This document shows positions 1-64,000 of a stretch of DNA of 64,000 nucleotides, piece by piece (the first letter of the stretch is position 1; every line of letters begins with the position of its first letter). Origin of the DNA: Takakia lepidozioides (Eukaryota > Plantae > Bryophyta); the NCBI GenBank assembly GCA_030704615.1, contig CM060733.1:18972001-19036000 (forward strand). Reading direction: 5' to 3'. The notes beneath the pieces were generated by a model. The model saw only the letters and a program-made list of their open reading frames with translations, was not told the DNA's origin and did no database searches. The translations under genes were made by a program, and so were the position numbers.

Positions 1-910
1 GGGGAGGACGATTCTGGGGCCGCACTCTTTGCAACTTTGGAGCAACTGGTTGTATGACAGGAGATTGCGGGGGAGTTCTGGAGTGTGGTGGTGCAGGAGG
101 AAATCCCCCTGCTACATTGGCTGAGTTCACTCTTAATGGAGCAAACGGTGATGATTTTTACGACATTAGCTTAGTCGATGGCTACAACTTACCTCTCAGT
201 ATAACACCCAGTGGAGGAAGTGGCATGTGTGGTTCTCCTGGTTGCACTAGCAATCTCAATACCCGGTGTCCAAGCGGGTTGGAGGTGTGTCTGCCCTGTA
301 CTTTCTCTTATTGATATTCCAAGGTTGAAGGGGGACTGGGTGGTGAGAGTTGCATTCCTTCATGGCATTGCATGGCACCTCATTGTGCTTCAGACAAAAT
401 CCCTACTGCATTGTCAAATATTGTCAATGGTAGCTCTAAGGTGCATAGTGTCAGATTGAGGCAATAGTACTTCTACAGAGATCTACCTAAGTTATCCCAC
501 AAGGGGATGTTCTTCCACCCACAGCTATCTGGTTTGACAGTTGTCTTCAGAAGAAGCCCAAGGATTGTTGATTGTTCCCCTCAAGTTGGATTCCTATCTA
601 AATCTCTAGATGGACTTTGAATGTTTGCTGTGTAGCAATTCCAAGGTGCCAATTATTCTGTTTATTTGTGCAGGTTAAAGCTGGTGGCCAGGTGGTAGCC
701 TGCAAGAGTGCCTGCAGTGCTTATGGTTCATCACAGTATTGCTGTACGGGACCAAACAGCACACCTTCTACCTGTCCCCCCAACCAATATTCACGTGTTT
801 TCAAAGCAGCTTGCCCTACTGCATACAGCTATGCCTATGACGATGCGAGCAGCACTTTCACCTGCTCAGGGGCCAATTATGCCATAACCTTTTGCCCAAA
901 TGGTACCTAA
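1..910 (+). CDS. Thaumatin-like protein (PR-5), 5'-truncated; exons <1-284 and 674-910
   Basis: [39 protein letters not shown] and [39 protein letters not shown] motifs; phase-0 GT-AG intron 285-673; TAA at 908-910. Confidence 0.95.
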
Positions 911-1916
911 CTCAATACGATTGCACTATATTCTTTCCAGTCTGCATTGGTCAACCGTATCGACCGTTTACGAATATATGGTTTTAGAATATTATTATAC
1001 ATGACCCCCAAAATTGTGGGGTGTTAGACTCAAGGGTATCTCTGAATTGGATATTAAGAGCAACGAAAGCATAGTGTTTGAAGCATGTCTTGTAGTGGCG
1101 ACAGACAGACTGGCTCCAGAGTCAGAAGGATCATTGGCTAACTAGTTTTCATTATCCTAGAACTAGTTAAAGCTGGACTCTAGGATGGTTGGAGTTGGAG
1201 ATTACTGATTTCATTTCAGTTTCAAAGCAGAACTGAAAAGATCTCCAAGGGGTAGAGTTTTAGAACTTGCAGATACGTATTTTGTCTACTTAAGGCAAAT
1301 GTTTCCAAGAGTACTTTTACTATTATCCAAGATCCCTTGGGTTTCCTAAGTATAGTCATGGCCAAACTGGTTACCACTGGTCGTGAATCTGCACCAGTGG
1401 GGTGTCTGTTTGTAGTCCCAATTGTAGTTCGAATTGAATTGTAGGTCCTGTAATCGAGTTTGGGATTCTGTACCATACCTGAATCTGCAAATGTGTTGAG
1501 GGACAAGCACACATGAACTGTTCACACATGAACTACAGAACCAAATAAGTGCTTGATTTCCCTCATTGATGAGGAGCGTGGTGTGTTGGTTGGAGTGAGG
1601 TGTAGCAGTAACCAAGTGTAGGATTCTGTTGTTAGTCTGCAAAATGGGCTGAAGCATTTCCAATGATGGGACCCGATAGAGAGAGGAAGTTGAACTAATC
1701 AGAGAGAGCTGGGAAGTTGAGTTGGGTTGGAGCTGGGAATTCATCAACTAGCGCACAGTGTAGATCTACAGGGATGTGAAGTCTGTAGATGGATGACAAC
1801 TGGGTTCTCCATGCAACAAACATGACCTCATATTATAGTGACATGCTTAGGGTGAAGGAGGGAGAGAGAGAGCTAGGGAAGCAAGTGCAGACACCACCTG
1901 GTTCTGGTATCGGGCC

Positions 1917-2321
1917 ATGGCAGACGAGAAGGCAGCGGCGTTATCCGCTGCTGCTGCGAAAGCTGCTGACTCCGGAGCACCCACCATCTTCGACAAGATT
2001 CTCTCGAAGCAAATCCCTGCCAACGTTGTCTACGAGGATGACAAGGTGTTGGCCTTCCGGGACATATCCCCGCAAGCACCTGTCCACATTCTTCTCATCC
2101 CCAAAGACAGGGATGGCTTGACCCAGCTTTCTAAGGCGGAGGAGAAGCACAAGGACATACTGGGTCATCTCCTGTACGCAGCTCAAGTGGTAGCCAAGAA
2201 CGAGAAACTTTCTGATGGTTTTCGAATCGTCATCAATGATGGACCCAATGGTTGTCAGTCGGTTTATCACCTTCACCTGCACCTGATTGGCGGGAGGCAG
2301 ATGGGTTGGCCCCCTGGTTAA
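1917..2321 (+). CDS. HINT1: Histidine triad nucleotide-binding protein (HINT1-like), single exon, 134 aa
   Basis: PTIFDKI..VVYEDDKVLAFRDISPQAPVHILLIPK..GFRIVINDGPNGCQSVYHLHLHLIGGRQMGWPPG; HIT motif HxHxH; start context GCCATGG. Confidence 0.95.
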   Translation: MADEKAAALSAAAAKAADSGAPTIFDKILSKQIPANVVYEDDKVLAFRDISPQAPVHILLIPKDRDGLTQLSKAEEKHKDILGHLLYAAQVVAKNEKLSDGFRIVINDGPNGCQSVYHLHLHLIGGRQMGWPPG

Positions 2322-3628
2322 TTCACCAACCTCACCTTACAGCACTTTCTCTCTCTTTCAAATATTGAACCAAGGAACTAGATATAGCTATCATCTTGGC
2401 GTGATGGGGCCAAGTCAAGTGTTGTTTGGTGGTTGGAAGGAGACGAAGCCAGCTTTGCCAGAAAAAAAAGGGAGAAGGGGAGTGCGCAGTCGTCGTGGGA
2501 TTTCTTGTTCCTGGGCAGGAGGTTCCTGGCCGGAGCAGGACAAATTCCGACCTCGTTAGGGTTCGCTGGTCTTGTTCCTGTCGGTAAATTGGTCGATATG
2601 TCTCCCTCTACGGCAGAATAGTGCAGCCTTCACCATCAATAGACTTGTGGGAACTATATAAGCTTTTAATTTGCTAATCTGTCGTCCTATGAAGAGAGGC
2701 TGCAAGAGACGAAAATAGAGAGGGAAGCTAGAGGGGAGGGGGAAAACAGGAGGGACTACAGATAGAGGGGTGCACAATTCATTCCAAGACTCCGAGAAAA
2801 GCACATGGAAATAAGAGGCGCCCAATGCTGTTTAGAGCTACACACCTCTTAGTGTTTGCTCCAGATATGAATTGAAAGAATTTTTTCTTTTCTTCCTCAA
2901 AATGCATGCCATACATTCAGCTGAACCAAGGAAACTGAAACTTCACTGTGAGCACTTCTTCTTCATAACCCAAGCCAGGCACATGTTGGCTGTCCACAAG
3001 AAACAGACGGATATACAAGTGTATGAGTTGCTGTTCCGTTGATATGTGTGTTTCCGTCTACGTGTACTGATCTCCTTAGCAAAGCGAAGCTCTGTCATCT
3101 AGCTACAATCCCCCCTTTCTATGTGCAATACCGCAGAGGATAGGAGAATCTACGATCTGGGTCTTCACAAGCCCACAGGCTCACTGTTTGGAAGATTTCT
3201 CAAAATTAAACTTGCTATGAAATAATGAAATGATTATGAAATAATCAACGATGAAAAGAAGTATAAAATCATTCCAAGCACAAAGGAATTCCTGTTTCGA
3301 TGATTGACAGGAGAAACTCAGATAAGCATTGAGGAATGAGGATCAGTGATAGGATGATGAAATTCGAATGTGCTTTGTGAGATCCACTTGGGGATTGAAG
3401 TGTAGTGTGCAGGGGATTCCTGCAATTCTTTGAACTAGAAATCTTTCTTCCGAATTGAAGGGCTTCGGCTGCCCCTTTCGGATCTTCGAACCGAGATCAG
3501 GAGGGCCCTTCTGTTGCTCCGAGTGGAGTGACGCATCAGAGTGATAGAGATAGTAGTTTCTGTGGTGGGTTTCCCATTTGGTGGAGACTCGAGTCTTGTC
3601 TGGGAGGGGTGAAATTGGTGCACGAAAT

Positions 3629-6600
3629 ATGGCAGCTCTGAGCGGGCAAGGCTCTCCGTGGTATGTTCTCGTTCAGCCAGGCATGTCCAGCTGACTTGGC
3701 CGGGAGATTTATTTGGCATGTTTTCTCTTATCGAAAATCCTTGGCATGGAAAATGTTTTTCGTATTCCGTCTTTTGTGTGCAACCTTCCGGCATCACAGA
3801 GCCTTCATTGCTCTGGGATTGATTTTTATAGGCCAAAGTTTCTCTCAAAGATAGGGGTGTCTCTTGCCCCCCTTCTATGAAATTCTCCTGTTGAGATCCT
3901 CTATCTTATGGCCCGCCACGGGCATTGCGAATGTCCACCTCTGAAATGGATAATGTGCTCTTCGCAGGGACTTAGGGAGAGCTGAATCAAAGGTGTGCAA
4001 TGGCAGGATGGCTGGGCCAACTTGCTATTGGCCAGGCCCGCCACGTATAGAATTTACAGGATCAACGGCAGGAAGCTGCAAATCGATAGTTGAAAACAGT
4101 TGGAGTGACGGAGTTCTGCAGAGGACCCTTCGAGAGGCTTTGTTTGCTAAAGCGAGACGTGTATCTACTGATGTGAATCCTGACGATTATGGAACAGAAG
4201 AAGATAGGCGTCACGTTGAAAGAGTAGGCCTCTTCCACTCATACATTTAATGAGACTTGACAGAATTCAGCATTTCTGGGTCCTCGACAGATAGAGAGAT
4301 GCATCAACATGATTTTAGTCTTAATGTGGTCAAGCATGAAGTGGTTATCTGTTATGAGTCTTGGAGTTATTCTGTTGATCAATCAATTTTTTTCAAGTAT
4401 AGATAAGATTGCTTATATAGTACATACAGAGACAATGGAAGCGGAGAGAGGGTTGAGGACGATTACCCTCCTGGCCAGGGAAAGCAGCTCTTATCTACAA
4501 TGGCTTCGTCCGGGGTCTTCTCTTTCTTGAGGACAATGGGGATGATAGAGTAGCACTGCATAGGATTTCATTGACAATTATGTGTGACATTGTGAGACAG
4601 TGTTTCGTTGCCACGTGCTAAGGAAACTAGAAGGGGCACAAACGTCGGTTGTGGTGGCAAAGTCTTCTTTCTCTCTTGATCTGATGTCTATGGTGATAGT
4701 GGCTTGGTGGGGATGGCAGCATAAAGCGCTGGAAGCAGCAATGACTGATATTAATGGCACTTTTGGCAAAGGGAGTGTTACCAGGCTTGGCAGTGCAGGT
4801 GGAGCCATTGTGTAGGTTATTGTTGTCTTCCATGCCTCACATCCTTCTTTTCTTCTATTTTCTTTTTTTGCAGATGTCATACTTGGGAGGCATAGATGTA
4901 GAACATGTGTTATAACCTACAAGTATCAAACAAGCAGTATGTCATCTTGAAAGGACAACAAATGGATCTCCAGGCCTTGGGGTTTAGTGGATAGCAATAA
5001 GGGTTGAACTGTTGTTATTAACTTTGAATATTAATTAAACCGCTCAAATTATTAACCACATCTACTTGCTTGTTCTGAGTCTTTGGGTGATTCGCCATCT
5101 TACACACATTGCTGGTGGAAAATGTAGGGAGACTTTCTCTACTGGATGCCTCACACTCGACTATGCCCTAGGTGGGGGTCTGCCCAAAGGGCGTATTGTG
5201 GAGGTGTGTGTCCCCCATTTCTTCCAATAGTTGAATGCTTTTTTCAAGAAACCCCATACATTGTGTCTGTTAACATCTTCGACTACCGTGATCACGGTCA
5301 TTGTAGTTGTCAGTCTATACATGTGCATCTCCAGTTATGAACTTGGATCCAGTTTATTTTAAAATGACAACGCCTTTTATGTCTATCTAGATAGGGCAGT
5401 GGTTGTAGTTGTAAGAATGCACTGCCTCAATGCAACCCTGGTGAAAGTCGCTGAAAATGGTGTTACTCACTGGTTTCCCACTTTGTCCTGTACATGCCCT
5501 TCACTTTTAGAGTGGTGAAGGTACAGATATGTTTTTCTTTCTGGATCAATTTTGTGCTGAAGGCTTTTCTTCATCCCTTTACTGATGTATAAAGCTTGTT
5601 CTTGACAGATCTTTGGTCCAGAGAGTAGCGGCAAGACAACATTGGCACTCCATGCCATTGCAGAAATCCAGGTGTGTCTTTCTGTGTAGCTAGCTGCTGT
5701 CTGGCACCTGGTCTCTGAGGATTGTAGAGAACTGAGTTTGTGGATTGTGGCAGCTTGCAACCTATTGTACTTGTTAGGAGCTTAAGCTCCAGGGGACCTA
5801 TTTGCTGCTTAGGAGGCTCTAACCCAGTGGGATTGGCAAGCAGAGCCAAGGGGGCAATGCAATGTTGGTAGACGCGGAGCACTGCTTTGATCCATACTAC
5901 TCAAAGGCCTTGGGCGTTGATGTGGAGAATTTGATTGTGTGTCAACCCGACAATGGGGAAATGGCTCTTGAGAGTATGCCCCTTCCCTGATACAGCTCAG
6001 GCATCATAAGCTGTTAAGACGAGGGCTCTTGTGGTGTTGGAAAACTTCCTTTCAACGATGTTTCTTGGTCTGGGTCGTGAAAATCTACTGACGCTTTATT
6101 TCTCAGCCGCTGACCGGATGTGCAGATCTGGTGCTGTGGACATAATCTGCATTGACTCTGTCTCTGCACTCACTCCACGTGCTGAGATCGAGGTATTCTC
6201 TTTGGGTTCCTTTAACTATACTCTCCTTTGAAACACTGTTAAGGGGTACAAAGGTGGGGGATATGTCAAATTATTAGGGCGGCTGAGACAACTGACGTAG
6301 TGGTGAGTGTATCAGGAATCTCTCCACCCAACTTCTCACTGTCACATCGATTCATGGATTGCAGGGAGAAATTGGGATGCAGCAGATGGGGCTTCAGGCA
6401 CGGCTTATGAGCCAAGCCCTCCGCAAGATGTCTGCCAATGCTGCACGAGCTGGTTGCACTCTGATCTTCATCAATCAAATTCGATACAAGGTCAGTTACT
6501 TTCAGGGTATATATTTTGGATAATTGGCAGACTGGTAGGAAATAGGGCCTCTGAAGATGTGTATATGAAACACAAGAAGCTCCTTGCCACAATTCACCTG

Positions 6601-8557
6601 GTCGTAATCCTAATGCTCCTATTGCTGGTTTTTTAGCTTTTACCTACTGGATGACAGAAGTGTCTTTGGTCAGTTACAGTTTAAATCCTAATGTCATTGG
6701 GGATGCAGATGAGTATCAGTTGGTGGTGCCACTCACATTGGCCCACCAACAATCATCCAATCCAAAAATGTTGTTGTCAAGCTGCCAATGCTGCCTCACT
6801 AAAATGATTCTTGGTGTATTGTGTATTCTGGACAGATTGCTGTCATGTATGGAAACCCTGAGGTCACTAGTGGAGGTTTAGCACTCAAATTCTTTGCCTC
6901 TCTTCGGTTGGACATTCGGAGCATTGGCAAGATTAAGTCGGTAAGTCCTGTTACGTATTTGCAAATCGATCTTGTTCTACTTACAGCTCAAACAGTGCAA
7001 TTTTTTATTTGGGCTGACCGCAGGAGTGTAGCGTTGGGGGTTGGGTGGATGTCTGGGCAGCCAAAGGGAGAGGATAATATAGGTATTCGGGCTCGTGTGC
7101 GGGTCCAGAAGAGCAAGGTAGTCCTCTGCCGTACCATGTACTACAGCACATCAGAGCAAATGGACCTTGATACTGTAGCTTCTGACAAAGGAAGGGCTTC
7201 TTGCTTACACAGTGTTGTCAAAGGAAAAGTTCTGGTTTGTTCCATGCAGAAGATGTAGTTACCTGTCATGTCTTTTAAACTGCTGTCTTTAAAATGCTGG
7301 TAGGGATGGGATGGGTCAGGTATCCAGACCATATAAGGTAGCAGAGTTTGACATTATCTTTGGAGAAGGCATTTGCAAACTGGTAAGACGAAGTCCTTAT
7401 ATTTCTACTTTTCCGTTATGCTGGTTTCTGTCTATTTGTATTTTCATGCCATCTTGCAACTATTGACTGTGATATGTACAGGGGTGTACCCTTGATTGCT
7501 CAGAGGCTGTTGGTGTAGTGGTGCGGAAAGGTGCATGGTATAGCTTTGGAGACACCAGGTAACTCCTGTTTTTAGCCATCTGACCTCCAGTGGTACATTT
7601 TTGTGTATCACTGGGATACATTCTATGTAGGTCAAGGTGTGAACTCATATGTAGGTGCAGGACCTTCAAGTGTCTTTGGGTAGGTGAGGTGGGATGTTTT
7701 AGTTTGTTTTTTGGGACCAAACATTAGAAGAGGAGGGTGTGAGGTGGTAGATATTCATACACTAACATGAAAGGGCTCGCGTAGTCAGAACAGGAACAAG
7801 AGAGAGGAATAAGAAAAAAGAAGTAATATGTCCACAGGAGGCCAGACATAGAATGAAGAATGGAACTTATTATACCATTGGAAAGAAGGACTTTGTGGGG
7901 AGGGGGGCGTTGCAATCTTGAGTTTATTTGAATACATAATTAAGGGAGGACCTGGGTTCATGGGGTTGTTAACTGCAGATTGGGCCAAGGCCGAGACAAC
8001 GTTTTGCAGTTCTTACGGGAATATCCTGCAGTATTTTCTGACATTGACAAGGTATTCTCTTTCTTGTAACTGCGATCGAAGGTGTAGTTACATTTTGAGG
8101 TGGTTGAAGCAGAAGGATGCTTGTTTCGAAAGGAATTTTGGGGACAGTACAGAATCTCGTAGCTGTATATCCAGTCCTTCCTTTAACTAGGGCTCTTACT
8201 CCAACTATATGGAATTAGGTTCCTCTCTCGTGTGTGGGGGTAGCTCATTGTTAGATTAGAATGAAAACCAGTCTTCAATGTTAGTAGGTCATAGTTAGTC
8301 ATAATGTATGAATGCGTGGCTTAATTGATGAAGCAAGTGGCAGGCTCCACAGCTACAGCAGTTTACCCTTGTGCTCACAAGCATGAAACATTTGCAGTCA
8401 GTGTCCTGAAGTTCTTACTATGGTTCTTCTTGGCTAGATGGTACGGGCAAAGATTGCAGAGGAGTTACTTTCAAGGAAGGATGATACCAATGGGATGGTT
8501 ACTGCAGGGCTCGATGATGACATGCTTAGTGAAGAGAGCCTTGGGGAGATAGAGTAA
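3629..8557 (+). CDS. RECA1: Plastid-type RecA recombinase, 14 coding exons, about 451 aa: 3629-3660, 3968-4223, 4720-4811, 5128-5203, 5609-5671, 5844-5973, 6107-6192, 6365-6490, 6836-6940, 7061-7117, 7320-7382, 7482-7558, 7979-8051, 8438-8557
   Basis: Manually spliced with all GT-AG introns and frame preserved: [53 protein letters not shown] (Walker A), [41 protein letters not shown], acidic tail. The N-terminal extension is consistent with a transit peptide; the first two exons are less certain. Confidence 0.93.
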
Positions 8558-9272
8558 GATTTTGCTTAGCTGGAAATGTCTAGTTCAGCCAAAGGCTTTT
8601 AGAAAACATGTTCGTTGCAGATTGTTTTTAACTGGCTTCATTGCTGGCTTGTTGTTCTTCGAAGTAACCAATGTGTCAAATTTTCTCAATGTTTGGGTTT
8701 CCCTCTCAGGACTGGATTTTTCATTAGGCATGCATGGGGTGTAGACTTCACAATTGCACCCACACAATTGAGGGTGATGGTGAGCGGATGCTTTGTTAAC
8801 AAAGTTTGAGGGTCTGCTTAATCGCAGAAAGAGAGTAAGACCCATGATACTGTGCCAAATCAATATGTGGCAACTATTACCGTGTGTGTAGATCACCTGT
8901 TTTGGAATGTCTCTGTAGTACATATTGCAAAGAGCTGATGGTATTGCAAAACTGCAAAACTGTACACTAACAGGGTGGGAACCAAGTGCTTCATTTCATA
9001 AGGCCGAAGCCTTTCCAATGTGTCATACTTGCTGTACCAATAGGTAATACAGTTCAATAGTTGTATGAAATGAGAGCATGAAGAAAGACCCATCCAACTC
9101 AAGCCCTTCAAACACTTCACAAGTTTGCAGTCTTCTCTTCCTGACATGCCGGTATAACTCCACTGCATTTTGCTTACAAGTGAATGCTACATCGTTTACT
9201 GGTACTGAACTGAAGGAGTGAACACTGTTTTGAATATGGGTTAGTGTCCGTTGGAGGATGCTTGTTGACACA

Positions 9273-12110
9273 TTTGTTTTTGTTTTTGTTTTTGTTTGTT
9301 TTTTAAACAGGGAACAGAGGCCCTGGAAAATTTATTTAAGGGGCAAACAGTACAAAAGAGGGAGGAAAAAATAACCTCCCAGGGGACCGTAAAGGCGTAT
9401 CGCACGGGGAACACCCAGCACTAAGAGGGAGGGGGAGGGGAACAGCAGAAGTTTTAGCCTAAGCAGGAGACGGCCTAAGCAAAGAGAGGAGGTGAGAAAA
9501 AATGGCTGCAGCTTAAAAGGATCCAGGGAGAGCTAGGACACAAGCAGCCTTGTGATAAGGATTGATCAGATAAAGGGGGCCTGAAACAGTTTGAGGCCTC
9601 GTAACTACGAAATCGAAGCCCGAAGTCCAACTGTACTTTGGATTTGGCAGCTCAGCTGAGATGCTTCCAGTTGACGTCAATGCCCTCCGAATCAGTTGGC
9701 AATTTGCTATTCCCGGGGGATTGCATCATGCCAAGTGACTCGAGAGTCAGAGACCCTCATGCAGAGGAGGCCGCCCTTGGCCTAGGTGAGGTCGAACTCC
9801 GCAAATAGTTGTTGACGCCTCCTTTCGCTGCACCTGTCTGAAGATGCAAGCAGGGACACCCATGCCTTGCGCCCCTCAGTCATCAAATCAGAGAATAACT
9901 TGAAAAGTATTAATCTGATGCTGGGTTGCTGCCATCTCCTTTGGAGAGGAAGTAGAGGACCCATCCAATTTTCTAGGCGAAGCAATGGATGAGGCCATCC
10001 GCCTTTGCTTGGCTTTGATGAAAAAAAATCTGTTCATTTTTTCCCCTTCAAAGACCAGTTTACCCCAGCTTTAAGCCTCATAGCATTCTCTTTTTCTTGC
10101 TTGAAAAAGAGAATGAGAATGCTAAGGCCTTCATCTTTGTTTTCCAAAAGTTGTTGGCAAAGATGGAGGCACTTGAGCATGTTTTTTTCCTTTTGAGAAG
10201 TAGCCAATGCAAGTGCCTTAGAGAGTTCCTGAGCTCTAAGCGGAGTGGCCTCCAACTTAGCAAGAAATTTTAGAGCAGACTCAAAATGATTCCCAGATGA
10301 GGACCACACGTGAGCTAGACCATTGACCATGGACTGCGATTTTAAAAGGGAGGGATTTAACTTGAAGTAACTTCTTCCTTTGGGCCTAGAACCAGGAACA
10401 GTGAAGAGGGTTCTGCATAATCAAAATCCGGAAGCACTGGGCCAAGAGGGTTCGCCTGGGCCCAAGAGATGATTCCGTTAGTGCTAGCCTAGCCATGATC
10501 AGATCCGGGGGTGCTCTGCAGTTAGAAACGGAGGTCATTATCTCCTGGAATGGAAATGTCAACAAACCCACCTGAGAGGCAGAGGGCTTCCCACACATTC
10601 AACTCGTGGGGGGCGAGGTAGGAGGTACCTGAGTCCAACCTATCCTGAGCCCTATTTGTCATATTGAAATCACCTCCCAGGATCCATTGATCAATATCGG
10701 GGTGGCTCAAGATCTTAGAATGCAAAAACTTCCAAAAAGCTATCCTGTCAGCAATAGCATTTGGGGCATAAACATTTATGAAACCGATTGCATCCTAGAC
10801 TAGGAATTGAGAGAAGGCCGAATTGGGCTCTGCCAATCATCCAAGTATCCACGCCAAAGATGTAATTGGCCAGATTCGGGGAGACCAAAACAACTATGCC
10901 ACCTCTTGAGTCGGCCACTCTTCTATTCCACCATGCAAGATTAGCATGCCACAATAAATGTCCAATAAATGCGATCTTGGAATCATTCAGCTTATGTTCC
11001 TGCAAAAAGATAATTGAAGTTACCATGCCCTTGATATTCCACGACCTAATGTTAAAAACATTAATAGGAAGGAAAGGGCTCCAGAGCATTTCTCGAAATG
11101 ATAGCCTTGGAGATGAAAAGGAAGACAGTTCTTCTATCATTTGGAGGAAGAGAGGAGATCCAGCAGAAGCCCGGAGGAGGAGGTGTGGTAGATGAGAGGT
11201 GAATAATACCAACTGGAGTGCTCCCTTTAGCTCTCTTTTTCTTCTCTTGGACCAAGGTAGCAAACTGGGTTTTTTCCTCGTTATGACTGAACATCCACGG
11301 GTGATGTTTTGAAAACCCAACTTGTTAGCGAAGCTATAGAGAAGTCCTTCAGAAAGGTAGTCTTGAGTAGAACTGAGAACGAGATGGGGTAAAAGCTTAC
11401 CTAGGGGTGCCACTGTAGTACCAACATCTGGCATCTTCTAGGCAGAAAGGAGGAAGTACAGCAAATGAGCAGGGGGCAGGTTAGTAAGCGGATGTTACCA
11501 AGGAAGAAACTCCTGCGAGGGTGGAGGGCGAGGGGGCGGATAGAGAGGTGGGAGTCGCTTTCATCGAAGAGCTGGCGTATGACTGGAACCCTACTACAGC
11601 TTCCTTGTGCGTGTTGGGCGACGGCGCACGTGTTGGCGCTGGAGCGATTGCGAGACCCAGAATGACATTCGCCAAGATGAAGCCAGCATTGAGGGCCTTG
11701 ATACTTCGAGGGAAGTCTCCAGAGGAGGGGAAGCCACTGTCGGGCTGAGCTCCATCCGAGGTTCTATCAGATAAGGATTGATTGGTGATCCAAGAGTAGG
11801 AGTTGGCTCTGGCTTTTCCACCCACAATATTTCCCACCTGAAAGCGAGCAGAACATGCACAGATGAAGCGGATTCAAACTCATTGGTGTTGTCCCAGAAG
11901 GCACCGAAGTGCAGTGTCGTTTCGTTTGAAAGCTGGAACTGGAAGGGCTCCTCCGCGAAAAGGGTGCCCACCAGTTCGAGACACAGCTCCACTGCCTTGT
12001 TATCAGAGTAATAGGTAGCATTAATCCAAGAACCTGCTAAGCCCTCCCAACCGTTAGGAAGCATAATGGAAGGCGGGAGCCCGGGGAAGTCCCTGCCTAT
12101 CACTTGTGTA
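9273..12110 (-). mobile_element. Decayed, internally deleted L1-type LINE (ORF1-like region, APE endonuclease, ORF2 3' end, A-rich tail)
   Basis: Minus-strand fragments SWNIKG..IIFLQEHKL..GGIVVLVS..WILGGDFNM..YFKLNPSLL (EEP endonuclease) with frameshifts; (TTTTTG)n tract at 9273-9304 reads as an A-rich 3' tail; no RT motifs seen. Confidence 0.75.
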
Positions 12111-12423
12111 GGGCGCGTGAGATAAATGGGTATTTTGTAAGGGGGTATTCTTTTTACTTTGGGTATTTTTTAGTACCCTATAATTACATAATTTTATAAT
12201 ATGACAAATTTTTGGCATGATATTTTAATTATAATTTTTTGTTTCAAACAAATATTTGACACCCTATATTAATAATACAATTAAAAAAAATTCTTACAAG
12301 ACAAATGAATTTATTATTTGGTTGAAATAAATTTATTTAAAGCATTCGCATCATTCGAAGTATAAATGTTTTCCCCTCTATCGAATGTATAGTGACTGAA
12401 CTGCTAACGAGTTTACATCTATC

Positions 12424-12613
12424 CACTTGTTGTCAGTATGATCATATTTGAATTTAAATTGTCCTCTAGATTTTGAGAAGTAGTTTAATAACACAATAAC
12501 TGATGTGGTTGGTCTATTCACTTGTTGTCAGTATGATCATATTTGAATTTAAATTGTCCTCTAAATTTTGAGAAGTAGTTTAATAACACGATAACAGGTG
12601 TGGTTGGTCTATT
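12424..12613. repeat. Tandem duplication, 2 x ~95 bp, within an AT-rich block
   Basis: CACTTGTTGTCAGTATGATCATATTTGAATTTAAATTGTCCTCTA...GTGGTTGGTCTATT occurs at 12424 and 12519. Confidence 0.85.
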
Positions 12614-13029
12614 TAGGAGATCAATAGTCGCGATATCCCCCACCTGCTCCCTACCTTCTTTCTCATTGTGCACAAGGGGGGGAGTGAGCTTAGTGCATGA
12701 GGCGGGAAAAAAAAAAAAAAAAAAAAAAAAAAGAACGTAAAAGAGGTTTGATCTCACGATGATGCGGCTGCCAGGTACTAGTAAGCTACATACAAATATC
12801 TATATCCTTCCCCTAAGAACATGTATATAATTTTGTGGAATTTTTCATTAGGTATTATCTCAACCATATAATAATTTTAAAATAAATAAAATAAGTCATT
12901 ATTTTAGACCCTATATTAATTTAAATTCCTTGATCACAATCATAATATAATGTACCCTTTATTATTTTTAAATGTTTTCTAATTTTCATCTTTTCTCAAT
13001 AAATTGCACCCTATATTTTTTTGCACGAG

Positions 13030-14080
13030 TCGGTTGAAATTTTTTGGCAGTGACTTCCATGGGGGCGGGAGATTAGCTCCTCCAAGGAAGCCGTAGATAA
13101 TAGGCGTGATTTTAACCACTGCCAGGCTGCGTCTGAATGCATTATCCAGTGTCCATCCGCGTAGCTTTAGTTCGCAAAAGATCGGAGATATAGGCATCTC
13201 GTTGCCAAATTCATTAGATGTTCATCTTCAAAATTCGAGGAAGGGCAGAAGAATGGGGGGGGGGCTTCCCTGTTCCCGAGGCAGTAGGATGAGACGGGCC
13301 GCGGAGGCGGTGATGAAACTGAAGAAGACCCTGTTCGTTTGCGTTTGGCGTTACGCTCAATCGAGAGAGTAGGCAGAGAGACAGCTACAGTGCTCGCATC
13401 CCGAGAGTGTGAAGGAGAAGCCGGGAGCACCGGCGCACTACAGGTCTCCGCCTGGGCCACCAAAGCCGGGGGCACCTCAGTCTGCCCCTTTGCATCAGAT
13501 TTGACTCTATAGGGGCAATCGGCCTTCACATGACCTTCTCCATTGCATTCAAAACAAATGATACTGAGCAATTCCTCTTTGATTTGTACTGAAATAAAGG
13601 ATCCATCCAGCATTGGCGATTTAATCGTGCTTCCAATCGTAGTTGTCTCTGGCATGAGTGCCACGATTTTAAGAACGCCACTATCCTTTCCAGAGTCGAA
13701 AAGAGAGGGGTCCTGGTCCACACTCAAAATCGCATCGTCGATCGGGTCAAAAACATTCAGGCTCCCTATGTATGAACTAAAGTGAGCTCCAATATTTGGG
13801 AGCGAGGCTAGGTAGTTGTCCGATAGGTAGGGGAGGGCGATGATTCTAGGTTTGCAGGTGGCGCTGTCTTTGTGGCCCATGCAGGAGACCACGGAAAGAT
13901 ATGCACTTTGAGCCACGATTTCCTTGTGATAAACGCTAGTGCACGGTCGATATCCTCTTTGGACCCAAATTTCACAGTGTAGAAGCCGCGAGCCCATTGA
14001 GTGACAGAAATGATGAATCAACCCGCCTTCTACTCCCAGATGCTCAATGATCCATTTCCTTGCCCCGTCCTTGTCCCTAC
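13030..14080 (-). mobile_element. LINE ORF1-like remnant with CCHC zinc knuckle
   Basis: ORF 13167-14021 contains CFECNGEGHVKADC (CX2CX4HX4C) after an IALPYL..LPNIGAHF segment; same strand as the adjacent LINE. Confidence 0.6.
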
Positions 14081-16772
14081 TAGGCCTCCCTGGAAATGAA
14101 CCAATATACTAGTTATGTTGCATCATTTTTGAAGAGTGAGCTCTTAGACATTCCAAATTCAGAGAGATTACATCCTGAGTGTCAGCATTGGGGGCCACCG
14201 ATTCGTCCCATGGAACTAAGTCCAGGCATGGAGAGGCTCATGCGGCTTCAGGGCCCTTACCAAGAATGGAAGCGATTGGAGTGGAGGAGGAGCTGCGGAG
14301 AACCCAATTACCCCTTCCTCTAGAACTGGTCCCAGGTCCTGACCTCTTTTTGCAAGAGGGAGCACCTCTAGAAGCCAGGGAAGAATAAACCTCACAACGT
14401 AGGAAATGACCACACAAGGAGGGAGAAAGAAGGCACATGAGGAGAAGAGGTCAAGGTATCACCTTATATGGGGAGCCAAGAGATAACTTCCCACCTCTGA
14501 AACCTTCTGATAGTTGATACCGGAGATCAAAGAGAGCCGAGCCACAATCAATAAAGGAAGTTGATCAAAGCTCCAGGGAGAAAAAGCGAGCAGGCCCTTG
14601 AAGGAAGAGCCGTAAAAAAATAATTGAAGAACGAGCGAAGGAAGGGATGCGGCGAGAATCGAAGTGCGCAGCGGAACTGACAAGCTCGACAACTGAGACC
14701 TGCAGGAATTTAAGGGAGGAGGGGAGCCTGACAGGAAGCGAAGCGGTAGAAGAGGAGGAGGTGAAGAAGCTAGAGAGCAGCAGAATCTGTGGGGTTAGAC
14801 CTGGAAGCAATGCCGAGCGCAGCAGACTGTCTGCTCTGACTTAGTAGCCAGGGGGAGGTGGGTTTGTATTAGATGGCAGCACTGCAGTACTGTAGAGCAA
14901 CGAGAGAGAGTGTGGAGAGAGAGTAATGAGCCGTCGATAGAAGGTGGCTGGGGAGGGGCGGTGACACAAGGGGCCCTGTAAATGTTCCATCATGGACCAG
15001 AATGTAAAATCAAAGATTTTAACCTGTCCCTTTAGATACCTTTTGGGAAAATTTGGTGTATGTGGAAAAACAAATGGTATTCATACATCTCCAAAGGAGC
15101 ATGTGATTCCCAACTGTGAAAACTACACAATATCCTACTCTGCCTTCAAGAGGTAAACTTTGAGTTGTTGGAAAATCAATTTTATTCACACTTAGCATTA
15201 ATTTCACATTAATTACAGCATTAATTTCACGGAATTAAGGACTACTGAAGTACTTAATTATGGGAAGGAAATCCAAATATTTTCAAAACATCGAAATATG
15301 TTCACTGCCGTTTTTTTTTTTTATCCACTTTTCCATGAACATTTCGATATGAAACGTTCGTTCGACATGAACGTTCATTCCACAGAGCTTCCATCCACCA
15401 GCTTAGGCATCAGCTCTTTCTCGTATGAGCCATGTCCAAGGGCACCAAAACCCCCAATACCCCTGCAAGCATGAAGACATTGAAGACCACAAAATTGAGA
15501 ACACAACCACTCTAAACCTTATAAGAACTACATATGCCTATGCCTGTGTGCAATACACTCATAGACGATTATGTATAAAGTTGGCTATGGTCTCAATTTG
15601 CAACATAAGATTTCAGGTAATACTCCATGATCCTTCCACCATGTTTGAACACTGTAAATACGGGTGCCTGTTTCCAAATCTAGCACCACATTGTAGAATA
15701 CATGAAATTGGAATCAGTCTAGGAGAATTGTTTGGGATAGATAAGTAGGTCCTACAGGTGGCTATGGTCGTGGTGATTCATGCTTACTCTGTCACTTCAT
15801 TTACCTTGGGATGAGTAGTAGGAGTACCTTTTGCTGCTAATTGATCTCATTGGATGCTTTCGCTGCATTCTCAGGTCTTGTACAGGGAAACACAATTTGT
15901 AGAAAAGGGCGATTATGGCAGAAGTGACTGAATATGAGTTGCTGAGGATCCAAAATATGAAGAGGAACAATGAGCGCATGCTCGAGTTGGGGCTACAACC
16001 TTTACAAATTCATGGTGAATAACCTGAGCCCCCACAGAAGATAGTCGCCAAGGGTTCTTCCACAAGAAAATTGAAGAAGACCAGAACATCCCCAAGAGAA
16101 CCTAGGGCTGATGCGAGAAATGGTCTGGAAAAGACGCCATCTCTTTTGGAGGTTCATGTGGTAACTAACAAGTGTGGCAAGTGTGGTGAGGAATTTCCTT
16201 TAGAGAAAGCAAGGTTCTGTACAGATTGTGGAGCACCTAGGGGTGATAGCAAAATTGAGCCTCTTGTGAAGGTAGTAACCCTATCTACCAAGGCAGAGGG
16301 ATGCATGAGAACCTTGTATGAACGTGTATTCAAGAAACCACCTCAACATTCAAAAGGGGGAGAGGTGAAGTGGGGTAGAGACTTCCTTAGGGATAATCAC
16401 CCTTTACAGTAGAGAGTATATAATCAGAATGTGAAGATGGTGAGGTCTTGGTTTTCAAACCAAGAAGACCCTGAAAATCAGAACTCTTCTGACTTGCAAC
16501 TTGAGGAACTCTAAAGAGATGGTAGACAAGGTTAAGGACTTCATTAAAGCGCGAGAGCCATCCTTGAGTGCTTTACTCTTCATTGAAAATGGTAGCACTA
16601 CTTGCATGCGCTGGCAAGTAGAGGATATCTACCAATGGTTCAAGGAATTCAAACATTACTTGGCCAACAAGGAGCATAAATAGAGTCCAAAACTGCCAGA
16701 CCAAAGGTAAACCCTTTTGTATTTTAATTCTGTCTGATTTTCAGAAGACTTGTGATGGACGTTCAGATTCCA

Positions 16773-17465
16773 GAGTGATGTGCCTTACGTCTCATGTCAT
16801 TGGTTTATGTGGAAATGGATAGGGGTGACACACAGGTGCAAGCACCCTCTCCAATGATGGAGCTAGCAGAACATGATGTCATGGAACATACTAAGCAACC
16901 TGATCCAGTCAAGCGGCCGTCTCTGAAAGCGTGGAGCCTCACAAGTTTTTCTTCCAACCTAAACACTTTCTGTACATTACTTTCACTTGTTCTTTTGTAG
17001 TAAAGAATATAAATAGGATGGGCTCAAAGTTTGTTGTATAGCTGAATGAAAGTACAACAATAGAAGTCTGAAATGTGAAGTTTACAGTGATGTGCCTTGC
17101 ATCTCATGTCATTGGTTTATGTGGAAAGGGATGGGGGCGACACACAGGTGCAAGCACCCTCTCCAATGATGGAGCTAGCAGAACATGATGTCATGGAACA
17201 TACAGAACAACCTGATCCAGTGCAAAGCGGCCTTCTCTGAAAGCGTGGAGCCTCACAAGTTTTTCTTCCAACCTAAACACTTTCTGTACATTTTCACTTG
17301 TTCTTTTGTAGTAAAGAATATAAATATGATGGGCTCAAAGTTTGTTGTATAGCTGAATGAAAGTACAACAATAGAAGTCTGAAATGTGAAGTTTACAGTG
17401 ATGTGCCTGGCATCTCATGTCAGTGGTTTATGTGGAAAGGGATGAGGACGATACACATGTGCAAG
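16773..17465. repeat. Tandem repeat, ~311-bp unit, ~2.2 copies
   Basis: AGTGATGTGCCT..TCTCATGTCATTGGTTTATGTGGAAA recurs at ~16774, 17086, 17397. Confidence 0.9.
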
Positions 17466-18610
17466 CAAGCTTAAAGAGGAAGAGGAAAATTCCTGGTACA
17501 GACCTTCGGACTCATTTCAAAAAGCCTATAAAGAGGTAAGCAATCTTTGTATATCTGAATCCTGTTGTAAAGCTGATTATGCATGTGACGTTGTTTGGTT
17601 CTTGAAGTTTATTTGTGTTAAATGGTGTACTATGTTTGGGAAGGGTGTTGATGGATAGACAGATTGAAGTTGTACCAGTTGTGAAAGTCTAGAAAATCTT
17701 GTCTATAAATTCTCTGTCCGCGAGCCCAACGCATCTGAAGGTTATGCAAAAAACGAATGGAAAGGGTGGTGTCGACCATGATCGTCTTGTGGATGCAGCG
17801 CTTGATGGTAGCCTCATTGCAGTTTTTCAGGTATGCATCTCTCTCAGTATTAACCATTTGTAGTTGTATATTTCCAGAGTGTTAGTTTGATGAGTAGTAT
17901 GATAGAAATGAGGGATTTGAAGCAATGCATTTGTAACTGTGCAGGGAGTCCAGGTTGAGAAACTAGCAGAGAATGCCAAAAAGACCATTGCCATGGTGGT
18001 CATGGGGCTGGATAACAAACATGATGTGCTTGCCAAAGTGTCTATGTATGCTGCCAAGAAGTTCCCAGAACTTTGCATCCCCATCAAAAAACGAGAGGTT
18101 GATGCAAAGAGGAGGCTGAAGCATTTGGATTTGGTGGTAGTATGGGCACTTAGAGAATTCAAGATTGGCATCATCAATCCTCCTCCTATTAGCAACGGGC
18201 TGCAACATTTGTACTTAGATAACATCAAGAAATTGGCATAAGTTAGGATGCATGTGATTCAATGATGGACATCCTTTGGGAGCATTACAACCATGTAGCT
18301 GCAGTCAGTGGTAGCTTTAGAGCCCAGTAGCTCCAATTTTGATCATCCTTCCAATTCTGATCATCCTTTGAGCCTTGTTAGGAGTGTACAGTTTACTTTG
18401 AAGGCATATATTGTTTTGAAGGGAGCACGACATTGATACTTAGAATCTCACAATGTGGGATATATTCCCCGATGAAAAGTAGAACTAGAAACTCAGGTTG
18501 CAGAGGGCAATACTTATGGATTTACCTTTGGATTGCCAATTTTGCCATGTGACACTATGGGGTGCATTCCGTGATTACAAGTGAAAATGAAAAGAGTGAA
18601 ACATTTGATG

Positions 18611-18942
18611 TTTCTGACATTCTAAAATGGTTGCTTTTACCATGATTGAATCATTTGCAGTTTCTCACATTCTAAAATGGTTGTTATTACCAGGATTGAA
18701 TCATTTGCAGTTTCTCACATTCTAAAATGGTTGTTATTACCAGGATTGAATAATTTGCAGTTTCTCACATTCTAAAATGGTTGTTATTACCAGGATTGAA
18801 TCATTTGCAGTTTCTGACATTCTAAAATGATTGCTTTTGCCATGATTGAATCATTTGCAGTTTTTCACATTCTAAAATGGTTGTTTTTACCAGGATTGAA
18901 TCATTTGAAGTTTCTCACATTTTAAAATGGTCATTTTTACCG
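18611..18942. repeat. Minisatellite, 50-bp unit, ~6.6 copies
   Basis: TTTCTCACATTCTAAAATGGTTGTTATTACCAGGATTGAATCATTTGCAG at exact 50-bp spacing (18611, 18661, 18711, 18761, 18811, 18861, 18911). Confidence 0.95.
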
Positions 18943-20250
18943 TGTTGAAGGTGGCTGAGGAATTCCATCAGGGAGAGTCCCATTATTCACGGATGGAGGG
19001 ATTTCCCAGATAAGTTTAGTAAAGTATGCATCCAGACAGGTAAAATCTCATCTTTTTCCATATGGGAATGCATTATATGCCCCTTGTGTGACGGCGCAGG
19101 ACACATGCAAATAGAATGTATTAGTCCAACAAAGCAGGGTTAATCAACCCTTAGTTTCAGTGATGAGTGTACGTGCGGAACAAGGACTTGTTGCACTTAG
19201 AGAGAGGAAGCGTGGGGTTGGAGGGGGAAGGAGGCCAGATTGAGACGAGACGGCAGACTTAGAAAAAAACTAAGTCCCAACGCGCCTCTCACCATAGAAT
19301 GCGGAGCTCCCATTCTGGAGTCCTTCCGACTTCGGTTGTTGTTTTGTTTTACTACACCAAAATTCGAAGTCCCGGAGAAAATAGTCATACTTGGATGCCC
19401 ATCTTCATACACATATGGAATTACATGAGAAATACATGGTCATGCACTAAAATAACATGAGCTTTCATGCACATTTCTTGCATGGAAACACATCTTTAGA
19501 GGTCATAAATGCATAACTCATGCGAATATGGCTATATACCGTACCTGCCTACGCTATCCGATGATAATTAAATCCGAAAACAGACTATCGGAAAAATTTA
19601 ACTATAATCCTTCCAGTGCTGCTGAATGTCACGCATTTTTTACCTTGGTCAGTCCAACCGTATCCTTGAATGCTACCATTGCGCAAGCCATGTACAAAAG
19701 GAAGTTTGGTCCTCTTTATTATTTATCATAATCACTGCCGGAACTTCAGAAATTCCAAAAAGCCTGCTGAACCCTTTCTTCAAGAAAAATTAATTAGTCC
19801 GGCAATGCCTTGACAAATAGCATGGGCAAACACGGCATATACATGTACGTATATGATAATATGACCTTAGTACCCGAATTAGAATTGTTTCGAAGTAACA
19901 AAACAAAACATTACTTAACTTCAATGTCACCTCCAGCCCCACGGAAACAAATGTTCGAACATGTGATCTCCACGTTGTAGTGAGCTTGTCCCAGCCATTC
20001 TTTTAGTGGCCAAATTTCGACCTCAAAAAATAAAATGGAATATTTTGTCACAAATCCTGGTTTTTCATGGATGAAATCATAGATGAATTTGCCAAATATG
20101 AATGATATCAATGTATGAAAGTACAGAGGAGGATGATTCTATCCAAATTTAAATGGATGAACAGAATATTCACTATATATTTCTTCCTCCCGAAATGAGC
20201 TCCTTCCCGACACAAACATTCCGGGGGTTGTTGCCTTCTGTTGCAAAACT

Positions 20251-21908
20251 CAGTAGCCAGGGGGTTGGTATCCTATGAGCATAACGTGTGCATCCGTGTT
20301 GGGCGGATATAGAGTGATCCGGATATCAATCCGGATACCAGTGTATCCGGATCCGGCAGCCATTTGATATCCGGCTATTATTTATATCCGGTGGATACAT
20401 AAACAGAGGATCCGGATAGGATCCTACCCACCGGATATAAAAAAGATTAATAACAGGATTGTATCCGGATATGTCGCAAAAATACCAGATCTCAACTGGA
20501 TATAAGAAATATTAATAAAATATTCATAGAAAATAAAACAATAATATAATATTATAATTGATTAAATTAAAAATTTAAAAGATATTATTTTTATGATTCA
20601 TATATCCGGATTACTCTATAACCGCCAGATATTATAATCTGAATATCCGGACTTATTTATATCCGGCAGATTTCAAAAAACTTCTACTATGCATAACCGG
20701 CGGATATTAAAAATGCAGATTATTCTAATATCCGGATCTGCAAGGTATATCATTATCTAATTTGTCAAGTATCCGGACCCGGCGGATATAAAAAAAAGCT
20801 AAGAACCGCCCAACTGGTGTGCATGCTCACAGGGGGTTGGTATCCTATGAGCAGAGTGTGAGTATGCTCATGTGAGCACGGCGTGAGCACAACCCGCGGT
20901 CATAGGGGTTAAATGTGTTCAAACTGCGGTCATAGGAATTACATGTTAAGAGGCACGGTGCATATGAGTACCTTCAGATTTATTTTCTCAGTGCGAAAAT
21001 AACTTTTCTAGGGCTTAAACTGCCGATATCCGGACTGAAAACCACGATTTTTGTTTTTTGGGGGTTTTATGGGGTATCTAGTTCGCATAGCGTGAGGAAA
21101 CCCCACGCCTATAGGGTAACATGTTTATCGTGTATAGGTATTGTTTGTTTCTTAAGTGATGCTGTGAGGGACTATGTGAGCAGTTAAAAAACATTCCGCA
21201 AAGTTTTTAGTTTCGCTGGAGAATATTCAAAAGGCATCTAAAGAATATCCTTAATATTCGATTGTGATTGTGCTCACGTGGGCATGCTCACGCGCTACAT
21301 GCCTATGTGAGCACAACCCACGGTCATAGGAGTTATATGTTTTCAGAACGTAATAAAACCATAGGCGGGTATAGAGGACTGCTGCATTTGTACAACACAT
21401 TTGTGTCAATTCAGCAAGGCGAAACCTTTAGTAGTGTAGCCAAAAACCCTAAACCTGTAGTGGCGGCAATGAATTTCGCATTGATAAATACTTTGGTGAT
21501 ATGGGCACAAACCAAGCAGCGGTGAATTTTGCATTGAATTTTGCAGCGGTGAATTTCGCACTGAGAAATACTTGGTGATATGGGCATAAACTAAGCAAAC
21601 AATGGGTTTTGCATTGAGAAATCAGGTCACCCAAAAATCCTACATCCAAAAAGAATGGGTGGGGGCTTGAAAAGTGACCTATTCATCCTTTTAGCCACAA
21701 TGTGATTGCTTCTCAGGTAAAATTTCACAGTGCGAAATTATGCATGGGAATTTTTTCTTAAATTTTTTTTTTCAGCAATGGAAAGGACCTTAAAGTTGAG
21801 GTGAAGCCTCACCGCCCACTCTCTCGCCTCTTTCCCCGGAAATTCGGGGAATATGCCCTTGTGCTCCTGCGAGCATGCTCACTCGCTACCCAACCTCACT
21901 AGCCACTA
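20251..21908. mobile_element. Older host DNA element into which the 20294 MITE inserted
   Basis: Degenerate inverted ends CAGTAGCCAGGGGGTTGGTA and TACCCAACCTCACTAGCCACTA; repeated GTGAGCA/TGCTCAC motifs; no TSD found. Confidence 0.35.
20294..20816. mobile_element. Non-autonomous hAT element (MITE), CAGTGTTG-type TIR, 8-bp TSD GTGTGCAT
   Basis: gtgtgcat|CCGTGTTGGGCGG ... CCGCCCAACTG|gtgtgcat; many internal ATCCGG/CCGGAT subterminal motifs. Confidence 0.8.
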
Positions 21909-22351
21909 GTGCTATTTTTCAAAAAAATTTAAAATAAACCGCTGACTTGTCCTCATCAAAACCAACTACCACGCACCCAATCCCGTTACCCCACGTAAAA
22001 CTGTTACCTATAAAACCCCCCCAGTTCCAACATCAAATCATTGAAAATCCATCAAATCACAATGCTGCGTGACGCGTTTACACACAACTTTAGACACAAT
22101 TGGATGTAGAATCATGGATGGATGATTGAATAGATGAGTGTACTCACGTGAATTGGTCAGTGTAGTTCTAACCAATTAAAAATTTATAACTAACTCATAA
22201 TTATTCCAAAAATTAAGAAACAAAAAAAAAAAAAAAAAAAAAAAAAAAAACAACTTGGGATGGGTTCCAAATTACGTTGCCCATACTGGAAAAATAATCC
22301 CTTTAAAAAAATGTTTTAAGTTCATGTTTTTTTAAAAAAAGGGTTTATGTT

Positions 22352-22581
22352 TTTTTTTTAAAAAAAAAAACCTGGGAGCGACTGCTCACAATTCAGGCCA
22401 TTGAGGAGGGGAAAAAACTAACCCCCTTTCAGATAATCCATGAGGCACACAGGTGGGAAACATCAGCACCAGACCAACCGGTCACGAACAATCCACACAC
22501 CAGGCAGGCAGCGGGTTCGAACGCTGAACCACCAGGGCGACACACTGTGCACTTACCAGCTGAGCTACCAGCCGATGTGCA
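22352..22581 (-). mobile_element. tRNA-derived SINE, family A, copy 1
   Basis: Minus strand: A box TAGCTCAGCTGG, B box GTTCGAACC, ~150-bp body, T11 run then A tail; flanked by the direct repeat GTTTATGTT (22343-22351 and 22582-22590). Confidence 0.8.
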
Positions 22582-24470
22582 GTTTATGTTAATTGTTAAC
22601 GTGTGCGTGTTAAGGCTTAAGCGTGTATTTTATTCGAGCGATTTTGGTGATTTAATAGACGGAATCCTGTAAGAGTGTAGGTAGTTCAGGCCACGTGTGT
22701 AGAGGGTGGGGCCCGCAAGCTGGATCGATTCACCAAACTTATTGCTGTTCCTTCAACACAGGCTTTCGAGAGCGCCTGCATTTATGTGGGATGGTGTCTC
22801 ACTCTACACGTGAATCATGCTTGCACACTTCCCAGTAACGCAAGTGTCCTGGAGACTTTAATTCTCTATCAGATTCTGTCAGCTCCTCTTGTCAGTCATC
22901 TTTGTGGGAGTTCAAGGTCTGAGGTCTCCTCAAGTCAAGTGGAATCAATTCCGTACACGTTATGATATCCTGCTCAAGGTCTTATTAAGTCCTGACTCCT
23001 AATTAGATCTCATCAGCTTGATAATCTCAAGTTTCAAATGGAGAAAGTTTGTGAGAATTCCAGACCAGGTGATTCGTGACTGTTGTGATATCCTTTCCAA
23101 TATGTGATATGTTTGTTTGGATGTGTTAATCGAAGTAGAAGGTGGGAGAATCATAGCTGGTGAGCATTTGAAATTAAATGCTCGGATTTGCATGCAATAA
23201 CGTATAGAAGTGAGCGGCATGTTGAGAGGTTTTATGCAGCCGTTCCACAGTGGGAGGGTACTCACAGACATGGATCCATTGCAAGGTAGCTCCTGGTACT
23301 GAAACCTGTGGCACTGTCAAGAACATTCGATACGTTGCTGCAAGCTTCGGTGAAGATTTCCGATGGCCCTCAAACTTGCACAAATCACCCACGACAAACA
23401 AGCAGCGCGGCATCGTACCATCGTCATCCTTGTCAAATCAGTTCCATCTTTGTCAAAGCAGCTCAAGAGAATGTCCGCAAGATGCCAGACAGGACCAACT
23501 GATTGGGGACTAAGTTACTGAAAATGCAATGATTTGGAATGCGCCACAATTCAATTGGTCACAAACCAAAAATGCACAATTCAATTGAACTGCCAACAAC
23601 AACACCTTGAACTCAACGCTAGTTTGCAATTCAATTGGATTGTCTGGAAGTGTGCAATTCTATTGAGTTGTAAGTATATATTATAAATTCATTAATGTAT
23701 ATTAGATGTATGACCAATGTCACACCTATACATTTTGGGGCCAATGGGGACAAGGCCCAAAGCACCGGCAGGTGGGCTGCCTGCGAAATTGGCCCGACAT
23801 GGTACATCGTTTTCTCAAACCCCATTGGTGGACTTCGAACTGGACGATTTTCTTTTCTTGGACAATGGGGACATGCTTTCAGACATGCATATAAAATTGG
23901 ACCAGATTTAACACACACATAAAGAGAAGACTACAGCCAGAACTGGCGTATAACTACGAGCCACTTCACCATGCCGTTACTGCCCCTTTTAGGGGTGGGC
24001 CCTCGCACATACTCATATGTATATATATGAGATACAAGTTCCAACTTGGCCAGATAACTTACAGTTTGTGCTGTTGGAACCCAAAATAAAGACCTTTTGT
24101 AGCAATTCTCTGCTAAGCGAAGATGTTGTGATGTTTCGATCAGCAACTTGAGCCAAATTTGATTGGGTGATTAGTCTAGACTCTAAACTCTAAACAGTAT
24201 TTGAGTTGAATCTGCAGCCAGCCTGCGTGAGCGTAGATTCTGGTCCAAGAGAGTGGGAAGGTCGGAAAGGAAATCCAGAGACTTGTGTGGTCCCAGCAAA
24301 CCAAAGAAAGCGGGAAAGGGGGTGAAGTGTGCTGCAAACGAGTAACCTACTGTACACGGCTTCTGCGTGGGAGGACTGAATGATTCCCAGTTTGAGACTA
24401 GTGTGAGAGAAAGAAGACAGAATCGATTACGTTTGGAGAGGAAGAGGGAGTTTTTTCAGGTGGGGGAACA

Positions 24471-27400
24471 ATGTCTGAGAAGGCATGGGGACGTAGCAGC
24501 GGAAAGGACGACAGCGCCTTTTCTGAGACCGAGATCTCTAATTCGGGGCCGTATCACCCATTGCCCACTTCTGGTGAGCAATGTGTGCGGCAGAGGTTTG
24601 TCTGTTTTCTGTGTACTTGTGCGGGAAGTCTTCTATCCTTGGCAGGAACTCCATGCGGATGTCTGATGCTCCTACAATCTGACAGTTTGCTAGTCTGTCT
24701 TAGCTTGAAGCGCGAGTTGGCATTGAAGAACAGTTGTATGCTTTGGAATTGGCAGAGGAAGTGGGTCTGTTCAAAGGGAGAGAGGATGAAGAGGAAAAAG
24801 ACGAATACTTCCCTGAAGATCAATCCCCGGTTGAAGAAGTGGCCCTTACAGTTCCTACTACGGATGATCGCAGCCTGCCCGTCTGGACATTCAGGATGTG
24901 GACACTGGGTATCGCATCCTGCGCCCTTCTCTCATTTCTCAACATGTTCTTCTCGTATCGCACGGAGCCGCTGGTGATCTCAGCTGTCTCGGCGCAGGTG
25001 GCGGTCCTGCCAATAGGACATTTTATGGCAAAGGTGTTGCCCAGTAATTTGGTGCGGGTGCCTTGGACAGGCTTTGAATTTTCAATGAATCCAGGACCTT
25101 TCAACATGAAGGAGCACGTGCTCATCACTATCTTTGCCAATGCGGGCACTAGTTTTGGGTCTGGGAACTCGTATGGGATCTCCGTGGTCAATATAATCAA
25201 GGCCTTCTACAAAAAGGAGATAGCCTTCGCTGCGTCCCTCTTCCTTATCATCACATCCCAGGTGAGAGCGTTTGCGTCTCCTACCAAGTTTCACATCCGT
25301 CTGGGTCTAGTCGCAGGGATGAGAGGTTGGAAACAGAGAGAAAGAAAGATAACAAGAAAGTAGACACCACCACGAAGGCAACATGGAAAATCGCGGCACG
25401 CGCGCGCAGGGCCGCCTGGAGATAAGGTGCAGAGAAACTACGAAAGAAATAAATTTACAGCGACTCAGGGCCCCAGAGCTGCTGCTAAAGCCTTGCTAAG
25501 CGCAGGATCCTGCAGCAAGTGACTGATATTTCAGAAAGCTTACAAAGTTGATTCTAGCATTGATCGAAGCTTGTGGATATTGTGAAATTGGTGGAAATGC
25601 TTTGGAATCTGTAGCTTAGCTACAATTGTTGATAAGCTGAGATGAAAACTTGAATATGCACATCTCCCCATGCTGGCAATATCTTGAAGCAATATAAAAT
25701 TCGAAACAATCAAGTGTGGGCTATGATTACAGGTGCTGGGATATGGGTGGGCAGGACTGCTACGCAAGTATCTGGTGGAACCAGCACACATGTGGTGGCC
25801 TTCCAATCTAGTCCAAGTATCAGTCTTTCGGTAATGCTTTGTGTTCCTGACAATAATTGACTTCAAAGTTTATGACTACTAAGGTTTTGTGTCAAGCTCT
25901 ATTAGTATGAAGCCTTTGTAGCATAGGAGGTAAGAGATCAGCTAAGTTACACCATCAGGAGAGACACAGCTCTAGTCAGACATCCTGAGTGATGGTGATA
26001 AAACAACCGCATATGTTAATCCCTGTTTAGAATGAAAGCTGATTGACATCCGTCAGTCTGAGTGTAAAGTTAATGCATATAGGGAGTAGGAGTTTTAATA
26101 AACAACTCGAAGAGAGGTCAAAAGGTGTTGGATGGGGTTTGACAGGACTCTACATGAAAAGGAGGAGGGCAAGGGCCGTCTATCTCGCAGTCAGTTTTTT
26201 CTCATAGCTATGACTGTGAGCTTCGCGTACTACGTGTTCCCAGGTTACCTCTTCCCGATGGTAACATACCTCTCATGGGTGTGCTGGGTGTGGCCACACT
26301 CTGTCACTGCTCAACAGATTGGATCAGGCCTTCATGGCCTGGGGGTGGGTGCTGTCAGCCTTGACTGGTCTGGCATAGCAGCATACCTGAATAGTCCACT
26401 GGTGACCCCCTGGTTCTCCATTGTAAATATGGCAGTTGGGACTGTGATTTTTCTCTATGTCTTTGTACCAGCGGCTTACTGGATGGATGCCTATGAAGCC
26501 AAGAAATTTCCTATCTACTCTAGCAAGCTCTTCACTGGTGATGGTCAGGAGTACAACACAAGTCGAATCGTTGATCAGAATTTCAAGCTGGATTTAGATG
26601 CATATGAAAGCTACAGCAAACTGCACATCAGTACCCTCTTTGCGCTGTCCTATGGCCTCGGATTTGCCCAAATCACAGCCACGGTCTCCCATGTGGTGCT
26701 GTTTCATGGAAAGTACGTATTTATTTGTAGACCCACTCCCCACTTTTACAGTTGGTCTTTGTATTTCTTCTTGACAACTTTTAGCCTCCCTGCTCCACAG
26801 GGTCGTGGTTTTTGTAATTCGACCCGTGGGAAGGGCTTCACAATTCCATGAATTTCACTCTGGGCAGGCAGCACCACACCTTGAAACACAGATGGGCCTT
26901 CCACAAGGATTGTGAAGAACTCTGTATTCAGCACGCCGCATCTAGGACGCACACCATTTTGTAAGAGAACATCTGTGAACATGCGTATTTCCTCCTCTGA
27001 AGGAAAGTGGGTCTATTCTCCTCTGAAGGAATTCTCTCGACTTATTATGATTAAGGTTATTGGCTGATTATGGCTTGAGTGCAGAGAGATTTGGCGACGG
27101 AGTAGGGCAGCACTGAATGTGGACCACCCTGATGTTCATACTCGTTTGATGAGATTCTATCCAGATGTTCCAGATCACTGGTTCTTGCTGCTACTGGGGG
27201 GTAGTGTACTTCTGACAGTAGCAGTATGTCTGCAGTTCCAGGAGCAGTTCCAACTGCCCTGGTGGGGAGTGCTGCTCGCCTGTGCACTCTCCTCTACCTT
27301 GACCCTGCCTCTGGGTGTTCTGACTGCCACTACCAATATGGTAACTCTCTCCCCTTACCTTTCTTTTGTATGCACTGCCTTTGGAATCCTTGCTTCTCAG

Positions 27401-29366
27401 TCCCGTTGTAAACATACCCTTTGCTTTTGTAGACACTGCTTATGATCTTCAATTAGTTGAAATTGTGACCAATCATTGGTTGAGTTGTGCAAAGGGGACT
27501 TTTTTCTTATGTTAAACAAAGAGGCTGTTGAGTAGTTCCTGTGGAACACTCTAGGTTGCAAGGAGACCATTGACTAGGAGATAGGATTGGTGTGACCATA
27601 CAAATGCTTGGATTGTGTTTCAGCATTTACAAATTTCTCAAACCAGGTGTTCCGGCAGGTCATAATGTTTCCCTGCCACAACTGCATGAACTTATCCCTT
27701 TTCTCTAGACGTTTTTCTTACTAACCTGGTGTATTCATGGACTGTATGCGTCATATTGTTTTTCAAGAGTCTTTTGTAAATGGTGTCAAATTTTTTAACA
27801 AGAAGTGCATGGGCTTGGGTTGGTGGGGACCAGACACCAGGTTTGAATATAATTTCAGAATACATTATGGGTCTCCTATTACCAGGCCAACCTATAGCAA
27901 ATGTGTTGTTCAAGACATATGGTTACAACAGCACTCAGCAAGCCATCGCCTTTCTGTCTGACTTCAAGTTGGGACATTACATGAAGATTCCACCTCGCTC
28001 TATGTTCATTGTACAGGTGAGTGATGATCCATTCACCTCCCCTTGGACTTCGGAATTTTTTCAAGTACCACGGCCTTTACTGCATTCCCTATCCACCATA
28101 GTCGTCATGAGGAGGAGTAGGCCAGATTTGATCTTTTGTGGACTCATATCAGAATAGTCCCCACTCTACGGCAACCCCTGCCAAATTATAGAAATGCCTT
28201 CCTCCACATTGAAATTCAGGCCTTTGCACATTAATATCAGATTTGGATATTTCTTTCCATGCATTGCAATGGAAATATCATATTTACATGGACAAAAAAC
28301 AGTGGTTTTCAACCCAGGATATTTCCAAGTAGACTTTGGGTCAAACACATTCCAAATATTTTGACAGATAAAAGTCTGGATGACATGTCCATACAGTGTA
28401 AACAGTCCTAACATGTATGACAGATCCCCTTTAGACCCTCAGGATACTACCCAAGATCAGATTTCACACCTCTACGAATGTACAGGTGGTTAAATAAACG
28501 GCTGCGTTGATCACGTAGACTATGGTGCAGATCCAGGTACTATTACAGGGTAATGCAACATGCGGGTGACTTGAAACTAGACACTGCATCAGTTGGTGGA
28601 CTCTTAGAATACTGAAGTTGCATGATTTGTCTTGCATAGGGATCAACTGTCTTGTAGTGGTTAACTCTTGGTGTCCGAAAGATCTATTGTTCTGTGTGCT
28701 GTTTGAACTTGCTAATGACTTGTGATCGATGACACCTGCGTTTGCATGCAGCTAGTGGGCACAGTTGTTAATGGCACCTTGAACTTGGTTGTCGCATGGT
28801 GGATGCTGTCGTCCATTCCCAACATTTGTGACCTCAGCATGCTCCCAGCAGACAGTCCTTGGACTTGCCCCTACGATCGAGTGTTTTATGATGCCTCCGT
28901 TATCTGGGGCCTCATTGGTCCAGGAAGAATATTCGGGTCGATGGGACTCTACAGAAACTTGAACTGGTTTTTCTTAGGAGGTGCTCTGTTGCCGATTCCT
29001 GTGTGGGCTCTAAGCAGGGTGTACCCCAAAGTAAGGTGGATTGCTCTCATCAACGTCCCTGTCCTCCTGACTGCCGGTGGAGAAATGCCTCCTGCTGCTG
29101 CCGTCAATATTACATCATGGGTGATCGTTGGGGTGATCTTCAATTACTACGTTTTTCGGCATCACAAATCATGGTGGAAGAGGTACAACTACGTGTTGTC
29201 CGCAGCCATGGATGCAGGCACGGCATTCATGGGAGTGTTGCTCTACTTGTGTCTTGGTCTATCGAACAAGAGTATCGATTGGTGGGGCACCCAGGTGGAC
29301 CATTGCCCTCTTGCCACCTGCCCTACAGCTCCTGGGATCATAGTCAAAGGCTGTCCAGTGTGTTGA
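24471..29366 (+). CDS. OPT: Oligopeptide transporter (OPT family), copy 1; exons 24471-24573, ~24711-25261, 25733-25830, 26146-26712, 27085-27340, 27834-28016, 28752-29366
   Basis: [33 protein letters not shown] (NPG motif), [11 protein letters not shown] (KP motif), [31 protein letters not shown]; GT-AG introns in frame. The first acceptor and the start are less certain. Confidence 0.93.
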
Positions 29367-30359
29367 GTTCACTTATCTGCAAATTATTTGATCAACAATA
29401 CCTTCACTACTACACAATCACATATTGCATTGGATTAGACAGTGGCAGATCCTCCTGTACATATCCCATTTCTTCTGAAACTGGACTGGTAAGCCTCCCT
29501 GTTCTGTGGGGTGGTGTCGTCAATGTACTTAAGAAGATTGATTCGAGTAAAGCACTTGCACTGGCGACCAAAGAGAGTATCGGAAGGAGTCAGTTGAGCA
29601 GTTTAAATTAAGCGGGTCGTGGACTCATGCGCTATGGACCAGAAGGGCTTGGACGAAACACCACAGTCTGGGGTCTACTTTTCCGGTAGCGGTCTGGATG
29701 ATATTTCCATCCAAGCTTCAACCTGAAAAACAATGCGAAGACGAAGTAATTTCCTGAGTACCCTAAGTACGTTAGAGTACGTTATACAGCACGCAAGCAA
29801 GGATGCCTTCGCCACCTCTCAACGTGTAGTATTGAGAATTGAAGACTTTCTGTTCTACGTACAGCCGTGTGCCAGAGTTCTAGAACAATTGAGGACTGCG
29901 AAGATAGGCACCCTCCAGCAATACCCATACTGTACAATTTAAAGTTTAAGCCTGTGCAGGTGAGGTAACGCATAACGCCGACGGGAAATCTAGAACCCTG
30001 TTTAGTAGTGAGAAGGATTGATCGAACAGGGCAAGTGCTGCTCCTCCATCACCCATGTGCTCGAGAATGGAGGGATAGAACGGGGTCCCTAGTGGCTTAC
30101 CCTCCGCACTGTCCCAGACACAGAGGCTGGCGCACAAGCCCTCCTGTGGACTGCCCACCTCTCCGAGCCACGCCTTGCCATGGATTCTATGGCGTATGCT
30201 GCTCACGAGTACGTGGCTCAATCTACAGAAGACGTACCGTACTTACCTAGCTTACTAGGCTCTTCCGCGCCTAATAAATCCAGCAAAGGAGCTAGTCCAA
30301 CAACCACCTTCCAAAAAGGGTTCGTTTTTATTATTTAGGCACCTCACCTAAGTAATTTC

Positions 30360-31205
30360 CAGTGTTGTGAGGGTTCTGCCTTTTTAAGGAACCCGCGGGG
30401 TCCGGGTGCGGGTTTTTTTTCCGGAGCCAAGTCCGGTTCCGGGTTTGTCAACACGGACTCGGGTTAGGGTCCGGGTAGTTGTTGGGAAATATTAGCGGGT
30501 TCACGGGATCGGATCTGGGTCCTAATTTATTGATTAAATAAATTAGAAATAAGATTAATTAGGGATAAAATTATTTTTGGCTGGAAAAAACTCTAAATCC
30601 TAATAATGAATTTTATTTTAAGAGACATTCCTTCAAAATATACCATGAATATGAATATGTATACCACGAATATGAATTAAAACAGAAGTTTGAGTTCCAT
30701 TTTCTATTTTTCAATATCAATTCTTTAAACATGTTAAGAATAGTAATATGCCTCAAGGGTAGATCACTATAGCTTGGATGTGTGGGATCTGGCCTAATAA
30801 TAATATATGACGCCTCCTTTGGGAAGGTGTAAATTATAGTCCCATAGGGCACAACTTTGTGACACCACTCCCTGGATTGAACCCACAACCGCTTTTGAGG
30901 TGGTGTGTGGGCATTACCACTGGGCTATAGCGTGGTGGGGCTGGCAGCTGCAGTGGCCTAATACTGCTGGTCCCCTCCACACATATGACAAAACCTACCA
31001 AATCTAAGGTGGACCCCACATGCCCCATCTAAAATTAAGACCCAGACCCAGGGTCCGGGCCAATGGGGAGCAGCCTTACCGGGTTCTGGACCCAGCAGGC
31101 GGGTCCGGGGTTTTTGTGATAGCAAGGGTCCGGGTGTGGGTCCGGGTAACCCGGATCCTAACCCGCCGGGTACCCGCCTTCAAAACCCGGACCCGCACAA
31201 CACTG
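30360..31205. mobile_element. Non-autonomous hAT element (MITE) with perfect 8-bp TSD GTAATTTC
   Basis: gtaatttc|CAGTGTTGTGAGGGT ... ACCCGCACAACACTG|gtaatttc; dense CCGGGT/ACCCGG subterminal repeats. Confidence 0.88.
30790..30932 (-). mobile_element. tRNA-derived SINE-like insert (family B) nested in the hAT MITE; related fragment at ~37085-37185
   Basis: Minus strand TAGCCCAGTGGTAA (A box)..GGGTTCAATCC (B box); plus-strand ATAATATATGACGCCTCC..GTAAATTAT..TTGAACCCACAA shared with 37085-37185. Confidence 0.5.
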
Positions 31206-31233
31206 GTAATTTCCAAACATTAAGCATGTATTA

Positions 31234-34200
31234 CAGTCGACCCTGGATATTTTTATTTTTATTTTTATTTTTAAATTTTACAGTCGACCCTGGATAATAA
31301 TGAACAATTGTTTTTTACCTCCCTCAATAAATATTGTTGAGGTAATTTTCTTTTAACAAAACATAATGGTTTTGAAAATAGATATTTACCTCAACAATTG
31401 TTTTTGAGAAGATTCACATCAGATAGGTGATGAGATGTAAGTTAATTGCATCAATGCAGGTGGAGTGGAGATGAAATTTTAAATTATAGGCTTTTTTGCC
31501 ATTTTTGGGACTTTAAATAATATAATTTAGGCATTTTTCCACATATCTGGACATTTTGGTTATTTTCGCAATTTTGAGCAATTAGGCACTTCTCAGGAAT
31601 TGTTTCCAAGTTTTAGGCAAATTTTCCAAAAATGTTCTAAATCTAATTAGGCACTTGATTTTGAATTAATTATTGCCTAATTACCACTACAAATAGGGCA
31701 GAAGAGTCATGGCGCACCAAACCAGTAAAATGAGCAATATCTGCCCCCAAACGTCCAAAAAATCAAATCAGCGAAAGGCCAGTCGATGCTTAAGCGTCTG
31801 TCCGAATAGAAGTGGCAGCCTGCATTCTAGGCCAAGTGGTAAATGGCATGGCCCCACTTGGGTGCCAGGAAGTGGAAGCCTGCATTCTAGGCCAAGTGGT
31901 AAATGGCATGGGTCCCACTTGGATGCCAGGTGTGCCGCAATGTGGGCACATAGTTTTGGAAACTTCTAAAGTCCATAATGTTCTAGAGGGGTCCCCTAGA
32001 ACGCATCCATCTAGCCGCTTACCATTCTAGCGCGGGCTGGAGAGCGCAGGCTGTATGAGGAGCACTGTACCATACCATGGGGGAGGCTGTACCGGAGGGG
32101 GAGTCTACCGGAGGGTACGCAAGGACCATGTAGGCGAGGATGGAGGCAATGAAAGCAGAAGACAATCAAGACGTGTACATTCCTATGCACTATGGACTTG
32201 TAGATCCACGTCTATATTGATTGATGACTGTCTCTGAATTTTATACACAAAATTAGTTTGCTATCGGATTTGGTTTCGTTCTCAACCCATCTGACAATTT
32301 TCTCAAGATCAACAAGAGAATAAGTATAGAGACAGTCATCAATCAATATAAGCCCCAACCGTTCAAAAAAAATACTCAGCGAAAGCCCAGCGAACACTTA
32401 GAGGCTGTCCGAATAGATGTGGTAGGCTGCATTCTAGAGCATGTGGTAAGTGGCATGGCCCCACATAGGTGCCACACCTATATTGAATATGGAAGGGGGA
32501 GAATTTTTTTACAATAGAATGCAGAACATTCTAGAGGGAGCGGGTCCCGCCAGGGCTGTACCTGCGTAGTGGCTTACCATTGTACCGGAGGCTGCAGATG
32601 CTACAGAGGCTACGAAGCCCTTCAAATAGGCTACATTTATGTAATTAGAAGTATCTTCCAATTCTGACGACCTTAAAAGGACCCATAGTAAGGATGTCAA
32701 TGGTTGCATGTGACCCACCTGACCGTGACATGTGGTTCAAAGACAATGAGTAACCATGGTGGGTTCTGTGACACAGTGAGACACCAGTGCCGACGCATTT
32801 TACACTGTATGTTTGTTCGAGAACTGACTAGATTGCTCCCTTTGCAGCTTGGTGTATGTCAATGATGGTTTAAAACATGATATGCAAAATAACTAAAACA
32901 CCTTAGCCAGAATGGAATCAAAAACACCACTTTGATATTGTGGCTGATTTATCTTATTTGTTACAACCGAGCTGCAGCTACTATGGCTCTCACCGATCTG
33001 CTCAATCGAGTGCATCAAGTGTACTCGCTCTTGCCATGGTCTCTTTTGTAGTTACTTCGCCTTAATTTAGGCTTGTATGCATTATCAAGCAACACACCAT
33101 CTCTAAAAACTTAATGAAAATGTCATCTTGTTCCTTGTACCACATGTTCATTTTTTTTTTCTTCATGCCTGGCTGCAATTTTCGCTTCTCTCTCAAGTCG
33201 ACGAGTAGCTACTAGCATTTTTCTCTGATTCGTTGTCAACACTTTTTGTGTTTTTTTATTCTCTCTTTCCCTTAACAAAGCTAGTTTTCGATTAGCTTTA
33301 TCTTGGACATGTGTTAGGTACTCTACAGAAGTCAACAATGTACTATATGTATCATCATAATGTCTAGGAATTTGTAAATCGGTGCTTGCAGACAAGACAA
33401 TATCTGCACTAATAGTCGATATGATCGCAAGACCTGCAAGACCAATCTGTTGCACAGGCTCCCTGACCACAATATCTGTAGTAGTCGATATGATCGCAAC
33501 ACCTCCTTGTTGCACGGGCTCCTTGTCCACAATTGCAGCCATCTCAATTATAGCCATTTCATTTGAAAATTGAGTCTCGGGAACAAAATCGTCTTGGGCA
33601 AATTGACTCATATCAGGCATGTACACATCTTCATTATCCATCATGCTTGCACAAATTGGTGATGTATGTTCTGCTCATGTCCATCTGTCTGACAAAGATC
33701 ATGTGTGAAATCGATAGTTTCTCTCATCGGTAATAATTCTACCGCAACATCTAAGTCAATGTTGGGCCCAAAGTTGTCATCCATAGCCTTACATTCCAAT
33801 GGCCAAATTCCAATCCTTCGAAAACCAGAGATGATAATTGATGAAGTGAGCGATTGTCTCAACGCCTTGCATGCAAAATGGGCCAAGTGTTTTTTTTCAA
33901 CTTCGCCTCCATATTCCATCATGAACAAGCTTCGTTCCACTTTAAAATAATGTTTTAAAGTTAATGTTTAAAAAGGTCTGAAGCATGAAACATCTAACGA
34001 CTGCAACTTATACGATGTATGTGCTGGAATGGTTAAGATATCGAGACAGGCTGCTGTTGTGATGATTGCCTACTCAGAAATGTGAGAGCCATGGTTGTAA
34101 AGTATCAACTTTTACAAGTTTCAGCCTGATCTTCAACTTTTATATCAATGACATATTCATAGTGCTGGTGGTAAAACATGGATGCCCATAGCTGTTCCAA
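31234..34200 (-). mobile_element. Decayed pogo/Tc1-mariner (DDE_1) transposon
   Basis: Minus strand HGSH..LTIPAHTSYKLQSLDVSCFRPF (~34090-33970) and IISGFRRIGIWPL; TA|CAGTCGACCCTGGATA pogo-like terminus at 31234 and 31281; second TIR not found, so bounds are approximate. Confidence 0.65.
31808..31930. repeat. Tandem ~57-bp duplication; further diverged copy at ~32415-32475
   Basis: GGAAGTGG(C/A)AGCCTGCATTCTAGGCCAAGTGGTAAATGGCATGG occurs twice. Confidence 0.8.
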
Positions 34201-35043
34201 AGAATTCTACACTAATTCGTGCACCGGATGTCGGTAGATAATGAAGATAATAGAACAGGCTTGATGTCGGTAGATGGTGTCCATAGCAAGGATGGGGCTC
34301 GTTGGAAGATGCAAGTGGTGGTCGTTTGCTTCTATTTCCTTTTGTAGGTAGTTGCACAGATGGAGGTTCAACATGACCCGATGTAGGCGGGTTGTGCGTC
34401 TACTGCTACGGGGCAATGCCATTATAAATACTATATATTATTCTCTTAATATTTTCAACTACATTCAACTAGATTCAATCTCCATAGGTACTCTCCTACA
34501 ATATGAGCTCACATATTTGCAACTACATCATTGTCTTCCTCTCCATTTTACTGTCGACCAATATGCTCGAAATATACATGGCTTCTTGCATCTACAATGC
34601 AAAGCGCGATTCCTACGTGCATCAATGATAAATAGTTGTCGTTTAACATCAAGATTACAATGCGCTGTAGGAGGGTACCTTTTGTACATATCTCTCTCAC
34701 TGTAGCAATCTTCACAATAGCAAAAAACATAGGGTGCTTCTACAGAGACAGAAACAGAAACAGATGGAAGCCAATTGTCTCATTGACTTACTTCTGTAGA
34801 TATGTGAACAAGCCACGTTACTAATCAACAACTTATATGAGCTGTTTATCTATCAATGGGTGGCGCAAGTTTTGGCTTGTGCTTGATCCACGTGAATGCA
34901 CAATTAGAAGATGTCATTAATGTTATTCAAGAGCTCTGAAATTTAATCGGCAAGTTTGCAAATTGAAAGATGAGAATGACAAGTCTTCAGATAAAGATTT
35001 GTAGAGCTGATTCTGATCATCTTTGAGCTATGCAGGTCCCAAC

Positions 35044-35716
35044 CAATGTTGTGCGGTTATTTGATTTTTTAAACATCAGCCGGTTACGGATGTTTAACTT
35101 TAACTTTGTGTTCACATCCTCCGGTTCCGGGGTTTTGGAGCTTTTCCGTTTCTGATATCATGCCAGTTGGTAAAAAATACAAAATTTAACCCTACACGGT
35201 TATGGACAAATGGAGTTTATGTTAGGATGGCCTCCGGCGGTTCAGCATCCGGTTATCAAAAATCTAATTTATTTTAATAACATAAAATAACCCAAACTAA
35301 AAATTTCATATATTAGAAATACTAACGAAAAAATGCGTGCCCCTCTGAAACGTGATCCTCCGAACGTGATGAGTAGAAATGAAATGAAGAGAGGCCAACT
35401 CATGGCTATGGCCCGCCTCCTTTATGTCAAGAGAAGGAATAACGGGCTAGTATCCGTATGTAACCTCTGGTTTTCAATGCCGGATATATGGATTCATAAC
35501 CTGCTTCTTTTGGCCACTAGTTCCGGTTGAAATCAAATTAAAAAAAATACACAATCACCGGTTCTCAACCGGATCCGGTTATCCCATCTTTTCAGATCCG
35601 ACGGTTCTTATCAGAGGCGGATATTTGATTTTTTGACCTCCAGCAGATTCACATATATATATCCGGGTTGGGACCCGCCGGGGTTTGAGGCTGAATCAAA
35701 TATCCGCGCAACACTG
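35044..35716. mobile_element. Non-autonomous hAT element (MITE), TSD GTCCCAAC/GTCTCAAC
   Basis: gtcccaac|CAATGTTGTGCGG ... CCGCGCAACACTG|gtctcaac; CCGGTT/ATCCGG subterminal motifs. Confidence 0.8.
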
Positions 35717-36288
35717 GTCTCAACTTAGTAATTTTGTACAACTTTCATGGTGGAGATATGGATTTTTTTTGTTTCTAGCGACTGTCGAATAACAAGACTA
35801 AATCCCCATGATTAAAAAAAAATGCAGGAACTATGACACACTTACATTTTCAGATGATTGTCCGGTTACTCGCAACCAGCCTTATACAGGTGAACAAATG
35901 AATCAAAGCCTATATAGGATGGGGTCTTGCTCCACGTGTTGGTCATATGGTGATGTATAAGAAATTAAGACAAGATCATTTGCAGACATGGAAAGACTTA
36001 TTGGGATACTGCATGAAAGATTACGGACAACCTCATTTCCAGTTTTCCACAAAACATGAGCTACAAATCTAGAAGAAGTCAAAAGTATATATGCTTATTA
36101 TCATTTTGATTTAATACTTGATGGTTCGGACCTTTACAAATATAGACATTTGAAAGTTACAAGAGTATAAAAACACCAAACAAAGCTGTCGTGCACCTAA
36201 GCATCGTGCCACAACATACATCGTTGTCCACCCCACAATCTAAGCATACATGAAACCTTTTTGGATTCTAAAGTATCTAATAGTGAAA

Positions 36289-36429
36289 CCGAGGTAAGAG
36301 AGGGTGGGGAGGATTTGACGGCCCCCTCACATGAGGAGCCTAGGATATACCATATGATAGTATTTTCGTCGGGTTACGATATCCTAGGTGAGGGCGCCGT
36401 CAAATCCTCCCCACCCTCTCTTACTTCGG
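36289..36429. repeat. ~140-bp foldback (MITE-like hairpin)
   Basis: CCGAGGTAAGAGAGGGTGGGGAGGATTTGACGGCCCCCTCAC pairs with GTGAGGGCGCCGTCAAATCCTCCCCACCCTCTCTTACTTCGG; inner CCTAGGATAT/ATATCCTAGG. Confidence 0.85.
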
Positions 36430-36463
36430 TAACAAGTACCATCATATGGCACGAGTGCATTAA

Positions 36464-37047
36464 CCCTTAAACGCCCAGTAGTCCGTTAGGGGCTTTTGGG
36501 TTGAAGAAAATCTGAATAACTTTTTGCATTCTCCATGGAATTGTGTGAAAAAAAAATATAGTGTTCTTGGGCACCTGGCACACCAAGATTCATTGCCCGA
36601 TTGCCTCGGATCTGCCAAGTTGCAAAGAGGTCTCATCACGCAAGCAGGGGGGTCACGATTTGATAAAGGTAATTCTCGTTGTTTCATTCTTCACACATGT
36701 GTGAGAGAAGGAGAGAAACATGGGATTTTCCCAGGTTTGACCAAATGGCAACATCACATGCATTGGCCAAATTGGATACTTTTTGGCTTGTTGGATGAGG
36801 GATCCGAGGGATCCCATTTGATCCCGTCACTCAAATCTTTAAAAAATTTACCAAAAATGGATGTGTTTCGCCCACATTCAACGGTGGCATTTTGTGGATC
36901 TGAGGCTGATTGGCCTCAAATTCGGCGTGTGGATGCAGGAGGAAGTCAAGTTCTTTAAAAAGTTAATTTTATGAAAGTTACACCTTTTTCCACTTAAGGG
37001 GTCATGTTTTCTGAAAAAGTCAAACTATGGCACTGGGCGTTTAAGGG
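36464..37047. mobile_element. piggyBac-type non-autonomous element 1 (584 bp)
   Basis: ttaa|CCCTTAAACGCCCAGT ... ACTGGGCGTTTAAGGG|ttaa; perfect 16-bp TIR, TTAA on both sides, CCC/GGG termini. Confidence 0.75.
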
Positions 37048-37778
37048 TTAAGTTCTTACCTCATTCCTAGTGTCTTCCCAATTGATAATAATATATGACG
37101 CCTCCCAAAGGAAGCGTAAATTATGGTGTCTCTTGACCCTGAAGGGCAGAAGGCAGGTGGACCACGTGAAGTTGAACCCACAATCAAGACCTTTGCAGCA
37201 AAGCAAAGAGTTTGTAATGTTCTCATCACCAACTTCAACTTCAGCCCAAATTCCTTGCTTTGGTTTTATTTGTACAGTGTAGAGTGTAGAGTGTAGAGTA
37301 GAGGGTTGGGTGAATCTGGTCCAGCAGCCGGCCACAGCAGCCCAGCTCATTGGCCAGTTTGTCTTCTAGTTGCTCACAGTCCCTGGGTTGCGTGAGCGTA
37401 CATTCTGTCTGGTCCAGGACTGTGGGAAGGAAGCCTGAGACGTGGGCTTGTGGTCCCAGCAAAACAAAGAAAGCGGGAAAGGGGGTGAAGCGTGCTGCGA
37501 ACGAGTAATCTACTCTACCCGGCTTCTGCGTGGGAGGACTTCATGATTCCCAGTTTGAGAGTAGTGTGAGAGAAAGAAGAAAGAATTGGTTACGTTTGGA
37601 GAGGAAGAAGGAGTTTTTTATGATTCCCGGTTTCAGACTGTTGTGAGAGAAACAAGAAAGAATTGATTACGTTCGGAGAGGAAGAAGGAGTTTCCCGGTT
37701 TCTGACTGTTGTGAGAGAAACAAGAAAGAATTGATTACGTTTGGAGAGGAAGAGGGAGTTTTTTCAGGTGGGCGAACA

Positions 37779-40700
37779 ATGTCTGAGAAGGCATGGGGAA
37801 GTAGCAGCAACAGCGCCTTTTCTGAAACCGAGATCTCTAATTCTGGGCCGTATCACCCATTGCCCACTTCTGGTGAGCAATGTGTGCGACAGAGGTTTGT
37901 CTGTTTTCTGTGTACTTGTGCGGGAAGTCTTCTATCCTTGGCAGGAATTCCATGCGGATGTCTGATGCTGCTGCCGTGTATCCTACAATCTGACAGTGTT
38001 GCTAGTCTGTCTTAGCTTGAAGGGCGAGGCTTTGAAGAACAGTTGTATGCTTTGGAATTGGCAGAGGAAGTGGGTCCGTTCAAAGCGAGAGAGGATGAAG
38101 AGGAAAAAGACGAAGACTCCCCTGAAGATCAATCCCCGGTTGAAGAAGTGGCCCTTACAGTTCCTACTACGGATGATCGCAGCCTGCCCCTCTGGACATT
38201 CAGGATGTGGACACTGGGTATCGCATCCTGCGCCCTTCTCTCATTTCTCAACATGTTCTTCTCGTATCGCACGGAGCCGCTGGTGATCTCAGCTGTCTCG
38301 GCGCAGGTGGCGGTCCTGCCAATAGGACATATTCTGGCAAAGGTGTTGCCCAGTAATTTGGTGCGGGTGCCTTGGACGGGCTTTGAATTTTCAATGAATC
38401 CAGGACCTTTCAACATGAAGGAGCACGTACTCATCACTATCTTTGCCAATGCGGGCACTAGTTTTGGGTCTGGGAACTCGTATGGGATCTACGTGGTCAA
38501 TATAATCAAGGCCTTCTACAAAAAGGAGATAGCCTTCGCTGCGTGCCTCTTCCTTATCATCACATCGCAGGTGAGAGCACTTTTGCGTCTCTTACCAAGT
38601 TTCATATCTGTCTGGGTCTAGTGCCAGGGATGAGAGGTTGGAAACAGAGAGATAGAAAGATAACAAGAAAGTAGACACCACCACGAAGGCAACGTAGTGA
38701 ATCGCGGCACGCGCGCGCAGGGCCGCCTGGAGATAAGATGACGAGAAACTACGGTAGAAATAAATTTATAGTGACTCAGGGCCCCAGAGCTGCTGCTAAA
38801 GCCTTGCTAAGCGCCGAACCCTGCAGCAACTAACTGATATTTCAGAAAGCTTACAAAGTTGATTCTAGCATTGATCAAAGCTTGTGGATATTGTGAAATT
38901 GGTGGGAAATGCTTTAGAATCCGTAGTTGAGCTACAATTGTTGATAAGCTGAGATGAAAACTTGAATATGCACATCTCCCCATGCTGGCAATATCTTGAA
39001 GCAATATAAAATTCGAAACAATCAAGTGTGGGCTATGATTACAGGTGCTGGGATATGGGTGGGCAGGACTGCTACGCAAGTATCTGGTGGAACCAGCACA
39101 CATGTGGTGGCCTTCCAATCTAGTCCAAGTATCAGTCTTTCGGTAATGCTTTGTGTTCCTGACAATAGTTGACTTCAAAGTTTATGACTACTCAGGTTTG
39201 TGTCAAACTCTAGTAGTATCAAGCCTTTGTGTAACAGTCCCTAACAGATCAACTGAGTTACACCATCAGGAGAGAGACAGCTCTAGTCAAACATCGCGAG
39301 TGATGGTGATAAAACAACCATAGGTTGTAGAGTTTTGCATATGTTAATCCCTGTTTAGAGTGAAAGCTGAATGACATCCCTCAGTCTCAGTGTAATATAA
39401 GGAGTAGGAGTTTTAACAAATAAATAATTCGAAGAGAGGTCAAAAGTTGTGCTGGAATGGGGTTTGACAGGACTCTACATGAAAAGGAGGAGAGCAGGGG
39501 CCGTCTATCTCGCAGTCAGTTTTTTCTCATAGCTATGACTGTGAGCTTTGCGTACTATGTGTTGCCAGGTTACCTCTTCCCAATGGTAACATACCTCTCA
39601 TGGGTGTGCTGGGTGTGGCCACACTCTGTCACTGCTCAACAGATTGGATCAGGCCTACATGGCCTGGGGGTGGGTGCTGTCAGCCTTGACTGGTCTGGTG
39701 TAGCAGCATACTTGAGAAGTCCACTGGTGACCCCCTGGTTCTCCATTGTAAATTTGGCAGTTGGGACTGTGATTTTTCTCTATGTCTTTGTACCAGCGGC
39801 TTACTGGATGGATGCCTACGATGCCAAGAAATTTCCTATCTACTCTAGCAAGCTCTTCACTGGTGATGGTCAGGAGTACAACATCACTCGAATCGTTGAC
39901 CAGAATTTCAAGCTGGATGTAGATGCATATGAAAGCTACAGCAAACTGCACATCAGTACCCTCTTTGCGCTCTCCTATGGCTTCGGATTTGCCCGAATCG
40001 CAGCCACGGTCTCCCATGTGGTGCTGTTTCATGGAAAGTGCGTGTTTATTTCTACCCCCACAGCCCACCTTTACAGTTGGTCTTTGTCTTTCTTTTTTAC
40101 ACCTTTTAGCTTCCCTACTCCTCAGGGTGATGGTTTGTGTCCTTTGGGAAGGGCTTCACAGTTCCATGATATTCATTCTGGGCAGGCAGCACCACATCTA
40201 GAAACGAAAGAGAACGTCCTTGAACATGCTTGTCTGCTACACTGAAGGAAAGTGGATCTTTTCTCCTGTGAAGGAATTCTCTTGACTTCGTTATGATTAT
40301 GGTTATTGCCTGATTATGGCTTGAGTGCAGAGAGATTTGGCATCGGAGTAGGGCAGCACTAAATGTGGACCACCCTGATGTTCATACTCGTTTGATGAGA
40401 TTCTATCCAGATGTTCCAGATCATTGGTTCTTGCTGCTACTGGGGGGTAGTGTGCTTCTGACTACAGCAGCATGTCTGCGGTTCCAGGAGCAGTTCCAAC
40501 TGCCCTGGTGGGGAGTGCTGCTCGCCTGTGCACTCTCCTCTACCTTGACCCTGCCTCTGGGTGTACTGACTGCCACTACCAATCTGGTAACTCTCTCCCC
40601 TTACCTTTCTTTTGTATGCACTGCTCTTGGAATTCCTGCTTCTCAGTCCTGTTGTAAGCATACCCTTTGCTTCTGTAAACACTGCTTATGAGTCGCAATT

Positions 40701-42297
40701 TATGCAGCCTCTTCAATTAGTTGAATTTGTGACCAATCATTGGTTGAATTGCTGCAACGTCAGGTCAAAAATAGGCCGTTGACTATAACTTATGCTTGTA
40801 GAAGGCCAAAGGGAAGGGCAACACTCCCCAAAGTGGAGTCTATTGATTAAGTTCCCATGGACTGGTAGAGGTTGCAGGGAGACCATTAACTAGGAGTTTG
40901 GATTGGGGTGATTATATTTAAGTGCTTGGACTGTGTTTCAGCATTTACAATGTTCTCAAAACAGGTGTGCCGCAATAAGGTTTCCCTTCCACAACTGCTC
41001 AACTTATCCTTTTTCTCTAGACTTTCTTAGTAATAGACTGGCTTCTTTGTAGTCATGGACTGTGTATGCTTCATGATGTTTTTTCAATACTCTATTGTAA
41101 GTGCTGTTGCATTTTCATAAGAAATGCATTGGCTTGGGTTGGTGGGGATCAGACACCAGGGTTGAATATAATTTCAGAATACATTATGGGTCTCCTATTA
41201 CCAGGCCAACCTATAGCAAATGTGTTGTTCAAGACATATGGCTTCAACAGCACTCAACAAGCCATCGCCTTTCTGTCTGACTTCAAGTTGGGACATTACA
41301 TGAAGATTCCACCTCGCTCGATGTTCATTGTGCAGGTGCAAGATCATCCATTCTCCTCCCCTTGGAAGTAATCATAATTTGATCTTTGATGGACTCATAT
41401 CAGAACAGTCTGGGCCACTTCACGGCACCCCCTCCCAAATAGGAGACATGCCTTCTTGCACATTGAAAATCCAAACTGCATGCCTTTGCACATTAATGTC
41501 AAGTTTTGATATTAGTTGGCGGACTCTTGGTATACTGAAGTTGCATGATTTGTCTTGCGTAAGGGAGGGATCAACTGCCTTTTAGTGGGCAACTTCTGGT
41601 GTCCGCAAGATCTTCTATTGTCTTGTGTGGTGTTGGAACTTTCCAATGACTTCTGATCAAGGACACCTGCGTTTGCATGCAGCTAGTGGGCGCAGTTGTT
41701 AATGGCACCTTGAACTTGGTTGTCGCATGGTGGATGCTGTCGTCCATTCCCAACATTTGTGACCTCAACATGCTCCCAGCAGACAGTCCTTGGACTTGCC
41801 CCAGTGATCGAGTGTTTTTTGATGCCTCGGTTATCTGGGGCCTCATTGGTCCAGGAAGAATATTTGGGTCGATGGGACTCTACAGAAACTTGAACTGGTT
41901 TTTCTTAGGAGGTGCTCTGTTGCCGATTCCTGTGTGGGCTCTAAGCAGGGTTTACCCCGAAGCAAGGTGGATTGCTCTCATCAACGTCCCTGTCCTCCTG
42001 ACTGGCGGTGGAGAAATGCCTCCTGCTGCTGCCGTCAATATTACATCATGGGTGATCGTTGGGGCGATCTTCAACTACTACATTTTTCGGCATCACAAAG
42101 CATGGTGGAAGAGGTACAACTACGTGTTGTCCGCAGCCATGGATGCAGGCACTGCATTCATGGCAGTGTTGCTCTACTTGTGTCTTGGTCTATCAAACAA
42201 GAGTATCGATTGGTGGGGCACCCAGGTGGACCATTGCCCTCTTGCCACCTGCCCTACAGCTCCTGGGATCATAGTCAAAGGCTGTCCAGTGTGTTGA
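37779..42297 (+). CDS. OPT: Oligopeptide transporter (OPT family), copy 2, same 7-exon structure
   Basis: Close paralog of 24471-29366 including introns and flanks; NPG and KP motifs intact; no stops seen in exons. Confidence 0.93.
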
Positions 42298-42553
42298 GTT
42301 CATTAATCTGCAAATTATTTGATCAACAATACCTTCACTGCTACACACTCACTTACTGCATTGGATTAGACACTGTCAGATCCTCCTGTACATAGCCCAT
42401 TCTTTGAGAACTATAAGGCCTCCCTATTCTGTCTGGTGGTGCACAGAGGCATGGCTCACTGTAGTGTAGGTGGTTAGGATATTTTAAGCTAAATTGTCGG
42501 TAAGGGAACTATTTGGATGAAATCCACACCATAAGGGAAAATGATGCGGTTAA

Positions 42554-43751
42554 CCCTTAAGTGTCAAACTGACCCGATTTGGGTTGGTTAGGTTTCTTTA
42601 ACCAGCCATAACTTCCTGTGGTTAAGGCTGATTGGCCTTTTTTTTTGGCTCAATTGACGGATAATCGGGTCCCCCTTCATATGGCATTGGTCAATTGGTC
42701 TATGCTTGCAGGGGTAGGGATCTCGATCAATTGGAAGGGGGCAACTCAGCTTTTGAGGCCTTTTTGGCACCCCTAACCTGCCCAAGTTGCCGACATGGCA
42801 ACTGCGGTCAGGTTAGGGTGAATGAATGATAGCCCATACAGGGATGGGCGGCACGCTTCCCCCAAACCATTGATTGCCCGTTGGATATGGCGCAGGTCTG
42901 GGTATTCCCAGGCCTGCATCCTAACCTGAGATGGCTGCTCCAGCCAACACGATTGGCTCATAGCAGGGCGGACTGGAGGGAGTGCAACCGCGATGGCGGC
43001 AGAGCTCGCAGCTCGAGAAAATCTCGGGTGGGCCAAACCCAGGCAGGGGGGTTGATAGGGTTGGGGTGGAGTGGCCCCCCATGAAAGCAGGGCTGGGTAG
43101 CCAGAGGAGCTCCCAAACCGCGTGCCCTTCTGGGCTACCTAGGCCTGCAGGCTACACCAAAGGTGTGCCATTTGAAGTCTTGGGCAGGGAACCTAAGGAT
43201 GCGGTGCATTGGCTGATTGGCCTCAAAGTTTTTCGGGGACCTCATATGGAAGCCCATGACATTTCAACCGCAGGGATTAGGGGTTGACCCGCTGAATTTT
43301 TTTGTATAATTTTAGGAAGAGAGATTTTGGCCTGCCCAAAGAAAATGGCATATTTTGACCCCCCAATTTGTCACTACAAAGGAGCCCACTTGAGAACATT
43401 TCAGAAAAAACTGAAATTTTATGAGAATGTGTGTTATCAGGTATGGAACAACATTCTTGAGACTCTCAAACAGAAAAAATAAAAAGTACCCAAATACGAG
43501 AAAAAACTGCTTTTTTTGGCACCTAGTTCTTAGTGGAGATTTTTTTTTGTCCCCACTCTACACTTTATAATCTTCTGATCTGGCAGTTGGATTTTGGTGA
43601 AACTTTTTGTGGTAGGAGGTGGGGTAGGTGGGGAAGTAATTCCAACGGTCAGTTTTACAGGGACACAGAGATTCTCTAGATAATTTTTTTTTTGGGGGCC
43701 AGGGTCATGTTTTTCCACGAGAGGGTGAAAATGAGTTTTGACACTTAAGGG
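42554..43751. mobile_element. piggyBac-type non-autonomous element 2 (1198 bp)
   Basis: ttaa|CCCTTAAGTGTCAAA ... TTTGACACTTAAGGG|ttaa; absent from the paralogous 3' flank of OPT copy 1, whose homology resumes just after 43755. Confidence 0.78.
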
Positions 43752-44009
43752 TTAAAGTACTTCAAAAGATTGATGCAAGTACAGCACTTGCACTGGCGAC
43801 TAAGAGAGTATCTGAAGTAGTACCCTTTCATATGTATCTGACGGCAGTGCACATAGTTCCATCTTAATCCATAATTCAAGCATACAAGATCACTGCAGTC
43901 AAGCAGGTATATCACAGTTTTCGACTTCAGAATACGATACTTGATAATCTTGCGACCAGGTCTGTTTGGTGCCTCGATCGCCACCACCACAGCTTGTATG
44001 GCGGAATAA

Positions 44010-45206
44010 TTAGACATGATGATGTACAGATGCAGACTTGGCCTTCAACTTCTGTAATGAAAACTGGTGACGAGTATCACCGATAAAATTGCGTAAAGCT
44101 CCAAGGGCAACTTCGTAACCTCGGATGACATTGTTGAAAGTGTGGTGAAGTACCCTTGCGACCCAGACCTTGAAGAGAATTTCTTCCCAGTCAACATCAC
44201 CTTTCTCAAAATGATCAAGAAACTTGAGGAAAGCATTAATCCACGCATCCTCATCAGCAAAACTCCAGCATGGCCATTCGGACGCGTTCAACAAACCCTT
44301 AACAAGGGCAGAGTCAAAGTGCTGCAGGAGTAGTTCCTGCTGCCGTGCTGTCCAGTTGGTTTTCAGCAGCGTCAGCGTCTTCTCTATATCATAACCGATC
44401 TTCTGCTTGATGAGATCCGGGACGGGCTTGTAGGCAGACTCTATGTAGCGGCAACCATCTGCACTGGTAATGGTCTCATTTCGCAGGGACTGGAGGGCGC
44501 TGAAACACTCGACGAGCATAGATCTAAGATCGAGAAGTCCGCCATACAATGCATGCACCTTACCTTCGGGTATGTAGACCTCAGCAAGGCGTAAGCCGGC
44601 CTGAGCACAAACAAAAGTGTACAGGGTATCTATACCCCAATCACTTTGCAAGCGAACGCGTTGATCTCCATACAATACTTCAGCTGCTCTCCTCGTTAGG
44701 AGTAGTTCTCCGCCAAGGGGTTGCTCAATGGAAGGAAGAACTGTGTGCGGCCACATGATAGCGAAGCCTACCTTGGTGACCAGCCATGTAATCATGGCAT
44801 CAGTGCTAGACCTGGGGAAGTAGTGACGGACGACATCATACTCCAAGTCCGCCAGGTTTTCCGCCTTACTAATCCACTCTCCCGAGAACGACACAATGTC
44901 GGAGTCGTAAAAGTGCAGGCGATGATACTCTGGGAATTCCAAGAAAAAAGCAAGCCCGGTATTCATACCATCTCCTTTTCCCTCTCGCAACGATACTCCT
45001 ATGCGATCCTGAAGGACCAAGAGAAGTTTTTTCCCCGTTTTCCTCTCGATACTGGCCTTTGACTCTTCGATGGCGTGCCAAGTTTCACCTTGACTATAAC
45101 CAACACAAAGCACCGCTGCAACACGAGGATGCGACGCAGCGCACTCTACATTCCGTAACACAATGGTAACATCTTCTTCTTTGAAAGGAAAGCACACTAA
45201 AGACAT
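44010..45206 (-). CDS. mgs: Mannosylglycerate synthase (GT78), uninterrupted 398-aa ORF from MSLVCFPFK; alternative in-frame ATG at 45287
   Basis: End-to-end resemblance to Rhodothermus marinus MGS as I recall it: MSLVxFPFK, HPRV, GKGDGMN, HFYDSDI (DxD), VRHYFPRxSTDAMITW, IEQPLGGELL, SDWGIDTLYTF, YIPEGKxHxLYGGL, GYDIEKTL, DWEEILFK. Confidence 0.93.
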   Translation of the reverse strand: MSLVCFPFKEEDVTIVLRNVECAASHPRVAAVLCVGYSQGETWHAIEESKASIERKTGKKLLLVLQDRIGVSLREGKGDGMNTGLAFFLEFPEYHRLHFYDSDIVSFSGEWISKAENLADLEYDVVRHYFPRSSTDAMITWLVTKVGFAIMWPHTVLPSIEQPLGGELLLTRRAAEVLYGDQRVRLQSDWGIDTLYTFVCAQAGLRLAEVYIPEGKVHALYGGLLDLRSMLVECFSALQSLRNETITSADGCRYIESAYKPVPDLIKQKIGYDIEKTLTLLKTNWTARQQELLLQHFDSALVKGLLNASEWPCWSFADEDAWINAFLKFLDHFEKGDVDWEEILFKVWVARVLHHTFNNVIRGYEVALGALRNFIGDTRHQFSLQKLKAKSASVHHHV

Positions 45207-46649
45207 ACTCCGCTTCTCCCCTTTACGCAAGGCTCTTTCTATCTCTACACCTGTCCATGATGGCTTCACGAAGTCAGTGAAAATCATAGTCAGCCTCACC
45301 AATAAAATCGGTGACAACAAAAGTGGCCTCACCAACAAGCTGGAAATTAAAAGTTATCCAACTGGGGACATATCCTGAACAAGTTCAAACAAGTTCAGAT
45401 ACTGTCTGAAAGTTAAGTTCTCAAGCTGTACATTCGCTCACAAGAGTCGTCCGCCAGGAAACTTGCACACATAAGCTAGCTCTCCACTAGGAATTGTAGC
45501 TACATTCAACCACAAGAGCTCAAACCAAGACTGTCTCCAATCTCGGATGCTCCTTCATACTTCATCAAGATAAAGAAGAAAAGCCCTGGCGACTTTCTGT
45601 TCCTGGTCTCTCATTCCTCCTCATCACAAGGGCAGGGGAAGTACGTATGGGAGAAGAAATCCAACATCTAAACGGACTGGTCTGGGTTGCCTCGTTTCAC
45701 TCTAAGAGCACCATATCTAAAATCAACAAGTCCAGATACCTCGTACGGCTCGTACGTACCACTCGCTGGTATATTAACAATGTCAAGCAACAGAATAGTA
45801 TGGAGCTGATTCTGCATCGGCAAATTGTACTTCAAATGGTTTGTAAAGTTTGCAGGAGAGTATATGAACGATCCAAACCTCCCGTGTCACGAGTTTTGTA
45901 TGCTTGCCAAAAATCTACACAAAAAGAAATAAGTCTAATATCAGCCCCCACTTTCCCTAAACAGCACGTCCGGCTAGGCCTCCTCAATGTGCCAGACAAA
46001 GGTATATCTATCTATCTGGTATTGTGCCGCACATTTCACCACATTGCAGAAGTCGAAGTTTTATATTTGCTCGCAGAATACAGAGCACACAGCAGGGCGG
46101 CATGGACTTCCAGCAGTATTGGCAACCGATTTCTGCATGCTTAACCAAGAATTCCTCTGTCACTACTAGTAGGAAATTTGGTCCACCCTTTAGCAAGTTC
46201 CATGTTATCGGATGTTCTCTTCCTGATCTTCAGTATATAATATCCATCATACATCAGCAAGTTTTCAGCTTCCTGAAAACTCGAGACTGCAGAAGTCCCC
46301 TCTCTAATATTAGCTTTTCGAAGACCCACACTGTGAGATCATGCTTCGTACTCACTAAATTTGTCGTTCGCGAGTCGCTGGATCTTCACAATGAACCCTA
46401 CTTTGCCCACATACTTTGCCCACATTCCATTGCGCCCATCACCTAAATTTTCCCTTCCAAGTTCGAACAGAACATTCCATTCCATTCCCAATTTGAACAT
46501 GACCGTTTATAACTCGCAGGAGATGCTCCGACCGTTTATAACTCATGACGTGTGCATGACCAATGCGACCCCACATGACACTTTGGAAATATCGAGAACA
46601 GTTAATTTTTTTTTTACTTTCGTTCCCCTTCGTGTATGCTTTATGGCCC

Positions 46650-47157
46650 CAAGGGGGGTGGTCGCAGAATTTTCTATTTTAAAATAGCTGCGACCAGCGG
46701 CACGGGTGGTCGGACCATTTTTCTTTTTGTTAAATAGGAATAGGTGCGAATAATATGTAGAGCAGTTTCATTCGAGCCTTGATTCTAGAGTGGTCCAGGA
46801 ATTATAGTGGGGCGGTAGGAAGGCCCCGTGTATTAAGGAATGAGATGAGGGGGTCCAAAAAAAGAATGGAGGAATTGGCTAAATTTAGAATAGGGAGTCC
46901 TGCAGGTTGACATGTGTTCAGGGCCTTCTAGAAGGCTCCCAGGGTCGGCGGGCTTCTAGAAGGGTCCCACCGCCCTGAGAGGCTATATAAGGGAAGCCCC
47001 CCTTATTACGTACTAACTTACTACCTATTAAATCAGTAAATAGGTGCGACTACCAGCAGGAGGGTGGTCGCAACATTTTTCTTTTATTTTAACAGTTGCG
47101 TCGACCGCTACTGGTGGTCGCACAATTGTTTTTTTTTAAATAGGTGCGACCACCATG
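46650..47157. repeat. Hairpin-unit array 1 (partial; interrupted by a ~280-bp insert at 46756-47035)
   Basis: TGCGACCACC-N7-9-GGTGGTCGCA-type units with T-rich linkers; 47045-47155 aligns with 61990-62100. Confidence 0.75.
46756..47035 (+). mobile_element. Possible solo or truncated LTR
   Basis: Begins TGTAG, contains CTATATAAGG, ends CA, and interrupts the hairpin array; no matching TSD. Confidence 0.3.
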
Positions 47158-47474
47158 AGGTTGGTCCCCTTGCACCTGTATGTATGTTTGGAGAGGCAGA
47201 TGAAAAGCACATGTATCGACTCCCCATGGATTTGTGAAGGGAAAGATGAATGTTGGGAGCTGCACCTGGCCTTTGTGGCTTTCGAAACCATAATAGGAAA
47301 CAACAATGTAAAGGTAATGACGAAACACAAACACACGCACAACCACCAAACCCTTTCTTGGGTACACATATTCCACCATTTTTTATTTCCGTACACGTAT
47401 GTATGTACCCAAACTGAAACATGGATATCCATGGAAACATACTACATATCATGTGACAGAAGTTATAGTTGTAC

Positions 47475-50452
47475 CTAGTTCCGTCTGGCACGACGACGAT
47501 GGTATGATCTCACGCCTAGTACAAAATCTTTGTCCCCACTCACTTCACCCCCGTTCCCATGATCAGTGCTAGAATCATGATCTCCATCTGTTTTTTCGTT
47601 TCCAGAGGCAACTGGCCGTTGGACCTGTAGTCGTCCTCGGAGTACGTTCAGTTGTCTCTCTGGTCGATTTCCACTCCTATCATGAATACCATCTAAGGTA
47701 TCAGGTCTGTTCACAGGTCGGTCACCAACAAAAGGTTGCACAATTCTCTGCCGTTTTTGGGCTTGTCCCGGATTTCGTGGTGGCCTTGGAGCAAGTCTCA
47801 TATGAGGAAGGCTACTCGCATGTATATCAGAGGGGCCGACATGAGAGGAAGGGGCATGAGATGGACCAGCGAGGGTCGAGGGAGCACGGTTCACATGCGG
47901 ACGTCGTCGGGCCAGATGAAACGACAATGATCAGTCATCGTCATCCGATGGTTCGACTTGCAGAAGTCCCGCAGCAGAAGAAGCATCTCCCAGGATCGGA
48001 GTAGCGATGGAAGGAATTACATGAGGGGGAGAGATACTAGATGGACCAGCATGGGATGGACCGGCTTGAGAAAGAGAAACATGAGATGGAGCGGCGTGAG
48101 ATGAAGCACGGTTCACAAGGGCACGATGTCGGTAAATGAATGACAACGGCCGGTTGTCATCATCCGACGATTCGACCTGCACATCTCCTACAGTCCGTAG
48201 AACTCGTGGTGGGAGAGAGTTGACCTCAACTTCATTGTTGAGAGTGTGTTCCACTGGGGAAGGGGGTCCGCAATTGGGATGACACCATGTCGCAGTTCAT
48301 CAACAACAAGGTCATCGAAAGATGGATGCATTGCAGCATCATCGTCATTAAATTTATCTGGGTCATGTGGAGGATTGCCCACATCATCGGACCCATCCCA
48401 ACCGTTGGAGTCGGAGTCCATCGCGGCGTCGGTGTCATCATTGCTGCTAGATTGGATCTCTGAGGCAGATTCTTCAGACAACAGATTCTTCTCATACCAT
48501 GCAGATGCGTCACTTGCTGTCATCTTTTGCAGTAGCCTACAATTCGTGTAGACATAAATCAATTTGTCAGCCTTGGTAGGATTCAACCTGTTGCGAATCT
48601 TGTTGTGAATAAACGAGTAACTGCTCCAGTTCCGCTCACAAGACGAGGCAGAGCACACTTGAGCAAGAATGTGCTTTATAATGGGAGTTAACGTTCTTGC
48701 TCCAGCTCCAATCAGATCCCATCATTCATGTGGCAATATGTTCATTGCTTTTGGATCCGAAATGTCCTGGAAAGGATTCTGACGATCCGAGAAGCACTGG
48801 TACTCGGACAAAGCTCGCTCTGCCATGTTCAAGGGCGCGAGTTGCATGATGACCCGTACAAGCCCAACTTTGACATCCACATCGTCTCTCAAATCCGTAT
48901 TGTCCAGCAAGAATGGATTCAGCAAGGCCCCCGCATAATGCAAGTCCGTGCGAACCATCCGTTTGTGGTCGTAAAATGCATCATCGGTCCTTGCCGCCAA
49001 ATCATCATCCATAGAAAATGGAGGACGTCTCAAGGATTGCACGTGCTTATCAAGGTTTTCCAATATCAACCATGCTGTACCCATTATTGGTTGTTTTCCA
49101 TCAAACTCCCGCAAAGCAATCAACACTGGCTCCACCATGTACACAAAATTTGCACATTTCGCCCAGAAATCGTCGGAGCGAATGATTGCGCGGACCCTCC
49201 GACTTTTGCTCAAAGACTTGGACTTACGAGAGTCGTGTAAGGTGCCCATATAGGCATCCCATTGAGGGTCAATGTTCACCTGCTCCAGACCCGCCCTCAC
49301 AGTCACCAGTCGATTCACCATCAAAAAGTTTGTGGCAAAGCGGGTTCCTAAGGCTGTATTTGGGTTCATGCTTTCTAAACAATGTCAGAGGGATGTGATG
49401 TGTACGAATGAACGTCACAACCGACTTTGTCTTTTTTACTAGTTGTTTCATCCATGATTCTTTTCCCCAATCCTCCAAAAGGAGATCAAAGATATTAGCA
49501 GCACACCCTTGGTAATATAGATGGTGATATTGTACCATCAAAATATCGGCCATATTAACCATGTTAGATGCATTGTCCGTGCATACTTGGACAATTTTAT
49601 CAGCTCCAATTTTATCGATGAAACTCATCAACAACCCTGCTTGATAACGTGCATATTTTCTCTCCCTGCTTGTGTCAATGGATCCCACAAATTGTTCCCC
49701 CGCAGGACAGACTAGCATGACATTGAACAGTGGTCGATTAGTAACAGAACTCCAACCGTCCACACATATAGTGCTTCCATATTTCCGGAGCGAATCACCT
49801 GTCTTTTTATTCACCTTTTGGGTGAGATCAAACATAGCCTTTTCTAGCAATCCTGTACGGAGATCGCGATAACTCGGAGGTGTGTATGTGGACTTGGAAT
49901 CGGACGTGGCTTTGACAGCAGCCACAAACGCAGGAAGCCTCGAGACATTGAACGGAATATTGGCCTCGTAGAAAAATTGGGCCCACTTCTTATCCAGAGT
50001 CCTCCTGTGCGACAAATTTAAGCCTTCTTGCATTGATTGTTGCCTCAATGGTCTGGTCCGTACAAGTGCTGGCGTACAATCGGGTGTTGCTCCTGACCCA
50101 CCGGCTTCTCCACGAACAGCAGACACCTTGCAAGAATCCCCCTGGGTACAACTCTGAGGGACATTTTGATTCAAACCTGGAGTGTTTGGCTAAGAAGCCG
50201 CGGCCACATCAAGAGACGGTGAGATATTGCCTCCACATTGGGCAAAGTGGGCTTTCACTCGCATAGAGGCTTTTGGGCACAAACTAATCCCTGTATTATT
50301 CCCATCTCTATAGCCGAGGTGATATAACATGCGATCCGACCCACCAGCTTCAATGCACATAGATTGCATTGAACACCGTCCTTTTTGTGCGGGTCTACGG
50401 TGAACCAAGGGATCCACTCCTCCCTCATCCTCACACCCAAAACCCTAACCAC
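47475..50452 (-). pseudogene. hAT transposase pseudogene (BED-like finger, DUF659, hAT dimerisation domain, low-complexity tail)
   Basis: CNLC..RMLYHL..C; FFYEANIPFNV; TICVDGWS; VQVCTDNASN; TRFATNF; LHYAGALLNP; E*W..LAQVCSASSCERNWS..HNKIRNRL; frameshifts near 50340 and 49350 and in-frame stops. Confidence 0.88.
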
Positions 50453-50483
50453 AGACTTAAGGTTGAACGAAAAACACTAGTGT

Positions 50484-53400
50484 AAATTCAATTACATTAT
50501 GGAATGGCTTGGTGTCGATGGAGAGGCAAATGATTTATTCGTCTGTTGTGTCTCAGCATACATGTTCAAGCACATGCGGGCAAAATTGGGCTTCAACCAC
50601 ATCTGCTCATTGGGTGCAATAGTCGTGCACGCATTGCAGGATTTCTTTTGTGCAGTGAACAAAAACCAGATGACAACTAAACGCCTCATTGGCCCATCGA
50701 ACGAATTTCGATTGATCTCATCTTACACTGTGACCTATCAGAGGGTACATTGAACACACTGGCCAAGTCTCAAAGCAAACGAAAATCATTTGGATGGGCA
50801 ACCATCCGTCGGCCCATTGAACGAATTTCGGTTGATCTCATAGTACTCTGGGGCCTCTTCCATGGTACATTGAACATACTGGCCAAGTCTCAAAGCGAAC
50901 CAAAATCATTTCAATGGCCAACCATCCGTTGAGCCATCGAATGAGTTTCGATTGATCTGATATTAGTCTGGGACCTGTGAGAGGGTGTCTCGAACGTACT
51001 GGAAACGTTTGGAAGCAAACAAAAATGATTTGGATGGGCTACCAAAAATTCACCCATTGAATGTATTCTGTTGGACGTGCTATTACTTTGGGACCTATGA
51101 GACTGCGCTTCGCATGCTCATGTTTTTTTTTTCCATTTTGTTTTTGAATGGGGCGTGTAATGACTCCATACGCAACGTGCGTGCCAAATTTGGGAGCGAT
51201 CCAAATTCATTTGGACCCAAAACCACAGTTTCTTGCCCGTTTTGCACTCCAAACTTGATTTGTGCTATACTTCATGCACTCTTCATAGAGAGTTCTGCAA
51301 TAGTGAGCGAAGAGAACATTTTTTTTTTTGGGCATTTTTGATCGGTCCAAATTTTGGCGGGGGAGTAGCATTGGGATGCTTGATGCCGCAAAACAAAATT
51401 GAGCCAAAAACAAAATCGATACGTACCACAAACCCCCAATGAAAGGCAGTGCAAACCTATTTATTGGCTTTAAAATTAATTTAAATTCAATTACATTATG
51501 GAATGGCTTGGTGTCGATGGGGAGGCAAATGATTTATTCGTCTGTTGTGTCTCAGCACACATGTTCAAGCACATACGGGCAAAATTGGGCTTCAACCACA
51601 TCCGTTCATTGGGTGCAATAGCCGTGCACGTATTGCAGGATTTTTTTTTTCGCAATGAACAAAAACCAGATGACAATTGAACACCTCATTGGCCCATCGA
51701 ACGAATTTCAATTGATCTCATATTACACTGGGACCTATCAGAGGGTACATTGAACACACTGGCCAAGTCTCAAAGCGAACGAAAATCATTTGGATGGGCA
51801 ACCATTCGTCGGCCCATTGAACAAATTGCGGTTGATCTCATATTACTCTGGGGCCTCTTCCATGGTACATTGAACATACTGGCCAAGTCTCAAAGTGAAC
51901 CAAAATCATTTCGATGGCCAACCATCCGTTGAGCCATTGAATGAATTTCGATTGATCTGATATTAGTCCTGGACTTGTGAGAGGGTGTCTCAAACGTACT
52001 GGCAAAGTTTGGAAGCAAACAAAAATGATTTGGATAGGCAACCATCCGTTCACCCATTGAATGTATTATGTTGGATGTGCTATTACGTTAGGACCTGTTG
52101 GACTGCGTTTCGCGTGCTCATGTTTTTTTTTTTCCATTTTGTTTTTGAATGGGGCGTGTAATGACTCCATATGCAATGTGCGTGCCAAATTTGGGAGCGA
52201 TCAAAATTCATTTGGACCCAAAACCATAGTTTCTTGCCCGTTTTGTACTCCAAACTTGATTTGTGCTCTGCTTTATGCACTCTTCATAGAGAGTTCTGCA
52301 ATAGTGAGCGAAGAGAACATTTTTTTGTTTTGGGCATTTTTTATCGGTCCAAATTTTGGCGGGGGAGTAGCATTGGGATGCTTGATGCCGCAAAACAAAA
52401 TTGAGCCAAAAACAAAATCGATACGTGCCAGAAACCCCCAATGAAAGGCAGTGCAAACCTATTTATTGGCTTTAAAATTAATTTAAATTCAATTACATTA
52501 TGGACTGGCTTGGTGTCGATGGAGAGGCAAATGATTTATTCGTCTGTTGTGTCTCAGCACACATGTTCAAGCATATGCGGGCAAAATTGGGCTTCAACCA
52601 CATCCGTTCATTGGGTGCAATAGTCGAGCACGCATTGCAGGATTTTTTTTTCGCAATGAACAAAAACCAGATGACAACTAAACGCCTCATTGGCCCATCG
52701 AACGAATTTCGATTGATCTCATACTACACGGTGACCTATCAGAGGGTACATTGAACACACTGGCCAAGTCTCCAAGCGAACGAAAATCATTTGGATGGGC
52801 AACCATCCGTCGGCCCATTGAACGAATTTCGGTTGATCTCATATTACTCTGGGGCCTCTTCCATGGTACATTGAACATACTGGCCAAGTCTCAAAGCAAT
52901 CCAAAATCATTTCAATGGCCAACCATCCGTTGAGCCATCGAATGAGTTTCGATTGATCTGATATTAGTTTGGGACTTGTAAGAGGGTGTCTCGAACGTAC
53001 TGGCAAAGTTTGGAAGCAAACAAAAATGATTTGGATGGGCTACCATCCGTTCACCCATTGACTGTATTCTGTTGGACGTGCTATTACTTTGGGACTTGTT
53101 GGACTGCGTTTCGCGTGCTCATGTTTTTTTTTTCCATTTTGTTTTTGAATGGGGCGTGTAATGACTCCATATGCAATGTGCGTGCCAAATTTGGGAGCGA
53201 TCAAAATTCATTTGGACCCAAAACCATAGTTTCTTGCCCGTTTTGTACTCCAAACTTGATTTGTGCTGTGCTTCATGCACTCTTCATAGAGAGTTCTGCA
53301 ATAGTGAGCGAAGAGAACATTTGTTTTTTGGGGGCATTTTTGATCGGTCCAAATTTTGGCGGGGGAGTAGCATTGGGATGCTTGATGCCACAAAACAAAA

Positions 53401-53930
53401 TTGAGCCAAAAACAAAATCGATACGTGCCAGAAACCCCCAATGAAAGGCAGTGCAAACCTATTTATTGGCTTTAAAATTAATTTAAATTCAATTACATTA
53501 TGGAATGGCTTGGTGTCGATGGGGAGGCAATTGATTTATTCGTCTGTTGTGTCTCAGCACACATGTTCAAGCACATGCGGGCAAAATTGGGCTTCAACCA
53601 CATCCGTTCATTGGGTGCAATAGTCGTGCACGCATTGTAGGATTTCTTGTTCGCAATGAACAAAAAACAGATGACACCTCATTGGCCCATTGAATGAATT
53701 TCGATTGATCTCATATTATACTAGGACCTATCAGAGGAAACATTGAACACAGCGGCCAAGTCTCAAAGCGAACGAAAATCATTTGGATGGGCAACCATCC
53801 GTCGGCCCATTGAACGAATTTCGATTGATCTCATATTCCTCTGGGGCCTCTTCCATGGTACATTGAATATACTGGCCAGGTCTCAAAGTGAACCAAAATC
53901 ATTTGGAGACAAATGATTTATTCGTCTGTT
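50484..53930. repeat. Higher-order tandem repeat: ~1000-bp unit x ~3.4, each containing ~3.3 copies of a 120-bp subunit
   Basis: AAATTCAATTACATTATGGA at ~50484, 51483, 52485, 53485; subunit GGCCCATYGAACGAATTTCG at 50691, 50811, 50931, 51051. Confidence 0.95.
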
Positions 53931-54430
53931 CATTTATTTGTGATTAATCGTTAATGGTGAAAAGGATAAACCAAAGGTTCCTTGATGAAAAAAAATTGGA
54001 ATGATTTGAAATTTTGCCAGTATGTTCTACATGCCTCTTACATGGACCGGACAAGTATGAGATCGATAAAAAATGGTTCACAAGAGGAACCAATGGTTAC
54101 TTGATGTGCCGATTTTTGAATGCTTTCAAACTTTGTCATTGCATTGTACATGCCCTCTTAAAGATACCGGACACGTATGAGTTCGATTTTAAAATATTGC
54201 AATGGGTGAACCAATGTTATCTTCATTCATCAATTTTTTTATTATTTTGAAACTTTGCCAGTATATTGTACATGCCGTCAAACAGGCACCGAACAAGTAT
54301 GAGGTCATTCAAAAATGGTTCAAAGGATGAACCTTGTATTTCCAAAAATTACGTAGACTATACTGTGGGTTGCACATTTAAGTTTTCGCAACCTGAGACC
54401 TTTGGCCTACTCCCTACGTTTCTAGCCTTT

Positions 54431-55880
54431 CTAGTCATCTTCATCTAGATTCATTACTTCGTTGTCGTCATCTCCAGATGTTGATGAAGATGCTCCGGGT
54501 GTAGAGGACGTGCCTCCACCAGTACGGAGAGCTCGAGCCTGGGCTTGAGTGGTCAAAGAGGGACCCAGTGTTGTGTGGTCCACCCTTGCCATCATGCGTA
54601 GCGTTCTATGCGAGTGTTGACTCTCTTCCACATTTTCCAGAGCCGGATGTGTCGCTCTTGCTACGGCTTCATGCAATTTTTTAATTAAATCCGATATGTT
54701 TTGGAAGTGGCAAGAACACCCCTGGAATAGGGGCAATTTGGTCATGTCATGTGTTCTGCCAATACTTTACAACACTCGTGATGGCAGCCTTGAAATTGTC
54801 CAACACCTCCTCTTGCTGGGGGTCTCTGCGCAACTCTGGAAGAAATGGCCCTTCATCCCGACGAGGCACCCAATACATCTCATTCATATCCTCCCAACGG
54901 ATGCTAGCGGCCTCCAACTCCCTCAGAAATAGGTCTCTCCCAATCGGTTCGCGATTGTATGGGTTGTTTTCCGCTGGCACCCATGGATCCTCAGGCAGTC
55001 GGAATAATCTTTGTCTGGTACAGCTCCAATGCCCTCCCAAGTTTCAGCAAAAAAGCTCCATTTGGATTGGGTCCCGTATGCCTCTAGCATGCACAATTAT
55101 TTCCCAGTTTGATATCACCCAAAAGATCACCGGATCTTTAACCCTAGTTAACGTCTTCGCATCCAAGGCGTGCATCTCTCTTGGAGCATCCCATGTCATT
55201 TGTCTCCCCCCAATGCTACCAATTTAAAAAATCGTAAGGCGATACATCCAATAGCATGTTGTACCGGTTGTACTCGTATCCCGTGGGCATATTGTCTTGC
55301 AACCCAAACAACTCGTAGAAACGTCGATGGATTGTTGCACGACAGTCAGGGCATTGGCTGGCTCGCATGGCTGCCGATATGAGACATGCGGGATGGAATA
55401 AATGGCCACATGAACCAAGCATATAGAGTACGCTGTCTCGCAATGGCAGTTTGTCAATCCACTGGTCGCAATAAAATCAACTATGTGTACAACGGGGCCG
55501 CAAATAAATACGATACCTTGTTGTTGACGAGCGGTTGACCCCACAATGTTGTATGTACCTCCTCTGCCTTGTGGCGGAAATGCAGGTTGGCGCAGGAATG
55601 CAAGCTAGCTTGATTTTGTTTGGTTTGTGGATCATGCCTATCTCTGGGCCAAAAACGATTTATGTGACATCAGTCCACAAATTTCCTGCAGTCACCAAAC
55701 GACCACCACTGCCCCAACTTCCAAACTTCCCAACCTGGTTCCGCAAGAATGTTGGGGTCATTGTATATGTCCCAACGAAGTTCGCACCTTGCCCCTTTTG
55801 GTTTTTTTTTTGGAGGTCCAGGTTCATTATCAGCATCCCTGGGATGACCTCATCTGTCTTCCTCCTCCGCCATTTATGGC
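54431..55880 (-). pseudogene. Disrupted gene with RING-H2-like domain
   Basis: *FYC..LGSCGHLFHPACL..CPDC (55479-55330), with the first Cys position occupied by TGA; further coding-like fragments to 54431 with stops and frameshifts. Confidence 0.6.
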
Positions 55881-56302
55881 TCTGGCTTACCTCTACTCGA
55901 CAGGTGTTTGCTAAGAAAAATGTTTTCCCAACCCTCCTAAATCGTACCTAAACCTACTCCCTAATGAATCATCCCCAAGTACTAGAGGCACGTGTCACTC
56001 CCTCCACAGTTCTAAGTGATATGACGTAATGTGCAATGAAAAAATCGTGTGTGCCAGAGGAGGGCTTCCCGGGAGGTACTCAGCATCAATTTCGTAGAAA
56101 CCAACGGCCCAAAATACCCCCCACCCGACCAATAGCACCCCTCTCCACTTGGACTCAATGACAAGGAATGCAACATCCCATCGCCCACCAAGTCCTGGTG
56201 TGGAGAAAAGTGACGGAGAGAATGGCCTCCAAAGCCTTATAAGCCCCCCCTCCACACTCGGGGCGCACGCTGTCATCATGACTGCGCACGCTAGTAATAG
56301 CT

Positions 56303-57042
56303 ACGATCGCCAGCAGGGGGTGGTCGCATTTATTTATTTATTTTTCTTTATTATGTGCGACCACCAGCAGGGGGGTGGTCGCAAAACTTTTATTTATTTT
56401 TAAATGTGCGACCACCAGCAGGGGGGTGGTCGCAGAATTTTTATTTTTTTAATAGGTGTGACCACCAGCAGGGGGGTGGTCGCAGATTTTTTTTTTTTTT
56501 AATGGGTGCGACCACCAGCAGGGGGGTGGTCGCAGATTTTTTTTTTTTTTTTAATGGGTGCGACCACTAGCAGGGAGGTGGTCGCATATTTTTTCTTTTT
56601 TTTAATAGGCGCGACCACCAGCAGGGGGGTGGTCGCAACTTTTTTGTTAAAAACAAATAGGTGCGACCACCACCTGCTGGTGGTCGCATATTTTCCTTTT
56701 CTTTAATAGATGCGACCACCAGCAGGGGGTGGTCATAGGGGGTGGTTGCATAATTTTCCGATTTTTTAATATCTACCAACAGTCAGTAGCTCAGTTGGTT
56801 AAGTGCACTGAGTGCGACCCGGACGATTCTGGGGTCAAATCTTGCTACTTGATGGGTGTGGTATGATTTGTGTGTGGTGTCCCATGCCTACGCCTCTTGG
56901 CGCATGAATGAAAGAGGTTATTTTCTCCTCTCACTACTAAGGGGCCTGATTTGCGAGCTGTCGCTCTCAGGTGTTTCCCAAAAAAAATTTAGAAAAAAAA
57001 TAAAAATAAAATCTGCGACCACCAGTAGGGGGGTGGTCGCAC
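56303..57042. repeat. Hairpin-unit array 2 (~10 units, ~51-bp period), interrupted by a SINE
   Basis: TGCGACCACCAGCAGGGGGGTGGTCGCA at ~56357, 56407, 56458, 56507, 56560, 56611, 56662, 56711, 57014. Confidence 0.92.
56776..56990 (+). mobile_element. tRNA-derived SINE, family A, copy 2
   Basis: TAGCTCAGTTGGTTAAGTGCAC head; body TGAAAGAGGTTA..GGCCTGATTTGCGAGCTGTCGCTCTCAGG matches the reverse complement of 22372-22430; A-rich tail. Confidence 0.72.
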
Positions 57043-57540
57043 CATCCCCCCCCCCCCCCCCCTCTCAAATAAATTAATGGGGATTCATCCCCTTTAATAA
57101 TAAAAAAACAAAAAAAATGGCAAGGGCTCTCTCCCCTTCCCCCAAAATAATATAAATAAATAAATAAATATGACATTGCATCGGAGGAAGCGCAAGCAAT
57201 TTCAAATTTGTATCACAAGAGGCCATTATCAATTTTCAAATGGGGTCCCGGTACAAAACTAACTTTTCCACCCTCAGTGATGATAGGCCAGTGTCTTGTA
57301 AACCTAAAACAGACTCCAGCAGCAATTTGGCTCTCCAGCCCAAGGAAATGGGAGAAGATAATAATATATTGACACTCAACTTGGTGAAGCGATTTTGAAC
57401 ATGGTGTCAGCTAAACGGTAGCTAGCTACCAACTAATTATATGTATCTAAATAAGGAAAACAATAGGTAGTAAAAATCATGAACTTAATGGACACGTGTG
57501 ATTTGACAGTACTTTCTGCAAATTCAGTGGCAAGCCACTT

Positions 57541-57941
57541 ATCAAATCTTCCCCACCCCCTCTTACCCCGGATTCACTATTAAATACATTAGAATGCGAT
57601 AGTTTGGCGAGGAGCGGTGAGTAGCCTAGTAAGGCCTTGATCGCAATAGAGATGATGAGGTACTGGATTCAACTCATGATGGATGGCTCGTGAAACCTCA
57701 GGTTTGTGTAACTCCAATTAGTGTAATCCTGGGTAGTGTCATTTGGATCTAGTGTAATTCTTCCAAGTCCATTTTATACTTAGGTCAAATTTCGAGATCA
57801 AGTAGTTACACCAAGTAGAGTTACACTCCCTTCTATGTAACCCAGTTTACACTCCCCGCCATGTAACCCGGTGTAACCATGAGTGGCGTTATACTCGCTT
57901 CAGGTCCATGTCACTCAAAGAGAGGGTGGGGAAGATTTGAT
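57541..57941. repeat. Inverted-repeat-bounded block related to the 36289 foldback
   Basis: ATCAAATCTTCCCCACCC ... GGGTGGGGAAGATTTGAT; internal repeated GTGTAA/TTACAC motifs. Confidence 0.6.
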
Positions 57942-58729
57942 ATGCCAAAAACCGGCGTATCGTCCGGTCAGAGATTGCACGTGTGCATTAAGTTCTTACA
58001 TTATTCCTTGTGTACTCCTTCAAATAATGTAGAAACCGAATACATCCAAGCAGGGTTAAGGATGTTTTTCTTTAATTCTGAATGAGGCATGAGTGGGCAC
58101 CTTGCGAGGGAAAGGTTCAGTTCGTGTGGCTATAATAATGTATCTGTTTCTTGAAAAACGTGGCTACATATCCTGGATGTCGTGGGCTGGATTGTGCGAC
58201 ACCTCCATTTGTCTGTAAACACAAGCTAGCGAATGGAAATCCACATCTACTAACTCATGTAAGCTAATATTGAACACTAGATTTAGCGAGAGAGAACATA
58301 ACAAAGTGCATTATTGGCATATCAGCACTATTGATCATACACTATACCCATCGACACATAAATGACAACCTCGGTCATAAAGACTTTGCCCATTGCAACA
58401 TAGGGTATACTTGCAAAACCACACCTTAATATGCATCAGAAGACAACTTGGAAACAAAGATTATGTAATACACTCTAATAAAGCAGAGGAGTACATTGTG
58501 CCAGTAAAGTATCTATAAAAATTAATAAACATTGTGTGGCATCATAGCCAATGCACGTATATCCCTACAATCAACACATACTCGCAACAACATAGACTGA
58601 GGGCTCCCTATGCAACAACCTTCACTCAAAGGGCTCCCCACACCTCCTGCAATCAACACATATACCATAGTAAATAGACATATTAATGGTTGCCCCCATG
58701 TGAGTCTTCTCTTCAGTATGCTAATCACT

Positions 58730-60050
58730 GATTGCTTCATAATATGGGAAAGTGCTTTGGGTGAAGAACTAGTCTTGAGCATACATGCACGCAGTGGTGT
58801 CCAAGTTCCCAGCAAGCCCGATTACATAGCTTATTCTTGATGAAGGCTAATGTAGAAAATGTGCGTTCATCCTCCACACTTTCCAATACCATGACAAGTG
58901 CCATCTCACGAGTCAATCTCATGTAGTGGGACAACCTGACAACAAATAAACCAGACAATGACAACTGTTGCTACAACTTTGTGAGTGGGTTCTGATCACA
59001 TGGCTCACTCACATGACCTTTTGAGCTTATGTCTTCATAGTCAGTTTGGACAATGACATCTGCAAGTCTTGCAAATTCCCATTCAATGGCCGCTCTGAGA
59101 TCCAGTGATCATTTGACGATGTCTTCTTAGTAAGTCCGCTTCAATACTGCAATGTGTCTTGGGAAACTATGGGCTTGACAATCTGGCTACAGCCAATACT
59201 GTGGATACACCATACCAAGGGCATTCATGATCTCACAATCGGGGAACCTCCTCTCAAGCTCTGCAACCAAGAGATTAGCTACAAACAGTGGATTAAGCTT
59301 TCACACTCCGAACAATGGCACCAAAATCATCGAGTCTACTCCCCGTCTGAGCCTAACCGGTCATTGGAGACAACATATGCGTCATGTAAGACTGCCCTAT
59401 AATCTTGTATGACAAAGTTTCACGAACAATACATTCAAATCAAGCACCCAATCTTATGTAATGCGACAACTTGTGTTTTCTACCACATATGAAAATCCAG
59501 GGAATTGTTTAGGTTTGAATGTTGTGTTTGGATCAGAATGCATCTTATATAGATTAGCCTGACAAGTCTCACCGCAACCACCTAATTACATACAAAAAAC
59601 CTCACTGGCTTGTGTGAACTTGTTCAATGAGTTGACTGACTCCAACAATGGCATTACACATATATGCAAGAAAACTCAAGATGGTTTCAACATCACATAG
59701 CGTAGCCAAGTTTCCTTAGTTGCAATCACTGAGGCACTATTAGGAGACATATGTTGACAATGAGGGTCTTGTACTTTGCTGCCACTCTTTTCAAAGGCTC
59801 CAACATGCTGATCCACCGGGTCTTAACATTATGCAAGATCTTCAGCCCTTCTGTGTTCACGACCTCCACAAATTTAGTAAATTTCATATGACATTTAGGG
59901 GAGTGGGCAAAATACCCATACAAGGCCTACAAGAGACCCTTCAGTTTAGATACCATGGCCAGATCTGACAGCGCTTGACTAACCAAGTTGGTGGTGTGCC
60001 ATGTAATGAATGATTATGTAAGGAGCATGTTGATCTTCATGACTTGCAGA
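58730..60050 (-). pseudogene. Highly decayed second hAT-family (ZNF862-like) transposase
   Basis: YGYFAHSPK..LKILHNVKTRWISMLEPLKRV and ALVMVLESVEDERTFSTLAFIKNKLCNR. Confidence 0.7.
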
Positions 60051-60178
60051 GATTGGCCAAGGGCCTCACAAAACCCATTGTAATTGCAGGCTCCATTTGT
60101 GGACCCGGTGCCACATGCCCTTGAGAGACCTCTGGTCATTGTCGAGGGAGCCGGAGAGAGACGTAGAGAGAGAGAGAG

Positions 60179-60945
60179 ATGGAGGAGGTTGAGGCTGTTG
60201 TGGGGAGAGGGAAAACAAAGATAATGGAAAAGCCCCTTAGCAAGAAGAAGAAGAAGCCTTGCATTGAGGATACCCTCTCACAGTCCGAGAGTTGGGGGGT
60301 GGTAGTGGGAAGGGAGATATTGGAGAGGGTTCAATAGAAGGAGAGCCTTGTAAGCGCAGGAAGAGAGGGAAGAAGGGAGGGCTGGAGGTGCCTAAGAAGG
60401 TCCCACCTCTAGAGGCCAACAAATATGGGTATCCAGTTGGAGAGTTTTGGGAAGCGTTGAGGAGGCATGCCTTTCCAAAAGCGGCCCGATGGTTCTCTTT
60501 GCATGCAACAACCATGGGAGCACCGTAGGGGATTTGTAGCTGAATTGGAGAAGAAGTTTGGGGGTGCTTGGAGTGAGTCCCGCTTGATGGGGTTGATCGG
60601 AAAGAACCTCAAGGATAGGCGATATCGTGCAAGGAAGGAGATCCGGCAAGTAGCGAAGAACGGTGTCAAAGCCATTAGGCCATCAAATATCAGTGAGGTA
60701 TGAACTCCACACCTTCCTTCCTATTTCATTCATTGTATTTTGGACATGTGCAAGATGTTAATGATGCATGCATGCTTCAATTTGAAGAAGTAAAGCTAAT
60801 GTAATGGTTGGTTGTCTAGGAGTCATGGGACATTCTCATTGCCGAGGAGGCTGATGCCAAGAAGAAGGCTCAATTTGCTAGGGGTCGTGAGGCAGCCACG
60901 TTACGCAAAGAGTCTGGCCCTCATCCTCGACATCGGTCACCCTAT
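60179..60945 (+). pseudogene. CACTA/En-Spm TnpA-like remnant with an intron at 60698-60819
   Basis: IGKNLKDRRYRARKE..RPSNISE|ESWDILIAEEADAKKKAQFARGR resembles plant En/Spm accessory ORFs; frameshifted. Confidence 0.4.
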
Positions 60946-61884
60946 GGTCAGTAATGCTACTAGTAATACTTTGCTTTTTTGTACTCTTCGCGGAGAGGGC
61001 CCTATGGGTCTTGATGCGCTCAAGAAGCGCGGGGTATCCTTCATTTTTGACAAATTCTACCTCCTCCACGCTTGGGTGTCTCCCAAACCTATGATGCTAT
61101 ACAATCACAAACAACATTAATTGGTTTATGCAAGATATACCAAAGAGAGAGCCATATGTAGACAAAGCAACACATTAAAGTGAATGCATCCATGAAATGC
61201 TTACAAATCGGGTCGCAAATGACTTGTGCCCTCCCGGACCAAACTTGTGGGCGCAGGTATCTAGCCCTTTCTCTTTGAGGATGAGGATGAGGGCGAGAGT
61301 GATCAGGGTGATGATGATGGTTCGCAGGATGATATGTTGACCCTCGAGGACCTCGAAGTCCATGAGGGTATCTAGTACTATAGAAGATGCATATTATATA
61401 ATGCTTGTACATGATAGAAGCCTTGTTATGTTTTATTGATTATTTCTAGCAGCAGTTGCTTGTCGTCTAATTTGTGATGTCTCTCGCGGGCTTGCTTTGC
61501 TGTGGACATATAGGTTACACCTACAAAGAGGCTCTAGGAAGGTTCTCGGCCCCAAGAAAGGTACTACAATTTACAAGGCAACCGGCCAATGTGCGGGGAT
61601 AATATAAAGCAAATAAATAAAACAAGATGAAAACATCATTTGAGGGGCGACCCCCAGGGTTGCACACGTCAGTGACGTCACGTCACGTCGGACCTGACGC
61701 TGACGCGACCAACGTCACGTCAGTTTTGCCGAAAATTCAGTAAAACATGGGTTAGGTGAAAAATATGCCACATAGGTGGACACGTTGTATTCCAAGTGAC
61801 ACCTTGGCAAGTGAATGAATTGTTTTATAAATTACTCTATCCGCCAATATTTGAGGTCATTTTTAAATCATTATTGTTAAATTG

Positions 61885-62221
61885 GTGCGACCTCCAAATG
61901 GTGGTGGTCGCAGAATTTATCTTATTTTTTAATAATTGCGACCACCAGCAGAGGGGTTGTGGCAGCATTTTTTGTTTTTTAAAAATAGATGCGACCACCA
62001 GCAGGGGTGGTCGCATTTTTTTCTTTTCTTAAACAGTTGCGACCACCGTTACTGGTGGTCGCACAATTTTTATTTTATTTGTAATAGGTGCGACCACCAT
62101 AGGGGGGTGGTCCCAACATTTTTCTATTTTTTAATATCTGCGACCACCAGCATGGGGGTGGTCACAGTATTTTTTTGTTTTTTTAATAAGTGCGACCACC
62201 AGCAGGGGGTGGGTGCAGCAA

Positions 62222-62255
<34 letters not shown>

Positions 62256-62442
62256 TTAATAATATCTGCAACCACCAACATGGGGGTGGTCGCAACATTT
62301 TTCTGTTTTTTTAATAGGTGCGACCACCAGCAGGGGGGTGGTCGCAGCAATTTTTTGTTTTTTAATATCTGCGACCACCAGCATGAGGATGGTCGCAACA
62401 GTTTTTTTTATAAAAATAGCATGCGACTTCCTCGTGCGACCT
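61885..62442. repeat. Hairpin-unit array 3 (~10 units, ~51-bp period; one linker expanded by an (ATT)n tract)
   Basis: TGCGACCACCAGCA..GGTGGTCGCA units at ~61885, 61937, 61990, 62038, 62088, 62139, 62191, 62267, 62319, 62370. Confidence 0.92.
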
Positions 62443-62444
62443 CA

Positions 62445-63980
62445 TCGAATGAGTTTTGATTGATCTGATATTAGTCTGGGACCTGTGAGAGGGTGTCTCA
62501 AACGTACTGGCAAAGTTTGGAAGCAAACAAAAATGATTTGGATGGGCAACCATCCGTTCACCCATTCACTGTATTCTGTTGGACGTGCTATTAGTTTGGG
62601 ACCTGTTGGACTGCGTTTCGGGTGCTCATGTTTTTTTTTTCCATTCAGTTTTTGAATGGGGCGTGTAATGACTCCATATGCAACGTGCGTGCCAAATTTG
62701 GGAGCGATCAAAATTCATCTGGACCCAAAACCACAGTTTCTTGCCCGTTTTGCACTCCAAACTTTGATTTGTACTCTACTTCATGCACTCTTTATAGAAA
62801 GTTTTGCAATAGTGAGCGAAGAGAACATTTTTTTTTGGGGCATTTTTGATCGGTCCAAATTTTGGCGGGGGAGTAGCATTGGGATGCTTGAAGCCGCAAA
62901 ACAAAATTGAGCCAAAAACAAAATCGATGCGTACCAGAAACCCCCAATGAAAGGCAGTGCAAACTATTTATTGGCTTAAAAATTAATTTAAATTCAATTA
63001 CATTATGGAATGGCTTGGTGTCGATGGAGAGACAAATGATTTATTCGTCTATTGTGTCTCAGCACACATGTTCAAGCACATGCGGGCAAAATTGGGCTTC
63101 AACCACATCCGTTCATTGGGTGCAATAGCCGTGCACGTATTGCAGGGTTTCTTTTTCGCTATGAACAAAAACCAGATGACAACTGAACGCCTCATTGGCC
63201 CATCGAACGAATTTCGATTGATCTTATATTACACTGGGACTTATCAGAGGGCACATTGAACACACTGGCCAAGTCTCAAAGTGAACGAAAATCATTGGAT
63301 GGGCAACCATCCGTCGGCCCATTGAACGAATTTCGGTTGATCTCATATTACTCTGGGGCCTCTTCCATGGTACATTGAACATACTGGCCAAGTCTCAAAG
63401 CGAACCAAAATCATTTCGATGGCCAACCATCCGTTGAGCCATTGAATGAATTTCGATTGATCTGATATTAGTCCGGGACCTGTGAGAGGGTGTCTCAAAC
63501 GTACTCGCAAAGTTTGGAAGCAAACAAAAATGATTTGGATAGGCAACCATCCGTTCACCCATTGAATGTATTCTGTTGGATGTGCTATTACTTTGGGACC
63601 TGTTGGACTGCGTTTTGCGTGCTCATGTTTTTTTTTTTCATTCAGTTTTTAAATGGGGCGTGTAATGACTCCATATGCAACGTGCGTGCCAAATTTGGGA
63701 GCGATCAAAATTCATCTGGACCCAAAACCACAGTTTCTTGCCTGTTTTGCACTCCAAACTTGATTTGTGATCTATTTCATGCACTCTTTATAGAGAGTTC
63801 TGCAATAGTGAACGAAGAGAACATTGTTTTTTTGGGGCATTTTTTATCGGTCCAAATTTTGGCGGGGGAGTAGCATTGGGATGCTTGAAGCCGCAAAACA
63901 AAATTGAGCCAAAAACAAAATCGATACGTACCAGAAACCCCCAATGAAAGGCAGTGCAAACCTATTTATTGACTTAAAAA
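62445..63980. repeat. Second block of the 1-kb higher-order repeat (~1.5 units)
   Basis: Same unit and orientation as 50484-53930; directly abuts hairpin array 3. Confidence 0.95.
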
Positions 63981-64000
63981 TGTACTTGGTAGATTTGTCA

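What the first reader, a model, noticed from the sequence alone, without database searches (positions are those of the whole stretch)
44010..45206. Bacterial-type mannosylglycerate synthase in a plant nuclear genome
Seen: an intact 398-codon ORF with no coding intron, lying among multi-intron plant genes and plant TEs, so simple contamination is unlikely. Known: GT78 MGS makes the compatible solute alpha-mannosylglycerate from GDP-mannose and D-glycerate; it was characterised in Rhodothermus marinus, has a patchy distribution that includes red algae and the lycophyte Selaginella, and is not a standard seed-plant gene. Inference: a horizontally acquired stress-protectant or glycerate-sink pathway that could draw on photorespiratory glycerate. 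No mannosylglycerate hydrolase partner is recognisable in this window.
Basis: partly seen in the sequence, partly recalled or inferred. Interest (0 to 1): 0.8.

Follow-up and report, generated by a model that had tools for sequence, protein, structure and literature searches.

The report
Ordinary moss mannosylglycerate synthase gene
The open reading frame is a genuine, intact mannosylglycerate synthase gene, but it is the normal intron-free copy that mosses, liverworts, clubmosses and their algal relatives all inherit, not a fresh bacterial acquisition.

Summary
Window 44010-45206 (minus strand) is an intact 398-codon ORF with both Pfam MGS domains (E 1.8e-136 and 1.6e-50). It matches the solved Rhodothermus marinus enzyme at E 7e-132 and keeps every metal, GDP-mannose and glycerate contact except a conservative Tyr87-to-Phe.

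The recent-transfer reading does not hold. The nearest proteins are 79-82% identical, and the only named one is the annotated Physcomitrium patens MGS. Liverworts, lycophytes and streptophyte algae follow at 66-73%, red algae at about 53%, bacteria at 52-55%.

A careful ML tree separates bacteria from eukaryotes (100/100). It recovers streptophytes (100/99) and puts the window inside the clade that holds P. patens (100/99). The coding sequence is also intron-free in P. patens and Marchantia.

dN/dS against the nearest relatives is about 0.10. GC3 and DNA read depth match the neighbouring plant OPT transporter gene.

One local peculiarity: a lineage-specific stop removes the roughly 36-residue streptophyte C-terminal tail, which is still faintly readable in frame downstream. 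Two small runs guessed to be RNA show no transcript.

GT78 in P. patens, Selaginella and Coleochaete has been published since 2005-2013. This is already known and of low interest.

The parts
44013..45206 (-). Coding sequence of GT78 mannosylglycerate synthase, 398 residues, no intron
   Evidence: Ligand-contact residues checked.
44010..44012 (-). TAA stop codon, premature compared with streptophyte orthologues of 411-438 residues
   Evidence: Alignment. tblastn alignments run through it. A DNA-run contig agrees with zero differences.
43899..44009 (-). In-frame remnant of the streptophyte C-terminal tail: 36 codons plus the old TGA stop at 43901-43899. It ends ..EVENCDIPA, against ..EVENLCTVQQ in P. 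patens, with Cys fifth from the end in both.
   Evidence: DNA identity to relatives' tails is only 50-54%, against 68-73% in the core, so the resemblance is weak.
45207..46680 (-). Single-copy upstream region, presumed 5' leader and promoter. The last ~20 bases before the ATG are conserved among the P. patens-clade loci.
   Evidence: leader alignment. (one 2954-base contig at single-copy depth covers 43728-46680). No transcript evidence.
43751..43821 (+). Piece of the 3' flank of the second OPT gene, paralogous to 29519-29590 behind the first OPT copy. It lies on the same read-derived contig as MGS.
   Evidence: paralogy; contig 43728-46680.
42442..43750 (.). High-copy repeat inserted between the OPT2 3' flank and the MGS 3' end. 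It contains an element with 19-base perfect inverted ends at 42550-42568 and 43737-43755, each beginning with TTAA.
   Evidence: summed contig depth in the thousands; break in the OPT1/OPT2 paralogy; inverted repeat I1.
46642..47300 (.). High-copy repeat bounding the single-copy MGS island on its upstream side
   Evidence: depth table.

Best explanation
This is the native, vertically inherited orthologue of the streptophyte GT78 mannosylglycerate synthase, in a bryophyte genome that is most likely a moss. The product is a cytosolic retaining GT-A glycosyltransferase with no N-terminal extension. It should bind GDP-mannose through Glu11, Gln66 and a divalent metal held by the second Asp of the DSD motif (Asp103 here) and His218. 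It should bind D-glycerate through Ile139/Thr140 and make alpha-mannosylglycerate in one step. By analogy with the Selaginella enzyme it may also make glucosylglycerate. What is shown: sequence identity, domain architecture, conserved contacts, tree position and purifying selection. What is inferred: catalysis, the product, and any stress-protectant role in the plant. In this lineage a nonsense codon has cut off the streptophyte-specific C-terminal tail, leaving an enzyme about the length of the bacterial one (397 residues in 2bo4).
For: Family: Pfam MGS_GT and MGS_C over their full profiles, and 2bo4 at E 7e-132. Residues: K9, E11, Q66, K76, D100, D102, R131, D135, I138, T139, L163, W189, D192, H217, Y220 and M229 of the R. 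marinus enzyme are all kept; only Y87 becomes F. Most of these roles are described in PMC2581804; the roles of K9, R131 and D135 are from my own recall. Relatives: the best hits are the P. patens MGS and unnamed clade-mates at 79-82%, then lycophytes, liverworts and streptophyte algae at 66-73%, red algae ~53% and bacteria 52-55%. Tree: the careful ML tree gives bacteria|eukaryotes 100/100, streptophytes 100/99, land plants 88/81, the P. patens clade including the window 100/99, and the window with P0001/P0003 100/95; the quick 81-row tree agrees. Gene structure: the CDS is intron-free in P. patens (1290 bases for 429 aa) and Marchantia (1299 bases for 432 aa). Selection: dN/dS is 0.096-0.103 against the nearest relatives, with dS ~1.07. 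Composition: GC3 is 0.51, against 0.50-0.59 in the neighbouring OPT exons. Depth: the DNA contig over MGS has depth 55.9, against 56.8 for the OPT 3' end, and that contig also carries the OPT-flank piece 43751-43821. Literature: an MGS EST in P. patens (PMC1079823); GT78 in Selaginella, P. patens and Coleochaete (PMC3342304); Selaginella enzymes for synthesis and hydrolysis (Nobre 2013, cited in PMC5381378).
Against: Expression: two small runs of the same species label, guessed to be RNA, carry contigs on the OPT 3' end but none on MGS. Truncation: the ORF ends early relative to orthologues. Host identity: it rests on the MGS tree itself, on plant OPT neighbours that match nothing at more than 65%, and on unchecked notes of other agents; no independent marker gene was placed. 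Labels: only one row of the clade I call mosses is named (P. patens); the others are unnamed Logan or JGI sequences. Synteny: none with P. patens or Marchantia within 10 kb. Metabolite: I found no report of mannosylglycerate detected in a bryophyte, though my literature search was limited.
Confidence: 0.85

Rival explanations
1. Old horizontal origin. The gene is vertical within streptophytes, but the eukaryotic GT78 clade as a whole arose by one ancient transfer between bacteria and an early archaeplastid, in either direction, followed by many losses. This concerns the deep origin only and is compatible with the best explanation.
For: Eukaryotic sequences form one side of a single 100/100 branch against all sampled bacteria. 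The named eukaryotic hits are only red algae and streptophytes; none is a chlorophyte, hornwort, fern or seed plant. The coding sequence has no intron in the three land plants examined.
Against: The tree is unrooted, and the bacteria sampled are only the best hits to a plant query. Red algae are not monophyletic in it. Ancestral presence with repeated loss explains the same pattern.
Confidence: 0.35
2. Decaying gene. The premature stop and the lack of transcript contigs mean the gene has recently stopped being used and is turning into a pseudogene.
For: The stop removes a tail conserved from Klebsormidium to lycophytes. No contig of the two runs guessed to be RNA lies on it, although the neighbouring OPT gene is covered. 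The gene sits between high-copy transposon sequences.
Against: 398 codons remain open, with full-length matches to both Pfam domains. All ligand contacts are kept. dN/dS is ~0.10. The window's end branch (0.17) is close to the path to its sister pair (about 0.13). The tail remnant has diverged to near-random identity while the core has not, which implies selection on the core continued after the tail was lost. The bacterial enzyme lacks this tail, and two other sub-lineages of the same clade also lack its end. The runs guessed to be RNA are small (33-49 million letters of contigs).
Confidence: 0.1
3. Recent bacterium-to-plant transfer into this species or its close kin.
For: The coding sequence has no intron and is flanked by transposons. 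The family was first characterised in a bacterium.
Against: Identity to bacteria is only 52-55%, against 79-82% to the P. patens clade. Tree position. Intron-free orthologues exist in P. patens and Marchantia. GC3 matches the host genes. The 5' leader is conserved with other P. patens-clade loci.
Confidence: 0.01
4. Contaminant or misassembly. The 3-kb single-copy island belongs to another organism and was joined to plant DNA through repeats.
For: Both sides of the island are high-copy repeats, and no read-derived contig crosses them. The DNA runs may be the assembly's own data.
Against: Depth equals that of the neighbouring plant gene (55.9 against 56.8). The contig that carries MGS also carries 43751-43821, which is paralogous to the flank of the first OPT copy. 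The sequence is of P. patens-clade type, as expected for the presumed host.
Confidence: 0.03

Closest known systems
Physcomitrium patens mannosylglycerate synthase (P0004, NCBI annotation; EST PPP_6629_C1 in PMC1079823)
   Same: 79% identical over 99% of the length. It has the same two Pfam domains, the same start context and an intron-free coding sequence.
   Different: P. patens keeps the 429-residue form with the full C-terminal tail (GHSAAEGL..KKPKF..CTVQQ). The window's gene stops 36 codons earlier. No shared neighbours within 10 kb.
Selaginella moellendorffii MGS (P0018; enzyme studied by Nobre et al. 2013, Planta 237:891, cited in PMC5381378 and PMC3342304)
   Same: 68% identical with the same architecture, and in the same streptophyte clade.
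   Different: It comes from a lycophyte and has the longer tail. Its paired MG/GG hydrolase is known, whereas no hydrolase gene was seen in this window.
Rhodothermus marinus MGS, CAZy family GT78 (PDB 2bo4, 2bo6-8, 2y4j-m)
   Same: Alignable from end to end at E 7e-132. The DxD motif, the His metal ligand, and the guanine, mannose and glycerate contacts are conserved. Its length (397) is close to that of the truncated window protein (398).
   Different: The identity is clearly lower than to plant orthologues; bacterial hits are 52-55% identical. Bacteria lie across a 100/100 branch from all eukaryotic sequences. Tyr87 is Phe here.
Red algal MGS (Porphyridium, Gracilariopsis, Caloglossa)
   Same: They lie on the same eukaryotic side of the tree at ~53% identity. 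[quoted passage not shown]
   Different: They form separate clades with a different C-terminal extension and an insertion after the GKGDGMNT loop in Porphyridium.

Membership tests
GT78 mannosylglycerate synthase | Two-domain architecture: GT-A catalytic domain (Pfam MGS_GT) followed by the helical MGS_C domain | tested here: met
   Both profiles are matched end to end: 1-239 of 239 and 1-110 of 110.
GT78 mannosylglycerate synthase | DxD motif with the second Asp, plus a His (Asp102/His217 in R. marinus), holding the divalent metal; first Asp in the network with Lys76 and Asp192 | tested here: met
   D101-S-D103, H218, K77 and D193 are present and sit in invariant columns of the 13-sequence alignment. 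Roles are from PMC2581804.
GT78 mannosylglycerate synthase | GDP-sugar recognition (Glu11 ribose, Gln66 guanine) and mannose pocket (Leu163, Trp189, Met229) | tested here: met
   E11, Q66, L164, W190 and M230 are kept; Tyr87 is replaced by Phe.
GT78 mannosylglycerate synthase | Acceptor site for unphosphorylated D-glycerate (Ile138 main chain, Thr139 side chain) | tested here: met
   I139 and T140 are kept in the conserved STDAMITW stretch.
GT78 mannosylglycerate synthase | Groups with characterised or annotated GT78 members in a phylogeny | tested here: met
   It lies within the clade that holds P. patens, inside streptophytes.
GT78 mannosylglycerate synthase | Catalyses GDP-mannose + D-glycerate to alpha-mannosylglycerate + GDP | not testable with these tools
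   This needs a recombinant enzyme assay.
Recent horizontally transferred gene | Closest relatives belong to the donor group, not to the host's kin | tested here: not met
   The closest relatives are the P. patens MGS and its clade-mates at 79-82%; bacteria reach 52-55%.
Recent horizontally transferred gene | Composition or structure foreign to the host genome | tested here: not met
   GC3 is 0.51, against 0.50-0.59 in neighbouring host exons. The lack of introns is shared by P. patens and Marchantia orthologues.

The most novel reading that the evidence does not exclude
The C-terminal tail found only in streptophyte MGS (a GHSAxE box, a KKxK[FW] basic patch, and a Cys three to five residues from the end) may be a regulatory or membrane-docking module. 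It has been shed several times within the P. patens clade, here by a nonsense codon. On that reading, this species carries a naturally tail-less form that is deregulated or relocated, in a pathway that really does make mannosylglycerate or glucosylglycerate as a bryophyte stress solute. I found no in planta demonstration of that.
Probability: 0.12. Interest if true: 0.35.

Novelty: already known. Interest (0 to 1): 0.1.

Why it matters
It matters little beyond correct annotation. GT78 mannosylglycerate synthase genes in P. patens, Selaginella and charophyte algae have been in the literature since 2005-2013, and the P. patens orthologue is annotated as such in NCBI. The case does show that an intron-free, bacterial-looking gene in a non-seed plant should first be compared with other bryophytes and streptophyte algae before a transfer is claimed. 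Two biological questions remain open: whether bryophytes actually make mannosylglycerate, and what the streptophyte-specific tail does. This locus adds one natural tail-less allele to that second question.

Tried and rejected
- Synteny: tblastx of the whole window against 21-kb P. patens and Marchantia MGS loci and three shorter contigs found only the MGS gene itself and no shared neighbours.
- Host identification through the neighbouring OPT gene: one exon, searched by reference, gave only fragmentary plant OPT models at 43-65% identity. Those that carry a name are land plants. This shows a plant gene with no close seed-plant match but does not name the lineage, because the length filter shuts out full-length OPT proteins.
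- Expression: no listed holder of the stretch is on record as RNA. Two small runs of the same species label, guessed to be RNA, have no contig on MGS.
- Apparent 1355-base deletion joint (42401 to 43757) in the DNA run: it looked like a transposon-free allele, but it is most likely explained by the paralogous OPT1 flank at 29.5 kb.
- In-frame upstream extension to TTG at 45338 (442 codons): rejected, because relatives have stops there.
- A small intron removing the TAA: considered by eye from the sequence and rejected, because any GT..AG pair there spans about 30-55 bases, too short for a plant intron (own knowledge).
- Earlier-findings index: it holds nothing on mannosylglycerate or GH63 in this genome.
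- Yue et al. 2012 list of P. patens transfers (PMC3493653): a term search of its main text found no mannosylglycerate synthase.
- Not run: structure prediction and the large representative search. 2bo4 and the word search already settle the family.

Full report
**Observation**

The minus-strand frame from ATG at 45206 to TAA at 44012-44010 is open for 398 codons. It matches Pfam MGS_GT (E 1.8e-136) and MGS_C (E 1.6e-50) over the whole length of both profiles. It also matches the solved Rhodothermus marinus mannosylglycerate synthase 2bo4 at E 6.9e-132 over residues 1-386.

The ATG is the true start. Loci from the clade that holds Physcomitrium patens share about 20 bases of leader just before it and have in-frame stops further upstream. 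There is therefore no N-terminal targeting extension.

**Surroundings**

- Two tandem, multi-exon OPT oligopeptide-transporter genes lie on the plus strand at about 24.2-29.6 kb and 37.4-42.4 kb, about 92% identical in their exons.
- A hAT-type DUF659 ORF (49269-50174) and a gag zinc-knuckle ORF (13167-14021) are also present.
- OPT2 and MGS are convergent.
- The OPT duplication unit continues at 43751-43821, which matches 29519-29590 behind OPT1. It is interrupted at about 42442-43750 by high-copy repeat sequence.
- None of the 21 ORFs of 150 aa or more other than MGS itself matches a GH63 or hydrolase family. Small exons were not scanned.

**Is it in the plant genome?**

A DNA run of the same organism yields one 2954-base contig covering 43728-46680 with zero differences, at depth 55.9. 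The contig on the OPT2 3' end has depth 56.8. Both flanks of the island (42467-43802 and 46642 onward) are repeats with summed depths in the thousands.

The MGS contig also includes the OPT-flank piece 43751-43821, so MGS is physically joined to native plant sequence on that side. The run may be the assembly's own data, so this is consistency, not independent proof.

**Relatives**

The word search gave these identities to the window protein:

| Group | Sequences | Identity |
|---|---|---|
| Unnamed Logan contigs | P0001-P0003 | 80-81% |
| Moss | annotated P. patens MGS | 79% |
| Metagenome cluster | JGI | 75% |
| Lycophyte | Diphasiastrum | 72% |
| Streptophyte algae | Mesotaenium, Spirogloea, Klebsormidium | 66-72% |
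| Liverworts | Marchantia, Riccia | 70-71% |
| Lycophyte, streptophyte alga | Selaginella, Closterium | 68% |
| Red algae | several | about 53% |
| Bacteria | Acetothermia/Bipolaricaulota, Rhodothermaceae and others | 52-55% |

The alignment gives 82% for P0001. No named hit is a hornwort, fern, seed plant or chlorophyte.

**Tree**

A careful ML tree of 43 rows (LG+C20+F+G4, ultrafast bootstrap / SH-aLRT) gives:

- bacteria against eukaryotes, 100/100
- streptophytes, 100/99
- inside them Klebsormidiophyceae, Zygnematophyceae (94/92) and land plants (88/81)
- the clade of P. patens, six unnamed rows and the window, 100/99
- the window with P0001/P0003, 100/95

An 81-row quick tree agrees. Only P. 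patens is named in the clade I call mosses. The tree is unrooted.

**Gene structure in relatives**

The coding sequence is uninterrupted in P. patens (1290 bases for 429 residues) and in Marchantia (1299 bases for 432). The lack of introns is therefore a trait of the family in land plants, not a sign of recent arrival. The P. patens protein is recorded in 310 blocks of the collection, 270 of them with contigs under 2 kb. These short contigs may be transcript assemblies. A P. patens EST was listed in 2005 (PMC1079823).

**Selection and active site**

Nei-Gojobori dN/dS against the two nearest relatives is 0.096 and 0.103, with dN about 0.10 and dS about 1.07, which is close to saturation. The window's end branch (0.17) is close to the path to its sister pair, about 0.13.

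All residues named in PMC2581804 are present and fall in invariant columns. These are:

- Glu11 for the ribose
- Gln66 for guanine
- the Lys76/Asp100/Asp192 network
- Asp102 and His217 for the metal
- Leu163, Trp189 and Met229 for mannose
- Ile138 and Thr139 for glycerate

The only change is Tyr87 to Phe, which P. patens shares. Lys9, Arg131, Asp135 and Tyr220 are also kept.

**The one local peculiarity**

Streptophyte orthologues run to 411-438 residues and share a tail after the MGS_C domain: a GHSAxE box, a KKxK[FW] patch and a Cys near the end. In the window the frame stops at TAA just before this tail.

Read separately from the ORF, the next 36 codons are open to a TGA at 43901-43899 and end in ..EVENCDIPA, compared with ..EVENLCTVQQ in P. 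patens. The Cys is fifth from the end in both. tblastn alignments of several orthologues run through the stop.

ORF plus stop plus remnant comes to 435 codons, the normal length. DNA identity of this stretch to relatives' tails is only 50-54%, against 68-73% for the core. The tail has therefore drifted while the core stayed constrained, which argues that the truncated enzyme remained in use.

Two other sub-lineages of the clade (P0001/P0003 and P0006/P0009) also lack the end of the tail, and bacterial enzymes have none. The function of the tail is unknown to me.

**Expression**

No listed holder of the stretch is on record as RNA. Two small runs of the same species label, guessed to be RNA, have contigs on the OPT2 3' end but none between 43803 and 46641. 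This is a weak negative.

**Host**

The MGS tree places the sequence in the clade that holds P. patens. The OPT exon is plant-type but no more than 65% identical to any fragmentary model, and those that carry a name are land plants. This argues against a seed-plant host but does not name the lineage. Notes by other agents on the same genome call it moss-like; these are unchecked.

**Literature**

- GT78 members very similar to the bacterial enzyme were reported in Selaginella, P. patens and Coleochaete in 2012 (PMC3342304; also PMC3390603).
[quoted passage not shown] 2013. That paper was not available to me and is cited through PMC5381378.

**Verdict**

This is a correct gene call with an over-read interpretation. 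It is the ordinary streptophyte MGS orthologue of a bryophyte, already known as a kind. Its one minor lineage-specific feature is the loss of the C-terminal tail. Whether the eukaryotic clade as a whole began with an ancient transfer remains open.

Noticed in passing
window 24224-29590 and 37389-42441 (+ strand): Tandem duplication of a multi-exon OPT oligopeptide-transporter gene, about 92% identical in its exons and about 13 kb apart start to start. The duplication unit ends within ~80 bases of the old MGS stop.
   Followed up: partly
window 42550-43755: A roughly 1.2-kb high-copy element with perfect 19-base inverted ends that read TTAA+CCCTTAAGTGTCAAA. This is the TTAA target and CCC..GGG end pattern typical of piggyBac-type transposons (own knowledge). 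It carries no long ORF and looks non-autonomous. Summed read depth is in the thousands.
   Followed up: partly
C-terminal tails of P0002, P0004, P0005, P0008, P0012-P0015, P0017, P0018 (alignment A1): Streptophyte MGS proteins share a tail absent from bacteria: a GHSAxE box, a KKxK[FW] basic patch, and a Cys 3-5 residues from the C-terminus. It is conserved from Klebsormidium to lycophytes and lost in several lineages of the clade that holds P. patens. I know of no described function.
   Followed up: partly
window 46652-46696, 56420-56514, 61894-62377: A ~45-base unit at the upstream edge of the MGS island recurs at 82-87% identity in clusters near 56.4 kb and 61.9-62.4 kb. It probably belongs to the high-copy repeat family.
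   Followed up: no
window 49269-50174 (-) and 13167-14021 (-): There is a hAT-type transposase fragment (DUF659, E 2e-34) and a gag-like ORF with a CCHC zinc knuckle. These confirm the transposon-rich setting.
   Followed up: no
L008 (JGI metagenome 3300056954), 1627-2991: An environmental metagenome contig carries an MGS that groups with P. patens, in a cluster of 57 members. Plant DNA of this kind is therefore common in some metagenomes annotated as microbial.
   Followed up: no
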